A DNA stretch of 64,000 nt, from positions 1 to 64,000 of IMG/VR virus record IMGVR_UViG_2908273394_000001; one strand, given 5' to 3'. The notes below the pieces were generated by a model. The model did not search any database, had not been told where the DNA came from, and saw nothing but the letters and a program-made list of their open reading frames with translations. The stretch comes from a virus (lineage: Duplodnaviria; Caudoviricetes). Positions 1 to 64,000 of the stretch are shown in pieces. How positions within the stretch are numbered: position 1 is the stretch's first letter; each line of letters begins with the position of its first letter. Position numbers and translations under genes: made by a program.

Positions 1-225
1 CCGGACTGGCCATGGAGTCTCTGAGCGCACCATGCGCGGTGGGTGAAGGAGCGGCGCCTGGCCGTCGAAAGGTTCGACGGCATCGTCCACGTCAGCTACT
101 CGGACCTCCTGGAAGCCCACCGCGACTGGGTCAACCGGTCCACGTCCCCTGAACGTTCGTCACCTCTCGGCCAGTCAGCCCCGTTCCCGATCTGGGAGCG
201 GGGCTTTCGTGTGCCCGACTCCTCG

Positions 226-263
226 ATAACCCATTGCGCACGCAATGGGTTATGGCTTATGGT
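226..263 (+). promoter_or_regulatory. Palindromic operator overlapping a sigma70/HrdB-like promoter (copy 1)
   Basis: ATAACCCATTGCG-CA-CGCAATGGGTTAT perfect inverted repeat (226-253) containing TTGCGC; TATGGT lies 18 nt downstream. Confidence 0.7.
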
Positions 264-775
264 GGTGGAGCCGACAACGCACCAGCCCACACAGGGCCGG
301 TGAGACGTACGAGTCCAGGAGCCCCGCCATGAGCGTGATCAGCCCTGCCGCAGCACCGCACCGCTCGCCGACTACAACAAAGCTGGGCACCACCCACCAG
401 CAGCACTTCGACTCCTTCATGGAGCAGGCCGACAAAACCACCGACGCCACCGAGTACGGCTCCCTCATGGCCGCCGCCGCCCTCGCCGTCGCATCCCCCT
501 CCCGCCCGGCGGGGAGATCGCCAAGTGCGCCTGCGCCAAGTGCTACTGCGCCGCGATCTTCGACACCGCGCCCCCGGCCTCACCGTCGTCGAGACCAGCC
601 TCTACGGCCCCCCGCCTCCAGTGCGCGGACTGCACCGACGAGCACGCCTCACCCATCGAGGACTGACCCACCCCAGACACCGGCCCGGCCGCCAGGTCGA
701 CGCCCCCCATCCCTCGCGGCCGGGCCGGACCAAGCCAGACCCAGAGACCCCACGAGCACGCACCGGGAGACCCCC

Positions 776-1202
776 ATGTCCGAGACCGGCCTCATCCTCC
801 GCACCGCCCAGCAGATCGTGAACTACTTCGGCCTCACCGACGCCGACCACACGAACTTCGCCGACACCCAGGGCCGCCTCGACATCACCGGCGCGATCTA
901 CCGCGCCGTGACCGGCACCACCCCCAACGCCTTCCTCGCCGACGCCACCTTCGCGCTGGTCCTCATCAACACCAACGCGGCTGTGATGACCGCCGTGCGC
1001 TGGGTCTCCGCCGTCCTGCCCACCCTCCCCCGCACGACCCGGAGACCGGCATCGACGACCACATCGAGCACCTCTCCGCCTGGCTGTCCGACACCGACCC
1101 GGTCCTCGGGCGCCCCCAACACCTGCGACGTCATCGGCTCCTGGCGCCGCCATCGCCGCCGACACCGTCACCGACGTCCCGAGCCAGCGCACCGCCGCCT
1201 GA
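776..1202 (+). CDS. Hypothetical phage protein, apparently frameshifted
   Basis: RBS GGGAG then ATG (MSETGLILRTAQQIVNYFGL...); sensible protein sequence changes frame near 1030. Confidence 0.45.
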
Positions 1203-1238
1203 CCCGCCCCACGACCACGCGAACGGAGCCCCACCGTC

Positions 1239-1505
1239 ATGAGCCTCATGACCATCGCCCCCGCAATCACCGACGGCCAGGACCCCGCCTTCTTCGCCGG
1301 CCGCGCCGACGCCTACGACGAGCACACCGACGGCGCCACCATCGCCCAACTCCAGACACGCGCCGACTACATCACCGACCTCCACGACCCCCAGTACGCC
1401 GCCGGATACACCGCCCGCCTCCACGAGATCCGCCGCGAGACCGCCGCCCTCACCGCCGCCCAGACCGACACCGCCCACGAGCAGAACCCGGAGCGTGCCG
1501 CATGA
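1239..1505 (+). CDS. Hypothetical protein
   Basis: GGAG RBS, typical codon bias, stop overlaps next start. Confidence 0.6.
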   Translation: MSLMTIAPAITDGQDPAFFAGRADAYDEHTDGATIAQLQTRADYITDLHDPQYAAGYTARLHEIRRETAALTAAQTDTAHEQNPERAA

Positions 1506-1953
1506 CCACCCACCAGGAGCAGACGACCGCAGCCCTGACGGATTCGCAGCGCGCTGAGATCACACAGCTGATCGGTACCGCCAAGCCCGCGACAGTCACG
1601 CTACTGATCGCCTCGGCGAATCCGTCCGGGACCGCCTCGCGCACGACCACTCCACACAGCGCGAGGACTTGTACTGCATGAACCTCACCTCGTGGATGGG
1701 TGAGCGGATGGGGCCGGTGCTGCGGCGCCTGCTGGACGTCGAGGCCGAGGCGGCTCGCCTGCGTGCTCAGGTCGCCGAGATGAAGCGCCCCGGCGTCGAG
1801 TCGGAGCGCCAGGAGGTCCGTGAGTCGTACTACGCGCTGATCGGCCAGGCCCGCGAGGACCGCGACTACGAGGGCGCGTTCAACGTCGAGTGCGACCTGC
1901 GCGAGCGCGAGGAGCAGTGGGCGGCCGAGGACCGCGCCACCCCCGCGCCGTGA
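1502..1953 (+). CDS. Hypothetical protein (frameshift near 1615)
   Basis: MTTHQEQ... N-terminus joins ORF 1669-1953 in another frame. Confidence 0.45.
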
Positions 1954-2074
1954 CCTGGACCGCCGCCATCGCCACCGCACTCGGCCTCATCGCCGCCGCC
2001 ATGGTCGTGCTCTCCCAGCACGGCCTCGGCACCCGCCTCACCCCACCCCAGGACCCTCCGGACGGAGACCACCC

Positions 2075-2610
2075 GTGAGCACCAAGACCCGCGCCCGCCG
2101 CCGCACCACCAAGCAGACCACCGCGCACAACGCCGACCAGGCCCGCCTCACCCTCGTCGACCTCCGGCACCCCCTGCCCGTACGCCGCATCGTCGGCCCC
2201 CGACCGGCCCCCAGCTCGCCGAAGCCCGCGCCGCCCTCGCCTCCGCCATGGCCCGCCTCCCCATACCGGTCCTCGCATGGCACGCCACCGGCCCCACCGC
2301 CTACGCCCGCCTCGCCGACACCACGATCCTCGTCCACGCCGGCGGCCACCGCTCCGAGTTCACCGCCTGGACTCCGTGCCCCAACGGCGCGCACCACGCC
2401 GCCACCGTCACCAGCGCGGCCACCCTGCACACCGCCCGCCTGGCCGCCACCGACTGCACCAGCACCCACGGCACGCCCACCACCCCCGCCGTACGGACCC
2501 TCGCCGACGCCCTCACCCACTCCGACACGTCCACAGCCGAAACCCAGGCCCTCAACGTCACCGACCTCCGCGCCGAACACGACGAGCCGAAGGAGCACCC
2601 CCAGTCATGA
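2075..2610 (+). CDS. Hypothetical protein (frameshifted)
   Basis: GTG start after GGAG; continues as ORF 2248-2610. Confidence 0.45.
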
Positions 2611-2903
2611 CCACCCTCATGGTCGAGATCGACGACAAGACCGTGCCACTGAACTCCTGTGGCTGGCTCCAGCGCGAGAAGTGCGGGTGCATCGTCGCCG
2701 CCCTCGTGGCTGTGCCTACACGCGGCATCGTCTACGCCACCGCTCAGCAGGCCCACCAGCACCTCAGCAAGACGAAGCGCGAGCGCGACGAGGACGACCG
2801 CGCCGGCCGCTACATGGAGCTCATCACCATGGCGCACTACCGCGAGAACATCCGCGCGAACTGGGAGTGCTCCAAGCACCAGCCGGGGGCTAGCGGTGAC
2901 TGA
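2607..2903 (+). CDS. Hypothetical Cys-containing protein
   Basis: AAGGAG RBS; ATGA overlap; MTTLMVEIDDKTVPLNSCGW... Confidence 0.6.
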   Translation: MTTLMVEIDDKTVPLNSCGWLQREKCGCIVAALVAVPTRGIVYATAQQAHQHLSKTKRERDEDDRAGRYMELITMAHYRENIRANWECSKHQPGASGD

Positions 2904-3219
2904 CCACGACTACATCGCCCAGCTCGTCGCCGAGCTCGAGCGGGCCACCGTCTTCCGCGTCCCCTGCCCCGGAACCCCCTACGGCCACTTCGCCGATCTT
3001 CTCGTCGAGAAGCGCGATGACCACCACGGCGACGGCTGGGCCATCCTCCGCGACGACAACGTCTGGACCGGAACCCGCTGGGTACACCGCACCGCCCTCG
3101 CCCGCTCCGACATCTACCGCTACCCCGACCACCGTGCCGCCCTCGCCGAGGCGGAACGGATCATCCCCGAGCAGACCGTCACCCTGACCGCCCTTTTCGC
3201 CGAGCGCCGTCATGGCTGA
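2896..3219 (+). CDS. Hypothetical protein
   Basis: GTG start overlapping upstream gene; typical codon bias. Confidence 0.55.
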   Translation: MTDHDYIAQLVAELERATVFRVPCPGTPYGHFADLLVEKRDDHHGDGWAILRDDNVWTGTRWVHRTALARSDIYRYPDHRAALAEAERIIPEQTVTLTALFAERRHG

Positions 3220-3388
3220 CCTCGCCGGCGCACTCCGGACCTCCGAAGACGAAGTCCAGCACCTGCGCGCCCTCCTCGCCCAAGTCGCCGCCTGGATCAA
3301 CAACCCCACCTACGACGGAACCGCCCGAACAGCCCTTGCCCTCGATCTCGGCCTCCCCACACCACGACCCGCCCGGAAAGGACCACCC

Positions 3389-4278
3389 ATGGCTGACACC
3401 ACCATCGAATGGACAGAGCAGACGTGGAACCCCACGACCGGCTGTGACCGCATCAGCCCCGGGTGCGACAACTGCTACGCCCTCACGATGGCCAAGCGCC
3501 TCAAGGGCATGGGGTCCGCGAAATACCAGACCGATGGCGACCCCCGCACCTCCGGCCCCGGCTTCGGCCTGTCCGTCCACCCCGACGTCCTCACCGAGCC
3601 CTTGCGCTGGAAGAAGTCCCGCAAGGTCTTCGTGAACAGCATGAGCGACCTGTTCCACGCCCGCGTGCCCCGCGAGTTCCTGGCGCGCGTATTCGCCGTC
3701 ATGGCCGCCACCCCGCAGCACACCTACCAGATCCTGACGAAGCGTCCCGAGCGGGCGGCCCGCATCCTCACCGACCTGTGCGCCTGCGGCACCGGCCACC
3801 CGCCCGGCGAACACTTCCGATCCGCGATGGAGTGGGCAGCCACCTCGCACAGCCCCACCTACGTTCCCGGCCTTGAACACGGCATCTACCACCGCAGCGG
3901 ATGGCCCCTGCCGAACGTGTGGATCGGGACGAGCGTCGAATCCGACGGCTACACCCGCAGGCTGGATGCCCTGCGGAAGACGCCAGCCGCGATCCGGTTC
4001 GTGTCTGCTGAACCGCTTCTCGGGCCGCTGCCGTCCGCGGACTTCACCGACATCGACTGGGTCATCATCGGCGGCGAATCCGGCGCCGGCGCCCGCCCTT
4101 CCACCCCCAGTGGGCGGCTGACCTCGTCACCCAGGTGCGGGAAGCCGGCGCAGCCCCCTTCGTGAAGCAGCTCGGCTCCGTCTGGGCCCGCACCAACAAA
4201 GCCTCCGACACCAAGGGCGGCAACCCGGACGACTGGCCCGCCGCCCTGCGCGTCCGCGAGTACCCCGGAGCAGCGTGA
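3389..4278 (+). CDS. Phage Gp37/Gp68 (DUF5131) family radical-SAM-like protein; frameshift near 4100
   Basis: TIEWTEQTWNPTTGCDRISPGCDNCYA, FVNSMSDLFH, QILTKRPER, WVIIGGESG; C-terminus FVKQLG...VREYP in a shifted frame. Confidence 0.88.
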
Positions 4279-4535
4279 TGGCACGCCACGCCAAGCGGCC
4301 CTACGTCAAGCACGCCGCCCGCGCTGCAGAGATGCGCGACCAACCCGGCACGTGGATCGAGGTCGGCATCTACCGCTCACGCCCCGTCAGCATGGCGCGC
4401 GAAATCCGAACCGCCGAACGCCTGGTCAGCTACCAGCCTCCTGGCGCCTACGAGACGCGCATCGACCTCGTCGACACCGGCTACGCCCTGTACGCCCGCT
4501 ACACCCTCCAGGCCCGCACCCCCTCCAGGAGCTGA
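4278..4535 (+). CDS. Hypothetical protein
   Basis: Translationally coupled short ORF. Confidence 0.5.
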   Translation: MARHAKRPYVKHAARAAEMRDQPGTWIEVGIYRSRPVSMAREIRTAERLVSYQPPGAYETRIDLVDTGYALYARYTLQARTPSRS

Positions 4536-4539
4536 CACC

Positions 4540-5054
4540 GTGACCGCCCCCACCCTCGTCGACCACACCAGCGCCTACGCCTGGAACCCCACACCCGCCC
4601 TCGTCGTCGCCGTCCACGGCCTCGCCGGCCCCCAGGGCAGCAAGACCGCCGTCGGCTACGGGCGCAGCCGCAAGACCGGACGCAACATCCCCCTCATGCG
4701 GGAGTCCTCCGCCAAGGTCAAGCCCTGGCGCGAGAAGGTCCAAGCCGCCATTGAGCAGGCCATCGCCCGCGGCGAAGCGCGCCCCATCACCGGTCCCGTC
4801 TACGCCCACATCACTTTCACCCTGCCTAAGCCCGTCAACGCCCCCAAGCGCCGCCGTACCTACCCCGCGGTGACCCCCGACGTCGACAAGCTCGAGCGCT
4901 CCACGTACGACGCCATCACGAAGGCCAAGGCGTGGGAGGACGACGGCCGCGTGATCGAGAACCACAACCGCAAGGTCTACCCGGCGAACACCCCGACGCC
5001 CTCGCCGTACCCGGCGCCGTGATCCGCCTCTACGCCCTCGGAGGGACCGAATGA
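4540..5054 (+). CDS. rusA: RusA-family Holliday junction resolvase (frameshift near 4982)
   Basis: GPQGSK, KPWR, PDVDKLERSTYDAIT...WEDDGRV motifs. Confidence 0.85.
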
Positions 5055-5521
5055 CCACCGAAACCCGCCGCCCCATAACTCTCGCCGTCACCGGCCGCTG
5101 GGAGGACTTCGCGGCCTGCCGGACCGTCGACCCCGACCTGTTCTTCCCGGACACCCCCCGCAGCGGAGCAAAGGACAGGACATCCGAAGCGAAGCGCGTC
5201 TGCTTCGCCTGCCCGGTACGCCGCCAGTGCTTGGAGTGGGCGTTGGAGACGGAGCAGAACGACGGCGTCCTTGGCGGTCTCACCCACAAGGAACGCAGGG
5301 CGCTGAAGCGGAAGGCATCGAGGGGGCAGATGCCGGTGCGCCGTTCAGTGGCGTGGGAGTGCCTCGAGAAGAACGCCGACCAGATCACGGCATGGAAGGC
5401 CGAGGGGATGACCGGCGTGGAGATCGCTCGGCGCCTGGGTGTCGGGACGGACGCGGTGTACCGGTGGCTGCGAACGGCGGCCGCCGAGCAGGGCATCGCG
5501 GAGCTGGAGGTGGCGGCATGA
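5051..5521 (+). CDS. WhiB-family Fe-S transcription factor with C-terminal HTH
   Basis: AAC...DPDLFF...AKRVCFACPVRRQCLEWAL...GVLGGLT; C-terminal EIARRLGVG. Confidence 0.9.
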   Translation: MTTETRRPITLAVTGRWEDFAACRTVDPDLFFPDTPRSGAKDRTSEAKRVCFACPVRRQCLEWALETEQNDGVLGGLTHKERRALKRKASRGQMPVRRSVAWECLEKNADQITAWKAEGMTGVEIARRLGVGTDAVYRWLRTAAAEQGIAELEVAA

Positions 5522-6441
5522 CCAGGCAGCTTCCCCCTCACGGCCACGCGAACAGGTACGCCTACGGTTGCCGCTGCCCGCAGTGCACGAAGGCGGCGAC
5601 CCGGGCGGATGCCCAGCGGAAGCTGGAGAAGATGGCGGGCCGGCCACGCTCGGTACCTGCCGGTCCGGTCACGGAACATGTCCGGCACCTTGTGGCCCGA
5701 GGTCTCACCCCGACGCAGATTGCCCGCGAGGCGGGCCTCGAGGCGTCCACGATCCGACGCTATGCCGAGGGGCAGGTGCGAGTCCGCCGGGTCAACGCTG
5801 AGAAGGTCCTCGGAGTGCCTTTGGACGTTCGGGTGTCACTCGGTGACGTGCCCGCGTTCGGTGCGACCAGGCGGGTTCGTGCGCTCTACGCACTGGGGCA
5901 TCTGAACTGGGAGATCGCTCAGACGGCCGGAATCTCGCGTGATGCCGTGTGCGCCTTGGCCGCAGGGGCGTGGTCGACGCTCAAGGTTGGCGCAGATGAC
6001 GGGATCCGAGCGGCATACGACCAGTTGTCGATGCGCACAGGGACGTCGTGGAAGACCCGCCGCCTGGCAGAGCGGAACGGTTGGGCACCGCCGCTGGCGT
6101 GGGACGACGACATGATCGATGACCCGCGCGCGGTACCGCAGATCGACGCTCCGGCGCCGACCCCGGCGGACGGCCCGGACGCTGTCCCGCGGTTCCTGAT
6201 GGGCGAGTCCGTCGTCCTGGACACCGCTGGTCGCCGTGAAGCGATCGCGCACCTCATGGAGTGGACGTCGAAGACCCCAGAGGAGATCGGGGAACAGCTC
6301 GACATGTCGGCTGCCGCCGTCAGTCGTGCGTGGGAGCGCATCAAGGAGAAGGCCCGTCAGGAGGGCCGGCGCGCGCCGTGGAGGCGCGTGTTCGTACCGC
6401 AGCGGGAGCTGCGGCGAGACGAGATGGGAAGTGCGGCCTGA
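5518..6441 (+). CDS. Multi-HTH phage DNA-binding protein with N-terminal Zn motif
   Basis: HG...YGCRCPQC; repeated HTH-like segments; WAPPLAWDD. Confidence 0.7.
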
Positions 6442-6968
6442 TGGCTGGCGAGACTGTGATCACTGTGGTCGGGAACCTGGTGGACGATCCCGAGCTGAGG
6501 TTCACGCCGGGTGGGGCGGCGGTGGCGAAGTTCCGTATCGCCTCCACCCCGAGGACGTTCGACAAGCAGAGCAACGAATGGCGCGACGGCGAGAGCCTGT
6601 TCCTGACGTGTTCGGTGTGGCGGCAGGCCGCAGAGAACGTGGCGGAGTCCCTGCAGCGTGGGATGCGGGTGATCGTGCAGGGCCAGCTGAAGCAGCGGTC
6701 CTACGAAGACCGCGAGGGTGTGAAACGTACGGTGTACGAGCTCGACGTCCTCGAGCTGGGTCCGTCGCTGAAGTCGGCGACCGCTCAGGTGACGAAGAAC
6801 CCGGCTGGCGGTGGTGGTCGTGGGGCGTACGAGGCGGCGCGTAGGGAGCAGGGGGCGGCGTCGGTGGAGGATCCGTGGTCGTCGTCGACTCCGGGTGCTC
6901 ACGGGGGCGGGCAGGGTGTTGGTGGCGGGTCGTGGGGTGGGGGAGGGGAGGCCGAACCTCCTTTCTGA
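6441..6968 (+). CDS. ssb: Single-stranded DNA-binding protein
   Basis: [25 protein letters not shown]... and acidic tail EPPF. Confidence 0.96.
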
Positions 6969-6984
6969 GGGGTGGTGTTGGGCG

Positions 6985-7018
6985 AGGGGTCCGGTCCCGG
7001 GTGGGGTCGGGCCCCTTC
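6985..7018. terminator. GC-rich stem-loop after ssb
   Basis: GAGGGGTCCGGTCCC-GGGT-GGGGTCGGGCCCCTT imperfect inverted repeat. Confidence 0.5.
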
Positions 7019-7042
7019 GTTGTGGTCGTGCATCCCACCTTG

Positions 7043-7080
7043 CATAATCCATTGCGCACGCAATGGATTATGGGTAGTCT
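7043..7080 (+). promoter_or_regulatory. Palindromic operator/promoter (copy 2)
   Basis: CATAATCCATTGCG-CA-CGCAATGGATTATG; TTGCGC-N17-TAGTCT. Confidence 0.75.
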
Positions 7081-7138
7081 GGTGGAGCCGACAACGACCC
7101 ACCCGGGCTAAAGCCCAGGGACGGAAGGGGAAAACACC

Positions 7139-7324
7139 ATGGCCACCGTCACCCTCATCGACCCGAACGGCTACACCGTCTGCACCCTCAGCGACATCCC
7201 GGAGGACGACGTCCACATTGAGGCCGCCCGCCGGATCCTCCGGCGCGACGCCGCGACCGACGCCATGAAGTGGGCCGACTTCCCGGAGTACCGCGTCACC
7301 AACTACTCCATCCGCGTCAGCTAG
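7139..7324 (+). CDS. Small hypothetical protein
   Basis: AAGGGG RBS; first gene after operator copy 2. Confidence 0.65.
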   Translation: MATVTLIDPNGYTVCTLSDIPEDDVHIEAARRILRRDAATDAMKWADFPEYRVTNYSIRVS

Positions 7325-7334
7325 CCCCCCAGAC

Positions 7335-7513
7335 CGGCTCCCCACCCCCCAGGGGAGCCGCCCGCCCTCCCCAACCCCCACCGGGGAGGGCACCGGGCAG
7401 GCACCCGGACACGGCCCGCACGACCCCACTTCCGTGCGCCCCCTGTCCGCCGAGTGCCGCCCACACCCGGCCGCGCGCCCCGAACCCCCCCCTTCCCGGG
7501 GCGCGCGGCCTTT
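7335..7513 (+). ncRNA. Candidate 6C-like RNA: three hairpins with C-rich loops
   Basis: Perfect stems 7335-7360, 7364-7391 and 7469-7510 with loops ACCCCCCA, AACCCCCACC, AACCCCCCCCTTCC; last stem followed by TTT. Confidence 0.45.
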
Positions 7514-7550
7514 GGCCTTTCTGACGACCCCGACGAAGGAGAACCCGCCC

Positions 7551-8060
7551 GTGAAGCTCTACGGCCCGCTCGCCCTCACCGGCTACATCGCAACCATCCC
7601 TGCCGCCAACGTCCTGGTAGCCCACTACGGGGCAGTCCCCATCGGCTTCGGTCTCGCCGCCCCTGCTGGCGTATTCATGGTGGGTCTCGCCCTCGTGCTC
7701 CGGGACCTGGTGCACGAGTACGGCGGCCGGTGGCTGGTCGTCGGTGCCATAGCGGCCGGTACCGGTCTGTCGTACCTCCTTGCGGACCCGACGCTGGCCA
7801 CGGCCTCAGCAGTTGCGTTCGCCGTAGCGGAGCTGGCCGACATGTACGTCTACACGCAGCTCCGACAGCAGGGAATGCTCAGCGCAGTCGTCGCCTCGAA
7901 CGCGATCGGTCTGGTCATCGACTCGGTCCTGTTCCTGCACCTGGCATTCGGAAGCCTGGAGTACCTGCCCGGACAGATCGTGGCCAAGGCGGAGATGACG
8001 ATGGTTGCTGTCGCCCTGCTGTGGGCGATAGGCCGTGGTCGCCGGCCGGTGATGTCGTGA
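7551..8060 (+). CDS. VUT/YhhQ-family queuosine-precursor transporter
   Basis: Hydrophobic; AANVLV, APAGV...GLALVLRDLVHE, AELAD, SNAIGLVIDSVLFL, GQIVAK. Confidence 0.82.
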   Translation: MKLYGPLALTGYIATIPAANVLVAHYGAVPIGFGLAAPAGVFMVGLALVLRDLVHEYGGRWLVVGAIAAGTGLSYLLADPTLATASAVAFAVAELADMYVYTQLRQQGMLSAVVASNAIGLVIDSVLFLHLAFGSLEYLPGQIVAKAEMTMVAVALLWAIGRGRRPVMS

Positions 8061-8944
8061 GGGCCCGGCTACTGCTGGGGACACCCGAAGCGCACTGGCT
8101 TCAGGATCCTGACCCCCGCCTGGACGACGTGGTCCTCTTCATTGCGCTGCAGCGCTTCCTCCGGCGCATCAGCCCATGGCCGCCCGCCCTTCACGACTTC
8201 TGTGTCGACTCCGGCGGCTTCACTGAACTGCAGAAACACGGTCGGTGGAGGATCACCGCAGCCCAATACGTGGCCCTGATCCGCCGCATTCGCACCCAGC
8301 TCGGCCCGGATCGAATGCTGTGGGCAGCTCCGCAGGACTACATGTGCGAGGAAGCCGTCATCCGTGGCGGATGGTTCAAGGGCCAGCACTTCGTCGGCAC
8401 ACGCGAGCTGCGCGGTCTGAAGCCCGGAGATCCGGAGCAGGACCTGACCACCGCGGTGCGTATCCACCAGCGCCTGACAGTCGCCAACGCCCTCGAACTG
8501 CGCCGCCTGGCACCGGACATTCCATTCATCCTCGTCCTGCAAGGCAACAGGTTCGAGGACTACAAGCACTGCGCACGTCTCTACACAGAGGCCGGCATCG
8601 ACCTAGCGGCCGAGCCTGTGATCGGCCTCGGGTCCGTCTGCCGGCGCGAGAACACTGAAGAGATCGCCGAGATAGTCGACTACTTCCACGGCCAAGGCAT
8701 CAAACTGCACGGCTTTGGCGTCAAGACCGGCGGCCTCGGTATCTACGGCGACCAGCTCGTATCGGCCGACTCTCAAGCGTGGTCCTACGGATACCGCAAA
8801 CGCAAGATCCGTCTGCCGCAGTGCACGCACCAAGCGAAGACCTGCGCGAACTGCAAGGAAGGCGCTCTGGCCTGGTACCGCCGGATCTGCGACACGCCGC
8901 CCTCTTGGCGGCAGATGACGTTCGACGTGCCGACAGCGGCGTGA
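8057..8944 (+). CDS. TGT/DpdA-like transglycosylase
   Basis: DSGGF, PQDYMCE, VLQG, GLGSVCRR, LHGFGVK, SADSQAWS; C-terminal Cys/His cluster; start overlaps transporter stop. Confidence 0.78.
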   Translation: MRARLLLGTPEAHWLQDPDPRLDDVVLFIALQRFLRRISPWPPALHDFCVDSGGFTELQKHGRWRITAAQYVALIRRIRTQLGPDRMLWAAPQDYMCEEAVIRGGWFKGQHFVGTRELRGLKPGDPEQDLTTAVRIHQRLTVANALELRRLAPDIPFILVLQGNRFEDYKHCARLYTEAGIDLAAEPVIGLGSVCRRENTEEIAEIVDYFHGQGIKLHGFGVKTGGLGIYGDQLVSADSQAWSYGYRKRKIRLPQCTHQAKTCANCKEGALAWYRRICDTPPSWRQMTFDVPTAA

Positions 8945-8955
8945 CCTCATCCTCC

Positions 8956-9374
8956 CCGGTTCCACCCCACCCGCGCGAAAGGACAACCCCATGGCCTACC
9001 AGCCCGCCACCCAGCCCCACACCGTCGACACCTCGGCAGGCCCCATCACCGTGGACGCGCTCGTACCCGTTCCCGGCCTGCACGTCTTCCAGCTGCCCGC
9101 CGAGGTCAGCACTGACTCGCCGTACCGGTGGATCCTCGCCCTCCACGACGGCCCCGCCCTGGCCTCATTCAAGGCGGAGGCGGAGGCCAGCGGCGCAGCC
9201 GAGCAGGCGGCTCCTCTCGTCGACTGGACGCGCAACTCCATGACCGTGGCCAACCTGCTCGGGCCCGCCGGGATGGACGACCTCATGCAGCTGCTCCGCG
9301 CTGCCGGCGGCCAGCACCCCAACGCCTGACCGCCTGATCCGGTTCCACCCGACCCGCGCGAAAGGACAACCCCA
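8956..9374 (+). repeat. 36-bp direct repeat forming the leaders of two consecutive genes
   Basis: CCGGTTCCACCC(C/G)ACCCGCGCGAAAGGACAACCCCA at 8956-8991 and 9339-9374. Confidence 0.85.
8991..9329 (+). CDS. Hypothetical protein
   Basis: AAAGGA RBS, clean ORF. Confidence 0.7.
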   Translation: MAYQPATQPHTVDTSAGPITVDALVPVPGLHVFQLPAEVSTDSPYRWILALHDGPALASFKAEAEASGAAEQAAPLVDWTRNSMTVANLLGPAGMDDLMQLLRAAGGQHPNA

Positions 9375-9376
9375 CC

Positions 9377-9856
9377 GTGACCGACACCCACGAGCCCGGC
9401 GCCTTCTACTGGAACGCCGACAGCACCTACTGCAAGCACGGCGCCGAGCCCGACAGCGAGACCGACGGCGCGGCCTGGGATGCCTGGTGCGATGTGCACC
9501 CCGTCAGCGACGACGGCCGCATCTGCCTCGAAGCCCCTGCCGGTAACGCCTGCCTGGCCTGCTCGGCCGAGCACGGCGACATGGTGCCCTGGAGTCGCTG
9601 CGAGGGCCGCGACCACATCCGGCCGCAGCACGGCATTGTTCCCACCCCCGGTGTCGAGCACCAGCGGGTGCCCGTCTGGGTCGGCTCGGTCGACTGCTTC
9701 GAGCGCGACTGTGACGACTACTTCACCGAAGACGGCGACGAGATCCCGGGTCGGGAGCGCTGCTCTCACATCCGCGAGGAGTTCGCGTGCTCTTGCCAGC
9801 GGCAGCCGGACGGTGAGTACGGCAACGACCCGTGCTCGGTCGCAGTGGCCGCCTGA
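9377..9856 (+). CDS. Cys-rich acidic hypothetical protein
   Basis: AAAGGA RBS; many Cys/His residues. Confidence 0.65.
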   Translation: MTDTHEPGAFYWNADSTYCKHGAEPDSETDGAAWDAWCDVHPVSDDGRICLEAPAGNACLACSAEHGDMVPWSRCEGRDHIRPQHGIVPTPGVEHQRVPVWVGSVDCFERDCDDYFTEDGDEIPGRERCSHIREEFACSCQRQPDGEYGNDPCSVAVAA

Positions 9857-9941
9857 CCCGCCTCGTGACGCACGACGGCCGCCCCGCATCGGTAGTGCGG
9901 GGCGGCCATCCCCTCCACCGTACCGACCCCCAGGAGAAGAC

Positions 9942-10700
9942 GTGACCGACCAGACGCCCGTCGAACTCGTCGCCCTCGCCGCCGACATGCTGCTGTGCAG
10001 CCAGCCCAGCCCACGCGACCGCGCGCTCGCCGAGCTGCTCAACTACGCCGCGAACACCTGGGAGCAGCAGCACGGGTTCCTTCGGGACCACCTAATCGCC
10101 GTCGCCCGCCACACCCGGGACGCCGCCCGCCAAGCCGCCGGACAGACCGCCGCCGAGCAGCCCGACCCGACGACCGCCGACGATCCCGTCCCGCTCCGCT
10201 GGGGCCTCAACGACGTCCTCTACGGCGACGACGACACCACCACAATCTGCCTATCCGGACCCGACCGTGAGCCGTACTGGCTGGAGCTGGACCCCGACCA
10301 GGCCGCCGTACTGCGCGACGACCTCGCCGGACAGACCGCCGCTGCCGACGACACGGCGCAGTGCTGGCGCAGCGAGCCCCACGCCCCACACACATGGACA
10401 CTCAGCCCCGAGGAAGGCGGCGTTGACTGCCCCGGACGGCCCGCCGTCGAGCAGCCGGCCGAAGCACAACCCGCCGAGGCGAGCAGCAGCGAGATCACGC
10501 AGAGCACCCGGTGGGTCATCGAGGCGCAGAACCCCAGCGGGCGCTGGTTCGAGCTCAGCCACGGCTTCCAGAACGCCGACGAGGCGCACGCCTGGAAGTC
10601 GACCGAGCTGAGCCAGTGCGTCATGCCCCTTCGCGTCGTTCGGGTCGACGCCAGCGAGACCCGCACCGTCGAGCACACGCCCATCGAGGGCCCGCGGTGA
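9942..10700 (+). CDS. Hypothetical mosaic phage protein
   Basis: AGGAG RBS, GTG start; LRWGLNDVLYGDDDT segment. Confidence 0.6.
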   Translation: MTDQTPVELVALAADMLLCSQPSPRDRALAELLNYAANTWEQQHGFLRDHLIAVARHTRDAARQAAGQTAAEQPDPTTADDPVPLRWGLNDVLYGDDDTTTICLSGPDREPYWLELDPDQAAVLRDDLAGQTAAADDTAQCWRSEPHAPHTWTLSPEEGGVDCPGRPAVEQPAEAQPAEASSSEITQSTRWVIEAQNPSGRWFELSHGFQNADEAHAWKSTELSQCVMPLRVVRVDASETRTVEHTPIEGPR

Positions 10701-10785
10701 GCGGCTGGGCCTGGCTCGCCCTCTGGCCACCCGCCGCCCTCCCGCTCGGCCTCCTCCTCGCCCACCACATCCACCGGAGCCCCCG

Positions 10786-11235
10786 ATGACCGACCCGACC
10801 ATCACCGACCTTCGCCGCGAGCTGGAGAAGGCCCGGCTCGCCCTCATCGACGCCCAGTCCCACCTGTCCGCCCACGCGCATGCGAACGCCGCCCTCCACT
10901 GCGCCACCGAAGTCTTCTACTCCCCGCTCCACGCCAAGGTGACTGCGGCCATCGCAGGCATCGAGCACGCTCTCGCCCGCACCGACAAGCCCGTCTCGAC
11001 CCACTCGGACACCAACTGCCCCTGGGCGGGGCTGATCGGCGATTTCGACCGGTGCGAACACGGCCGCCACGAAGGCGACGTCTGCGGCACCACCTGCGGA
11101 ACCCGTTCGCAGGGCAACCCGCACATGCAGCCCGGCACGGTCATCGGCTACAGCCTCCGCAAGGGCCGAATCGTCATGCCGCACCGGGAGGACAAGTACA
11201 ACCTCGCCGCCTGGTACCAGAACGGAGCCGTCTGA
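10786..11235 (+). CDS. Hypothetical protein
   Basis: GGAG RBS; DRCEHGRHEGDVC motif. Confidence 0.65.
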   Translation: MTDPTITDLRRELEKARLALIDAQSHLSAHAHANAALHCATEVFYSPLHAKVTAAIAGIEHALARTDKPVSTHSDTNCPWAGLIGDFDRCEHGRHEGDVCGTTCGTRSQGNPHMQPGTVIGYSLRKGRIVMPHREDKYNLAAWYQNGAV

Positions 11236-11728
11236 TGAGCGCATGGGCTGTTGGATCCCGCATCGTGGCCGTACGGAACGCGACGGACGACACGGTCTAC
11301 CTGTTTGGGCGGGGCGTGTACGCCGGTGACTTTCCACGCCCGGGCTCGGGGAACTGGTCGGCCGCTGAGCGAGCCAGTGCGGAGCGAGCGATCGTCGAGG
11401 GCGAGGAGCGGCACGGCGTCGACGTCATGATGGCGTGGGTGCAGGAGCGCCTGGAGAAGCAGGTGGCTGCCGGGGAGGTAACCCCAGGGAGATGACTGCT
11501 CAGCTGGTGGAGTCCCGGCGCCTGTACGAGGAGGCGCAGGCCCGTCCGATGGAGGAGAAGGTCACTGACCTTCTCGAGGAGATGGACAAGAACCCGCGCC
11601 TGGACTTGGACGGCGGGGGTGTGGTCTGGGGCTGTGAGTGCTGGTGGATGCCCGAGGCGAAGTTCGTTGAGTTCGCCGGGACCCGCACGCTGGTGGAGGT
11701 CCCGGAGCCGGTGAGGAGAGGCGTGTGA
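11235..11728 (+). CDS. Hypothetical protein (frameshift near 11490)
   Basis: MSAWAVGSRIV... joins NPRLDLDGGGVVWGCECWW frame. Confidence 0.5.
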
Positions 11729-12117
11729 GCACGTCCACCAAGGCGGGCCCGTCATCGGCTGGTGGCGGGCCCGACCCGTACCTGACCGACAACGAGCTGG
11801 CTGTTCTGCAGGGCGCCGCGTACGGAGAGACATACGCGTCGATCGCGAAGCGGCTGGGTTACGCCGAGAAGAGCGTGTCCAAGATGGCTCTGCGGCTGTC
11901 CCGAAAGCTGGGTGCTCGCAACATGACCCACGCTGTGCTGCTGGCGTGCCGGGCCGGGATCCTGGATGGCCGGCCGCAACGGCACGGCGATCGAGCCGGA
12001 TTCATGGCTCACGTCCGTCGTGGTGAGCAGCCGTGCGACGCGTGCAGGGAGGGTCGGAATGCCTTCGACCGTGCGTGGCGGGCCTCCCGGAAGGCTGAGC
12101 AGTCGCACGCAGCGTGA
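11725..12117 (+). CDS. LuxR-type HTH regulator with C-terminal Zn motif
   Basis: LTDNELAVL...SIAKRLG...KLGARNMTHAV; HG...H...PCDAC. Confidence 0.78.
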   Translation: MSTSTKAGPSSAGGGPDPYLTDNELAVLQGAAYGETYASIAKRLGYAEKSVSKMALRLSRKLGARNMTHAVLLACRAGILDGRPQRHGDRAGFMAHVRRGEQPCDACREGRNAFDRAWRASRKAEQSHAA

Positions 12118-12627
12118 CAACAAGCTGCCCTCGAAGCGGACATCTTAGACAGTCCTCACGGCCCGAGACCGGCCGTCCCCTTACTACCCGTCACATCCCG
12201 TTCCTGGGAGGCTTCGTGTTCGCCAAATCCCGCGGTCCCGTCGTCTACACCCTCTTCGTCCTCGTCGGCGGTATCGCCTGCATCTCGTGGGAGACCCCGA
12301 TCTGGGCCACGGCTCTCATCGCAGTTGTGATGATGCTGATAGCCGACCAGCTCGAGCGCGCCCTCCGCCGAGGGCATGGCGCTCCTCGCAGGACGGTCCG
12401 CCGGTGACCTGCCGGCGCGGCCGGTGCGGTGTCTGCGGCCGCTCTATCGCTCTCACCACAGGTGGTCGCCTGTGGTCTCACGGCCGGCCCCTGTGTGCGG
12501 GGTCGCGTCGCATGCCGTCCGGGGTGCCGTCACGCGCTCACGTCTGGCCGCGCCGGTACCGCGGCCGATGGGTCGCCACCATCAGCGGACCCGACACCTG
12601 GACTGATCCCACCCTCGAAGGAGCAGC

Positions 12628-13137
12628 ATGAGTACCTCCTCTACCGAACTCGACCCCCGACGCCGCTACCTGGTGCCCGTCGCTCGGCTGCTGCTCCCAG
12701 ACGAGCCGGACCTGGTCCACCTGACGCTGTACACGTGGAATGACCGGTGGGACGGCTGGATGACGGGCTTGTCGCTGTGCGGCCGCTCCGTGGAAGGCGA
12801 CGCGCTGCCGAACGAGACTGTGGTGACGTGCCCGGGCTGTGAGGCGTACCGGCCGACGTACGTGACGGTTCTGGAGCGGGAGGCAGCGGCCGCCGCCGGG
12901 CGGGACCGGGCCCGTACGGCGCGGGCTCACGCCGGGGACACGGTCGAGAACGGCGCCTGGCACACCGTGTGGCTCGAGGGGAACTGGTCGTGGGTCACGA
13001 AGAAGATGACGACGGAGCAGCGGGAGTACGCCGCGGACCGGGCCGCCGCCTACAGCGCCTACCTCGCCGCAGTGGACGGCGACCTGGAGCGCGAGGAGCC
13101 GGAGGGGCTGCGCTGGTGGCGGGAGGCCGGCCGGTGA
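12628..13137 (+). CDS. Hypothetical protein
   Basis: AAGGAG RBS, typical codon bias. Confidence 0.65.
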   Translation: MSTSSTELDPRRRYLVPVARLLLPDEPDLVHLTLYTWNDRWDGWMTGLSLCGRSVEGDALPNETVVTCPGCEAYRPTYVTVLEREAAAAAGRDRARTARAHAGDTVENGAWHTVWLEGNWSWVTKKMTTEQREYAADRAAAYSAYLAAVDGDLEREEPEGLRWWREAGR

Positions 13138-13205
13138 CCGGGCGGGCGGGAGGGTCGGCAGCCGCCCGGGCCGCTGCGTTAAGGCTCCGCTGACGGGTAC
13201 GACTC

Positions 13206-13481
13206 TCAACCCGGTCCGACTTCGTCGATTGCGCGGGTCAGAGACTGTGTGCGCCCTCTGGCATCTTCGATCCCTTTGGCAACGTCGATAGGGCGGTACG
13301 TCGGGTCAACCTTGTGGACGGCTTCAAGGAGTATGGCCTTGTCTTGGTAGGCATCGCGGAGGCGACTGCGCCATCCCGGATTTCTGTCATCACCGGCATC
13401 GATCGCGTAGATCACCCGCATGACCTGGTCCAACTCGTCTTGGAGTGGCCCAGGGCGGCTTGCGTCACTTTCTGCACCCAC
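13206..13481 (-). CDS. Small hypothetical moron gene
   Basis: AGGAG RBS; opposite strand to neighbours. Confidence 0.5.
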   Translation of the reverse strand: MGAESDASRPGPLQDELDQVMRVIYAIDAGDDRNPGWRSRLRDAYQDKAILLEAVHKVDPTYRPIDVAKGIEDARGRTQSLTRAIDEVGPG

Positions 13482-13711
13482 GGTCGGCTCCTGGTGTCTG
13501 CAGCTAGTCCCTCCATTGTCGAGCCTGGATGGTGACGCCGCACCGTGCGGCGGGCTTGGGGTACGAGCAGCGGTCCGTTAGCCGATGCTCGTACCCTCCG
13601 TGACGATCCGCCGCCAGCGACACCCCTACTGTCCGCGTCGGAGATGTGGCGGCGAGGGCGCCCAGCCGAGTGATTCTGCCGCGTGTTGCGGGGTCGCCCC
13701 GACCTCGGTAT

Positions 13712-13728
13712 TCGAACAGGCGTATCAT
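13712..13728 (+). promoter_or_regulatory. Degenerate LexA box overlapping the -10 of a leaderless gene
   Basis: TCGAAC-AGGC-GTATCA; TATCAT 7 nt before GTG at 13736. Confidence 0.45.
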
Positions 13729-13735
13729 TCCAGCC

Positions 13736-14098
13736 GTGGCCGGTACCTTCCCGCAAGACCTGATCGACGCCCAGCTCCGCCTTCACCAGGCCCGAGCCGA
13801 GTACGAAGCACTGTGCCGCACCCTGCCGTGGTCGGTGGAGCCGCTGGACGGCTGGCCCGGGCAGGTGCACCCCCACACCGGTGAGGTCACTGGCGGACGC
13901 GAGCCGAGCCCCGGCTACACCGACGAGCAGAAGACGGAGGTGGCCCGGCTCCAGGCTCTCGTTCTCGAGCTCTCCCTTGCCGTGTCCACGCACCCGCACT
14001 GGGAGACGCTCGAGGGTGAGAAGCGGGTCCAGGCGCGCATGGAGCTCAAGCACCACCCCGACGCCGTGCCGGCCGTCGACATCGCCGTGGCCGCGTAG
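13736..14098 (+). CDS. Conserved Streptomyces hypothetical protein
   Basis: FPQDL...LPWSVEPLDGW...SPGYT...HPHW...ARMELKH. Confidence 0.7.
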   Translation: MAGTFPQDLIDAQLRLHQARAEYEALCRTLPWSVEPLDGWPGQVHPHTGEVTGGREPSPGYTDEQKTEVARLQALVLELSLAVSTHPHWETLEGEKRVQARMELKHHPDAVPAVDIAVAA

Positions 14099-14107
14099 GA
14101 GACGGTC

Positions 14108-14488
14108 GTGCACCAGCTCCCGATATCCCAGCGGCTGGAGAAGCAGCGCACGCTGCGCGAGTGGCTCCAGTGGCAGCTCAACGTCGCCGACCGGACGATC
14201 CGGGAGCTGGAGGCGGAGGAGAGGGAGCAGCAGCGGCGCCGGGAGGTCGCGCGGGCCGAGATGATGTGGAAGCTGCAGCCGGCCCGCGCGGTCGAGGGTC
14301 ATCCGATGTTGCACCGCGGCGGCTGCCGCATGGGGAAAGGTATGGGGCTTCTCGGTAAGGATGAGGTGATCACCGCGTTTCAGGAGTTCCCCGACCTGGA
14401 GATGTGCGAGATCTGCAATCCGTGGGGGAGCCTCGGGATCGACAGGCCGCCGCCGGCGAGGAAGCTGCCGGGCGGCGGGACCCCGTAG
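14108..14488 (+). CDS. DUF6233-like protein
   Basis: Coiled coil then LHRGGC...CEICNP. Confidence 0.7.
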   Translation: MHQLPISQRLEKQRTLREWLQWQLNVADRTIRELEAEEREQQRRREVARAEMMWKLQPARAVEGHPMLHRGGCRMGKGMGLLGKDEVITAFQEFPDLEMCEICNPWGSLGIDRPPPARKLPGGGTP

Positions 14489-14510
14489 GCGTGGCCTGTG
14501 CTGTCTGCGG

Positions 14511-14696
14511 CTACGGCGAGGGGATGCGGCGGGCAAGGTCCGCGGCGAGCTGGCCGGCCGCCTGGCCCCTGGGTGTGAGGTCGAGCGTCTCCAGCAGGTT
14601 CAGGTAGCCGACCGCTTCCCGTGCCTCGGCGGCGGTGAGCAGCGGCAGGCGGGGTTCGGTCGGGTAGTCGCCGGTCACCGGCTCAGCAGTCTCCAC
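14511..14696 (-). CDS. Small hypothetical protein
   Basis: LPLLTAAEAREAV...LARRIPS. Confidence 0.5.
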   Translation of the reverse strand: METAEPVTGDYPTEPRLPLLTAAEAREAVGYLNLLETLDLTPRGQAAGQLAADLARRIPSP

Positions 14697-14766
14697 GCCA
14701 GGCTCAACGGGCGACCGGTCCGCCAGGACACGACCGCGGCGTCCGGTGCGCCCCCACCGCTGGAAC

Positions 14767-15675
14767 CTAGGACGCCCGTTTCCGGGCGGTCTTCTTCGCC
14801 GTGGTCTTCTTGGCGGCCGTCTTCTTGGCCGCGGTCTTCTTCGGCTTCGGCATCTCGTGGACGGTGGCGTCGGTGCCGGTGGCCTCCCGGGAGGCCTTGG
14901 CCTTGGCGACGGATTCCTCGAGCGCGGACATGAGGTCGACGACGCGTCCCGTCGGCGCCTCCTCGGCCTCGACCGGCCGGGGCTCGCGGTCCTCGGCCTT
15001 GGCTTCGAGGATCTCAGCGAGCGCTTCGCGGTAGTGGTCGGTGAGCTCCAGGTCGTCGAGGTGCTCGACGCTCATCGTGTCCATGAGCGCGAGGGCGCCT
15101 TCGATCTCCTGCTCGCTGATGTCGCTCTCGCCGGGGGTGAGGGGTTCGGAGGACCGGATCTCGTCCGGCCAGTGCATGGCGTTGAGGAGCAGGGCGTCGC
15201 CTTTGACTCGGAGCATGCCCAGGCGTTCGCGGCCTCGCAGGGCGAACTTGGCGATGGCCACCTTGTCCGTGCGCTCGAGTGCTTTCTGCAGCAGGACGTA
15301 GGGCTTGGCTGACACGGGGTTGTCGGCGGTGAGGTAGTAGTTGCCCTCGCCGAGCTGGATCGGGTCGATGCTCTCGCGGTCGACGAACGCGACGATGTCG
15401 ATGGCCTTCGCGGTCGGCAGCGGCATCTGGGCCAGCTCGTCGTCCGTGATGGGGATGACGTTGTCCTTGGAGACTTCGTAGCCCTTGCCGATGTCGTCCT
15501 GGGTCAGCTCTTTGCCGTCGATCTCGCAGACCTTGCGGTAGCGGATCCGTCCGCCGTCGGCGAGGTGGATCTGGTTGAAGCTGATGCCGTGCGATTCGGT
15601 CGCAGGTTCGAGCCGCACGGGGATCGTGACCAACCCAAAACTGACGGCCCCGCTCCAGATAGGTCGACCGGGCAT
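14767..15675 (-). CDS. ku: NHEJ DNA end-binding protein Ku
   Basis: RPIWSGAVSFGLVTIPVRL, GGRIRYRKVC, WPDEIR, VVDLMSALEESV, Lys/Ala-rich tail. Confidence 0.96.
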   Translation of the reverse strand: MPGRPIWSGAVSFGLVTIPVRLEPATESHGISFNQIHLADGGRIRYRKVCEIDGKELTQDDIGKGYEVSKDNVIPITDDELAQMPLPTAKAIDIVAFVDRESIDPIQLGEGNYYLTADNPVSAKPYVLLQKALERTDKVAIAKFALRGRERLGMLRVKGDALLLNAMHWPDEIRSSEPLTPGESDISEQEIEGALALMDTMSVEHLDDLELTDHYREALAEILEAKAEDREPRPVEAEEAPTGRVVDLMSALEESVAKAKASREATGTDATVHEMPKPKKTAAKKTAAKKTTAKKTARKRAS

Positions 15676-15836
15676 CAGTACCTCCAGGAGCCCCCCTGGG
15701 GTTCTGACCTCAGGCTATGCAGACGGATCTGGTGATCGCACGCGTTCCGCAGCCAGACAGGCGGGCCCCGACCGCACCCGCACAGGGCAGGTCCCGCCGG
15801 GCCGTTCGTCGGTACCCGCCCTGTGCTCCCGCCGAA

Positions 15837-16205
15837 TCAGCAGCGAGCGCCAGCGCCGCCCCCCTCAAGACTGGCGTCGTAGATGTATCCCCAGTAGCGG
15901 CGGGTGCCGTCATTGATGTGCGCGTACGACCACGTGTTGCCATAGTCATTCGTGACGTAGCAAGCCACATCGACGAACGAGCCGGGCCCCAGGCGCGCCA
16001 CGACGTCACACTGTCCGTAGGGCCCAGTACGGATGTACGAGTACTGGCCCTGCTTCGTCCTGTCGAACGAGACCATGCTGGCAACCGGCCAGCCGCTGCA
16101 AGTGACTGCGCTGGCCTCCGTGCTACTCGCGCTTGCCGAAGTAGCAGTGAGAGAGGCGATACCCAGCATCGCTGCGGTAGCAGCGACTAGCGATCGGAAT
16201 CTCAT
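15837..16205 (-). CDS. Secreted SH3b-like protein
   Basis: Signal peptide; IRTGPYGQC...CYVTNDYGNTWSY...WGYI. Confidence 0.7.
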   Translation of the reverse strand: MRFRSLVAATAAMLGIASLTATSASASSTEASAVTCSGWPVASMVSFDRTKQGQYSYIRTGPYGQCDVVARLGPGSFVDVACYVTNDYGNTWSYAHINDGTRRYWGYIYDASLEGGGAGARC

Positions 16206-16302
16206 GAATCCCCCATTTCGGTCCTGTCGTGTACACGTTAATGACTTCATGAGAGTAGGAACGCGCAGCACGTCAAGGGACCGGAAAAACCAGCCAAGTC
16301 AC

Positions 16303-16430
16303 GGCGCTGGAGCACGCAAAAAGGGGTGCCCCGTTCTGGCGAGCCCGCCGATCATGCGCTGGGACGCTCACGCGGCGGGCTGAGCGCCAAGGTCCACTTG
16401 GCCGCGGAGGCGGTGCACGACCATTGGCGC
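16303..16430 (+). pseudogene. IS5-family transposase fragment
   Basis: Encodes AGARKKG then, in a shifted frame, DHALGRSRGGLSAKVHLAA. Confidence 0.65.
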
Positions 16431-16628
16431 CGGATGAGTCGGGGTCCGAGTGCGTGTATGCCGACATCCGCCGTACTCGCGGACTAGAAGGCCAGGCGCC
16501 ACACGTACCGCTCCATGCGCACCTTTTTGGTCCTACTCGCCGGTTTCCGCACCTTCGGCACTCTTCCGGTGCGAAGATCGCCCCCGTCGCGCCACCCCCC
16601 GGTTCCTTCACTGACAGAAAGGCGTTTG

Positions 16629-17150
16629 GTGAACCTCACCGTACGCACTGCCGCACTCGCTTCCACCGCACTCGCCCTCGCGCTCGTGGCCCTGGCCACG
16701 CCGAGCCAGGCCGCCTCCACCACCGGCGCGCTGATGATCACCCAGGTGCGGCCGAACGCCGCCGGCGCCGACACCCGTGACGGCACCCAGCTGAACCTCA
16801 ACGGCGAGTACTTCGTCATCAAGAACGTCACCACCAGGACCGTCAACACCAGCGGCTACGTCCCCGACATCACGACCAACACCTACGGGCGTGCGCTGCC
16901 GTCCTACTACCTGCCGGCCGGAGCCAGGGCCTTCGTGCACACCGGCAGCGGCCGCCACTACCGCGACAGCACCGGCGCACACCACATCTACCGCGGCTAC
17001 GCCCGCCACGTCCTGCTCAACACCAGCACCGCGAAGAACCCCGACCTGCGGCTGAAGAAGCCCGGCAGCCCGGACGACAACACGGCCACCGGCAGCATCA
17101 GCACCTGCAACTGGAACACAGCCGCCGACGGCACGACTTACAACTGCTGA
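16629..17150 (+). CDS. Secreted lamin-tail-domain protein
   Basis: Signal peptide; AGADT...LNGEYFVIKN...VHTGSG. Confidence 0.75.
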   Translation: MNLTVRTAALASTALALALVALATPSQAASTTGALMITQVRPNAAGADTRDGTQLNLNGEYFVIKNVTTRTVNTSGYVPDITTNTYGRALPSYYLPAGARAFVHTGSGRHYRDSTGAHHIYRGYARHVLLNTSTAKNPDLRLKKPGSPDDNTATGSISTCNWNTAADGTTYNC

Positions 17151-17181
17151 CACCCACCGCTGCCGGGGCGCGCGCCCATAC

Positions 17182-17337
17182 CCTCCCGTGGGGAGCCGGG
17201 AGGGGGCGCGGCCCCACCTGTCGGCGTCAGGCGGGGCCAGAGCGGTCCTTCTCCGGGGGGAGTCGCGAATGCGGAGGACCACGTACCGCTCACCCTGCCA
17301 CCAAACACCCCACAGGCAACAGGGTCGTGCAGGAATA
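17182..17337 (-). ncRNA. Candidate structured small RNA plus promoter, copy 1
   Basis: Three hairpins; minus-strand loops with CUCCCCCC and CUCCCC; TTGCCT-N16-CAGGGT upstream; homologous to 19886-20043. Confidence 0.55.
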
Positions 17338-17615
17338 CGGCCGTGGGGACCAACGGAACAGTGGTTAGCGGTAGCGAGGGTTCCGCTTGTGGGTCTCGCA
17401 GATACGACCGATTGTGAGAACTGTTCTTCCTGGTCGTCGCCAAGCGCGTTTGCCCAGGTCGGTTCTCGCAGAACCCCTCTCACAACCGGCGAGTTCTGCG
17501 AGGCCGTTCTGAGAGACCCGATCGAGGCGCCTCTACCTGCGGAGACCGGCTTAGCGTTACTGGCTGCTCCGCTGTTCCCCGAGGCCGGTACAGGGCAGGG
17601 CGCGCCAGCGGTCGG

Positions 17616-18299
17616 TCAGAGGGAGCGCAGGACGGCGACGACCTTGCCGAGGATCGTGGCGTCGTCGCCGGGGATCGGGTCGTAGGCGGGGTTGTGGGGC
17701 ATCAGCCAGACCCGGCCGTTCTCGCGGCGCAGGCGCTTCACGGTGGCTTCGCCGTCGAGCATGGCGGCGACGATGTCGCCGTGGTCGGCGGTTTCGGCCT
17801 TGCGGACGGTGACGATGTCGCCGTCGCAGATCGCGGCGTCGATCATGCTGTCGCCGACCACCTTCAGCGCAAACAGCTGCCCCTCCCCGACGAGCTGACG
17901 GGGGAGGGAGAAGACGTCCTCGACCGTTTCCTCGGCGAGGATCGGCGCGCCGGCCGCGATCCGGCCGACGAGCGGCACCTGGGCCAGGTTGTGCCCGCTC
18001 TCCGGGGGCGTTGTGGTGGCGTCGTGATCCTGCGAGCGCACGCGGTAGGCGCGCGGGCGGTGGGGGTCGCGGAAGAGGAAGCCCTTGCGTTCCAGTGCCA
18101 TGAGCTGGTGGGCGACGGACGAGGTGCTGCTGAGATTCACCGCGGCGCCGATCTCCCGCATGGACGGCGGGTAGCCCTGGCGGGACACCTCCCGCTCGAT
18201 GAAGGAGATGATCGCGGCTTGCCGGGCGGTGAGCCCGTGCTTGTCGGCGTGGATGCCGGGGGGACGCCCGGGCCGACCTGCGGTTTCGACAGCGTGCAT
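17616..18299 (-). CDS. lexA: LexA repressor (full length)
   Basis: [10 protein letters not shown]...[10 protein letters not shown]; VGRIAAGAP cleavage site; GDSM and ATVK catalytic dyad. Confidence 0.95.
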
Positions 18300-18336
18300 G
18301 TGGTGCTCCCCACGGACGGGATCTTGCTTGACGTGG

Positions 18337-18377
18337 ACACTAGCCCGCCAACCCCGACATAGGGAACACCGTTTCGA
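18337..18377 (-). promoter_or_regulatory. lexA upstream region: degenerate SOS box and TGTCGG-type promoter
   Basis: GGGAAC-ACCG-TTTCGA (18362-18377); minus strand TGTCGGGG-N9-TAGTGT. Confidence 0.45.
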
Positions 18378-18468
18378 TAACTGTCTGTGCGTGGACGGGA
18401 TGCGTGGAGTGAGTGGGGTTGGGTGGTTGGGGAGGTGGGCGATTCGGGTGGCGCACTCCACCACTCTC

Positions 18469-18513
18469 TTGTGCTTGTATCGTTCGATACGCTAGAATCG
18501 TATCAATCGATAC
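18469..18513 (+). promoter_or_regulatory. Promoter overlapped by two GTATC-N4-GATAC operators
   Basis: TTGTGC-N18-TAGAAT; GTATCGTTCGATAC 18477-18490 and GTATCAATCGATAC 18500-18513. Confidence 0.65.
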
Positions 18514-18524
18514 AGGGGGACTTG

Positions 18525-19079
18525 ATGAACACCACCGCCGCCGCCACGCAGGCCAAGGTCACCGTCGCCACCATCCGCACCTGGTGCCGCATCGGAGCCG
18601 TCTCCGCCGTCAAGCAGGCCGGCCGCTGGGTCATCGACACCGCCTCCCTCGCCGCCCGCATCGCCATCGGCTCCATGCGCACCAGGAAGAAGGCCCCCGT
18701 GACCGACACGCTCGACCTCGCCGCCACCTACACCTGGACTCCCGCCGGAGCGGCAGACGCCGTGACTCTGACCCCCACGGTCAAGGCCCGTCGCAACGCA
18801 TCCGGGAACATCACCACCGTCAGCAACCTCGCCCCCCTCTTGGCCGACCAGATCGACGGCATCACCGACGAAGGAGCCCGCCGCCACACCCTGACCGTCC
18901 TGGAATCCGCCCGCATCGTCTTCTGCGACACCCCCCACGACGAGGCCGCCCCCACGATCAGCGGCGTCACCCTCCTCGACCGGGGCCAGGTCCGCGTCCA
19001 GTACCAGGGCGCCCGCGACCTGCCAGTGCAGGCGGTCATCGACCTCGCCCACAAGCTCCGCGCCCAGCTCGGCCTCTGA
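18525..19079 (+). CDS. Protein with N-terminal excisionase/MerR-like HTH
   Basis: AAATQAKVTVATIRTWCRIGAVSAVKQAGRWVID. Confidence 0.7.
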   Translation: MNTTAAATQAKVTVATIRTWCRIGAVSAVKQAGRWVIDTASLAARIAIGSMRTRKKAPVTDTLDLAATYTWTPAGAADAVTLTPTVKARRNASGNITTVSNLAPLLADQIDGITDEGARRHTLTVLESARIVFCDTPHDEAAPTISGVTLLDRGQVRVQYQGARDLPVQAVIDLAHKLRAQLGL

Positions 19080-19105
19080 CCCCCGCGACCGACAGGACCC
19101 GCCCC

Positions 19106-19849
19106 ATGGACATCACCACCACCCCCCGCGACCACGGCGTCCACGTCATCCAGACCGTCGGCATGCTCAACTGGCCCGAGGGAGCAGGCGTGTGGCAGGC
19201 GCACGGCGTGCGACTCGACCTCATGGACGGCCGTCAGCGCCTCGCCGTGTGCAAGCTGGAAGTTGAACAGGCCAAGGCCAAGGAGCGGGGCGCTCTCGTC
19301 GCCACCCAGATCGAGCCGTGGGTCAAGACGCTGCGCTACCTCGCGGTCGTCCGGGACCTGCGCTCCACGCTGTATGACGTCGATTCCACGATCCAGCAGA
19401 TCGAGGAGGAACAGGACTGGAATACGGAACCGTCCTTGGAGCTGGTGGACAAACTCGAGGTCTACGCGACCGGGGAGGAGATCGACGCCGCCCGCGCTGC
19501 GTCGGACGGGCGCAGCGCCATGTGCGCCTGCCTTGGCCCTGCGGTCGCTACCCGGTACCGGCGGCTCATCACCCAAGGCCTGCGGGCGGCGCTCGCGTTC
19601 GCCCCTGACCCGGCAGACTCACCGATCCACCCGGCCTGGGAGCAGCCGTCGTACGGCGGTCTGAAGGGCGAGAGCACGGCCCAGATGGTGGCCCGGGACC
19701 TGCTGACCGCGTGGGCCGACGTCCGCGACCGTCGCGACCCGCTGATCACGTGGGCCGTCCAGGACGCGGGGCTGACCCGCACCGAGGTTCAGCAGACCAC
19801 CAGCATCTCCCGCAGCACCATCAACCGGCTACTGCCCAGCGAGACCTGA
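19106..19849 (+). CDS. Hypothetical protein with C-terminal HTH
   Basis: AGGA RBS; GLTRTEVQQTTSISRSTINRLL. Confidence 0.65.
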   Translation: MDITTTPRDHGVHVIQTVGMLNWPEGAGVWQAHGVRLDLMDGRQRLAVCKLEVEQAKAKERGALVATQIEPWVKTLRYLAVVRDLRSTLYDVDSTIQQIEEEQDWNTEPSLELVDKLEVYATGEEIDAARAASDGRSAMCACLGPAVATRYRRLITQGLRAALAFAPDPADSPIHPAWEQPSYGGLKGESTAQMVARDLLTAWADVRDRRDPLITWAVQDAGLTRTEVQQTTSISRSTINRLLPSET

Positions 19850-19885
19850 CCCCTCGTACGGGGGGCGGTCCGGGCATGCGCCTGG

Positions 19886-20043
19886 CCTCCCGTGGGGAGC
19901 CGGGAGGCGGCGCGGCCCCGCCCACGCGCGTACGCAGGGCGGAGCCGGGCGCGGTCCACTCCGGGGGGAGTCGCAATGCGGAGGACCGCGTTCCCCCACC
20001 CTGCCACCAGGCACCCCACCCGCAACAGGGTCGTGCAGGAATA
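19886..20043 (-). ncRNA. Candidate structured small RNA plus promoter, copy 2
   Basis: Same three-hairpin layout as 17182-17337 with a diverged middle stem; TTGCGG-N16-CAGGGT. Confidence 0.55.
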
Positions 20044-20106
20044 ACGCAGGCATATGCAGAGCGCCCGCCCCGAGTGCTGCCCGGGGCGGGCGCTCAGTTG
20101 CGTGGG

Positions 20107-20373
20107 TCAGAAGATTTGGGGGGCGGCGGGGGCAGGGGCGGGAACCCTGTAGCTGACCGTCTTCACGGCGGAGGCCGAGACGATCGTCACCTGCCGCTCA
20201 CCCTGGCCGGGGTACGCCTCCTTGCCGGCCTGCGGGTCGATGTGGAGGAAGGAACCCTCGACAGCCACGTGCGCGCTGCGGATTTCCTTCATCATCACGT
20301 GGCCGGCGTTCGGGTCGGGTACGAGGCCCTCCGTGAGGGTGACGTCGGCCGTGCGCCAGTCGAGGTTGCTCAT
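20107..20373 (-). CDS. Small hypothetical protein
   Basis: AAGGA RBS; own TGTCAGTG-type promoter at 20419-20440. Confidence 0.65.
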   Translation of the reverse strand: MSNLDWRTADVTLTEGLVPDPNAGHVMMKEIRSAHVAVEGSFLHIDPQAGKEAYPGQGERQVTIVSASAVKTVSYRVPAPAPAAPQIF

Positions 20374-20493
20374 GGGGTTCCTTCCGGTCGGCGACCGGGC
20401 TGGCCGCGAGATCCGGCGAGCGTTGCACGCGGCACTGACAATCCGCCCTGAAAGTGGGACGGTTCGCGAGCAGAGGCCTGGGGACTGCTGGGG

Positions 20494-20655
20494 CTAGTTG
20501 CCCGGCTTGACCTTCACGATCTCCACGTCGGAGACGCCTTCCTCGGCTTCCTTCAGTGCCTTGTAGTCCTCGGCGGCCGCCGCGCTGTAGGAGACGGCTG
20601 ACTCCTGCCGCTCGTCTCTGCCGGCCTTGGTCCACTGCAGCCTGTAGCTCTCCAC
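20494..20655 (-). CDS. Small hypothetical protein
   Basis: GGAGG RBS, GTG start (ESYRLQWTK...SAVSYS). Confidence 0.6.
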   Translation of the reverse strand: MESYRLQWTKAGRDERQESAVSYSAAAAEDYKALKEAEEGVSDVEIVKVKPGN

Positions 20656-20764
20656 GACGTCCTCCGCTCGAGATGGGTGTGCCCGGCGGTTCGCATCGGC
20701 TTCGAGGTGATGGGCGCCGCCGGGCTCGTACAGGCTCGCACGGGCCACTGACAGTGCCGGTGGG

Positions 20765-21835
20765 TCAGGCGTGCCAGGTGCCGCGGAGGGCTGCGGCGGC
20801 GAACCCGGGCCCGTAGGCGATGACGACGCCTCGGGCGCCGGCCGGGGGCGGGTCGGCGTGGGTGCGCTCGAGGACGCGGAGGATGCTGACGCCGCCGAGG
20901 TTGCCTTCGTCGGCGAGGGTGGTGAAGGAGTGCCGGGCCGCCGCGTCGTCGAGGCCGAGCGCTGTGGCGGTGTCGGTGATGATGCGGGGGCTGCCGGGGT
21001 GGATGGCGGTGAAGTCGACGGGGGAGTCGCCGAGCCAGTTGAGGACGGTCGGCAGGACGTCGTCGGCGGCCGTGAGCGCCTGCTTGGTGGAGTCGAAGTG
21101 GAAGCCGGTGCCGTCGATCCGGCCGCTGTAGCGCTCGACGCTGTCGGGGAGGACGAACTCGAGGGTGTCGTCGGGGTCGTCGATGCGGAGGCTGGGGCCG
21201 AGCGGATGGTCGGAGACGATGCACGCGGCGGCGGAGTCCCCGAACAACGCCTTGTAGATCATCGCCTCAATGCTGGTGTCGTGGTGGTTGTAGACGCTCG
21301 AGATGACCTCTGCGGCGACGACCAGGACGCGAGTGCCGGGGCGGGCGGTGACGAGGTCGATGGCGCGGATGAGGGCCTGGGTGCCGCCTGCGCACGCGAG
21401 GGTTGTCAGGGCGATGCGGCGGACGGTCGGGGCGAGGCGGAGCCGGTCTATGAGGTGGATGTCCAGGTTGGGGACGGCCCAGCCGGTGGAGTGGGTGGTG
21501 ACGATCGCGTCGACGCCGGCATACGCCCCGGGGTCTGGGCCTGCGTGGAGGCCGGCTGTGGTGAGGGCGGTCCGCCCGGCGCGGGTGGCCATCTCGAGCG
21601 CGTCGTTGAACGCGGTGGTGGAGCGTTCTTCGATGGACGCGGTGCCGGAGATGGTGGGCGCGGTGAGGGGCTGGGTGAAGTATCGGGTGTCGACGCGCAG
21701 TGCGCTGATGATGCGGGGGATCGCGGCCCGTCGGGGGTGTTCGGGGTGGTGCGTGAGGATGTCGTCGACGATCTCGCTGGTCGACACCTTGTGGTCGGGA
21801 AGGATCGTGTGGGGTCGGGAGATGTAGACGGGCAC
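20765..21835 (-). CDS. Type III polyketide synthase (chalcone synthase/RppA/PhlD-like)
   Basis: Catalytic Cys (LACAGG), His (AIHPGS) and Asn (EGNLGG); ALFGDSAAA; AYGPGF; GGAGG RBS before GTG at 21835. Confidence 0.92.
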   Translation of the reverse strand: MPVYISRPHTILPDHKVSTSEIVDDILTHHPEHPRRAAIPRIISALRVDTRYFTQPLTAPTISGTASIEERSTTAFNDALEMATRAGRTALTTAGLHAGPDPGAYAGVDAIVTTHSTGWAVPNLDIHLIDRLRLAPTVRRIALTTLACAGGTQALIRAIDLVTARPGTRVLVVAAEVISSVYNHHDTSIEAMIYKALFGDSAAACIVSDHPLGPSLRIDDPDDTLEFVLPDSVERYSGRIDGTGFHFDSTKQALTAADDVLPTVLNWLGDSPVDFTAIHPGSPRIITDTATALGLDDAAARHSFTTLADEGNLGGVSILRVLERTHADPPPAGARGVVIAYGPGFAAAALRGTWHA

Positions 21836-21920
21836 GATGGGCCTCCGCACATGGCTGGTCGGTGTGGGGGGTGCCGACACCGTACGCCAGCTAGGTGTCG
21901 GCGTTCCCCCTGATCACAGG

Positions 21921-22750
21921 TCAGACGTCACGTGCGCGGAGCATCGGGACTCTGGAGTGGGCCTTCTTCGTGCCGGGGTGGAAGATGAGAACGATCAGGC
22001 GTGCTCCGGGCGCTGTCATGGGTTCTGCTGCACACATGGTGACGTGTCCGGGGCCCAGAAGGTTGTGTCGTATGGGGCGTTCGTCGCCGTCGGGGTGCAT
22101 ATGAGCTCCGCCGGCATCCCACAGCGGGCGCAGGTCGGGGTCGGCGGTGACTTCCTTGACGATCTGCAGAAGCGTTTCATCTTCAGGGCGGGCGGAGAGT
22201 GCGGCCTTGAGCTGGGGGACGACGAGGGGGGCCCAGGCGGTCTTCCAGTCGATGAGGGTGTCGCGTCCGTCGGGGTCGAGGAGCATCCATCGCATGGTGT
22301 TGCGGGGGGCCCGGCCGCCGGGAAACAGGTCGGCCCAGACCTGGTTGTGGGCGAGGAGGTTCCAGGACGCGTCGGTGATGTAGGCCATGTGGGATATGCC
22401 GTCGACGGCTTCCTGCCACACGCCTGGGACCTCGAGTCCGGAGTCCTGGTAGAGCGGGCCCGGGGGTCGCCGATGCCGGCGAACCGGCATACGCTGCGCC
22501 ATTCCTGTTCGTTGAGACCGAAGAGGCGGCCGACTTCGGCGAGGTATTCGACCGTCGGGATCACCGCGCCGGTCTCGAGCCGGTTGTAAGAGTTGCGGGC
22601 GCGGCCGAGGAGGTCGTCGACCTGGTGCTGCGACAGGCCCTGCGCGCGGCGGCCGCGGCCTTGGGCCTTTGCGAATCCGTGGGCTTCCGGATCGATGAGT
22701 GCCCGACGCTCCTTCAGCAGCGCCTTCAAAGCCTTCCTGTTCGCTGTCAT
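21921..22750 (-). CDS. MmyB-family regulator (XRE HTH plus PAS-like ligand-binding domain); frameshift near 22465
   Basis: LLKERRALIDP...GRGRRAQGLSQHQVD...YNRLETG; AYITDASWNLLAHN...NTMRWMLL...DWKTAWA. Confidence 0.82.
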
Positions 22751-23392
22751 GCGGCAGTTCCCCCCGGTGTAGTGCGAACGTATCGCGGTGTGGAGTCTAA
22801 ATATTGGCGACGGGTTTCGTAATAAAAACTGTGCGTAGATTTCGGGCGGTTGAAGCCTCAAGCTTGGGGCGTGGTCGCCGCTGACCTGCCGGGAAGCAGG
22901 CGTGGCGGTCACCGGCAGGACAAGCCTTCCAGGCGATGTGCGGGCATCTGTCATATCGCCCCACGGGATTGTTCTGTTGCCCTCGTCGGGGCTCCGGCCA
23001 GGGCGGAGTAGGGACGTTGCCGTAATCCGTGTTTCGGTGCGGATTTCGCAGCTCGGCTTCGTTCCGCTTCGCTTGCCGCCGGAGCACCGAGGGAAACTCC
23101 CGAGCACTGCGGCCGGGGTCGGTGACTGCCCTTGCGGCGCGGTTTCCGCACTCTGATCGCGCGAGACGGTCAGGTGGTTCCTCCCCCGGTCCAGCCTGAC
23201 CAACCGGCCGGCCCCGGACAGCACCCTCCACCCGCTGTCCGGGGCCGCCGTACGTCCATGGCAGCCCACGGCGATGTCCTCTTTCGTCGATTGAGACTTG
23301 AGCGTGTGGGGGGTTCTGCTCGTCTGCCCCGGAAATCGCCCCTGGCACATGACGTCACCCGAACGGGTGATGGGGCGTTGGTTGGCGGGCCG

Positions 23393-23707
23393 TCAGCCGT
23401 CGTCGGCAGGCTCCTCGACCAAGGCGTGCTCGGACTGTGGGTAGCCACAGGCGCCAGCGCCGTAGAAGGTGGCCTGGCAGGGGCCGGGGCCCTTGTAGGT
23501 GTGGTGGGTGATGAGCCGGTGCTGACCTTCCTCACGCCGGACAGCGGCCATCACGTCCGTCGCCAGGGTGTCGGCGTAGGTACCGGGCACCATCGGGTTC
23601 CCCCTCGGCCAGGCAATCTTCTTCACCTGCTCCAGCACCGCCGGGTACCGCGGGTCCTTCCGCGCATCGTTCCGGGCGGTCGGGTTGAAGTCGGTGATCG
23701 GGCTCAT
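23393..23707 (-). CDS. Hypothetical protein
   Basis: AGGAG RBS; last gene of the leftward operon. Confidence 0.55.
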   Translation of the reverse strand: MSPITDFNPTARNDARKDPRYPAVLEQVKKIAWPRGNPMVPGTYADTLATDVMAAVRREEGQHRLITHHTYKGPGPCQATFYGAGACGYPQSEHALVEEPADDG

Positions 23708-23814
23708 CGGCTGCTCCTGGCTCAAGGCGGATCGGGATCGTGGTCTGCCCGGTCAGCGGGGTCGGGGTCGGGGCGGTCAGCTGCCGTTCCAGGACGGCCA
23801 GCCGGGCGCGGGTC

Positions 23815-24123
23815 TCAGGAGTCGTCACCGGCTCTCCGAAGGTTGTCAGCGGCAGGCAGGGCGTACAGGGCTTCCAGGGCTTCGGTCTCGTACTGAGTGG
23901 GGGTCTTGTGCTCGTGGGTGACGTGGTCGACGGCCTCTCGGAAGGCCTGCGCCCAGCCTTCGGTGTTGTGCCTGGCGGTGTATTGAACGGTGCGGCGGTG
24001 GTGGCCGACGCACTGGCAGGTGAACCCCCAGGCGCCGTTCCGGCGGCGGTGAACGAGGGGCTTACCGGGCCGGAGGGGGAACCGGCCCGGGGCGGCGGTG
24101 TCGCCGTACTGGGCCCGGCTCAC
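23815..24123 (-). CDS. Hypothetical protein
   Basis: Coupled to upstream gene. Confidence 0.55.
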   Translation of the reverse strand: MSRAQYGDTAAPGRFPLRPGKPLVHRRRNGAWGFTCQCVGHHRRTVQYTARHNTEGWAQAFREAVDHVTHEHKTPTQYETEALEALYALPAADNLRRAGDDS

Positions 24124-25022
24124 GCCGGCTCCCGGTGCGCGGCCGCGTCCTCGATCTGCTGCGCGGCCTTAATGGCGTTGGCGACCCACCAGCGCAGGTG
24201 CCCGGTGCGGATGACCTGGTCGGTGGGGATGTCGTGCTGGCGGCCGAGGTTCCACAGGCCCTGGTCGCCCGCGCAGTCGATGTCGTTGTGGACGTGAGCC
24301 GGGTCGGTGTTCTCGCAGTTGGCGCCGACGAGGATCGCCCACAGCCAGGCGTCGGTCTTGTCCTGGGTCCAGTCGCGGGAGTCGAGGGTGATGCGCTGCC
24401 GGAGCGCTTCGAGGGAGGTCTTCACGCCGAGGAGGGCGGGGGCGGCTGCGCTGTAGGCGAGCATCGCGGCGCGGGCGACTTCGCGGGCCTCCTTGCCGTC
24501 GTCTTCGGCGTCCCAGAGCCGGTCGTACAGCTCGGCGAGGGTGGCTTCGGTGTGCTCGGCGAGTGGGACGCGGTGCTCGGGGTCGGTGAGCGGCGGGGCG
24601 GGCGGCAGGTCGCCCTTCACGGTCAGGAGGTGCTCCTCCCACAGAGGGGCGACGAGGCCGTACCAGCGCTGCGGTGGGGCGACCCAGCCGCAGGCGCAGT
24701 CGACGCTCCACCGGCCTGACGGAGCCTCTATCCGGCGGGGAAGGTGGGCGGTGACGAGGTCCGCGTGGTCGGGGCAGGCGTACCGGCCGTTGCGGGGTTC
24801 GACGATGCCGTTGCCGAGCTGTCGCCATCCGTCGCCGGACCAGGACGGTTGGGCGGGCGGGTTGCCGGCCATGCGGGCCATGGAGTCGAACTCGCGGAGG
24901 CATCCCGGGACGAGGCAGTGGCGGAGCTGGGGCGCGTTGAGGTGGGCCTCGACGGTGGTGTAGAGGGCCTCGAGTTGGTCCTCGGTCAGGTCAGCGAGCG
25001 GGGTGCGTGGTTCGCGGATCAC
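24120..25022 (-). CDS. Hypothetical phage protein
   Basis: GTGA overlap; HCLVPGC and DCACGW motifs. Confidence 0.6.
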   Translation of the reverse strand: MIREPRTPLADLTEDQLEALYTTVEAHLNAPQLRHCLVPGCLREFDSMARMAGNPPAQPSWSGDGWRQLGNGIVEPRNGRYACPDHADLVTAHLPRRIEAPSGRWSVDCACGWVAPPQRWYGLVAPLWEEHLLTVKGDLPPAPPLTDPEHRVPLAEHTEATLAELYDRLWDAEDDGKEAREVARAAMLAYSAAAPALLGVKTSLEALRQRITLDSRDWTQDKTDAWLWAILVGANCENTDPAHVHNDIDCAGDQGLWNLGRQHDIPTDQVIRTGHLRWWVANAIKAAQQIEDAAAHREPA

Positions 25023-25648
25023 TTGGCGGCTCCGTACTGCTTGTTCATCAGGGCGTTGAGAATGCGCATGGCGTCGATGAGCGGGCCGTCCTCGGTGTCG
25101 CGGAGCGCCTCCCACGCCTCTTGCAGGGCGCGGCTGCGGGCGCGGGACCAGTCGGCCTTCAGGGACTCTGTGATCGTGCTGGCCATCTGGTCGCGGTGCG
25201 TCTGCCAGCGGGCTTGGGCCGCCTTGTACTGGTTGGCGATCGTCTCGGTGTGCTGACGCTCGGCTGCGACAGCCTTGGCGACCTCGCGCTGAACGTCGGC
25301 CGGTCGTTCCCGGTCCGCAGGCCACGTGCGGTCGTAGGCGGCGGTCTCCAGTTCGTCCTGGAGCTTGAAGACCTCGCGCCGGTAGACGTCGATGTCGGCG
25401 TGTGCCTGATTACGCTGCTCGATGAGCACCTTGATCTGCTGGTTGGCGTCGTCGAGCTGCTTGCCCAGGCCGGCAAGGTTGGCGCGCCCGGAGCGGGTGG
25501 CGGCCTTGATGGCCCATTCCTCGGCTTCCTCGGCCCACTCGATGAGGTTCTTCCAGGGGAGTTCGGGGTTGGCCTTGAGGGCTTTGGCGAGCTGCCCGCG
25601 CCAGTGGGCCAGCTCCTCCTCGGGCGTACGCGGGGCCTGGTCGGTCAC
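25019..25648 (-). CDS. Coiled-coil hypothetical protein
   Basis: AGGAG RBS, typical codon bias. Confidence 0.65.
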   Translation of the reverse strand: MTDQAPRTPEEELAHWRGQLAKALKANPELPWKNLIEWAEEAEEWAIKAATRSGRANLAGLGKQLDDANQQIKVLIEQRNQAHADIDVYRREVFKLQDELETAAYDRTWPADRERPADVQREVAKAVAAERQHTETIANQYKAAQARWQTHRDQMASTITESLKADWSRARSRALQEAWEALRDTEDGPLIDAMRILNALMNKQYGAAK

Positions 25649-25925
25649 GGGGTCGGCTCCTCGGGCTTGGTGTCGCGGAATCGGAGGGCAGGGGCGCGGA
25701 CGGGCTTCGGCGGCTCGTTGCGGCGCCGCCAGATGTCGTACGACACCCGGGGGCGGACCAGGATGTGCGCGGCGATGGTGATGACCAGTTGGGGCTTGGA
25801 CTTGGTCCAGTCGCCCATGAAGGTGAAGCGGCGCCAGACCCAGGTGTCGAGGCGGTCCCAGGGGCGGATACGGCCGAGGACATAGCCGGCGGCGAGTGCG
25901 GCCCCTGCGGCGAGGACGGTGGCGG

Positions 25926-26193
25926 TCACGTCGACCTGCTGCGCTGGCTTTCGGCGTGCGCGAGGAGGAGCAGTTCCTGGCACAGCTCGGGGGCGCTGAA
26001 AATCTCGGCGAGGACGGCGATGAAGCCGTCGCGCTGCACGGGCGTGAGGCGTTCCCAGACGTCGTGGGCGTTCTGGTGGGCGGCGTACATCTTGATGTAC
26101 TCGGCCTCGGTGGTGGACACCCTCTTGGCGCCGCACCGGCCGCAGTTGTAGGTGGCCTGGTCCCAGCCCTGCTTGGTGGTCTTGGTGCTCACG
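25926..26193 (-). CDS. Hypothetical Zn-finger protein
   Basis: CGRC...H...H; GAGGAG RBS; start approximate. Confidence 0.55.
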
Positions 26194-26286
26194 GTGGGCG
26201 GCTCCTCGGGAAGGGGGCAGGGTTCTAGCGTTGCGCGCTTTCGGCGCGTCATTCCCCCGGGTCTGTGACGTCTGCGGGGTAACCCT

Positions 26287-26330
26287 CACCCTATCTCATA
26301 ATCCATTGCGTATGCAATGGATTATGAGAT
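26287..26330 (-). promoter_or_regulatory. Palindromic operator/promoter (copy 3), leftward
   Basis: ATCTCATAATCCATTGC-GTAT-GCAATGGATTATGAGAT (26293-26330); minus strand TTGCAT-N18-TAGGGT. Confidence 0.75.
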
Positions 26331-26346
26331 GCCGGAGCCATGGGAC

Positions 26347-27567
26347 CTACTCGGGTAGCCCGGCTTCGGTGAGAGCGGAACGGAGCCGCTCGGCGCAGGC
26401 CGGCAGGTGGTGAATCAGGTCGGATTCCCAGAAGCGGAGTACCCGCCAGCCCGCCTCGGGCAGCTTGCGGTTCTGGTAGGCGTCGTTGGCCATGTTCCGC
26501 TGCACCCGGGGGTCTTCCCGCCATTCGGGGCGCAGGCCGTGCCAGTAGTCCCCGTCGGCCTGCAGAACGATCCGGAATGCCGGGATCGCCGCGTCTACCG
26601 TCCACCGGCTGAGGCGGAACTGGGGCTCCCACACCAGATCAAGCCCTGCCTCTGCGATCACGTTGTCGAGGAGGCTGTACAGGATCCGCTCGGGCCGGGT
26701 CGGGGCACGCGAGGTGAGCTGTTCATGTCTCGCGCGGGCCAGAACCGCCAGGCGCTCGGGGTCGGTGCGGAGGAATTGCGCCCGGCACACTTTGGAGCAC
26801 GTGCGGCGCCCCCGCTGCTCCGTAGACGCCTGCACCTCGAACTCGAGGCCGCAGACGGGGCACTTCTTGACGACCCGGTTGCGGGTGCCGATGTGGCGGC
26901 ATCCGTCGGAGCAGTACTTGCCGCCGCCGTTGTCGGCGACCGACCCCTTCACTGTGAACGCGGCCCCGCACACCTGGCAGGAGCAGTCCAACCGCCGTGC
27001 GGTGCAGGGCTGCGAGCAGTAGCTGCCCCACCCTCGTGCGATCACGCTGCGCACCGCTCGGAAGGTCTCTCCGCAGGCCAGGCAGGACCGATCCTCGCTG
27101 CCTTCAGCGAGCGCCTGGCACGCCTTGCTGCAGTACTGGCCGCGGCCGGAAGCTAGCCGGGATGCCTTGATTTCGAACTCGTCGCCACACTGACGGCACG
27201 AGCGCGTCACCCGGGTCCGCTGTGCCAGACCGGAGCACGTCTTCGAACAGAACCGCCCTCGCAGCGTGCCGGCCGGGTTGTTCGGCGTCTTCGGGAAGAA
27301 CTCCGCCTCGCACTGCTCGCAACGCCTGGACTTCCGGCCTGTCGCAGCCTGCCAGCAGCCGATTGAGCAGTAGGTGCCCCTGCTCGCGGCCTCCTTGCCC
27401 CTGACACGAAACTCTTCCGCACAGTGAGCGCACGACCGCGAGACCCAGGCGGTGTCCTCGGTCTGCTGCGCCCGGAAGCATTGCTGCGAGCAGTACTTGC
27501 TGCCAGCGCGGGACGGCGGCACCGTGAACGTGCTGCTGCAGCGGACGCAGGTAAGCGAGACGGGCAT
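26347..27567 (-). CDS. Seven Zn-ribbon repeats fused to a DUF559/Vsr-like endonuclease
   Basis: 7x CxxC...CSxxC; PTRPE...WEPQF...VDAAI...DGDYWH...GWRVLRFWESD. Confidence 0.82.
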   Translation of the reverse strand: MPVSLTCVRCSSTFTVPPSRAGSKYCSQQCFRAQQTEDTAWVSRSCAHCAEEFRVRGKEAASRGTYCSIGCWQAATGRKSRRCEQCEAEFFPKTPNNPAGTLRGRFCSKTCSGLAQRTRVTRSCRQCGDEFEIKASRLASGRGQYCSKACQALAEGSEDRSCLACGETFRAVRSVIARGWGSYCSQPCTARRLDCSCQVCGAAFTVKGSVADNGGGKYCSDGCRHIGTRNRVVKKCPVCGLEFEVQASTEQRGRRTCSKVCRAQFLRTDPERLAVLARARHEQLTSRAPTRPERILYSLLDNVIAEAGLDLVWEPQFRLSRWTVDAAIPAFRIVLQADGDYWHGLRPEWREDPRVQRNMANDAYQNRKLPEAGWRVLRFWESDLIHHLPACAERLRSALTEAGLPE

Positions 27568-27687
27568 GCCGCGGAGTGTCCCAGGCACCACTGACAATGC
27601 GACGAGGACCAGCTCGGCTCTACGCGTGGGTGCGGAGCTGGCACGTGGTGCGGTGTCCGCCCGTCGCCCCGGGCGGAGGCGCCCGTC

Positions 27688-27942
27688 TCAGTCGACTTCG
27701 ACGTAGGCGACGAGGATGACGGTGCCGAGCGCGGTCGGGATGTACACGATCCGAACGCGGCTGTCGCGGTACTCCCACTCCATCTTCCCCTCGACCTGGG
27801 CGCCGAGCCGGTGGTCGAGGGAGAGACGGACGATCGCCGGGTCGAGGACCTCGCGCTCGGCGTCGGTCATCGCCTCGATCTGCTGCTCCGCAACGTCGTG
27901 GAGGACGACGTGGGCGCGCCAGGGGCCGTGCTTGGGTGACAT
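27688..27942 (-). CDS. RelE/ParE-like toxin
   Basis: 84 aa; VVLHDVAEQQIEAM...EYRDSRVRIVY; TGATG-coupled to small acidic upstream gene. Confidence 0.55.
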   Translation of the reverse strand: MSPKHGPWRAHVVLHDVAEQQIEAMTDAEREVLDPAIVRLSLDHRLGAQVEGKMEWEYRDSRVRIVYIPTALGTVILVAYVEVD

Positions 27943-28154
27943 CAGGCGGCGCCGGGCGTACGGGCAGCGTCGGCGTCGCCGAGACCGTACCGGGCCTGCA
28001 CAGCGGCGTAGGGGGTGGCGGTCGACAGGTCGATGCCCTCGGCCGCGATCTGCTCGAGCGCGTAGGCGAGGAGTCCCTCGCCGGTCGCGGCGCGCTCGCG
28101 GGCGGACTCGCGCAGCTGCTGCTGCTCGTCCTCGTCGAAGATGAGGTGCGCCAT
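27942..28154 (-). CDS. Putative antitoxin
   Basis: 70 aa, acidic, AGGAGG RBS, directly upstream of the RelE-like gene. Confidence 0.5.
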   Translation of the reverse strand: MAHLIFDEDEQQQLRESARERAATGEGLLAYALEQIAAEGIDLSTATPYAAVQARYGLGDADAARTPGAA

Positions 28155-28219
28155 CGGGTGTCCTCCTCGTTGTCGGCTACGCCCGAGGCTAGCGCAGCGG
28201 CCTTGCCTCGGGCACGGGG

Positions 28220-28576
28220 TCAGTCCTTGTACGCGATCGGCCCAAGGCCACTGTGCGCGCGGTTCAGTGCGCCGCGGAGGGTCTCGGCGGCGCCGGCCGC
28301 GATGGTGAGACCGGCGTACGCGGCCTCCAGGTCGGCGGTGAGGGTGTCGCGGTCGCTCTTCAGGTGCCCCTCGTCCTCGAGGCGCTTGAGGAGCTGGGCG
28401 GTCTGCTCGAGGGCCTGCGGGAGCATCCCCGTCATGTAGACGAGGTTGCCGACGACGCTGTACGCGTCACCGGGGTACTCCCAGCCAGGCCGGGGGCTGC
28501 CGAGGGTGGCGTGAGTCAGGGCGCGGATCGCGTCGCCGACGGTCTCGGAGAGCTGAGCGGGCGTCTTGTCGGTCAT
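28220..28576 (-). CDS. Conserved actinobacterial hypothetical protein
   Basis: AIRALTHAT...YPGDAYSVVGNL...LPQAL; GGAGG RBS. Confidence 0.72.
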   Translation of the reverse strand: MTDKTPAQLSETVGDAIRALTHATLGSPRPGWEYPGDAYSVVGNLVYMTGMLPQALEQTAQLLKRLEDEGHLKSDRDTLTADLEAAYAGLTIAAGAAETLRGALNRAHSGLGPIAYKD

Positions 28577-28615
28577 GCGCGGGGCCTCCGTGGTGTGCCG
28601 GGACCGCCGAGTATG

Positions 28616-29419
28616 TCAGCGGCCACCGACACCAGCGGCTGGTTCCCGCCAGACGTCGGGAACGCTGGCGTCCGGTACCTGCAGTTCAACGCTCACGCCC
28701 GCCGAGGCTGACTCGGGTCCGTCGCTGGGGCTGAAGGTGCTCAGGAGCGTCCCCTGGTACCGACCCAGCACGGGTGCGCCGAGAGCATCCGCCCACCGTT
28801 CCAGCTGCGGCCTTGCCTTGTCGACACCCAGCGGGGTCAGGTCGGCAGTGGCGACGCCGTTCCTCCACGCCCACGGAAGCTGTTCTCCCATGGCTTCCTC
28901 GAGGGCCATGACCCGGGCAAGGTTGCGAACCGCAGCGAGGGTCTGCTTGGTGAGGACCTCCGCGTGGTGCGGGATCAACGCCTTTCGTGCGCGGTCCTGA
29001 CTGTTGTGGGGATTACTGGGAGAGACCCACCCGCATGAGCAGGACGCGTTCCAGCCCTGCACGTGCGTGTAGCAGCCCCTGCGGACGGGGTTGTGGCTCT
29101 TCACCACCTTGCTGTGCCCCGCGACTCTTCTGGTCTCTTCCAGCCGGCGGTACACGCGAACCTTGCACCAGGCGGGTACGTGCCGCATGAGCGGCGGGGG
29201 CGAAAAGTCGTTCATCAGAGGGCGCCTCCAGTCGTCTGGCGCGTATCCCCCGATGGACCAGGTCTGCGTCCGCTCGGTGATCTCCGTGACGCGTACGGGC
29301 CCCGTGCTGTGGTCCGTGATGTCGCCGAGTTCAACCTGCCCAGGCTTCAAAACCAACGTCACATAACCGTCGGCAGGCCGGTAGGAAGGCAGGGACGGCT
29401 TGGTCAGCGTCGCGTCCAC
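28616..29419 (-). CDS. Hypothetical protein
   Basis: AAGGAG RBS; ASCSCGW motif; own promoter at 29456-29477. Confidence 0.6.
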   Translation of the reverse strand: MDATLTKPSLPSYRPADGYVTLVLKPGQVELGDITDHSTGPVRVTEITERTQTWSIGGYAPDDWRRPLMNDFSPPPLMRHVPAWCKVRVYRRLEETRRVAGHSKVVKSHNPVRRGCYTHVQGWNASCSCGWVSPSNPHNSQDRARKALIPHHAEVLTKQTLAAVRNLARVMALEEAMGEQLPWAWRNGVATADLTPLGVDKARPQLERWADALGAPVLGRYQGTLLSTFSPSDGPESASAGVSVELQVPDASVPDVWREPAAGVGGR

Positions 29420-29565
29420 GGGCTGCTCCTTCGAGGAAGGGAAGCGTACGCGGCGAGTATTCCAGCGACCAGTGACAGTACAGCCCGCAGTTCACCCAGA
29501 CGAGCGGCAGGATCCCCGGCATGAGCGAGTGGCGATCGCCCTGCTCGCAGCCGGAGCGGCCGCAC

Positions 29566-29838
29566 TCACTCCAGTCGGTCGTACAGACCGGGCTTCCAGT
29601 CGGCGAACAGGGTGAGTGCCGTCTCCGTCTCCGTCCGCTCAGGACTAGTGGAGGTAGCCGGCCACCAGTTCTCAACATGGTGGGCGTCGACGAGGACGCC
29701 TTCGCGATACCCGTCGAAGTCGCCCGTGTCTTCCGCGATTCCCATGTGAATGGGGGCGTCGTCGGGGACGTCCTTGAGGGCTTCGCGGAGGCGCCCGGCG
29801 GTCCAGACTTCGGGCTTGTGCTCGTAGGTCTCGCTCAT
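29566..29838 (-). CDS. DUF6225-like protein, leaderless
   Basis: WTAGRLREALKDVPDDAP; ATG 7 nt after AATACT. Confidence 0.7.
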   Translation of the reverse strand: MSETYEHKPEVWTAGRLREALKDVPDDAPIHMGIAEDTGDFDGYREGVLVDAHHVENWWPATSTSPERTETETALTLFADWKPGLYDRLE

Positions 29839-30190
29839 GGCCGCGAGTATTCCAGTGACCACCGGCAGCCTGGCGGGACACGCCAGCGCCCCGTCCAGAG
29901 CGCGGACCGGGGGCGCATGGGACGGGCCGACGATCACCCGACGAGGTCACGGGGCGCGCGGACAAGCAAAAGGCGCCCAGTCGAAACCGGACGCCGTTTT
30001 AGTGCGGAGTGGGCGCACCACACCCTCTGTCGGCCAGGGCAGACCCTGACATCGGTACAGTCCTCCGCAGACCGTTGGCTGTCACCATACTCCGACCGGG
30101 GCCCGTCAATGCAAGAACGGCCCGCCCGACATGCCGGTGCCCCCGTCCAGAGCGCGGAACGAGGGCGAGTGGGGCGGGTCGACGCCAGGT

Positions 30191-30484
30191 TCACTCCGTG
30201 GCGGTCTGCGGCGCATCCGGGTGGTAGACGTGGCACTTCAGGGTGGCGTCCAGAGTCGGGAAGTAGGTGCTGCCCTCGCCGGGGTCCTCGAGGCAGAGAG
30301 GAAGAACCGTTCCGCTGCTCTGGAGCACCCAGGCGACGACCCGCTCGGTCCATGTGGTGTCGGCGTCCTTGCGGGTGATCTTGATGAGCCAGCCGTCACC
30401 GGGTGAGGTGCTGATGGCGAAGCCTTCGGGGTGGCCCGTCAGGGTGTAAGGGCTGAACCCCGGGAGGATCTCTTCGGTCGTCAT
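30191..30484 (-). CDS. Hypothetical protein
   Basis: Clean ORF, typical codon bias. Confidence 0.55.
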   Translation of the reverse strand: MTTEEILPGFSPYTLTGHPEGFAISTSPGDGWLIKITRKDADTTWTERVVAWVLQSSGTVLPLCLEDPGEGSTYFPTLDATLKCHVYHPDAPQTATE

Positions 30485-30585
30485 GCCCTAGTAACGGCGT
30501 GCGAGCGTCAGGGTGACGGCCGCTGGGCCCGCCACCGACTCGTGACAGGCACCGCGGCCACCGAGGCCGGCCGCGACGCGTTGGC

Positions 30586-31680
30586 CTAGTCGTCCCAGCC
30601 GGCAGCGGGTAGCGGATTTGACGTGCGCCGTGACAGCCAGGAGCGCATGTCCACCCAGGACGGCAGCCACTCCGGCTGATAGCCGGGGCGGTCGTGGTAC
30701 GGGTAAGCCATCTCCACCAGAACAACAGCGCCCGTCGTGGATGGGACGCCGAGGAACTGCTCGCCGTCGGGACGCGTGCCCACGGCGGGGAGGCAGGTGT
30801 CGATGATCCGGCGGTCACGAGCTATCTGGGCGAGGCGATTGCCGTCTTGAGCGCACTCGGTCTCGTCGGCCACCAACTGCTCCTGTACCCATGCACCGAG
30901 CTGGAGCAGGTCATTGGCACCCCACACTGACCGACGCTTCGGCAGTACCGGCTTAGGGTGCTGAATGATCCTGTACCGGAGAGCCCGGACTCCAACCGCA
31001 GCTGAGCGTTCGACGTGGTCGGAGTCCTCCAGCTTCCGCAGGTGCTTGGCCATCGTTCCGCGGGTAAGTCCGACCGCTTGTGTTGCCTCAGTCAGGGTGA
31101 ACGTGTCGTCCCCGTACATCCTGCTGATCAGGAGGTGTACGAGATCCTGGCGATTTCGGGGCTGCCGAGGAAGCTCATCGTGCCTAGCGACGGCATGCAT
31201 CTCCCAGATCTTGGTCAGGAGCCCACGGTGCGCCATCGTGGTGAGCGCTGCGGTGATCGCAACTACGGGGATCCGGTACGTGGAGGAGAGTTCGCCATAC
31301 GGGGGAAGGATCGACCATTGCGGATACGTTCCTCGCTCCAGGTCTGTTTCGACGGCCTCGGTTGCTCGTGCGGTCTCGAACGCTAGGCGCTCACCTCGCT
31401 GGGGAGTGATGCCTCGGTTCCCGCTTCCGTCGTACTTCGGGTCCTCGGCCAACAAGGCCGCTTTCTCCACGGCTGCCGCCTCGCTGCGGGTTTCGTACCA
31501 GGTGACATTGCGCTTGACGACGTCCAACCACCAAGGTTGGAGTCGCTCGTGAGTTTTCCACCGCTCGTCGATGTCGTGGGTCATTCCCAGGTACAACAGC
31601 CGATCGTCAGCATCCCAGAACCTGTAGACCGCAGCTCGAGTTTCGGGAGCACGAGCGCCGTTGTCCGTGGAGCTAGTCAC
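30586..31680 (-). CDS. GIY-YIG-like nuclease / GntR-like wHTH / HTH / DUF6221-like fusion
   Basis: AVYRFWDADDRLLYLGMT...RW...H...WW...AVEKAA; LERGTYP...LPPYGELS; MAYPYHDRPGYQPEWLP. Confidence 0.72.
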   Translation of the reverse strand: MTSSTDNGARAPETRAAVYRFWDADDRLLYLGMTHDIDERWKTHERLQPWWLDVVKRNVTWYETRSEAAAVEKAALLAEDPKYDGSGNRGITPQRGERLAFETARATEAVETDLERGTYPQWSILPPYGELSSTYRIPVVAITAALTTMAHRGLLTKIWEMHAVARHDELPRQPRNRQDLVHLLISRMYGDDTFTLTEATQAVGLTRGTMAKHLRKLEDSDHVERSAAVGVRALRYRIIQHPKPVLPKRRSVWGANDLLQLGAWVQEQLVADETECAQDGNRLAQIARDRRIIDTCLPAVGTRPDGEQFLGVPSTTGAVVLVEMAYPYHDRPGYQPEWLPSWVDMRSWLSRRTSNPLPAAGWDD

Positions 31681-33104
31681 CGTACCCCCTGGTTCTCAGT
31701 CACGCGGCAGTCGGCGCACACCTCAACGGTGGCATCGGCGGGCAGCCAGCGACCACAACCGTCGCATTCGGGCCGGGAGCCGGCCGAATGGTCGACGACG
31801 ACACGCTGCCGCTGAGACGGCAGCGTACGGGCGGGGTCTGACACCGGCGGATGCTCGCAAGCAGCTTCGCGATCCGCCCGCCGGTCCTCGGCACGCATCA
31901 CACAGGAGACGCAGCCCTCGCCCGTGTGGACGTCGACTCGGTCGTCGCACGCCAGGCTCCCGCACTCCCCGGTGTCCTTCAGCATGGCCAGCAGCGGCCC
32001 GTACGGCTGCGCTGGGAGCTGCCCGGCGTAGAACCGCTCTGCCCAGTACCCGTTCCACCGCGCAAGCACCCGATGCTTGACAAGCTGCTGCGCGGTCCGC
32101 TCCCGTGGCTGCCCGGTCGCAAGCGCGTCCAAGACCGCGACAGAAACGTTCGGCGGCAGCCTGTTGCCGAGGGCGGCGTCTAGGTCCGGTGGCAGCAGGT
32201 CCCGTACGGCCTGCACTTGGTCTCGCTGCGCCCTCGACAACCGAGCTGAGTTCTTGCCGGACGCGGCGGAGCCGCTCGAGCCCGCGCCCCTACTACCTGT
32301 AGTTGGCCTACGGCGTTCATTGGGGGCTACGCCCCCGAAGGGGGCCTGCTCGTCTGGAAAAGAAGGCTCTGGAGTACCGGCTCTAGATAGGGCGTCACCC
32401 ATGACGCCACCGGTCACGTCACCAGTGACGCCACCAGTGGCGTCACTGGTGACGCTACCCCCATCTTCTTCGGCGCCTTCAGGGGTGGCCTCATCCATGA
32501 CGCCACCCCCCTTCTTGGGCTTCTTCCGCCGGGCCCGCTCCTTACGCCGCTGCTCCTCGCGCTTGGCCTGCTGGGCGCGCAGCTTCTCGTCATACGCGGA
32601 ATGCCAGCCCACCAGGTCGAAGTCCGGCGCGTGCTCGCTCACCCACGCGTCGACGTCCAGGCCAGGGATGGTGTGGCCGTACCGGGCAACGAGCTGCGGC
32701 GGGGTCCCCGCAGGCGGCGTGACGCCGTGGATCAACCAGGCGTCGAAGATCTCGTAGAGGTTGGCGTCGTTCTCGTCCGGCTTGCCTTCCACCTTGCGGC
32801 GGTGAATCTTCACCAGGCCGATCTCGTTCTCCAGGTAGTCGCCCGCGCGGTCCACGGTCTGCTTGGAGCAGTCGAGTGCGGTGGCCAGAGTCTCGCGGTA
32901 GGGATAGCCCTGGCCGGTGTCGCGGGAGCTGACGTCCGAGAAGCTCACCAGCAGGTCATACAGAGGCTTGGCCTTGCCCGCGTTGAGGCCGGCGTCCGGG
33001 TCGCGCGTGACGCAGACGGCGAACATACCGAAGCGGAGGCCGCTGGAGCCGGGTCGGCTCACGCCCGGGCGGTGTCCGTTGGAGGGGCGGCGCGACTGGG
33101 TCAC
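31677..33104 (-). CDS. Putative replication initiator (HTH, lambda O-like layout)
   Basis: YPYRETLATALDCSKQTVDR HTH, ANLYEI, internal DNA repeats, C-terminal Cys clusters. Confidence 0.7.
   Translation of the reverse strand: MTQSRRPSNGHRPGVSRPGSSGLRFGMFAVCVTRDPDAGLNAGKAKPLYDLLVSFSDVSSRDTGQGYPYRETLATALDCSKQTVDRAGDYLENEIGLVKIHRRKVEGKPDENDANLYEIFDAWLIHGVTPPAGTPPQLVARYGHTIPGLDVDAWVSEHAPDFDLVGWHSAYDEKLRAQQAKREEQRRKERARRKKPKKGGGVMDEATPEGAEEDGGSVTSDATGGVTGDVTGGVMGDALSRAGTPEPSFPDEQAPFGGVAPNERRRPTTGSRGAGSSGSAASGKNSARLSRAQRDQVQAVRDLLPPDLDAALGNRLPPNVSVAVLDALATGQPRERTAQQLVKHRVLARWNGYWAERFYAGQLPAQPYGPLLAMLKDTGECGSLACDDRVDVHTGEGCVSCVMRAEDRRADREAACEHPPVSDPARTLPSQRQRVVVDHSAGSRPECDGCGRWLPADATVEVCADCRVTENQGVR
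32392..32503. repeat. Four palindromic iterons, candidate origin
   Basis: GCGTCA-N4-TGACGC-like units starting at 32392, 32416, 32440 and 32488 (24-bp register). Confidence 0.75.
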
Positions 33105-33365
33105 AGTGCACCCCCGGCGGCCTGCCGGAGGTGCGGTTCGTGGCCTGCCGTACGGGCGACGCTGGCGGGGGCACTACTTGCCGCGCCGCGCGGGCCCGGT
33201 ACTCTCGTTTTCATGGACGGCCTCGCTCATGAGTGATGAGGGAACGTTCGATGCAGCGGGAGACCACCCGCTGTGGTGCTTCGAAGGCCGGTTGAGCTGC
33301 GAACTCGCCGGCCTTCGGCATGTCCGGGCTACCTCGAGCCGCGGTTATGTCGGTACGTATCCAGA

Positions 33366-33662
33366 TCACGAGGCGGCCCGCGTCGACCGCGGCGCCTTAT
33401 CGGGGCCTCGGCCCACGATGGGATGGGACTGGAAGAACTCCAGGAACGGCTTCGTCTCCATGACGTCAGCCCGGGCGATCTCCCAGTACGGGTACGGGCG
33501 GTCGATGCCGAAGGGCCAGTCGGGGTGCCGGTAGGCGATGCGTCGGACTCCCTCGCGCGTCATGTGCAAGCACAGGCCCAGGCGCATGAGGAGCTCGGCT
33601 CCGGTGGCGAAGGTAACGACCGGTGGAGTCTCGGTCACCGTGCGGGGGTCTTTCTCCTTCAT
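33366..33662 (-). CDS. Small putative DNA-binding protein
   Basis: VTFATGAELL...MTREGVRRIA...PDWPFG. Confidence 0.6.
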   Translation of the reverse strand: MKEKDPRTVTETPPVVTFATGAELLMRLGLCLHMTREGVRRIAYRHPDWPFGIDRPYPYWEIARADVMETKPFLEFFQSHPIVGRGPDKAPRSTRAAS

Positions 33663-33873
33663 CGGAGCCCCCGGTCTGCGATTTTTACGCCCCGAAGGAA
33701 TGCGAGAGTCACGCCAACAAGTAGTCTCAAGGCGACGGCCTTCCTTAGTGATGAGGGTTGGTGCGTCACGTGCTGCCGGCTCGCAGGCCGGTAGTGCAAA
33801 GGACGGCCGGGTGGGGTCGGTAGCCCCCTCGGCCGTTCGTGCGTCCAAGCTGGATGCTGGAACGCACCAAAGA

Positions 33874-34623
33874 TCAGGCGTTACCTCCTTCCTGCACATC
33901 TGCGCGGAGGGACGTGGTCCAGCGGAGGATGGTCGAGCCCTCCGCAACCTTGACGGCAACCTCCACGACGCGACCGTCTTCCAGCGTCACTGTGCGGACG
34001 ACCTGGGTGACGACGACCTCGCCAGCGGTCAGCCCCAGAGCTTCCTTCTCCGCCGCCGTGGCGAGCCGGCTGGTGACCTCCTCGAGGACCTGATCCTGAG
34101 CAAGCCCCAGGCGCGACGCCGCGAGCTCCCTCGAAGCACCAGTGGACACCGGCTCCTGCAGCTCAGGGGTCACCGCGATCACGTACGCCGGGTAGTAGCT
34201 GCTGCTCAGATGCACAGGTACACCGCCCCTGCTCACGACCCGTCGCCGCATTTGCACGGGCGTGCCAGGCGGAACGTCGAGACGCGGGGCCACCAGGGCG
34301 TCCGCGCCCACAGTGCCCACCTCAAGAATCCGCGACGACTCGCCCCCATCCAGGGCACTCCCTGTGGCCGCGTGCAAGGCGACCCGCGTACCGATGTTGT
34401 TGCTGGCCGGCGCGGCGACAATCATCTTCGCGCCCGGCTGGGCGAGGACCAATCCCTCCATCTTGAGGACCCGGTACGCACGGTTCACGGTCGTGTGCGC
34501 TACGCCGAACTGCTCCCTGGCGTTCTTGTAGCTCGGCATCTCGTCACCAGGGCGGAGCGTTCCGTCCTGGATCTGCTGCCGGTAGTACGCAGCGATCTCC
34601 GTATACCCGGGCTTCTTGGGCAT
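33874..34623 (-). CDS. GntR/UTRA regulator (KorA/TraR-like)
   Basis: YTEIAAYYRQQIQDGTLRPGDEMPS...FGVAHTTVNRAY...EGLV; UTRA-like C-terminus; divergent from the transfer operon. Confidence 0.9.
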   Translation of the reverse strand: MPKKPGYTEIAAYYRQQIQDGTLRPGDEMPSYKNAREQFGVAHTTVNRAYRVLKMEGLVLAQPGAKMIVAAPASNNIGTRVALHAATGSALDGGESSRILEVGTVGADALVAPRLDVPPGTPVQMRRRVVSRGGVPVHLSSSYYPAYVIAVTPELQEPVSTGASRELAASRLGLAQDQVLEEVTSRLATAAEKEALGLTAGEVVVTQVVRTVTLEDGRVVEVAVKVAEGSTILRWTTSLRADVQEGGNA

Positions 34624-34709
34624 GGCCTGCCTCCCTTCTCCTTCGTGTACTGCTCACTTCGTTGTGTGCAGCGGTATGCCCTCTGATCGTAGTTCACGAA
34701 AACTCGTAT

Positions 34710-34723
34710 CGCTACATGTAGCG
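34710..34723. promoter_or_regulatory. Palindrome in the GntR/transfer divergent region
   Basis: Perfect 14-bp CGCTACATGTAGCG. Confidence 0.55.
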
Positions 34724-34876
34724 CTGGAGAGGGATACTAGTCTACATTGGGGTTGTCGGAAACGGCGGGAGCCCAGAAACGCCGAAAGGCCCGGGTGCGC
34801 ATACACCCAGGCCTCTCAGGGACCCCGAAGGATCCGGCGCACCGTCCCACCTGCGCATACAGGAGGCCGATCCGCA

Positions 34877-35154
34877 TGAGCCAGGATCGCACGAAGTTCC
34901 CGCTCCTCCACCCCCGACCCGACGCTTTCGCCGAGGCGCTCCGCCGCTCCCGTGTCGCCGACCTCTCCGTGGTCCGGCCGGCGCGCCGGACGCTCGCCGA
35001 GATGGCCCCCGGCTACCAGCGGCAGCCGCTGCTCCGCCTCGTCCCGCTGAAGGCGGCCGACGACGCGTGTGCGATCTGCGGCAGCTGGAAGTGCACCGGC
35101 AACTGTTGGAGCGCCGCCCCGGCTCCCACGTCCGAGACGGCGGTCGCGGCATGA
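34877..35154 (+). CDS. Small Cys-motif protein, first gene of transfer operon
   Basis: AGGAGG RBS; CAICGSWKCTGNC. Confidence 0.6.
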
Positions 35155-35328
35155 CGGCGCAGCGCGGGGGAGACACCCCGGACCCGCTCCTCATCGCCGA
35201 GATCGAGGACTACTTCGCCCGCCTCGACCCGCTGGACCTCCTCGACGACGTCCTCGCCTCCAAGAACCCGGACGGCGCGGCCGCCGCCTACCAGCAGCTG
35301 GTCACCCGCGACTGGGACGGCGAGGAGT

Positions 35329-35754
35329 GATGGACAACCACCCCTCCACCCACATCCCGGGCCACGCGGCGCCGATTCCGTCCCGCACCAGCCCGGTCCC
35401 CCGCTCGACGACGAGGACGAGCTCGCCGGCGCCCTGGCCGACATGGTCGGCATCCACCCCGCGCTCGACCTCTTCGTAGACGCCATGCGGTTCCTGGCCG
35501 TCGACCGGCTGACCGCCGACCAGACCCAGTCCGCGCTCGTCACCCTCGCCGGTGCCGACGCCAGCGCGCTCGTCGTGATCGGACTCGTCGCGCAGCGCCT
35601 CACCAACCCCGACACCAACCCCGCGCTCAACACCCTCGACGCGGACACCGCGAAAGACGTCCGCCAGCTCGGCGAGCAGTTCGCGTACGACCTGGCCGTC
35701 CTCGACCCCGGCGACCGGCTCAACGAAGCCGCCGCCCGCATCGACGGCATCTGA
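35329..35754 (+). CDS. Hypothetical protein (5' part frameshifted)
   Basis: ORF 35443-35754 with strong codon bias. Confidence 0.5.
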   Translation, partial: DGQPPLHPHPGPRGADSVPHQPGPPLDDEDELAGALADMVGIHPALDLFVDAMRFLAVDRLTADQTQSALVTLAGADASALVVIGLVAQRLTNPDTNPALNTLDADTAKDVRQLGEQFAYDLAVLDPGDRLNEAAARIDGI

Positions 35755-35832
35755 CCCACCCCGCGCGACACGCACCACCCCCCTGGGGCCCGGCAACGGG
35801 CCGGGCCCCACCCCATCCGAAGGAGCACCGCC

Positions 35833-36081
35833 GTGTCCGAGACCACCACCCAGCCGACGAGCCCGGCCCCGGCTCCGCCGCAGCAGGGCAGCCACCACTG
35901 GGTGATGACGCTGGAACTGCCCGGCCGGGCGACGGTCACCGACTCCAACACCTGGACCCCGGCGCCCGGGTCTACCCGGTACGACGCCTTCGTGGGGATC
36001 AGGAAGGCCCTGACCGACAAGCACCCGGAGTTGATCAACGCGGTGTGCGTCTTCTTCTCGCTCGAGCGCAACACCCTCTGA
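35833..36081 (+). CDS. Small hypothetical protein
   Basis: AAGGAG RBS; TRYDAF...FFSLERNTL. Confidence 0.7.
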   Translation: MSETTTQPTSPAPAPPQQGSHHWVMTLELPGRATVTDSNTWTPAPGSTRYDAFVGIRKALTDKHPELINAVCVFFSLERNTL

Positions 36082-36324
36082 CCACCTCCCTGCGGGGTCC
36101 GGCCCGGAGCCGACAACGGGCCGGACCCCGCACCCTCTCGCCTCGAAGGAGTTCGTCATGGCCATCCCGACCCCCGCCGAGTTCCGCACCGCCCACGGCG
36201 ACCCCACCGACTGGTGCGGCCCCGAGATCGACGAATACCTCGACGACTGCCTCGCCCAGCTCCCCAACCCCACCAACCCGGCCCCGGCCATGCCGGCCGC
36301 CGCCTGACCCGCAAGGAGCCCGAC

Positions 36325-36513
36325 ATGCCCAGCAAGCAGACCGCCGCGGCCGCCGCAGTCGCCGCCGGCCAGAACCTCGTCAACACCGTCGCCCAGCACG
36401 GCCTCACCAGCCCCGAAACCCAGCAGGCCACCAACGCGGCCGCCGTCGCCCTCGACACCGCCGAAGCCGCCGGCTGCACCCGCGACGACTACGCCAACGC
36501 CCGCAACCGCTGA
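36325..36513 (+). CDS. Small hypothetical protein
   Basis: AAGGAG RBS; MPSKQTAAAA... Confidence 0.6.
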   Translation: MPSKQTAAAAAVAAGQNLVNTVAQHGLTSPETQQATNAAAVALDTAEAAGCTRDDYANARNR

Positions 36514-36552
36514 CCACCCGCCCCCTTCACCCGGAAGGACACCGATCCGCCG

Positions 36553-37658
36553 TGAACACCGACCACACCTCCGAGCAGCGGCAGCTGACCCGAGGGCAGA
36601 TCGTGGCCTTCACCGCTGCCACGATCCCGATGATTGCCGTCGGGGTCGGCGGCGGTATCGGCACCTACGCCAACGCCAAGGCCCAGCTCGGCAGCGGGCA
36701 GACCGCCCTCGGCATGCTCGCCGCCGGCGAAGGCGCCACCCTGATCGCCGCCATCGTCATGATCGCCGTGACCATGCTCGGCCAGGCCGCCCCCCGCACC
36801 GCCCGCGCCGCGCTCTGGCTGTTCCCCATCGCCGCCTCCGTCATGGGCCTCGTCATCGCCCCCGCTTTCCGCGAGGCCGTCATCTACGCCCTCACCCCCC
36901 TCGCCATGACGGCAGCAGCCGAAGGCGCCAGCTTCGTCGCCCGCCGCATCGTCACCTACACCACCCGCACCGACATGGAAGCTCAGCGCCGCAACTCCGA
37001 GCTCATGCGCCGGATCGCCTTCCACCAGGCTCAGGCCCAGCGCCACCCCTGGAAGTGGGTGCGGAACCGGTCGGAGCTCACCGCGTGGCGGCTCATGCGG
37101 AAGGTCGGCAGCGGCGACGCGCAGCTCGGCTCAGGGCTCATCAACGTGCAGCGCACCCGGCTCACCGATGGAGCCGACTCCGCCCTCCTGCTCATGCTCA
37201 CAGGCTCCCGTGAGCCGATCACGACTCACCCTGAGCCGCGCGCCCTGACCACCGGTGAGCCGACTCGTGAGACGGAGCCCAGCACCGTGAGCCTGGGCGG
37301 CCACACCACTCACGACAGTGAGCCCACCACCCCGCACCTCGCCGACCCCCGGCCAGCGCTCCACACCTCTGACCAGCGGATCTCACGTGAGCCGGTCTTG
37401 ATCCCGTCTGAGCCGACCCTCACCAAGGCCCCGACCCTCGCCCCTGAGACGACCCCCAGCGAGACGGATGAGCCGGACCTCACCGGAGTCGACGAGAAGG
37501 AGCGTCAGATCACCGTCCTGGCTCACCGGCTCAGGTCCGGTGAGTCGCTCACCAAGACCACCGCGGCTCAGCTTCTCGGCGTGAGCCCGGCGACCGCCGG
37601 CCGCCGTCTCAAGGACGCCCGCGACCGGATCACCGAAGGAACGGGGCTGTACCTGTGA
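36553..37658 (+). CDS. Spd-like membrane protein with C-terminal HTH
   Basis: About four hydrophobic helices, P/E/T-rich linker, LTKTTAAQLLGVSPATAGRRL. Confidence 0.7.
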
Positions 37659-37661
37659 GCC
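37028..37661. repeat. Dense TGAGCC/GGCTCA hexamer cluster
   Basis: About 10 TGAGCC and 8 GGCTCA counted by eye in about 630 bp. Confidence 0.75.
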
Positions 37662-38173
37662 ACAACCGCACCGCGCCGCGCCCACGGATGAGCCCCTCGT
37701 CCGCGGCGCCGCCCCGCGCCCTGCCCGACACCGCACGGCTCGTCGACGAAGCCCTCCGCCATCTGCGCCCCGACCCGCCCGGCGCGCCGCCCTGGTCCCA
37801 CCGCCTGATCCCGGGCCCGGTACGGCAGACACTCGCCGAACTCGGCTGGTGGAACAACCCCGTCCCGCAGCCGCCGTCCGGCCACCTCGACCAGGTCCTC
37901 GCCGTCCTGGAGAAGTACGGCTGGTGCCAGTCCCTCGACACCGACCTCCGCGGCCGGCTCTGCATCCGCGGCGCCCAGAACCTCCTGCAGAACACCGGTC
38001 ACGTCACGCCCGCCGCCCGCGCCCGGGCCGTCGACCACATGCAGACCGCCCTCCACCGGTCCGGGATCACCCTGTCGTTCTTCACCTGGAACGACCTCCC
38101 CGGACAGGAGTTTTCCCACGTCAGGACCCTGATCCGTACCGCCGCCCGCAATGCCCGACGACAAGGAGAGTGA
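37655..38173 (+). CDS. DUF6197-like transfer-region protein
   Basis: VLEKYGWCQ...LCIRGA...TWNDLPG. Confidence 0.7.
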   Translation: MSHNRTAPRPRMSPSSAAPPRALPDTARLVDEALRHLRPDPPGAPPWSHRLIPGPVRQTLAELGWWNNPVPQPPSGHLDQVLAVLEKYGWCQSLDTDLRGRLCIRGAQNLLQNTGHVTPAARARAVDHMQTALHRSGITLSFFTWNDLPGQEFSHVRTLIRTAARNARRQGE

Positions 38174-38176
38174 CCC

Positions 38177-38809
38177 GTGTCCACCCCCGGCCCCGACGAG
38201 TTCGACCAGATCATCAAGGGCTTCGACACCCCGCCCCCGAGCTACGCCCCCACCAGCGCCGCGTACGACCCGAACCCCTACGGCGTACCTGTCCAGCCGG
38301 TGAAGCCGGGCCTGACCAAGCGGGGGAAGGCCGCCCTCGGGATCGGCGTCGCCGTCCTGGCCGGCGGCAGCCTCATCGGCTACCAGAGCTACTCCGCGCA
38401 GGCCGCCGAAGACGCCGCCATCGCCAAGGAATTGGAGCTGAAAACGCAGGCGCTGCGCCTGGAGGAATTGAAGGAAATCAACCGGGCCAACGAAATCGGA
38501 CGGAAATCTCAGACCTCCGCCGAAACGGCTCGGCAGGCGTCCATCGATTCCTGCGTGAACAGCAACAAGGGCCTGGTCGGGAAGGGTTTCGGCTCCCCGA
38601 CCTACCGGCAGGTCATCGACGACTGCCAGGCCCAGTACGGCGGCGCGACCAACCTGGCCACCGACCTGCAGACCGCCAGTTCCACCACGGCCACCAACAC
38701 CGGCACGGACGGCGGCAGCGCCAACGGCGGCGCCCTCCTCGGCGTCGGCGCCCTCGGGCTGCTCCTGCTGTGGGGGGCCAGGAAGGGCGCCAAGCCCAGT
38801 CCCGCCTGA
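38177..38809 (+). CDS. Membrane-anchored coiled-coil transfer/spread protein
   Basis: KPGLTKRGK plus TM helix, coiled coil, C-terminal TM. Confidence 0.7.
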   Translation: MSTPGPDEFDQIIKGFDTPPPSYAPTSAAYDPNPYGVPVQPVKPGLTKRGKAALGIGVAVLAGGSLIGYQSYSAQAAEDAAIAKELELKTQALRLEELKEINRANEIGRKSQTSAETARQASIDSCVNSNKGLVGKGFGSPTYRQVIDDCQAQYGGATNLATDLQTASSTTATNTGTDGGSANGGALLGVGALGLLLLWGARKGAKPSPA

Positions 38810-38938
38810 CCTACTTACCACCCACCACTTCCCGGCGTTTTCCCCCTCTTCCCGCCCCGGAGAGCCCTTCAAGCAGGCGTTTTGGACGTTCTCCGGGCCC
38901 GGGAGGAAGGGAGGAGTACCGACAGAGAGGACCTTCTG

Positions 38939-40789
38939 ATGGCGGCCGACACCGCCCCCGCAGCGGTACCCGACCCCACCGACCGGACCCAGCAGGCCGC
39001 CCAGCCCGGCCTGCTTGCCTCCATGCTCGCCCCGGTCGAGCCCGCCCGGCCGGCCGCCTTCCACATCGAACCCGCCACCGCCGAAGGCGCCGCCCCGCAC
39101 GACGTGGCCGGCACCTCCAGCGCTGCGTTCCACGGCGACGACAACACCCCGGAAAAAACCCAGAATTCCCCGGGGATTCCCGGAAGAAGGAAAGCGTCGT
39201 ACGGGCCTGGTTGTTAGCTGGTGCCGAGCGGTGGAAAAAGGGCGCGGGCGCCAACATTAAGCGCCTCGAAGTTGAGAAAGCGCGCGCGATGGCGCAGCAG
39301 GTCAAAGAATCCCGGACGGTCAACCGGACGGAGAAGAACGAGTCGAAGTCCGCCCCCGCTCCCGCTCCCAAGGGCCCTGCCGGCGGCAGTGCCGGCGCGT
39401 CGAAGGGGCCGGTGAAGCCGAAGGACACCGGCAGCGTCCGGGGCCCGAAGAACACGACGCCCGCCGGTGGGGGAGCGGCCCGTACAAAAACGCCCGCGCC
39501 CGCGCCGAGCCCCGCCCACTCCAAGACCACGCCCGCCCCAAGCAGCCGAAGTCCCCCGCCCCGACAAGCCGAGCAGCACGTCGACCAGCTCGAAGCGTGA
39601 CGCCGGACTCGACAAGCCCAAGAAGACCGACAGCAGCACCCCCGGGAAGGACCGCAGCCGGACGGGCAACGGACCCGCTACCGGAGGCCCGGACACCAGC
39701 TCCACGACACGGAAGGCCAGCAGCGGTTCCGCCACCCTGGCCAAGGACGGCAAGACGCCCGCGCCCAAGGACAAGCCGGCCAAGCAGGAGAAGGTCAGCC
39801 TGACGAAGCGCGCCAAGAAGCCGTCCCCCACCGGCCCCGCCCCCACCCCGGCCGGCACGGCACCGAAAGACCCCAAGACCACCAAGGCGCAGGACGGCCC
39901 GAGCGCGAAGAAGCCCACCCCGAACACCGACACCACCAAGCCCAAGAAGGACGGCCCGGACCCCGCCAACGGCCCGCACGCCGACACAAAGAAGCCGGAC
40001 GCCACCAAGGGAACAGGCACCACGGCCAAGGACCCGAAGCCGACCAGCAACAAGCGCATCGAGGGCCACGACGGCACCGCCCCCGCCGGGAAACCGCTCG
40101 GGACCCGCACCTCGCGGGAAACCGGCTACCGCGACGGTACCCGCGCAGCCCGGGCAGCCGCCCACGTCCAGGCCTACCGCGACGGCGTGAAAGACGGCTG
40201 GGCCGACACCCAAGAAGCCGCCCAACGCGAGAAGACGGCCCTCGACACCGCCCACGCCGCCCGTAAGCAGCAGCGAGACAAGGAACCCGCCGTGCCCCCC
40301 ACCCCGGCCGCCCCGCCCAAGCCCACCCGCGCCCCCGCCACACCGATCACCGTCACCGGCATCGACGCCACCAGCGTCCACCTCGGCGACGGCGCCACCC
40401 GCACGTCCCTGACCCGCGGCGAGGTCCGCACCCTCAAAGGCTTCGAGCGCCGCCTCGAGGACAAGCAGCGCACCATGCAGACCATCGCCGAGCAGACCAA
40501 AGGACTCGAGGCGCACGCCGCCCGGCAGGCCGAGAAAGTCACCCAGCTCCTGGAAGCCGCGAAGGGCGTGAAGGGCGGCGAGAAACTCGTCGCGACCCTC
40601 GTGAAGCTCGAGGAGGCCGCGAAGACACAGACCGCGCAGGCCACCGAGATCACCAAGCGGGCTGTCCGCGCCGCCGACGCCACCGCCGCCGTCCACACCA
40701 ACGCCCGAACCCGGTACGGCGCCATCTACCAGGCCGTCGTCGACTCCGACGAGACCAAGCCCGCCGAGCTCCACTTCTACAAGGGATAA
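38939..40789 (+). CDS. Large Pro/Lys-rich transfer-region protein (frameshifts near 39150 and 39540)
   Basis: Three overlapping ORFs joinable: MAADTAP..., RAWLLAGAERWKKG..., SRETGYRDG...RYGAIYQAVVDS. Confidence 0.6.
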
Positions 40790-40794
40790 CCGCA

Positions 40795-41175
40795 ATGGCC
40801 GACCTGACCTACCGCCAGCTCCGCACGGCCGTCGCCGAACTCGAGCAGAGTGTCACCCGCTCCGCCGACGCGATCCGCGCCAAGGCGCAGTGGATCGACG
40901 AGGAAGCCCAGGACACCTCTCAGGTCGCCGAAATGATCGCCACCAAGAGCGTCGACCGGAACACCGTCGGCGAGACTCACGCCCTCGCGCGCATCATGCG
41001 CGGCCTCTCGGACGCCGTCATCGCCTACGCCTCCGCCGGTGACACCACCGCCAAGGCCGCGCAGGCCGTCGGGGACCAGGCCCGCCTCACGCACGACGGC
41101 ATCAACGAGCAGGTGTCCCGCTCGAGCGTCGACCGCATCCACGACGTCCACCGCGACTGGTTCGAGCAGGAATAG
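40795..41175 (+). CDS. Small helical protein preceding traB (TraA-like position)
   Basis: Clean ORF; MADLTYRQL. Confidence 0.7.
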   Translation: MADLTYRQLRTAVAELEQSVTRSADAIRAKAQWIDEEAQDTSQVAEMIATKSVDRNTVGETHALARIMRGLSDAVIAYASAGDTTAKAAQAVGDQARLTHDGINEQVSRSSVDRIHDVHRDWFEQE

Positions 41176-41266
41176 CCCCCGCACCACCAAGGCCGGGGCC
41201 AGGCCGCCACTCCCACCGGCCCCGGTCCTCCCCGCACCCCCGCCCCTCAACTGTCTGGAGACCGCC

Positions 41267-43560
41267 GTGAACCACACCACCGCCACCGCCGTGCGCTCCG
41301 CGTCCAGCACTGAGCGCGCCGTCGCCCTCGCGACCACCGCCGCCCCGATCGTCACCGGCATCGGAGCGCCGTTCCTCGACGGAGGTGCCGCGTTCACCGC
41401 CACCATCGCCTACGGCGTCGGCGCCGGGTTCCTCGCCGCGAACTACATGCAACGCCTGCCCGACCACCTCCTCGCGCAGATCCCCGGCGCGGACATCATC
41501 CGCGGCCACAGCACCACCCTGTTCACTTCCACCCTCACCACCGGCATCGCCCTCGGCATCGGAACACTCGGCGGCCCCCTCTACACCGACGCCCTCATGG
41601 CCGGCGTCCTCACGATGCCGTCCATCCCCGGCATCGTCTCCCTCGGCTGGTGGGCCGCCGTCGCTCTCGTCCCCTTCAAACTCCGCCGCATCCTGCGCCG
41701 CCCCCGCCCGCCCATCCCGCCCCACCACGGGCCCGCGCCCTACGGCACACCGCCCGGCACCCACACGCTGAACGTCCCCCTCACCGACGCCCAGCGGATC
41801 GCCCAAGCCTGGGGAACCCACATCTCCCACCCCACCCACGGCGCCCACCGCGGACAGGTACTCACCCTGCGCACCCTCACCCCGGAACGCTGGACCGGCA
41901 CCATCACCGCCCCCATCGGCAACTCCGTCAACGTCAGCAAGAGCACCATCTCCAGCGTCTACCAGGTCCCCGCCGACTGGATCACCCTCACGCCCGGCGA
42001 CCACGCCGGCGAGCAGCACATCACCGTCAACGTCACCCCACCCGCCACCCTCGACCCCACAACCCTCGCCGGCGCCTGGGCCAAGTACGTCGCCCCCCGC
42101 GTCATGAAGGGCTCCCATCTCGAAGACATCCAGACCGACCCGGCCACGGGCGGAGAAGTCGCCGTCGTCGTCGCCGACGAAGACCAGACCCGGCTCACCA
42201 CCCCCAGCCAGGAAGACCTCGCCGGAGCACTACGCACCAACACCCTCCTGTGCTCCTACGCACCCACCCCCGGCAACCCCCGCCGCGGCACGATCCGCCT
42301 GATGAAGCACAACCCACTCGAGGACGGCACCCCGTTCCCCGGCACCCACGTCCTGAAGATCTCCGAAGGCGGCTACGTCGAAATCGGCCGCCACGTCTCC
42401 GGATTCCCCGCCCGCGTCCAGTTCACCGACCCCATCCTCGGCGCCCGACACCTGTTCATCGCCGGCGTCACCGGCTCCGGCAAGGGCGGCCTCGTCCAGA
42501 TCGTCGCCCTCGCAGACCACGTCAACGGCCACGCCATCATCTACGGCGACCCCAAGGGCTCCTCCAACCCCGACGTCGAGACCATGGCCTGCTACTCCGG
42601 CCTCGGCGAAGCCGGAATCATGGGCGCCCTCCGCGTCGGCTACGGCCTTCTGCGCTGGCGGATCGAAGAGTCAGCCCGCCTGAAGATGAAGAACTTCATC
42701 GCCACCCCCGACCGGCCCTGGGTCCGCATCATCATCGACGAAGCACACGTCCCCCTATCCGAAATGGTCGAGCACAGCAAAGAAGCCAAGATCATCGTGG
42801 AGGCCTTCGCCGCGAAAGCCCGCTCCCTCGGCATCATCCTCACCGTCGTCAACCAGGCCGTGAACGCCGACAAGCTCGGCGGCTCCACCGCCCTGCGCAC
42901 CAACGTCATCCAGGGCGGATCCCTCGTCATGCTCCGCACCGACTCAGACCAGGCCCACCTCGCCACCACCGGCTTCGAAGGCATCGACCCCGGCAAGATC
43001 CCCGCCTCCTGGGACGTCGACCGGCCCCTGGTCTACGACGAGAGCGTTAGGCTCGCCGACCCCCGCTCCACCTTCGGACTCGGCTACACCCTCGGCCCCG
43101 GCGGCGCCGCCGAAATGATGCGCACCTTCATCCTTGAGTCCGCCGCCCCCTACATCGACGAGAACGCGATCGCCTACCCAGCGGACTGGCCGGACTGGGA
43201 CAACCGCCACGAGATCGCCGCCACCTCCATCCTCGGCGACGACGACGAGACCGGCGACGCCATCTTCGACATCAGCAGCCTCCCCCCGGCCCCGAAGAAG
43301 CCGGCCAGTGCCGACGACAAGATCCTCACCGTGCTCAGCCAGCTCGCCGACCCGCTCGGCATCGAAGTCAACTACACGCACAAGGACCAGATCTCCGAGG
43401 CGACCGGCATCGAAGGATCCACCCTCGACAACGCACTGTCCCGCCTCACCAAGGCCGGGAAGATTCACCGGCAGATCGAGAACGGCAAGGAAGTCCGCGG
43501 CTGGTACGGATACGGACCCACCCCGAACCCGAGCACGCAGCCGACGACGAGACCGAGTAG
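41267..43560 (+). CDS. traB: TraB-like FtsK/SpoIIIE conjugative DNA translocase
   Basis: N-terminal TM helices, Walker A GVTGSGKG, Walker B IIIDEAH, C-terminal wHTH; stop inferred at 43560 assuming a 1-nt loss near 43520. Confidence 0.82.
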
Positions 43561-43915
43561 GAACCACCCCCATGCCCCGCCCCACACTCCCCGAGCCGGA
43601 CCCCGACACCATCACCCTCCGACTCCCCGACGGAACCCTCGTCGTCGCCCGCCTCGACCCCACCACCACCGACAGCCCCCTACGACGCGCCCTCCACGCC
43701 GCCCAGCACCCACCTGCCAGGGACTGAAGCGACTCAACCTCCAAACCCGGTCGACGAACCAGCGGGGGATAGCGGCTCAGACAAACAGCCGTCCATCCGC
43801 CACCATGAACACACAGGCCCGGCCCGGGAGAACCAGCGTCCCCCCGCCCTCCCCAGCCCGCCCCAGGCCCCGTGCCCCACCAGGACACGGGGCCCACCCA
43901 TACCCAGGAGACCCG

Positions 43916-44197
43916 ATGCACCGACCCCTCAACACCGGCGATGTCATCCACGGATTCGCCTACGGCGCCTTCGGACGCGACCACTACCACTGCGTCCGCA
44001 TCGAAGCCATCGGCCCCGACTGGATCGTCGCCCGCGACCCCAACCGCGACGACGAAGGCCACCCCAGCTTCACCTCCGGCCCCCGAGCCCTGAAGCTATG
44101 CCAGGAAGCCCGCGACGAACCCTGCCCCAACGACGACCCATGCCCCCTCTCACAAACCGCAGACGCCCCTCTCACCGCCTACGAGCGCATCCCCTGA
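43916..44197 (+). CDS. Hypothetical protein
   Basis: AGGAG RBS; GDVIHGFAYGAFGRDHY...RIEAIGPDWIVAR. Confidence 0.7.
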   Translation: MHRPLNTGDVIHGFAYGAFGRDHYHCVRIEAIGPDWIVARDPNRDDEGHPSFTSGPRALKLCQEARDEPCPNDDPCPLSQTADAPLTAYERIP

Positions 44198-44230
44198 ACC
44201 GGGACCGGTCCTGCGGCTCCTCGCGCGCGT

Positions 44231-44265
44231 GAGGGCCCGCCCCTGTGGATCGGTGGCGGGCCCTC
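44231..44265. terminator. Stem-loop between convergent genes
   Basis: GAGGGCCCGCC...GGCGGGCCCTC. Confidence 0.6.
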
Positions 44266-44279
44266 GGCATGCGCGGGGG

Positions 44280-44481
44280 TCAGTCAATGAACGAGCCGTC
44301 CCGGCGTCGCTGATGCCGCGACAGGAGATGCTTGCACTGCGGGCAGTGCCGCATCATCCCCCGCTTGATCGCGAAGCTGATGAAACACGTCATCAGGTGG
44401 AGGAACCCCATCGTGAGGCTCAGGCCGGCCCGGCTTCCTCCGGGCATGGTGCACGTTCTGCAGTCGCGGCATCCCGCCATA
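44280..44481 (-). CDS. Small Cys-rich membrane protein
   Basis: MAGCRDCRTC...hydrophobic stretch...CPQCKHLLSRH; start approximate. Confidence 0.5.
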
Positions 44482-44662
44482 GGTCCCCACCCCTTTTTCG
44501 AGCTTGCGGAAGCGTCAGCGTAGGGGAGGGGTGTTCGGTGCGGGGGAAGAATCGGATCAACGAGGCGGGCCTGGTGGCCAGCTGGTGGGTGTGCCGGGGC
44601 GTGGGATGGTCCGCCGGCGCTGTTCGGATGGCTCTGTGCGAGCCCCCGGGCCACTGTCTGCT

Positions 44663-44869
44663 CTACGCGTCCCCGGGCCTTTTCGGCAGCTCCGCTCCTG
44701 GTCGACCTACGAACCACTCCCACAGTTGGCGCGTTACGCCACTCCGGTCGCTGCCCGAGGAGGCGGCTGCGTCATCGAACTCTTCTGTCAGCGCGTCATC
44801 GATCCCTCGTAGGACGCGTTGCTTGTGACGGTGGCGGTGCTGCTTGCGGCGTTCCTCTTCACTCGGCAT
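44663..44869 (-). CDS. Ribbon-helix-helix-like small regulator
   Basis: RVLRGIDDALTEEF...DRSGVTRQLWEWFV...LPKRP. Confidence 0.65.
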   Translation of the reverse strand: MPSEEERRKQHRHRHKQRVLRGIDDALTEEFDDAAASSGSDRSGVTRQLWEWFVGRPGAELPKRPGDA

Positions 44870-44884
44870 AGGACAATCATCGCG

Positions 44885-44936
44885 GGTGGCTTGCCACCAG
44901 TCAAAGGGTGGGGAATCATTATGGTGGCAAGCCACC
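44885..44936. promoter_or_regulatory. Twin GGTGGC-N2-GCCACC operators between divergent genes
   Basis: GGTGGCTTGCCACC 44885-44898 and GGTGGCAAGCCACC 44923-44936. Confidence 0.65.
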
Positions 44937-44953
44937 GTGATGAAGGGAGCCCC

Positions 44954-45451
44954 ATGCAGGGGTACAGCCGCTGCGCATCCACGTCCTGCTGGGCACAGGC
45001 AGCTGAGTTCGTCGCTGGCGTTCCGCTCTGCTCCATGTGCAAAGCTGCGGTAGCGAAAGCGCTCCGCATAGGCCAGAGCGCGGGCAAAAGGAACGCCGGT
45101 AGCAACAACCTGATCCGCCAGACCTATGCGGCCTCGCTACCCCAGCACAGCGACGGCATCGTCTACTACGTCACTTGGCGGGCGAACGACGAGCACGTAA
45201 AGATCGGCACCACCACAAACGCCAAGCAGCGATTCACGGCCCTGTCTCAGATGGGCACACTGCGCTTCCTTGTTGCAGAGCCAGGAGGGACGGCCGAAGA
45301 GCTCGTGCGGCACCACCAGTTCGCGCACCTCCGTAAGGAGAACACCGAGCTGTTCCGCTACACGGACGAGATCATCGACCACATCGCCGAGCTGCGGAAG
45401 CGGTACCCGTACTACCGGGACCTCGCCGAAGTCGGCCGCTTGTACGACTAG
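44954..45451 (+). CDS. GIY-YIG/T5orf172-like protein with N-terminal Zn motif
   Basis: VYYV...VKIGTTTN...RF...EPGG...E...HHQFAHLR...ELF. Confidence 0.75.
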   Translation: MQGYSRCASTSCWAQAAEFVAGVPLCSMCKAAVAKALRIGQSAGKRNAGSNNLIRQTYAASLPQHSDGIVYYVTWRANDEHVKIGTTTNAKQRFTALSQMGTLRFLVAEPGGTAEELVRHHQFAHLRKENTELFRYTDEIIDHIAELRKRYPYYRDLAEVGRLYD

Positions 45452-45469
45452 CGACCTGTAGGGGGAGAT

Positions 45470-45859
45470 GTGAGCACCGACCCGAACCGTATGACCGGCG
45501 CCGACTGGATCGCCGAGAGCCGTCACGCCTACTGCATCGCCATGGCCGCCCGGATGGAGACCGCCCGGGCGGAAGCCACCGCGCGCGGCGACCGCGACGC
45601 CGCCCGGCGCCGGGACTTGCTCAGGACTCTGTTCACCGCCGAGACCCGGAACATCGTCACCGGGGAACCGAAGAGGATCGTTCCCGACGAGGAAGCGGTA
45701 CGGCTTCGGGTAGCGGAGGACGAGGAGCGCGCGTCCCAAGAGCATGCTGCGTACCTGGCGGCGGCCCGCAAGCGCCTCGGGCTGGACCCCCCGCGAGCGA
45801 ACCCATCCGCCTACCGCCCGTACCGTGGCGGGCTCCCCACGCTCGGGAAACACCGCTGA
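45470..45859 (+). CDS. Hypothetical protein
   Basis: GGGGAG RBS; ends GGLPTLGKHR. Confidence 0.6.
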   Translation: MSTDPNRMTGADWIAESRHAYCIAMAARMETARAEATARGDRDAARRRDLLRTLFTAETRNIVTGEPKRIVPDEEAVRLRVAEDEERASQEHAAYLAAARKRLGLDPPRANPSAYRPYRGGLPTLGKHR

Positions 45860-45870
45860 CGGAGACCGGC

Positions 45871-46239
45871 CTACGGCCGCCACTCGTCCCGGTAGTCGCT
45901 GTGGTCGGCGTACGGGAGGGCGAGCAGGCGCAGCGTCGCGCAGGGGTAGTACGACTGGCTGACCCCGCCGAAGTCGCACTCCCTGCAAAAATCGGTGCTG
46001 TAGCCCGACTCCAGTGACTCCTGGTGCAGATCTACGATGCGCCGCTTGGCGTCGACCTCGGCGAGGACGCGAGAGGGGGACCAGGCTGAGCGTCTCCACT
46101 CGGGCGTCTTCACCGTGTCCTCTACCCACTGTCCTCGGATCATCCGCCGGGTTACTGTCGTCCGCCTCAAAGCGTCTTCCGCCGCGCGCTGCTCTTCGTC
46201 AAGACAAGTGTTGAGGAACTGCACGAGATCGTCGGTCAC
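45871..46239 (-). CDS. DUF6221-like protein (paralog 3)
   Basis: LVQFLN...RVLAEVDAKRRIV...LRLLALPYADHSDYRDEWRP. Confidence 0.8.
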   Translation of the reverse strand: MTDDLVQFLNTCLDEEQRAAEDALRRTTVTRRMIRGQWVEDTVKTPEWRRSAWSPSRVLAEVDAKRRIVDLHQESLESGYSTDFCRECDFGGVSQSYYPCATLRLLALPYADHSDYRDEWRP

Positions 46240-46631
46240 GGCCGCCACTCTTCGCGGTAGTCGGGGTGGTCGGCGTATGGCAGGGCGAGGAACTCCAGCG
46301 CGGTACGCAGGGAGCTGACGGAGCCGGTCAGCCGGTCGTAGGAGACCATGGCGGGCCCGCTGTTCTGGAACTCGGCGACCGCACGTTCGTAGGCGTTGGC
46401 CACCTCGCGTTTGGCGTCGACCTCGGCGAGGACGCGGGTCGGGTCGTGGCGGACGATGTGGTCAGCGATGCCGGTCCAGTTCGCGGAGGCGCACTCTTCT
46501 GCGCGGTCGCCTTCGGTGGCAACGATCACGCCGGTCTCCCCGATCTGTCGGAAGCTATCGCCCGCTCGGCGGGCAGCGCGCTCGTCCTCGTCGAGGCGGT
46601 CGTTGAGGAACTGCACCAGAGCGTTGATCAC
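46236..46631 (-). CDS. DUF6221-like protein (paralog 2)
   Basis: LVQFLNDRLDEDE...HDPTRVLAEVDAKR...LALPYADHPDYREEWRP. Confidence 0.8.
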   Translation of the reverse strand: MINALVQFLNDRLDEDERAARRAGDSFRQIGETGVIVATEGDRAEECASANWTGIADHIVRHDPTRVLAEVDAKREVANAYERAVAEFQNSGPAMVSYDRLTGSVSSLRTALEFLALPYADHPDYREEWRP

Positions 46632-47119
46632 GGCCGCCACGCGTCCTGGTAGTCGGCGTGGTCGGCGTACGGTAGCGCCAAGAGGCGCAGGACCCATTCC
46701 GAAGTCACTGCCGGTGCCGGGACCCGCCCCACATGCACCCACTTGCCGTCACGTTCCTCCATCAGCGAGACCCAGCGCGCACCGTCTTCCTCCCACGCGG
46801 GCCCCAACGAGCGGAGGGCGCAGGATCCACTGAACGAATGCTCGCTCCGCCTGCCGCAGGCAGGCGGACAATCGACAGCCGAAGCCTCGACCAGCCGCCG
46901 CTTGGCGTCGACCTCGGCCAGCACCCGCGCGGGGTGCTGGTGGGCGATGAACGCGGCGTCGCCCGGTTCCAGCGGTCCGACGGTGCGGTGGTGGTAGCCG
47001 GGCGGTGTCACGAACTCTCGGCTCCACACCCACTCGCCCTGCGTCGCTGCGCGGGCGATCTGCTCGTCGTCGTCGAGGCGGTCGTTGAGGAATCGTGTCA
47101 GGGCAGGGGTGTCGGTCAT
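46628..47119 (-). CDS. DUF6221-like protein (paralog 1)
   Basis: FLNDRLDDDE...PARVLAEVDAKRR...LRLLALPYADHADYQDAWRP. Confidence 0.8.
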   Translation of the reverse strand: MTDTPALTRFLNDRLDDDEQIARAATQGEWVWSREFVTPPGYHHRTVGPLEPGDAAFIAHQHPARVLAEVDAKRRLVEASAVDCPPACGRRSEHSFSGSCALRSLGPAWEEDGARWVSLMEERDGKWVHVGRVPAPAVTSEWVLRLLALPYADHADYQDAWRP

Positions 47120-47135
47120 GGCCTCATTGTTCCGC

Positions 47136-48815
47136 TCACGCCGCCACTGCATCCCCCTGCTCCTCCAGGCTGTCGTCCTGGGCGTCCGCGCTGTCGGTGT
47201 CGTCTTCCTCGCTGTCCGGGGCCTGGCCGCCGCCAGTGTTGAACGGGTCCCCGGCCGGCAGCGGGTTCGCCGACTGCTTGTCCTGCCGTATCCGCGCGAC
47301 CTCGGCCTTGACTTCGTCGTCGTCCCAGTCCGGGTGCAGCGTCTTCACCTTCATCCACGTGGAGATCGCCCCAGCGGTCTCCAGCAGCGACAGGGTCCGC
47401 GCGGTGGCCTCCGGGTCCGGCTGCACAGCCTGCGGCCACGACGCGGTCAGCTCGACCGTCGGGTCGACGCCTTTCGCGCCGCAGTGGGTGACGTCGACCC
47501 ACAGCATCGTCGTGAGGATCTCCAGGAGCGCCGGCCGCTGGTACAGGATTTTCAGGCCCCGGGTGGTGAGGGACTCCTCCTTACGGGCGGCGACCTCCGT
47601 TGCCGTGACTGCGACGGTGCCCTCGTCCCCGAAAGACTGGGCGGAGTACCCGGCGCTGGAGAGGATCTGACGGCGCAGCGCCGTGCACGTCCGCTCATGC
47701 TCCTCGACACGGATGTCGAACTGGTTCATCGCGAGGGATGCCGCGCCGGCGCCTTCGTCGAGCATGTTCAGCTGCACGAACACCTCCCGGTCCAGGTCGA
47801 ACATGCCGCCCGACCCGGGCCCGTCGGTCTCCAGCATCGACTGCGGCAGCATGATCCGTGCCTTGCCCAGGCGCAGGTCCCGCATCCACGACGTCCATGC
47901 TTCGTCCAGTGACCCCATCAACGGTTCGATCCCGGCGAAGTCCGAGCGGCCGAACGGCTTGGCGTCCGGCAGATGCGACCACATACGGGACGGGCCGACG
48001 TTCGGCACGTACGACACCAGCAACCGGCTGATCCCCGTGTCCTGCCGGCCCTGGTCGTCGACCCGGCCCACCAGGTACTCGGCCTCCGGATGGTCCGACA
48101 GGGCCATCATCATGCCGAGAGTGTCAGCCTTCCCCTTGTACAGGCCGTACTCGATGCTCCCGGGCTCGTGACGCTCCAACAGCCGCCACACCTCCCCGCC
48201 ACCGTTCAGGGGCTCCAGCTCCCGCCACACCGTCGCCGCGGACAGGATGTTCCACTTCCACTCCGGGACGACCGCGTCCGGCTCCAGGATGTCGAGCCAC
48301 GGCCGCGGCCGCAGCGCCTTGTCCCACACCACCCGCACGTACGCCCCGGTCAGCGCTGAGGCGGTCTCCGACCCTTCCCGGAGGGTGGCGTGCCCCCGGT
48401 CATCGAGGTACCGCTTGATCTGATCCGTCGTCGCCGCGTGCGCCGTCTTGTCGGTGGAGTCGCCGTCCACGGACACGGTCGGGATGTCCGCCCACAGCAG
48501 GTTCGCCGACAGCTCGGCAATGTCGGCGGCGATCGGCACGTGCAGCTTCGCCGCCGGCTGCCCCGGCGTGACCGGCTCACCCCAGAACATCCTCGCCAGG
48601 CCGCCGACGAGCCCGCCCCGGAACTGTGAGGGCCGGTTCAGCTCGAAGAACTCACGCGCACGCGGATCCTGCCCGTACGTGCCGGGCCCGCCGTACACCT
48701 GCGCCAGGTGCCCGGTGTCACCCGTGTACCAGGCACGCCACACGTCGATGTCGGCGAACGGCTCGGTGAACTGGACCGGCGGCCACGGGGTCTTCCCGGA
48801 CGGCGGCAGCGGCAT
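47136..48815 (-). CDS. Phage portal protein (SPP1/A118-like)
   Basis: Follows terL; KLHVPIAADIA, GRSDFAG, TATEV; size about 560 aa. Confidence 0.85.
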   Translation of the reverse strand: MPLPPSGKTPWPPVQFTEPFADIDVWRAWYTGDTGHLAQVYGGPGTYGQDPRAREFFELNRPSQFRGGLVGGLARMFWGEPVTPGQPAAKLHVPIAADIAELSANLLWADIPTVSVDGDSTDKTAHAATTDQIKRYLDDRGHATLREGSETASALTGAYVRVVWDKALRPRPWLDILEPDAVVPEWKWNILSAATVWRELEPLNGGGEVWRLLERHEPGSIEYGLYKGKADTLGMMMALSDHPEAEYLVGRVDDQGRQDTGISRLLVSYVPNVGPSRMWSHLPDAKPFGRSDFAGIEPLMGSLDEAWTSWMRDLRLGKARIMLPQSMLETDGPGSGGMFDLDREVFVQLNMLDEGAGAASLAMNQFDIRVEEHERTCTALRRQILSSAGYSAQSFGDEGTVAVTATEVAARKEESLTTRGLKILYQRPALLEILTTMLWVDVTHCGAKGVDPTVELTASWPQAVQPDPEATARTLSLLETAGAISTWMKVKTLHPDWDDDEVKAEVARIRQDKQSANPLPAGDPFNTGGGQAPDSEEDDTDSADAQDDSLEEQGDAVAA

Positions 48816-48846
48816 GACGATCACTCCACTTCGTTACGAACAGGGG

Positions 48847-50103
48847 TTATGCGGCGAGCGCGAGATGCCGCTGCCACAGGGCTCGGGTGGTGTAGATGCC
48901 GTACCGCAGCGCGTCGACACCGTGGTCAGCAACCTTGATCGGCTTGTCCTCGCCGCGAGCGGCGGCCTTGTCGTCCCACGAGTAGCCGCCGATCTCCGTG
49001 ATCAGCGCCTTGCACGAGTCGAGGACCAGGAGCTTGTTCGCGGCGATCAGCGACGAGACGGTACGGATGCCGTCCATGACGTCGTTCTTCGCCGGCGTCG
49101 GCTTCAGCTTGTCGCGGTGCAGCTGCGCCGAGAACGACGCCGCCGACGGGTCGACGGTGATGAACTGCGGCCGGACCGGCCCGACACCGGGAACGTCCGC
49201 CAGCCACGCCCGCAGCCGCTCGCTGTACTCGGTGTCGGTGAGCTGACGGCGGGTCTGCCGGGCTTCGTAGCGCCACTCCGCCGCCGCATACAGCTTGCGG
49301 TCCGCACCCAGGCCGAGGAGGACGGCGTGGAAAGGGTTCGACGTGCCATAGTCGACGCCCAGGCTGATCCACTTGTGGATCCCGGCCTTCGGCAGCGCGG
49401 TGACGATGTGCCGCTCCCGGCTCCACGCGTCGTAGATCGCACCTTCGGCCGCGACCCACTCCCCGAGGATGAACCGCCGGTAGAACAGGCCCTCGTGCGA
49501 CGCCTTCATGTCGGCGACGTACTCGGGGTCGAGGAAAGGGTTGTCGTCGATCGTGAACGAGAACCGGCGGATCGGCTTACGGCCCTCCTGCGACAGCCAG
49601 TCCCGCATGAACCAGTGCGCCGGATTGTCCGGGTTGGTGGTGCAGAACAGCTGCGCCCCCCGCACGCTCATGCGGCCCAGGAGCTGCTCGAAGAACACCT
49701 GCGGCACCAGAGTGACCTCATCGACGTACGCCCCGCACACCGTCATGCCTCGGATCTTCGGCTCGCTCTTGGAGTCGTTGGCGCCGATGACGTGCACGGT
49801 GCGGCCCAGGATCGTCGCCGTCGGCGCACCGGGCGTGTAGTGGATGAGCTTGGTCATGTCCCCGAACAGGGCGGGGTTCTGCAGCGGCATGAACAGGTTG
49901 CGGTGGATGGTCTGCGACGTCTTCCCGACGATGACGAGTTCACCGGTCGTCGGCGCCTGCGCCACGAAGATCAGCCACTTCAGCAGCGACGCGATCGTCT
50001 TCCCCGACCGGATCGCGCCTTCCCAGCAGGAGATCTTCGTCGTCGCCTCCGCGACAGACCTGATCTGCTTCCGGGACAGAGGCATCGCCTCCAGCACGCT
50101 CAC
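48847..50103 (-). CDS. terL: Terminase large subunit (PBSX-like)
   Basis: EGAIRSGKT, YVDEVT, TTNPDNPAHW, GVDYGTSNP, DHGVDALRY. Confidence 0.95.
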   Translation of the reverse strand: MSVLEAMPLSRKQIRSVAEATTKISCWEGAIRSGKTIASLLKWLIFVAQAPTTGELVIVGKTSQTIHRNLFMPLQNPALFGDMTKLIHYTPGAPTATILGRTVHVIGANDSKSEPKIRGMTVCGAYVDEVTLVPQVFFEQLLGRMSVRGAQLFCTTNPDNPAHWFMRDWLSQEGRKPIRRFSFTIDDNPFLDPEYVADMKASHEGLFYRRFILGEWVAAEGAIYDAWSRERHIVTALPKAGIHKWISLGVDYGTSNPFHAVLLGLGADRKLYAAAEWRYEARQTRRQLTDTEYSERLRAWLADVPGVGPVRPQFITVDPSAASFSAQLHRDKLKPTPAKNDVMDGIRTVSSLIAANKLLVLDSCKALITEIGGYSWDDKAAARGEDKPIKVADHGVDALRYGIYTTRALWQRHLALAA

Positions 50104-50642
50104 GCCCGGCCCTCGCCGCCCAGCGGCTCCCCAGCGGTGTCCTCCTGCTCGTCCTGCGCTCTCGAGAACGCCGTCAGCGCGTCACCCAGCGAGCCGAGCA
50201 TGCTCTTGGCCTGGTCCAGGTTGGTCGCATCCTCGGCCGGTACGAGCTTGAGCAGCCGGTCGATCGCGGTCGCGGCCGTCGCCATCAGCGCCCGCTTCTC
50301 CGCCGCCGGCGCCTCGTCGAAGGTGTGGTCCTCGTAGGTGTTGTCCTTGCCGCCGAAGGAGTACACGGTCGTCGGCTCCCACATCTGCGCCCGGAGCTTT
50401 TCCGCGTCGCTCAGCAGGTCTTCGGCGAGCATCGTCCTGCGCTCCGCGAGGTCGGCCAGCCGGGCTTTCGTCGCCGCCTCGATCCTTGAGCGGTCGAACG
50501 TCAGCCCCAGGTACTCGGCCGTCCGCGACACCATCACCGGCGCCTGATTTATCTCGCGGGCGATCCGGTTCCGGCCGTACCCCAGGGCATGCAGCTCACG
50601 GACCTGGTCGTGGAACTCCTCAGGGAGCGGTGGCTTGGGCAT
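50100..50642 (-). CDS. terS: Terminase small subunit (putative)
   Basis: N-terminal HTH (GYGRNRIAREI), immediately upstream of terL. Confidence 0.72.
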   Translation of the reverse strand: MPKPPLPEEFHDQVRELHALGYGRNRIAREINQAPVMVSRTAEYLGLTFDRSRIEAATKARLADLAERRTMLAEDLLSDAEKLRAQMWEPTTVYSFGGKDNTYEDHTFDEAPAAEKRALMATAATAIDRLLKLVPAEDATNLDQAKSMLGSLGDALTAFSRAQDEQEDTAGEPLGGEGRA

Positions 50643-51538
50643 CAGGTCCTCCGGGCGGGAGCGGGGGCGTGAGCAGCGCGGGCGCGGCGGCGCAGCAGCT
50701 CAGGCAGCGGCGTGCCGTGCGCGACCCACGACGGGTGGTACGGGATGAGGACGCAGCGGCAATGCGGGTGCCGCGGCGGACTGGCCAGAGGGGTGAGGAA
50801 CACGGTGCGGGCCGAGTCCAGGGACAGCCCGCCGGGGAAGAACCGGCCGGGCACCACCGCACGGCCGGCGTACGCGGCGCACGCAGGGCACGCACCGGGT
50901 TCTGCCGCCCACACCAGCCGCATCCCCGGGCCGAGGAGACGGGCCACGCTGATCGCGGCGTGCGCGGCCGCCGACGTCACCGCGACCGCGACCCCGGCGG
51001 TGATCCGGGACACCGCCCGCCGGGCGCGGGAGAACACGGCCTTCAGTCCGGCGAGTCCGTGGGCGGTCAACGCGGCGGTGGTGAGCATCGCCAGGGCCCG
51101 GGTGTGTTCTTCCTGCACCGCGGCGGTCATGCCGGCGGCGGCCTGTTCGGCGGCCGGGCCGGGCTCTGCGGGGATCCCGGGCGGGGGAACGCCGCGGTAG
51201 AGGGTCACCGTCTGGGAGGCGTAGCGCAGGCCGAGGGAGGCGGCGGTGTAGGCGGCGAGCTGCGCTTCGCGCATGGCGTGCGCGCCTTGCCCGTGGAACG
51301 CGGCGGTGAGTGCGCGCCGGATGTGCTCGATGAGGGCGGCGAGTTCGGTGGGGGCCGGCAGGGCGCTGGCCGGGGTGGTGAGGATCCAGCGGCGGGTGGC
51401 GTCAGTCTCTGCGGCGGCCAGGAGCTGGGAGAGGGGCCGGGCGGCCGCTGCGCCGTGGCGTTGCTCGAGGGCGCGGAGCTGCGCGGGTTGACGCTGGGCC
51501 AGGTCGGCGATGTCGCTGGTGCTCTCCACCACACCCAC
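50642..51538 (-). CDS. MuF-like head morphogenesis protein
   Basis: WAAEPGACPAC...PPRHPHCRC. Confidence 0.75.
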   Translation of the reverse strand: MGVVESTSDIADLAQRQPAQLRALEQRHGAAAARPLSQLLAAAETDATRRWILTTPASALPAPTELAALIEHIRRALTAAFHGQGAHAMREAQLAAYTAASLGLRYASQTVTLYRGVPPPGIPAEPGPAAEQAAAGMTAAVQEEHTRALAMLTTAALTAHGLAGLKAVFSRARRAVSRITAGVAVAVTSAAAHAAISVARLLGPGMRLVWAAEPGACPACAAYAGRAVVPGRFFPGGLSLDSARTVFLTPLASPPRHPHCRCVLIPYHPSWVAHGTPLPELLRRRARAAHAPAPARRT

Positions 51539-51681
51539 CCACTTTCTTTGAATCCATGGTCATATTGCTTTCTCGCCTTTGATTGTGCAGCATAGAACGC
51601 AGTTACGGGTTAGCATCCATGCCAACGCGTGTGCGGTCGAGGTACCGCACCCCACGCGCAGGCAGCCCAAGGAGGCCCGAG

Positions 51682-52479
51682 ATGTCGACCCCCGCCCAGC
51701 CCGGCACCACCACGACGGACCCGAGCACCCAGCCCGGCACCCCGCCACAGGAGCAGCACCCCGCACCGGCTCCCACCGAGCCGGCCGCACCCGCCACACC
51801 CCCCGCCACACCTGCCGAGCCCACCCCGAACCCGGACAAGCCCACCGAACCCAAGGCCAAGGCGCCCAAGTTCGAGGGCGACTTCGACCCGGTCAAGTTC
51901 GGCAAGCTCGTCGAAAACCTCCGCAGCGACGTCGAGGCCGAGAAGGCCAAGCGTCAGGAAGCGGAGCAGAAAGCCGAGAAGCAGCAAGCCGACCTGATGA
52001 AGAAGGTCGCTGCCGCGTTCGGCCTCGAAACCGACGAGGGCAAGCCGCCCACCCCCGAGGAACTCGCCAAGCAGCTCGCGGACGAGCAGGCCCGGACCAA
52101 GGCGTCCGAGGACACCGCCCGCCAGACGCAGGTAGAGCTCGCCGTCTACAAGACCGCAGGCAAGCACGGCGGCGACCCGGACGCCCTCCTGGACTCCCGG
52201 GGCTTCGCCAAGGCCATCGCCCAGCTCGACCCCACCTCGAGCACGTTCGACGCGGACGTGGCAAAGGCCGTCAAGGACGCGGTCGAGGCGAACCCCAAGC
52301 TCGCCGCCCACAAGCCGGCCGACCCCAAGCCCGCAGTCCCCGCGGGCGGGGCGCCGATGGGCGGAACACCCGGCGGGAAGCGGCAGCTCGGCGCGGAGGA
52401 CGTGGCGCGGATGACACCCGAAGAGATCACCAAGGCCGTAAGCGATGGACGTCTCACGTCCTACCTGGGCGGCCGGTAG
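51682..52479 (+). CDS. Capsid scaffolding protein
   Basis: P/T-rich N-terminus, coiled coil, DALLDSR; precedes capsid gene. Confidence 0.78.
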   Translation: MSTPAQPGTTTTDPSTQPGTPPQEQHPAPAPTEPAAPATPPATPAEPTPNPDKPTEPKAKAPKFEGDFDPVKFGKLVENLRSDVEAEKAKRQEAEQKAEKQQADLMKKVAAAFGLETDEGKPPTPEELAKQLADEQARTKASEDTARQTQVELAVYKTAGKHGGDPDALLDSRGFAKAIAQLDPTSSTFDADVAKAVKDAVEANPKLAAHKPADPKPAVPAGGAPMGGTPGGKRQLGAEDVARMTPEEITKAVSDGRLTSYLGGR

Positions 52480-52495
52480 GCACTAGGAGCCCACC

Positions 52496-53353
52496 TTGTC
52501 GATCAACAACTTCAAGCCGGAGATCTGGTCCGCGCAGCTCCTCACGGCCATGCGTAACAGCCTCATCTACGCGCAGCCGCAGCTCGTCAACCGCAACTAC
52601 GAAGGCGAGATCACCTCGCGCGGCCAGTCGGTGCACATCACCACCATCGGCGACCCGACGATCTTCGACTACGACGCGGGCGACACCCTCAACTACGAGG
52701 ACGTCGAGACTGCGGGCACCGACCTGATCATCGATCAGGGCAAGGCGTTCGCGTTCAAGCTCGACGACGTCGACAAGGCCCAGGCCCTGCTCAACCCGAT
52801 GGCGCAGATGGCACAGAACGCGGCCTACGGCCTGCGCGACAAGGCCGACGCCTACGTCGCCAGCCTCTACACCGGCGTCGCCGCCGCCAACACCATCGGC
52901 TCCACCGGCTCCCCGATCAACACCTACTCCACCCCCACCGACGCGTACAACAAGGTCCTCGTCCCCCTGCGGACCAAGCTGAACCGGGCCAACGTCCCCA
53001 CCGAAGGCCGCTACGTCGTCGGCTCCCCGGAGTTCGTCGGCTCCCTCCTGTCCGACGACCGGTTCGTCCGCGTCGACGCCTCCGGCACCAGCGAAGCCCT
53101 GCGCAACGGCATGGTCGGGCGCGCCGCCGGATTCGACATCCTCGAGTCCAACAACACCCCGAACCCGACCGGCGACATCCAGGTCGTCCAGGCCGGCTAC
53201 CCCGGGGCCATCACCTACGCCGAGCAGATCCTGGAGACCGAGGCGCTGCGCCTGCAGAGCACGATCGCCGACGCGATCCGAGGCCTGCACGTCTACGGAG
53301 CGAAGCTCCTGCGCCCCACCGGTATCGCGGTCGCGTTCATCGACCCCGCGTAA
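52496..53353 (+). CDS. Major capsid protein
   Basis: NFKPEIWSAQLL...NRNYEGEI...DAIRGLHVYGAKLLRP. Confidence 0.9.
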   Translation: MSINNFKPEIWSAQLLTAMRNSLIYAQPQLVNRNYEGEITSRGQSVHITTIGDPTIFDYDAGDTLNYEDVETAGTDLIIDQGKAFAFKLDDVDKAQALLNPMAQMAQNAAYGLRDKADAYVASLYTGVAAANTIGSTGSPINTYSTPTDAYNKVLVPLRTKLNRANVPTEGRYVVGSPEFVGSLLSDDRFVRVDASGTSEALRNGMVGRAAGFDILESNNTPNPTGDIQVVQAGYPGAITYAEQILETEALRLQSTIADAIRGLHVYGAKLLRPTGIAVAFIDPA

Positions 53354-53394
53354 CCCGTCCCCGCCGAGCCCGCCTCTGACCCAGGAGCGTCCCC

Positions 53395-53772
53395 ATGCCC
53401 CGTACCGCCGTCACCTACACGGCTCTCACCCCCAACGGCCGCACGACCGACGTGGCCGGCACCACCATCGACGCCACCCTCGTCACCAACGGTGTCGTCA
53501 TCAACGGCGTCGACCCCGAGCGCACCGTCCTGCGCGTCACGAACTCGGCGACCGGCGCGAAGAACGTCATCGTCCGCACCGGCACCGGCTCCCAGTCGTG
53601 GATGGCCGGCCAGGGCGACCTCACCGTCTCCGTCGCCGCGAACACCGGCAAGGAGTTCGTCGGCCCGTTCACCTCCGCCCGTTTCCAGCAGCAGGGCTCC
53701 AGGCTCCACGTCGACTTCGAGTCCGGCTTCACGGGCACCATCACCGTCTTCAAGCTCCCGAAGGCGTTCTGA
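53395..53772 (+). CDS. Virion protein, possibly decoration
   Basis: Beta-rich ORF after capsid gene; AGGAG RBS. Confidence 0.6.
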   Translation: MPRTAVTYTALTPNGRTTDVAGTTIDATLVTNGVVINGVDPERTVLRVTNSATGAKNVIVRTGTGSQSWMAGQGDLTVSVAANTGKEFVGPFTSARFQQQGSRLHVDFESGFTGTITVFKLPKAF

Positions 53773-53773
53773 C

Positions 53774-54361
53774 ATGGCGGCCCGCGAGTACATCGGCACC
53801 GGCGGCCTACGGCTGACTCTCGACGACCCGCTGTCCCCGGAGATGGCCAAGCAGGTCGCCACCGGACGCCTCACCCCCGTCAACGGCAAGCCCGCCGACG
53901 ACGTCGAGGCAGGCGACAAGTCCCTCGTCGTCGTGCACGGCTCCGAGGCCGACACCGTCAACCGGGTCGGCACCCACCGCCGCGCGCCCGGCCCCAAGCC
54001 GGACGACGACGCACCGGCCAACGAGTGGGCCACCTACGCCGTAGCGCTCGGCCTGAACTCCTCCCAGGCGGCCACCCTCAGCCTCACCCAGATCCAGGAG
54101 TGGGTCACCGCTCACGAGGACGCGCTCGGCGAAGGCCAGCCCGCCCCGGTCCCCACCGAAGACCCGACCCTCCCGGTGGAGCCCCTCGCCGAGGCGCCGG
54201 CCAAGAACGCGCCCGTCGCCGACTGGCGCGCCCACGCCATCGCCCTCGGCATGGACCCCGACGAGGCCAAGACCGCCACCAAGGCCGAGTGCCAGGACTA
54301 CGCGCAGGTCGTCGAAGACGCCCGCGAGACCGAGACCGAGACGGAGGGGGAGGAGTCGTGA
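53774..54361 (+). CDS. Hypothetical head-region protein with two small helical repeats
   Basis: APANEWATYAVALG and APVADWRAHAIALG. Confidence 0.65.
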   Translation: MAAREYIGTGGLRLTLDDPLSPEMAKQVATGRLTPVNGKPADDVEAGDKSLVVVHGSEADTVNRVGTHRRAPGPKPDDDAPANEWATYAVALGLNSSQAATLSLTQIQEWVTAHEDALGEGQPAPVPTEDPTLPVEPLAEAPAKNAPVADWRAHAIALGMDPDEAKTATKAECQDYAQVVEDARETETETEGEES

Positions 54362-54732
54362 CGTACGCGTCGGTCAGCGACCTGGAAGACTGGCTCACCC
54401 CCGAGCCCGCCCCGGCACACGCCGCACGCCTCCTCGAAGAGGCGACGGACGCGCTGACCCTTGCCCTGACCGGCGCCACGTACGACCCCGCCAACCCGGC
54501 CGTCCAGGACGTGCTCCGCAAGGCGTGCGTCCGGCAGGTCCACTGGATGATGGACCGCGACGACGAGACCGGCGCGACCAACGACCTGCAGTCCATGTCC
54601 GCCGGATCCCGCTCGTTCACCCGCCGCACAGTAGGCACCGGAGCAGGCGCCGCACCCACGATCGCCCCGCAGGCCGCGGTCGTGCTGCGCGCCTCCGGTC
54701 TGCTCACCATGTGGCCGCTGGTGGTGGGCTGA
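54358..54732 (+). CDS. Head-tail adaptor
   Basis: YASVSDL...LRKACVRQV; synteny. Confidence 0.7.
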   Translation: MTYASVSDLEDWLTPEPAPAHAARLLEEATDALTLALTGATYDPANPAVQDVLRKACVRQVHWMMDRDDETGATNDLQSMSAGSRSFTRRTVGTGAGAAPTIAPQAAVVLRASGLLTMWPLVVG

Positions 54733-55073
54733 TGCCGGGCCACATCGGACGCCAGTCCGTCACCGTCCTCCAAGCGCCCCTCGTCGCAGGCGACTACGGC
54801 ACCACCGTCCGCGACTGGGACCAGGCCACCGCCACCAGCGTTGCGGGCTGCACCGTCGACTACACCTCCAACGCCCGCACCCGGCAGGCCGGAGACCAGA
54901 CCACCACCCGCGCCCTGCTTCTCATGCCTCCGCGGGCCCTCACCGTCACCGAGGCCATGCGGATCGAGTGGGACGGGCGGACGTGGGACGTCGACGGCGT
55001 CCCCGCCCACGCCGAAGGCGCCGGCCCGCTGTCGGGTCAGACCATCGCCCTGCTGGAGGTGAGCGGAGCGTGA
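54732..55073 (+). CDS. Head closure protein
   Basis: DYG...DW...RIEWDGRTWDVDG; synteny. Confidence 0.72.
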   Translation: MPGHIGRQSVTVLQAPLVAGDYGTTVRDWDQATATSVAGCTVDYTSNARTRQAGDQTTTRALLLMPPRALTVTEAMRIEWDGRTWDVDGVPAHAEGAGPLSGQTIALLEVSGA

Positions 55074-55404
55074 GCACCGAAGTCACCATCCACGTCGACA
55101 TCGACCACGACGCAATCCAGGGACTCATCCACGACCCCAGGTGCGCGCCGACCTCGAGAGCCGCATGGACCAGGTCGTCGACGTCGCCCAGGCCATCGCC
55201 CCCCGGCTCACCGGCCGCTACGCGGAGTCCATCCACCGAGTGGAGCAGCCCGGCCCCAACGGCGAGATCTCCGTCGAGGCCAACGTGCACTACGCCGAAT
55301 ACGTCGAGCACGGCACCCGCCAGACCGACCGCCACGGCCGGGCCATCCACCGCCCCCACTACACCCTCTCCACCGCCCTCGACGCCGCAGGAGGCGACCA
55401 CTGA
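55070..55404 (+). CDS. HK97 gp10-like neck protein (frameshift near 55140)
   Basis: APRLTGRYAESI...YAEYVEHGT. Confidence 0.75.
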
Positions 55405-55628
55405 TGGCCAACGACCCCGCCGACCTGGTCACGCTCAAGCTGACTTTCTGGCACAAGGGCAAGAAGCCCGGCGACACCGTCAAGGTCCGCCGCGACGAAG
55501 TCCGCTCCTGGTACGGGTTCGCCGAACTCGTCGACGACGTCCCGCCGACCAAGGCCGACGAGACCGCGGACACCGGCGCCCAGAAGACCCCGCCGCCCGC
55601 CAAGACCAGCACCACCAAGCAGGCCTGA
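55404..55628 (+). CDS. Small virion-region protein
   Basis: AGGAGG RBS; coupled to upstream gene. Confidence 0.6.
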   Translation: MANDPADLVTLKLTFWHKGKKPGDTVKVRRDEVRSWYGFAELVDDVPPTKADETADTGAQKTPPPAKTSTTKQA

Positions 55629-55633
55629 GACCC

Positions 55634-56076
55634 GTGACCACGCCGGTCGTACTCCCCGACGCCAAGCAGATCGCCATCGACCTGCTGCAGGCCACCCTCG
55701 TACCAGCGCCACCGTCGTCGGCGAACTCCCCGACGCCGCAGCGTTCGACAGCGCACTGCCCCTCGTACGCGTCCTGCGTATCGGCGGCACCGCAGGACTA
55801 CGCGGCTGGGCCGACGGCTCGGCCATCGACCAGCCCCGGTTTTCCGTCGACTGCTACGCCACCGCCACCCCGAACCTCGGCGCAGCGATGCGGCTCGCGC
55901 TGAAGGTCCGCGGCGAATGGGAGCTGCTGCCCGGCCAGGCCACCAGCGACGGGATCGTCACCAGCGTCTCGGAGGAGACCGGCCCGCAAGACCGCCCGGA
56001 GGAACCCAACACCGGTGTCCGCCGCGTCGGCATGACCCTGGGGATGAGCGTTCGCCCACCCCGATCGACCAGCTAG
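55634..56076 (+). CDS. Tail terminator (frameshift near 55705)
   Basis: LPDAKQIAIDLL...VRVLRIGG...VSEETGP. Confidence 0.65.
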
Positions 56077-56086
56077 GAGGCCCGTC

Positions 56087-56674
56087 GTGGGCAACGCAGA
56101 CCAGATCAAGATTGGCGTCAAGGGCCGCGCCTACGTCGGGCCCGTCGGCACCACCTTCCCCGCCAGCCCGTTCGTGGCCTGGGGGACTGGGTGGGTCGAC
56201 CTCGGCTACATGCACCCCGACGGCCTCGAGGAGGCCCTGGGCGAGGACCGCACCGAGATCCCCGCCTGGGGTGAGGAAGCACCCGTCAAGACCCGGGTGA
56301 AGTCCCGCGACGGCTCGTTCAAGCTGACGTTCCTGGAGACCAACGCCGAGCTGCTCCAGCTGTACTACGCGGTCCTCGCCGACGACATGACCGCGACCGC
56401 GGCCACCAGCGGCAACCCCGGCTTCATCAGCTTCGGCACCGGCCAGGCCTCCCCCGGTATCGAGCGGGCCCTCGGCATCGACATCATCGAAAGCGACGAC
56501 ATCGAGCGCATCATGATCGCCCGCGTCGACGTGTCCGACCGCGGCAACCGCAAGCGTTCCGCGGACGACGCCTCCAGCTTCGAGCTGACTTTCAAGCCGC
56601 TCGCCGCCCCCAACGGCGGCCAGGCCGTCCAGCGGTTCATCACCAACGTCACCCTCCCCGTAGAGGCCCCGTAG
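56087..56674 (+). CDS. Major tail protein
   Basis: YVGPVGT...WVDLGYM...IPAWG...FKLTFLETN. Confidence 0.85.
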   Translation: MGNADQIKIGVKGRAYVGPVGTTFPASPFVAWGTGWVDLGYMHPDGLEEALGEDRTEIPAWGEEAPVKTRVKSRDGSFKLTFLETNAELLQLYYAVLADDMTATAATSGNPGFISFGTGQASPGIERALGIDIIESDDIERIMIARVDVSDRGNRKRSADDASSFELTFKPLAAPNGGQAVQRFITNVTLPVEAP

Positions 56675-56784
56675 CCGGTGGCCTGCTCGCGCTCACATCC
56701 CTGGGCGGGGGCGGCGCGAGCAGGCCACCACTCCTCCTTCTCAGCCCCCGCCCGCAAGCCCCCAGCCCAGAAAAGAGCCGTCCC

Positions 56785-57213
56785 GTGTCCAAGCCGAACC
56801 GGAAGATCATCCGTCTGCAGCAGATGCGCGCCCAGATCGCGCAGGCCGCCGGCGTGAAGTGGGTCGACGTCGTCTTCGACGTCCCTGGCCAGCTGCCGGA
56901 GACCACCGAGGAACGCATTTGCTCCTTTCTCACCCAGGACTACTGGCCCGTCGACATCGTCCGCGCTGTCGAGCAGGACGGCGACGGCACCAACCTCGAT
57001 GTCCTCAAGCGGGTCGCGTCCCCGCCCGAGGCGTTTGATGACCTCGTCACCGTGGCCCAGCTGACCGTGGGTGAGCTGAAGGCACTCATCGACGAGCTCG
57101 ACCAGGAGGCGGGCACCGAGCCGGGGGAAGACTCTGGCTCCTCCAGCTCCTCCACGAGCACTCCGGAGCCCTCCGCGCCGACCTACAGCGCTACTACCCA
57201 GGACGCCGCCTAG
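56785..57213 (+). CDS. Tail assembly chaperone (G)
   Basis: Between major tail and tape measure; contains slippery G GGG GAA. Confidence 0.8.
   Translation: MSKPNRKIIRLQQMRAQIAQAAGVKWVDVVFDVPGQLPETTEERICSFLTQDYWPVDIVRAVEQDGDGTNLDVLKRVASPPEAFDDLVTVAQLTVGELKALIDELDQEAGTEPGEDSGSSSSSTSTPEPSAPTYSATTQDAA
57123..57129 (+). other. Programmed -1 frameshift site GGGGGAA
   Basis: In-frame G GGG GAA; the -1 frame reads LWLLQLL...ALRADLQRYY into ORF 57228. Confidence 0.82.
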
Positions 57214-57637
57214 CGGAGTTCTGGGCCATGTCCTGGGGGGAGGGGTCGATGACCTGGTCCGAGCTACGCGACCTGGTCACGGCCCTGCCCGAGGACTCCG
57301 CCACCAAGGCCGCCGCAGCAGGCGACCACACCGGCCACCGATGGTCCCAGGGCACCTACCTGCAGGCGACCGAGGTGAACCTGCTGCAACTCATCGCGAC
57401 CACCCTGTGGCGGGCCCACCTCAAGGGCGACCCGCCCGAGATGACCCCGGTCGAACCGCCTCAGCTCGAAGCGGACGAGCGGCGCCTCGCGATCGAAGAG
57501 GCCCGCGCAGCCCGCAACAAGGCAGTGCTGGACCGGTACGCCCCCAGCGGGCACCGGCCGACGCCGTCCAGCGGCAGGCCGAGATCGACCACTGGATGAA
57601 CAAGCTCCGCGAACTCGAGAACGCACAGCAGCAGTAG
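57123..57637 (+). CDS. Tail assembly chaperone T portion of the G-T fusion
   Basis: ALRADLQRYY...MTWSELRDLVTALPEDSAT; additional apparent indel near 57550. Confidence 0.7.
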
Positions 57638-57652
57638 GAGGGGAGGGCAGCC

Positions 57653-60600
57653 ATGGCAGAAGCCAGCGTCGTCGGCTCCACCCGGGTCACACTCATCCCG
57701 GACGTGAGCCAGTTCGGCGACCGGCTCCGCGTCGAGCTGCCCTCCGCGATCCGCGAACCCGCACGCGCCGCCGGTGACCTCGCCGGCGACACCATCCGTA
57801 ACGCGATCTCCAAGAAGCTCGCCAAGCCGATCGGTGTGCGGATCAAGACGGTCCTCGACGACAGGGCCACCAGCGCCGCCCTGCAGAAACTGACCAAGGA
57901 CCGCACGGTCAAAATCACGGCCGAGCTCGACGACAAGGCCGCCACCGCCGGCCTGACCCGGCTCACCCGCGACCGCACGGTGAAAATCGTCGCCGACGTC
58001 GACGACACCGCCGCCAAGACGAAACTCGGCGCCCTGTCCGGTCAGCAGACCGTCCACATCCTCCCCAAGATCCAGCAGGCGGCGTACCTCACCGCGCAGC
58101 GGCAGCTCGACCGCCTCACCGCGGACCGCGTCGTCAGCATCCGCGCGACGGTCGACACCCGCGTCGCCGCCCAAGACATCCGCAACCTGATTCAGCGGCG
58201 CCACGTCCGAATCGGGGCCGACGTCGACACCCGCGTCGCCGCGAACGACCTCGCCAACCTCACACGGCGCCGCCAGGTCACGATCGCGGCCCGTGCCGAC
58301 ACGGCCGCCGCCGACACCGCCCTGCGGTTCCTCACCCGCGACCGCACCGTCAACGTCCGCGTCCGCAGCATCGGTCTCGCCGCCCTCACCGGCGGCCTGT
58401 CCACCCTCGGCAGCAGCGGCGGCGGGGGAGTGGGCCTCAGCCTGCTGTCCAAGCGGGTCCTCGCCCTCACCGCTGCCACGCTCGCCGCCCTGCCCACCAT
58501 CGCCTCCCTGGGCTCCGCCATCGCGCAACTCGGCCCGCTCGCCGCCACCGCCGCGCCCGCGATCACGACACTGGTCACCGCGTTCGCCGCCATCAAGGTC
58601 GGCACCAAGGGCGTCGGCGACGCCATCAAGGCCGCGTTCGAGCCCGCAGCGGGTGAAGCATCGAAGGCCGCGTCCGCGACCCGCGCGGTGGAGAACGCCC
58701 AACGCTCCCTCGCCCGCGCCCAGCGCTCCCTGCAGGACGCCCAGGTCCAGGCCGCTGAACGGGTCCGGCAGGCGCAGCGGCAGGTCGCCGACGCCGAACG
58801 GGACCTGAGCTCCGCGCAGCGCGACGCCCGCCAGGCCCAGATGGACCTCAGCGCCGCCCGCCGCGAGGCCGCACGCGACCTGCAGGACATGAACAACCGC
58901 CTCGCCGACGGACGCCTCTCCGAGCGGGAAGCGACCCTGTCGCTGCAGCAGGCCGAGGAAGACCTCACCCGGGTCCGCACCGACCCGGCCGCCACCCAGC
59001 TGCAGATCCAGCAGGCGGAACTGTCCCGCGACCGGGCCGTGCAGTCCCTGCAGACGCAGCGCGTCGAGCTGAGCCGCCTACAGAAGGACACCGCCGCCGC
59101 GACCAAGGCCGGCATCGACGGCAGCGCGGCCGTAGGCCGGGCCAAGCAGCAGATGGCCGCCGCCGAGCAGAACGTCGCAGACCGCCAGCGCGCGCTCGCC
59201 GAAGCACAGCTCGAGGTCACCAAGGCCCAAGTCGACGGGCAACGCCAGATAGCCGACGCGCACATGGCCGTGGCCGACGCGGTGCGCAGCGTCGCAGACG
59301 CCCAGCAGGCCGCGGCCACGCAGACCAGCGCCCTGGACACGGCGATGGCGAAACTGTCCCCGAACGCGCGGGCTTTCGTCACCCAGCTCCAGGCCATGGC
59401 CCCCGCCTGGCGGAGCATGCGCCTCGACGTCCAGGACAGCCTGTTCGCCGACCTCGGGACCCGCCTGGGGCAGGTCGGGGCGCAGATCCTGCCCACCGTC
59501 CGTCAGGGCCTGGTCGGCGCCGCGGGCGAGCTGAACGCGATGGGTAAAAACGCCCTGACCGCCGTGTCGAACCTGCAGAAGACCGGACAGCTCAAGAGCG
59601 TCTTCGACGGCGCCACCCAGTCACTGCGCAACCTCTCCCGCCTGCCCGGCCAGATGGTGACCGGCCTGGCGCAGTTGTCCATCGCCGCGCAGCCCGCGTT
59701 CAACCGGATGACGACCGGTCTGGCCGGCGCCATGGACCGCGTCATGGAGAAGCTGTCCGCGGGCCTCGCGGACGGCAGCCTCACCGAGACCATCAACACG
59801 GCCCTCGACGTCGCCATCGCGTTCGGGAAAGTCCTCGGGGACCTCGGCGGCATCATCGCCGGCATCTTCCGCGCCGCCGGAGCGGCCGGAGGGGACTTCT
59901 TCGGCACGATCGGTGTCGCCATCGCCGAACTGCGCCGCATCATCGAGCTGCCGGAGGTGCAGGCCACCCTCACGGAGATCTTCAAGGCCCTCAACGCGGT
60001 CGCGAAACTGTTCGTCGGGGTCCTGGGCGCAGCGCTTCAGGCGATCCTGCCGCTGCTGGCCGCGCTGTCCCCGGTCATCGTGCAGCTCGCCGAACAGCTC
60101 GGCCCGGTCTTCGCGGAGCTGTTCAGGCAGCTTGGTACCGCGCTGGGCCCGATCATCACCGCGCTGCTGCCGATCATCACCACCGTCGGCAGTGTCCTGA
60201 CCGACCTCGTCACCACCCTGCTGCCGCTGCTGCAGCCCATCGGCGACCTGATCGCCGAGATCGTCACCGCGCTCGCCCCGGTGTTCACCGTCGTCGGGGA
60301 AATCCTCACCACCGTCCTCCAGGCGGCCGTGACCGGGCTGCGGCCGGTCATCCTGGCGCTGCTGCCGGCCGTGGGCCTGATCGGGCAGCTCCTCGCCGAC
60401 CTCGCGCCGCTGTTCCCGCCGCTGCTGCAGGCCCTGATGCCGCTGTTCCCGCCGCTCACGCAGCTGACCCTGTCGCTGCTGAACCTGGCCGTGCAGATCC
60501 TCATCCCGCTGATGCCGCTCATCGTCGGCCTGGCGACGCTCCTCACCGGCGTCCTGGCCAAGGCGATCGAACACCTGGTGCCCATCTTCACCACGGTCAT

Positions 60601-63418
60601 CGGCTGGTTCACCACGTTCGTCGACGCCTGCACCGCGGCGGTGAAGTGGGTCGTCGAGAAGTTCATGTGGCTGTGGGACGTGCTGCTGGGGCATTCGATC
60701 ATCCCCGACATCGTCAACGGAACCGTCGAATGGTTCCGCCGGCTGTGGCGCTGGCTCGGCGACCTCGTCGCCAGGATTGTGGGCGGTGTCGTCGGCTGGT
60801 TCACCAACCTGAAGAACGACACCGTCCGGATCTGGGACGCACTGTGGGGCAAGGTCCGCTCCATCGCCTCCACCACCTGGGGCCTGGTCAAGGCCGGGTT
60901 CGACAAGTTCGCCACCAGCCTCAAGACCGCGTTCGGGCTGCTCCGCGACGGCATCGGGACCGTGTGGAGCGGGCTGAAGAAGCTCGTCTCCAGCCCCGTG
61001 AAATTCTTCGTGGAGACGGTGTACAACAAGGGCCTGGTCCAGGTCTGGAACGCCACCGCAGGCAAGATCCCCGGCCTCCCCGACATGAAGCCGATGCCGC
61101 TACCGAAGGGCTTCGCCCGCGGCGGCATCCTGCCCGGCTGGTCCACCTGGCGCGACGGCGACGACCAGCTCGTCCCCATGCGCCGCGGCGAAGGCGTCTA
61201 CGTCTCCGAGGTGATGGCCGACCCCTACGAGCGCCAGCGCCTCTACGCGATGAACCAGGCCGCGATCCGCGGCCAGAACCCCGCCGTTGTCCGCGCCCAG
61301 TACGGGTTCGCCGAGGGCGGCATCATCGGCTCCCTGACCTCGATCGGGTCCGGGATCGCCGACAGTGTCGGCAGCGCCCTGAAGAAGGGTGCCGGCGCCG
61401 TACGCGGCGGGCTCGCCGACGTCGCCGAGCAGGCGTTCAAGCCCATCAAGTCCGGCATCAACAAGGCCCTCGGCAACAAGCGCGGCACCTGGCCCGGGAT
61501 GGTCGCGGCCGCACCCCTGCACCTGATCGACCGGGCCATCGACTACATCCGCGGCAAAGACGTCCCCGAGTCCACCGGCCGCTGGCTCAAGCCCGTCAAC
61601 GCCCCCTTCGGCACGAAGTTCGGAGTGAAGGGCCGCATGTGGTCCTCCGGCCGGCACACCGGCCTGGACTTCCCCGCCGCCACCGGCACGAAGATCCTCG
61701 CCGTCGACAACGGCACCGTGCAGCAAGCCACCTCAGGCGGACCCTACGGCCAGCACGTACTCCTCTCCCACGGCGGCGGCCTGCAGTCCCTGTACGCGCA
61801 CATGTCGTCCATCGCCGCCCGCGTCGGCGCAGGCGTCAAGCAGGGCGCCCGGATCGGCGCCGTCGGAGCCACCGGCAACGTCACCGGCCCCCACCTCCAC
61901 CTCGAAGCCCGCCTGAACGGCAAGAGCGTGGACCCGATGAGCTACCTCACCGGCCCCACCAGCGGCGGGGACGGCGGCAGCGGCGTGCAGCGCTGGCGCG
62001 GCGTCGTCCAGCAGGCCCTCGGCCAGGTCCACCAGTCCCTCGGCCTGGTCAACACCACCCTGCGCCGCATGAACCAGGAGTCCGGCGGCAACCCGCGCGC
62101 GGTCAACCTGTGGGACTCCAACGCCAAGGCCGGATACCCCTCGGTCGGCCTCATGCAGGTCATCCGCGACACCTTCCGCGCCCACGCCGGCCCGTACCGC
62201 AACACCGGCCCCTTCATGTACGGCGTCTCCGTCGACCCGCTCGCCAACATCTACGCCTCCATGAAGTACGCGCTCGCCCGATACGGCTCCCTGTCGCGGG
62301 CTTATGACCGGCCCGGCGGATACGCCCGAGGCGGCCTGATCGGCGGCACCCGCATCCACCGCGGCCGCGGGTACGCCACCGGCGGCGTCATCACGATCGG
62401 CGGCAAGAAGATCAGCACCGGTCCCATCGGCGCAGCGGTCGGCGCGGACTTCCTCAAGCAGCTCACCGGCACCGCCGCCCAGATCAAGGCGGCCATGGAC
62501 AAGGTCGCCACCGCGATCAAGAACAGCTTCAAGGGCGTCTACACGACCCTCGACGAGAAGCTGCTCACCAAACTGAAGACCGCGAACACGCAGCTGCAGA
62601 ACCTTGCGAAGTCGCGTGACCAGATCGCCGCGAAGATCGCCGCAGCGAACCAGCTCGCCGCGGACTCCACCGCACAGGCCGGCCAGTTCACGCAGATGAC
62701 GTCGCTGCCCACCGGCGGGAACACCTTCGACGCCGCAGGGATCCTGTCCGGTCTGAACGTCCGCCTCGGGCAGCTGAAGACGTTCGGGAAGAACCTGCAG
62801 ACCCTCGCCGCACGGGGCCTGTCCAAGGCGCTGCTGCAGCAGATCATCGCCGCAGGACCCGACCAGGGCGCCGCGTACGCCAAGGCCCTCGTCGACGCGA
62901 CCCCGGCGCAGCTGAAGCAGATCAACGCCACACAGGACGCCCTGGGCAAGGCCTCCGCCCAGTACGGGCAGGACGCAGCGGACGCCATGTACGACGCGGG
63001 CGCCCAGTCCGGCAAGGGCTACCTTGCCGGGCTGAAGGCCCAGGAGCAGTCCATCAACACGGCAATGTCGGCACTCGCGAAGAAGATCCAGAAGGCGATC
63101 AAGGACGCTCTGAAAATCAAGTCCCCCTCCCGGGTGTTCGCCGAGATCGGCCGCTTCACCGTCGCCGGCTTCGCCCAGGGCATCCGCCAGGCCACCCCGG
63201 AAGCCGCCGCGTCCACCGCCCAGATGGCGGCCCTGGTCCGCGGCACGGCGGCCGCCACCATGTCCCGCATCGAGAACAACGCCTCCTCGTCGACCACCGT
63301 CGGCGACCGGCACCTGCACTACAACGCCACCGTCCGCGAGCAGGCATCGCGCGCATCCATCCTCGCCGCCCTGTCCCTTGAGGACGCCCTGCACCGGCCC
63401 GTCGTCATGGGGGTCTGA
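57653..63418 (+). CDS. Tape measure protein with M23 peptidase and lytic transglycosylase domains
   Basis: 1921 aa helical repeats; HTGLDF...YAHMS...HLHLE; QESGGNPRAVNLWDSNA...GLMQ. Confidence 0.93.
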   Translation: MAEASVVGSTRVTLIPDVSQFGDRLRVELPSAIREPARAAGDLAGDTIRNAISKKLAKPIGVRIKTVLDDRATSAALQKLTKDRTVKITAELDDKAATAGLTRLTRDRTVKIVADVDDTAAKTKLGALSGQQTVHILPKIQQAAYLTAQRQLDRLTADRVVSIRATVDTRVAAQDIRNLIQRRHVRIGADVDTRVAANDLANLTRRRQVTIAARADTAAADTALRFLTRDRTVNVRVRSIGLAALTGGLSTLGSSGGGGVGLSLLSKRVLALTAATLAALPTIASLGSAIAQLGPLAATAAPAITTLVTAFAAIKVGTKGVGDAIKAAFEPAAGEASKAASATRAVENAQRSLARAQRSLQDAQVQAAERVRQAQRQVADAERDLSSAQRDARQAQMDLSAARREAARDLQDMNNRLADGRLSEREATLSLQQAEEDLTRVRTDPAATQLQIQQAELSRDRAVQSLQTQRVELSRLQKDTAAATKAGIDGSAAVGRAKQQMAAAEQNVADRQRALAEAQLEVTKAQVDGQRQIADAHMAVADAVRSVADAQQAAATQTSALDTAMAKLSPNARAFVTQLQAMAPAWRSMRLDVQDSLFADLGTRLGQVGAQILPTVRQGLVGAAGELNAMGKNALTAVSNLQKTGQLKSVFDGATQSLRNLSRLPGQMVTGLAQLSIAAQPAFNRMTTGLAGAMDRVMEKLSAGLADGSLTETINTALDVAIAFGKVLGDLGGIIAGIFRAAGAAGGDFFGTIGVAIAELRRIIELPEVQATLTEIFKALNAVAKLFVGVLGAALQAILPLLAALSPVIVQLAEQLGPVFAELFRQLGTALGPIITALLPIITTVGSVLTDLVTTLLPLLQPIGDLIAEIVTALAPVFTVVGEILTTVLQAAVTGLRPVILALLPAVGLIGQLLADLAPLFPPLLQALMPLFPPLTQLTLSLLNLAVQILIPLMPLIVGLATLLTGVLAKAIEHLVPIFTTVIGWFTTFVDACTAAVKWVVEKFMWLWDVLLGHSIIPDIVNGTVEWFRRLWRWLGDLVARIVGGVVGWFTNLKNDTVRIWDALWGKVRSIASTTWGLVKAGFDKFATSLKTAFGLLRDGIGTVWSGLKKLVSSPVKFFVETVYNKGLVQVWNATAGKIPGLPDMKPMPLPKGFARGGILPGWSTWRDGDDQLVPMRRGEGVYVSEVMADPYERQRLYAMNQAAIRGQNPAVVRAQYGFAEGGIIGSLTSIGSGIADSVGSALKKGAGAVRGGLADVAEQAFKPIKSGINKALGNKRGTWPGMVAAAPLHLIDRAIDYIRGKDVPESTGRWLKPVNAPFGTKFGVKGRMWSSGRHTGLDFPAATGTKILAVDNGTVQQATSGGPYGQHVLLSHGGGLQSLYAHMSSIAARVGAGVKQGARIGAVGATGNVTGPHLHLEARLNGKSVDPMSYLTGPTSGGDGGSGVQRWRGVVQQALGQVHQSLGLVNTTLRRMNQESGGNPRAVNLWDSNAKAGYPSVGLMQVIRDTFRAHAGPYRNTGPFMYGVSVDPLANIYASMKYALARYGSLSRAYDRPGGYARGGLIGGTRIHRGRGYATGGVITIGGKKISTGPIGAAVGADFLKQLTGTAAQIKAAMDKVATAIKNSFKGVYTTLDEKLLTKLKTANTQLQNLAKSRDQIAAKIAAANQLAADSTAQAGQFTQMTSLPTGGNTFDAAGILSGLNVRLGQLKTFGKNLQTLAARGLSKALLQQIIAAGPDQGAAYAKALVDATPAQLKQINATQDALGKASAQYGQDAADAMYDAGAQSGKGYLAGLKAQEQSINTAMSALAKKIQKAIKDALKIKSPSRVFAEIGRFTVAGFAQGIRQATPEAAASTAQMAALVRGTAAATMSRIENNASSSTTVGDRHLHYNATVREQASRASILAALSLEDALHRPVVMGV

Positions 63419-63420
63419 CC

Positions 63421-64000
63421 GTGCCCATCCTCGTACCCCCCACCCTCACCGACCCCGAGCAGCCGACCATCCCGCTGGTGCCGTGGCCCACCCGCATCAA
63501 CGAGATGCCCACCATCTCGTTCACCGACCCAGCGGGCGCGGTGACGAACTTTTCCGACTGGGACAAGGGCTGGGTTCTGCAGCCCGGCGCCAAGGGCTTG
63601 GACATGCCCGTCTTCCAGTTCTCCCAGGACGAGTCCCCGGGCATCGACGGCTACGCCATCCGCCAGGTCCGCGCCACCGGCAAGGAGATCGCCCTGCCGA
63701 TCGCGTTCTGGGCCGACGACTCCCGCGCCGCCTACCTCTCCCGCCGGCGGACCCTGATCCGCTCCCTCAACCCCAAGCGGGGGCTGGGCACGCTGACCGT
63801 CACCCAGTCAGACGGCACCGCCCGCACCATCAGCGCCTGCTACAGCGCCGGTCTCGAGGGCGACGAGTCGAGGGACGCCGCCGGGGCCCGCTGGTGCACG
63901 GGCGTCCTCACGTTCGCCTGCCCGAGCCCGTTCTGGCTGGGCGCCACCCTCACCACCGAGTGGCGCACCGAGGTCTCGAGCACGTTCTTTCCCCTGCTGC
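63421..64000 (+). CDS. Distal tail protein (runs off window)
   Basis: GTG after tape measure; GAKGLDMP...ESPGIDG...FACPSPFW. Confidence 0.75.
   Translation, partial: MPILVPPTLTDPEQPTIPLVPWPTRINEMPTISFTDPAGAVTNFSDWDKGWVLQPGAKGLDMPVFQFSQDESPGIDGYAIRQVRATGKEIALPIAFWADDSRAAYLSRRRTLIRSLNPKRGLGTLTVTQSDGTARTISACYSAGLEGDESRDAAGARWCTGVLTFACPSPFWLGATLTTEWRTEVSSTFFPLL

What the first reader, a model, noticed from the sequence alone, without database searches (positions are those of the whole stretch)
20765..22850. Phage-borne type III PKS paired with a ligand-binding MmyB-type regulator: candidate small-molecule signalling or defence module
Seen: an intact type III PKS (Cys-His-Asn triad) lies about 85 bp downstream of, and co-oriented with, an XRE/PAS-like regulator in the phage accessory region. 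No tailoring or export genes are adjacent. Known: type III PKSs make small aromatic or pyrone polyketides on their own, and MmyB-family PAS-like domains bind small hydrophobic ligands. Inference: a synthase plus cognate receptor could form a polyketide-based communication circuit, functionally analogous to arbitrium. It might control lysis, lysogeny or conjugation, alter host development, or provide chemical anti-phage defence.
Basis: partly seen in the sequence, partly recalled or inferred. Interest (0 to 1): 0.85.

Follow-up and report, generated by a model that had tools for sequence, protein, structure and literature searches.

The report
Mobile regulator plus polyketide-synthase cassette
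A Streptomyces phage-plasmid carries a compact two-gene unit, a small-molecule-sensing regulator and a stand-alone polyketide synthase, that also sits in many Streptomyces chromosomes, so it looks like portable metabolic cargo and not a phage-specific signalling device.

Summary
An intact type III PKS (20765-21835, minus strand; Cys-His-Asn conserved) lies 85 nt downstream of a co-oriented XRE-HTH/MmyB-type regulator. That regulator is split by loss of one C in a C6 run (22462-22466).

The 91-kb element is a phage-plasmid related to pZL12, whose annotated genes pZL12.99/100 are the same pair. The T3PKS of pZL12 and pSLE1 is already in print.

New here:
- The pair is an autonomous cassette of about 2.4 kb: a conserved roughly 400-nt non-coding leader, the regulator, a separate PKS promoter and the PKS.
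- An intact regulator precedes the PKS in 75 of 75 testable loci.
- The cassette ends sharply at the PKS stop codon.
- Of 70 species-representative loci, 44 lie in five syntenic chromosomal sites without phage genes and 17 on contigs of phage-plasmid size.
- About 8% of sampled Streptomyces species carry it.

Best reading: the regulator is a ligand-gated, pathway-specific activator of a stand-alone PKS, and phage-plasmids carry the unit as cargo. A polyketide communication circuit is not excluded but has no direct support. Two further one-base deletions in the record suggest the frameshift is probably an assembly error; no reads were available to test this.

The parts
20765..21835 (-). Type III polyketide synthase, 356 aa from GTG 21835 (longest ORF reaches 21880). 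Catalytic Cys148, His279, Asn312.
   Evidence: AlphaFold model has pLDDT 91.8. Best PDB neighbours are Gcs 3v7i (TMq 0.90, 27% identity) and THNS 1u0m (TM 0.90/0.92, 29% identity).
21836..21920 (-). Regulator-PKS intergenic region holding the PKS's own promoter-like architecture. It has a conserved box TGATCAGGGGGAA (21904-21916), a -10-like TACGGT (21879-21884, just inside the longest ORF), a C-rich block and the RBS GGAGG (21842-21846).
   Evidence: The same layout is seen across clades (box about 25-28 nt upstream of a TAnGTT-type hexamer). The box is unique in the element. The strict sigma-70 consensus scan found nothing, so the promoter assignment is an inference.
21921..22466 (-). Regulator, C-terminal part: MmyB-like ligand-binding (PAS-like) domain, read in the second frame. 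Stop codon at 21921-21923.
   Evidence: PF17765, 83.5 bits. It is 66% identical to pZL12.99. The model of the intact homologue L011 matches only MltR 3pxp at E<=1e-3 (E 1.7e-10).
22462..22466 (-). Frame break. The run is C5 on the coding strand where L011 and L017 have C6, inside the invariant Asp-Pro-Pro-Gly-Pro segment. It is a one-base deletion.
   Evidence: All 75 other testable regulators are single ORFs.
22464..22750 (-). Regulator, N-terminal part: XRE-type helix-turn-helix domain, ATG at 22750.
   Evidence: HTH_31 34.1 bits and HTH_3 31.1 bits. Translation.
22751..23190 (-). Conserved non-coding leader of the cassette. It holds an RBS (G-run), a -10-like TAGACT (22794-22799), TTACGA 17 nt upstream (22817-22822), an AT-rich block (22815-22840) and GCAGGTCAGCG (22879-22889). 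In relatives a hairpin about 400 nt upstream marks the left end of the cassette; that hairpin has decayed in the window copy.
   Evidence: Alignment A2. Cassette borders by blastn. Hairpins. No 3-nt periodicity, unlike the coding control. No Rfam match. The hairpin is single-copy and cassette-linked in 15 of 401 genomes.

Best explanation
The locus is one copy of an autonomous cassette of about 2.4 kb. Its order is non-coding leader, MmyB-type regulator (REG), a separate PKS promoter, then a stand-alone type III PKS.

Inferred mechanism:
1. REG is made from its own conserved promoter.
2. REG binds a small amphiphilic ligand in its PAS-like domain. The ligand could be the PKS product or an acyl or fatty-acid-like metabolite.
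3. Liganded REG acts on the conserved box at about -40 of the PKS promoter.
4. The PKS, with an intact Cys-His-Asn triad, condenses an acyl-CoA starter with malonyl-CoA units into a small untailored pyrone-, resorcinol- or phloroglucinol-type polyketide.

The cassette moves as a unit between pZL12-type phage-plasmids and Streptomyces chromosomes. On the phage-plasmid it is accessory cargo (a 'moron') expressed from its own signals, and it is not part of the lysis, lysogeny or transfer circuitry.

Shown here: the domain content, the catalytic residues, the folds, the obligate pairing, the sharp cassette borders, the distribution and purifying selection.

Inferred: that REG controls the PKS promoter, the identity of the ligand, the class of product, and that the frameshift is an assembly error (my estimate is about 0.6-0.7).
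For: Pairing:
- REG is immediately upstream, co-oriented and intact in 75 of 75 testable loci.
- LBD hits occur in 78 of 82 loci. The 4 misses are two contig edges and two truncated PKS remnants.
- 35 of 38 PLSDB rows show the same arrangement (my tabulation).

Cassette borders:
- Similarity between different contexts ends at the PKS stop codon (0 +/- a few nt) and about 380-420 nt upstream of REG.
- Conserved promoter-like blocks lie upstream of both genes.

Contexts:
- There are five syntenic chromosomal neighbourhoods with unrelated ordinary genes: GFO oxidoreductase, GNAT, acyl-CoA dehydrogenase, TetR, NUDIX, protease, NYN, alpha/beta hydrolase, kinase and sigma factor.

Tree:
- The cassette clade has SH-aLRT support of 99 against the RppA-like (L090, L091) and Pks11-like (L092) paralogues of the same hosts.
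- Each of the chromosomal site groups chrA, chrB, chrC and chrE needs one change; chrD needs two.
- chrB is nested within the pZL12-type plasmid clade (support 98).

Selection:
- dN/dS is 0.19-0.49 for the PKS and 0.10-0.43 for REG in 11 pairs.

Family membership:
- Pfam; PDB sequence and fold matches.
- MltR, the solved family member, bound a fatty-acid-like ligand, and the authors link the family to secondary and fatty-acid metabolism (PMC3406030, passages read).

Phage-plasmid setting:
- 31 of 125 proteins are shared with pZL12, none of them in the virion module.
- 13 of 15 plasmids of 84.8-99.2 kb that carry the closely related GntR marker also carry the PKS.

Frameshift probably artefactual:
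- It lies in a homopolymer.
- Two more one-base deletions split conserved ORFs in the same record, near 35400 and 75950.
Against: - No expression, binding or product data exist. No sequencing run could be listed.
- The REG operator is unknown. The box is a conservation-based guess, and the consensus scan found no promoter.
- REG could be a repressor.
- REG-clade homologues (61-63% identical to pZL12.99) occur without a PKS or leader on 6 linear plasmids. REG is therefore not bound to the PKS in every setting.
- Retention in 13 of 15 related phage-plasmids could reflect a role in the element's own life cycle.
- If the frameshift is real, this copy lacks a functional activator.
- The roughly 400-nt leader and its invariant hairpin are unexplained.
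Some large contigs could be giant linear plasmids.
Confidence: 0.55

Rival explanations
1. Synthase-receptor signalling circuit. The PKS makes a diffusible polyketide that is the ligand of REG. This gives autoinduction and cell-to-cell communication, and on phage-plasmids it may inform lysis-lysogeny, transfer or host development.
For: - The synthase and a ligand-binding regulator are paired in 75 of 75 testable loci, in a cassette without tailoring or export genes.
- PKS-less 'solo' REG homologues exist.
- The solved family member binds an amphiphilic ligand (PMC3406030).
- Pyrones are described as quorum-sensing signals in Photorhabdus (PMC4578411, start of abstract in the listing; further detail is recalled).
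- 13 of 15 GntR-related phage-plasmids keep the cassette.
Against: - Most species-level copies are chromosomal with no phage genes nearby.
- The PKS promoter box is found nowhere else in the 91-kb element.
- The cassette does not track terL.
- Some relatives have lost it or hold only a remnant: L083, and two GntR-marker plasmids.
- An adjacent regulator is the normal arrangement for pathway-specific control.
- Nothing here shows that the product leaves the cell or binds REG.
Confidence: 0.12
2. Chemical weapon or shield. The product is an antimicrobial, anti-phage or otherwise protective metabolite that benefits the lysogen, and REG only switches it on.
For: - The arrangement is moron-like, with its own promoters and a boundary hairpin.
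- Both genes are under purifying selection in plasmid and chromosomal lineages.
- The cassette is patchy and horizontally spread: 31 of 401 sampled Streptomyces genomes, with up to 3 copies in one genome.
- Secondary metabolites of Streptomyces are described as anti-phage agents in PMC10023795 (passage read).
Against: - There is no resistance, export or tailoring gene in any context.
- PMC10023795 reports no BGC for known anti-phage molecules in prophages (abstract).
- The product is unknown.
- This reading overlaps with the best explanation and differs only in what the product is for.
Confidence: 0.12
3. In this particular element the module is dead or dying. The one-base deletion is real, REG is not made, and the PKS is silent or only basally expressed.
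For: - The frameshift is present in the deposited sequence, and the record's annotation lists only a truncated product at 21921-21422 region (annotated 21921-22421).
- The upstream hairpin has also decayed in this copy.
- Cassette decay occurs elsewhere: L083 and L084 are remnants, and CP042280 has multiple breaks.
Against: - The break is a C6 to C5 change in a homopolymer.
- The same record has at least two further one-base deletions in conserved ORFs, a pattern typical of consensus errors.
- Both halves of REG show dN/dS of 0.23-0.43 against relatives, like intact copies.
- The PKS is fully intact.
Confidence: 0.33

Closest known systems
pZL12.99 / pZL12.100 of Streptomyces plasmid-phage pZL12 (phage ZL12, GQ919031)
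   Same: It has the same two genes in the same order and orientation. The PKS is 63-64% identical and the regulator LBD 66% identical. The plasmid backbone is partly shared: 31 of 125 proteins, including GntR at 85%, SSB, a WhiB-like protein, a DciA-like protein, ParB, integrase and endolysin.
   Different: pZL12's regulator is an intact 276-aa ORF. Its intergenic region is longer, 248 nt against 85. The virion and packaging module is unrelated. The original paper (PMC2897331) was not held, so I could not see what it says about these genes.
Type III PKS of pSLE1 (S. leeuwenhoekii) and T3PKS in plasmid prophages
   Same: PMC4487206 (passages read) reports a T3PKS 59% identical to pZL12-100 on the pZL12-like plasmid pSLE1. 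[quoted passage not shown] PMC10023795 (passage read) states that T3PKS were found exclusively in prophages detected on plasmid genomes. pSLE1 also has the regulator directly upstream (H21 and H63).
   Different: Neither passage mentions the regulator pairing, the cassette borders or the chromosomal copies.
RppA/THNS, Gcs and Pks11/SrsA-like bacterial type III PKSs
   Same: They share the fold and the Cys-His-Asn triad (TM 0.84-0.92).
   Different: Identity is only 26-29%. A true RppA orthologue in a cassette-bearing host scores 686 bits to 1u0m against 134 bits for this protein. The Pks11-like paralogue scores 424 bits to 4jao against 113 bits. They form separate clades. In the alignment, the positions I recall as THNS Cys106 and Tyr224 (numbering recalled) read Ser and Gly here. 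The PGAP name 'PhlD' is not backed by any NCBIfam model above its cutoff. No PhlD or Gcs sequence was available for the tree.
MmyB / MltR family (XRE HTH plus PAS-like ligand-binding domain)
   Same: It has the same domain pair. The model of the intact homologue matches MltR 3pxp over 273 columns, E 1.7e-10. Family members are associated with secondary-metabolite clusters (PMC3406030).
   Different: Identity to MltR is 19%. The ligand and operator are unknown. There is no TTA codon, unlike mmyB as described in PMC3406030 (2 of 76 REG and 0 of 76 PKS genes have one). The window copy is frameshifted.
Small-molecule synthase/receptor pairs (LuxI/LuxR logic; PpyS/PluR photopyrones; arbitrium AimP/AimR in phages)
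   Same: The resemblance is in working logic only. A synthase gene sits next to a gene for a ligand-binding transcription factor, in a portable unit.
   Different: There is no homology to any of these. No peptide, no AimR-like receptor and no link to lysogeny genes was found. Signal function is untested. Details of PluR and arbitrium are recalled, apart from the abstract starts in the listing.

Membership tests
Type III polyketide synthase (CHS/STS superfamily) | N- and C-terminal CHS/STS domains above the Pfam gathering scores | tested here: met
   PF00195 70 bits (cutoff 27). PF02797 27.4 bits (cutoff 27, marginal).
Type III polyketide synthase (CHS/STS superfamily) | Catalytic Cys-His-Asn triad | tested here: met
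   The residues align with those of 1u0m. C148, H279 and N312 are invariant in A1 (7 of 7) and A4 (29 of 29).
Type III polyketide synthase (CHS/STS superfamily) | Thiolase-type fold of solved type III PKSs | tested here: met
   Model pLDDT 91.8, pTM 0.93. TM 0.90 to 3v7i and 1u0m.
Type III polyketide synthase (CHS/STS superfamily) | Makes a polyketide from acyl-CoA and malonyl-CoA without an ACP | not testable with these tools
   This needs an enzyme assay or heterologous expression.
RppA / THNS | Orthologue-level similarity and clade membership | tested here: not met
   134 bits to 1u0m against 686 bits for host orthologue L090. It forms a separate clade with support 99.
DpgA and other NCBIfam-curated KAS III-like families (bearing on the PGAP name 'PhlD') | Score above the curated cutoff | tested here: not met
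   The best hit, DpgA, scores 76.6 bits against a cutoff of 425. No model reaches its cutoff.
MmyB-like transcription regulators (MLTR) | XRE-type HTH followed by the MLTR ligand-binding domain | tested here: met
   HTH_31 34.1 bits and PF17765 83.5 bits on the two halves.
MmyB-like transcription regulators (MLTR) | Fold like MltR (3pxp) | tested here: met
   This was tested on the intact homologue L011 (about 78% identical in the LBD). The model has pLDDT 88.6. 3pxp chains are the only PDB matches at E<=1e-3. The profile search hit to 3pxp is marginal, E 0.0011.
MmyB-like transcription regulators (MLTR) | One continuous reading frame | tested here: not met
   The window copy is split at 22462-22466. 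All 75 other testable copies are continuous.
pZL12-type phage-plasmid | Plasmid maintenance genes together with a full set of virion and lysis genes on one replicon of about 90 kb | tested here: met
   The annotation of the matching PLSDB record lists ParA/ParB, integrase, terminase, capsid, tail, tape measure and amidase. CheckV estimates 100% completeness. 31 of 125 proteins are shared with pZL12.
pZL12-type phage-plasmid | Virion module homologous to that of pZL12 | tested here: not met
   No window protein between about 36 and 69 kb hits pZL12. The terL type is shared with only 3 other Streptomyces plasmids at 63% identity or more.
pZL12-type phage-plasmid | Replicates as a plasmid and forms infective particles | not testable with these tools
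   This is experimental. The pZL12 paper was not held.
Phage communication system (arbitrium-like) | The receptor controls lysis-lysogeny genes of the element | tested here: inconclusive
   The only conserved candidate operator box occurs once, at the PKS promoter. A 2-mismatch site is no better than the control. The true operator is unknown.
Synthase/receptor autoinducer pair | The receptor binds the product of the adjacent synthase, and the product acts between cells | not testable with these tools
   Only adjacency is shown.

The most novel reading that the evidence does not exclude
The cassette is a portable autoinducer module of a kind not described in actinomycetes. A stand-alone type III PKS makes an alkylpyrone- or resorcinol-like signal. 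An MmyB-type receptor encoded next to it senses that signal and feeds back on the PKS promoter. Phage-plasmids spread the module between Streptomyces species, and PKS-less 'solo' receptors on linear plasmids listen in.
Probability: 0.12. Interest if true: 0.85.

Novelty: new member of a known kind. Interest (0 to 1): 0.42.

Why it matters
Phage-plasmids are an under-studied route of gene flow in Streptomyces. What their accessory genes do for host or element is largely unknown.

This work turns a noted curiosity, a lone T3PKS on pZL12 and pSLE1, into a defined unit of about 2.4 kb that can be tested. The unit has its own regulator, promoters and borders. It is present in about 8% of sampled Streptomyces species and has moved between phage-plasmids and chromosomes.

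Because the unit is small and self-contained, a single heterologous-expression experiment could give three things at once: the product, the first ligand for this branch of the MmyB family, and a direct test of whether a phage-plasmid carries a small-molecule circuit.

If it proves to be plain regulated biosynthesis, it is still a clean example of a biosynthetic moron.

Tried and rejected
- **Rfam.** A scan of 20600-23500 at E<=1 gave 0 matches.
- **Consensus scan.** The sigma-70 and terminator scan of 20000-23500 gave 0 sites.
- **Small ORF in the leader.** Rejected. Substitution shows no 3-nt periodicity (phases 0.195/0.196/0.169 and 0.186/0.191/0.196), whereas the REG coding control gives 0.065/0.037/0.294. 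The third group in that script failed with a KeyError and was not rerun. An ORF clustering attempt was uninformative.
- **Hairpin as a dispersed repeat.** Rejected. It is single-copy and cassette-linked.
- **bldA (TTA) control.** Rejected.
- **Programmed frameshift in REG.** Rejected, because all other copies are single ORFs.
- **Reads to test the frameshift.** No run could be listed and no RNA holder was listed.
- **Empty-site comparison.** The upstream neighbour (23393-23707) occurs in only 2 PLSDB records, so this was dropped.
- **NCBIfam.** No model reached its cutoff for the PKS, and there were none for REG.
- **Single-sequence PDB search with REG.** This gave only a weak HTH hit.
- **Literature.**
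  - No paper holds both 'MmyB' and 'type III polyketide synthase'.
  - Searches found no functional study of this PKS clade or of the pairing.
  - PMC9903846 was irrelevant.
  - PMC12889140 only lists pZL12 as a prophage signature.
- **Not done.**
  - PhlD and Gcs were not in the tree (no stored sequences).
  - No test_one_clade run, so the direction of plasmid-to-chromosome transfer is only suggested.
  - No traB co-occurrence analysis.
  - No REG tree.
  - No empty chromosomal site comparison.
  - Complex prediction, the search of protein representatives, the protein-atlas search and the metagenome scan were not used.


Full report
**What is in the window**

The window is the first 64 kb of a 91,197-bp virus record. 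G+C is about 69% throughout.

On the minus strand, 20765-21880 is an open frame with the Pfam signatures of a type III PKS: Chal_sti_synt_N at 70 bits and Chal_sti_synt_C at 27.4 bits, just over its cutoff of 27. A conserved GGAGG-N6-GTG and the N-termini of homologues place the start at 21835.

The best solved relatives by sequence are THNS/RppA 1u0m (134 bits), Gcs 3v7i, Pks11 and Pks18. The catalytic Cys, His and Asn align with those of 1u0m. They are invariant in 7 of 7 and 29 of 29 aligned family members. An AlphaFold model (pLDDT 91.8) superposes on Gcs and THNS at TM 0.90, with only 27-29% identity.

Eighty-five nt upstream on the same strand ends a regulator. Its XRE-type HTH (ATG at 22750) and its MmyB-like ligand-binding domain (PF17765, 83.5 bits) lie in two different frames. 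The closest relatives read GGCGACCCCCCGGGCCC where the window reads one C fewer. The break is therefore a one-base deletion in a C6 run at 22462-22466.

**The element**

A PLSDB record of the same length (hit H3) matched the window where I compared them. Its annotation lists a PBSX-type large terminase, a P22-type capsid protein, tail proteins, a 1,921-aa tape measure, an amidase, an integrase, ParA/ParB, a conjugal-transfer protein, LexA and Ku. It is a phage-plasmid.

In 50,697 phage records, the PKS finds only Streptomyces phage ZL12, the plasmid-phage pZL12. There pZL12.99 ('transcriptional regulator', 276 aa, intact) directly precedes pZL12.100 ('type III polyketide synthase').

The window element shares 31 of 125 proteins with pZL12. 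These cover the plasmid and regulatory backbone, lysis, integrase and the regulator-PKS pair. Nothing in the virion module is shared. Its terL type is found in only 4 Streptomyces plasmids at 63% identity or more. Otherwise it resembles roughly 37-kb Streptomyces phages at about 53% identity.

**What is already in print**

- A survey of actinobacterial prophages states that T3PKS were found exclusively in prophages detected on plasmid genomes (PMC10023795, passage read).
- The original pZL12 paper was not held.
- I found no paper that mentions the regulator pairing. One search found no paper with both 'MmyB' and 'type III polyketide synthase'. Searches found no functional study.

**The pair is a cassette**

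A scan of one genome per prokaryote species returned 74 loci, all Streptomyces or Streptomycetaceae. IMG/VR gave 7 more loci.

- In every locus where the PKS is full length and upstream DNA exists, an intact co-oriented regulator lies 73-369 nt upstream of the PKS match: 75 of 75.
- The two full-length PKS loci without a regulator hit start at a contig edge.
- The only broken regulators are in the window and in one plasmid record that has several breaks in both genes.
- In PLSDB, by my tabulation, 35 of the 38 best PKS rows (44% identity or more) have the regulator within 1.3 kb upstream on the same strand. Thirty of those 35 plasmids are 84.8-102 kb.
- Between unrelated contexts, nucleotide similarity stops at the PKS stop codon on one side and about 380-420 nt upstream of the regulator's start on the other.

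The unit is therefore about 2.4 kb: leader, regulator, intergenic promoter region and PKS.

**Where the cassette lives**

I grouped the 77 full-length copies by flanking gene families and contig size:

- 24 on contigs of 84-103 kb (17 from species genomes, plus pZL12, five IMG/VR contigs and the window).
- 44 in five syntenic chromosomal neighbourhoods (20, 8, 5, 7 and 4 loci).
- 7 on other large contigs, including one complete 8.5-Mb chromosome.
- 2 on small contigs.

The chromosomal neighbours are ordinary and unrelated between sites. They include a GFO-type oxidoreductase, GNAT, acyl-CoA dehydrogenase, TetR regulators, NUDIX, a protease, a NYN domain protein, an alpha/beta hydrolase, a kinase-like protein, a sigma factor and asparagine synthase. 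There are no phage genes and no shared tailoring or export genes.

In a maximum-likelihood tree (quick search, SH-aLRT support only):

- The cassette PKSs form one clade (support 99). It is far from the RppA-like and Pks11-like paralogues of the same host genomes.
- The chrA, chrB, chrC and chrE site groups each need one change; chrD needs two.
- One chromosomal group of 8, plus the complete-chromosome copy, is nested inside the pZL12-type plasmid clade (support 98).
- This suggests transfer between phage-plasmid and chromosome. I ran no topology test, so the direction is not established.

In an even sample of 401 Streptomyces species genomes, 31 have a clade member at E<=1e-80. Three genomes have 2-3 copies.

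Among 15 plasmids of 84.8-99.2 kb that share a GntR regulator at 79% identity or more with the window, 13 carry the PKS. One window-like contig retains only the C-terminal third of the PKS and no regulator (L083). The cassette is therefore common in this phage-plasmid group but dispensable.

**Signals inside the cassette**

The regulator-PKS spacer has the same layout in all clades:

- a box (TGATCAGGGG-type) about 25-28 nt upstream of a TAnGTT-like hexamer;
- a C-rich block;
- GGAGG and the start codon.

So the PKS appears to have its own promoter with a candidate activator site near -40. This is inferred from conservation; the strict consensus scan found nothing. In the 91-kb element the box occurs only there.

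Upstream of the regulator there is a conserved -10-like TAGACT, with TTACGA 17 nt before it, an AT-rich block and further conserved blocks.

About 400 nt upstream, most copies carry a 44-48-nt hairpin. Its stem covaries between clades, and within the largest chromosomal group it varies less than the coding sequence. It occurs once per genome and only beside the cassette: 15 strong hits in 401 genomes, each about 1.3 kb upstream of the PKS match.

The leader shows no codon periodicity and no Rfam match. Its role is unknown. An insulating terminator at the cassette border is my guess. The hairpin has decayed in the window copy.

**The regulator**

The model of the closest intact homologue (L011; pLDDT 88.6) matches MltR 3pxp over its full length, E 1.7e-10. 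No other PDB entry reaches E<=1e-3.

MltR crystallised with a fatty-acid-like ligand. Its authors link the family to secondary and fatty-acid metabolism and describe its ligands as having hydrophilic heads and hydrophobic tails (PMC3406030, passages read). An alkylpyrone or alkylresorcinol would fit that description, but so would acyl precursors.

Regulator homologues at 61-63% identity also occur on six linear plasmids with no PKS, no PKS remnant and no leader.

Neither gene carries TTA codons. Both are under purifying selection, with dN/dS of 0.10-0.49 in 11 pairs.

**The frameshift**

No sequencing run could be listed, so reads could not settle it. Indirect evidence comes from the same record. 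It has at least two more one-base deletions that split ORFs which are continuous in relatives. One is near 35400 in a C run. The other is near 75950 next to a G run.

Three single-base deletions at or beside C/G runs in 91 kb look more like consensus errors than three independent pseudogenes. I put the chance of an artefact at about 0.6-0.7.

**Verdict**

The finding is real, but the thing is a new member of a known kind: the pZL12 regulator/T3PKS pair.

It is more often chromosomal than phage-borne.

That weakens a phage-specific communication role. It favours a regulated, self-contained biosynthetic unit carried as cargo. It leaves open, at roughly one in eight, that the product is the regulator's own ligand and acts as a signal.

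Noticed in passing
window 22751-23190 (-); e.g. L028:6658-6706: A roughly 400-nt conserved non-coding leader sits upstream of the regulator. It begins with a 44-48-nt hairpin whose stem covaries between clades. Within the largest chromosomal group the hairpin varies less than the coding sequence. It is single-copy and found only next to the cassette. Its function is unknown, and it has decayed in the window copy.
   Followed up: partly
window ~35400; record ~75950 (outside the window): Two further one-base deletions, at or beside C/G runs, split ORFs that are continuous in relatives (L096 and pZL12.34c). This suggests residual consensus errors in this assembly.
   Followed up: partly
window 1-1200: No CDS is annotated in 1-897 of the matching record. 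ORFs of a related plasmid (L096) match this stretch in several different frames. The cause could be broken genes, assembly errors or a different arrangement of small genes.
   Followed up: no
window 17616-18299 (-) and 14767-15675 (-): The phage-plasmid encodes its own full-length LexA (LexA_DNA_bind plus Peptidase_S24) and a Ku protein, 2.5-6 kb from the cassette. A window-like contig (L083) keeps LexA at 84% identity next to the PKS remnant.
   Followed up: no
window 36000-64000 and record to ~69 kb: The virion and packaging module has no counterpart in pZL12, although the plasmid backbone is shared. terL is 86% identical in one other Streptomyces plasmid, 63% in two, and about 53% in roughly 37-kb Streptomyces phages. 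This points to module swapping within the phage-plasmid group.
   Followed up: partly
L094:4998-6061, L095:4995-6058: Six linear Streptomyces plasmids carry a regulator 61-63% identical to pZL12.99 with no PKS, no PKS remnant and no leader. It is followed by an overlapping 76-aa ORF and lies near ParA/ParB and primase genes.
   Followed up: partly
G277, G146, G170: Some Streptomyces genomes hold two or three diverged copies of the clade PKS (47-68% identity to the window protein) on different contigs.
   Followed up: no
window 30586-31680, 45871-47119; record 73459-73776: Five DUF6221-family genes are scattered over the element, three of them in tandem beside the portal-like gene.
   Followed up: no
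window 57653-63418 (+): A 1,921-aa tape-measure-position protein is annotated as a peptidoglycan DD-metalloendopeptidase family protein.
   Followed up: no
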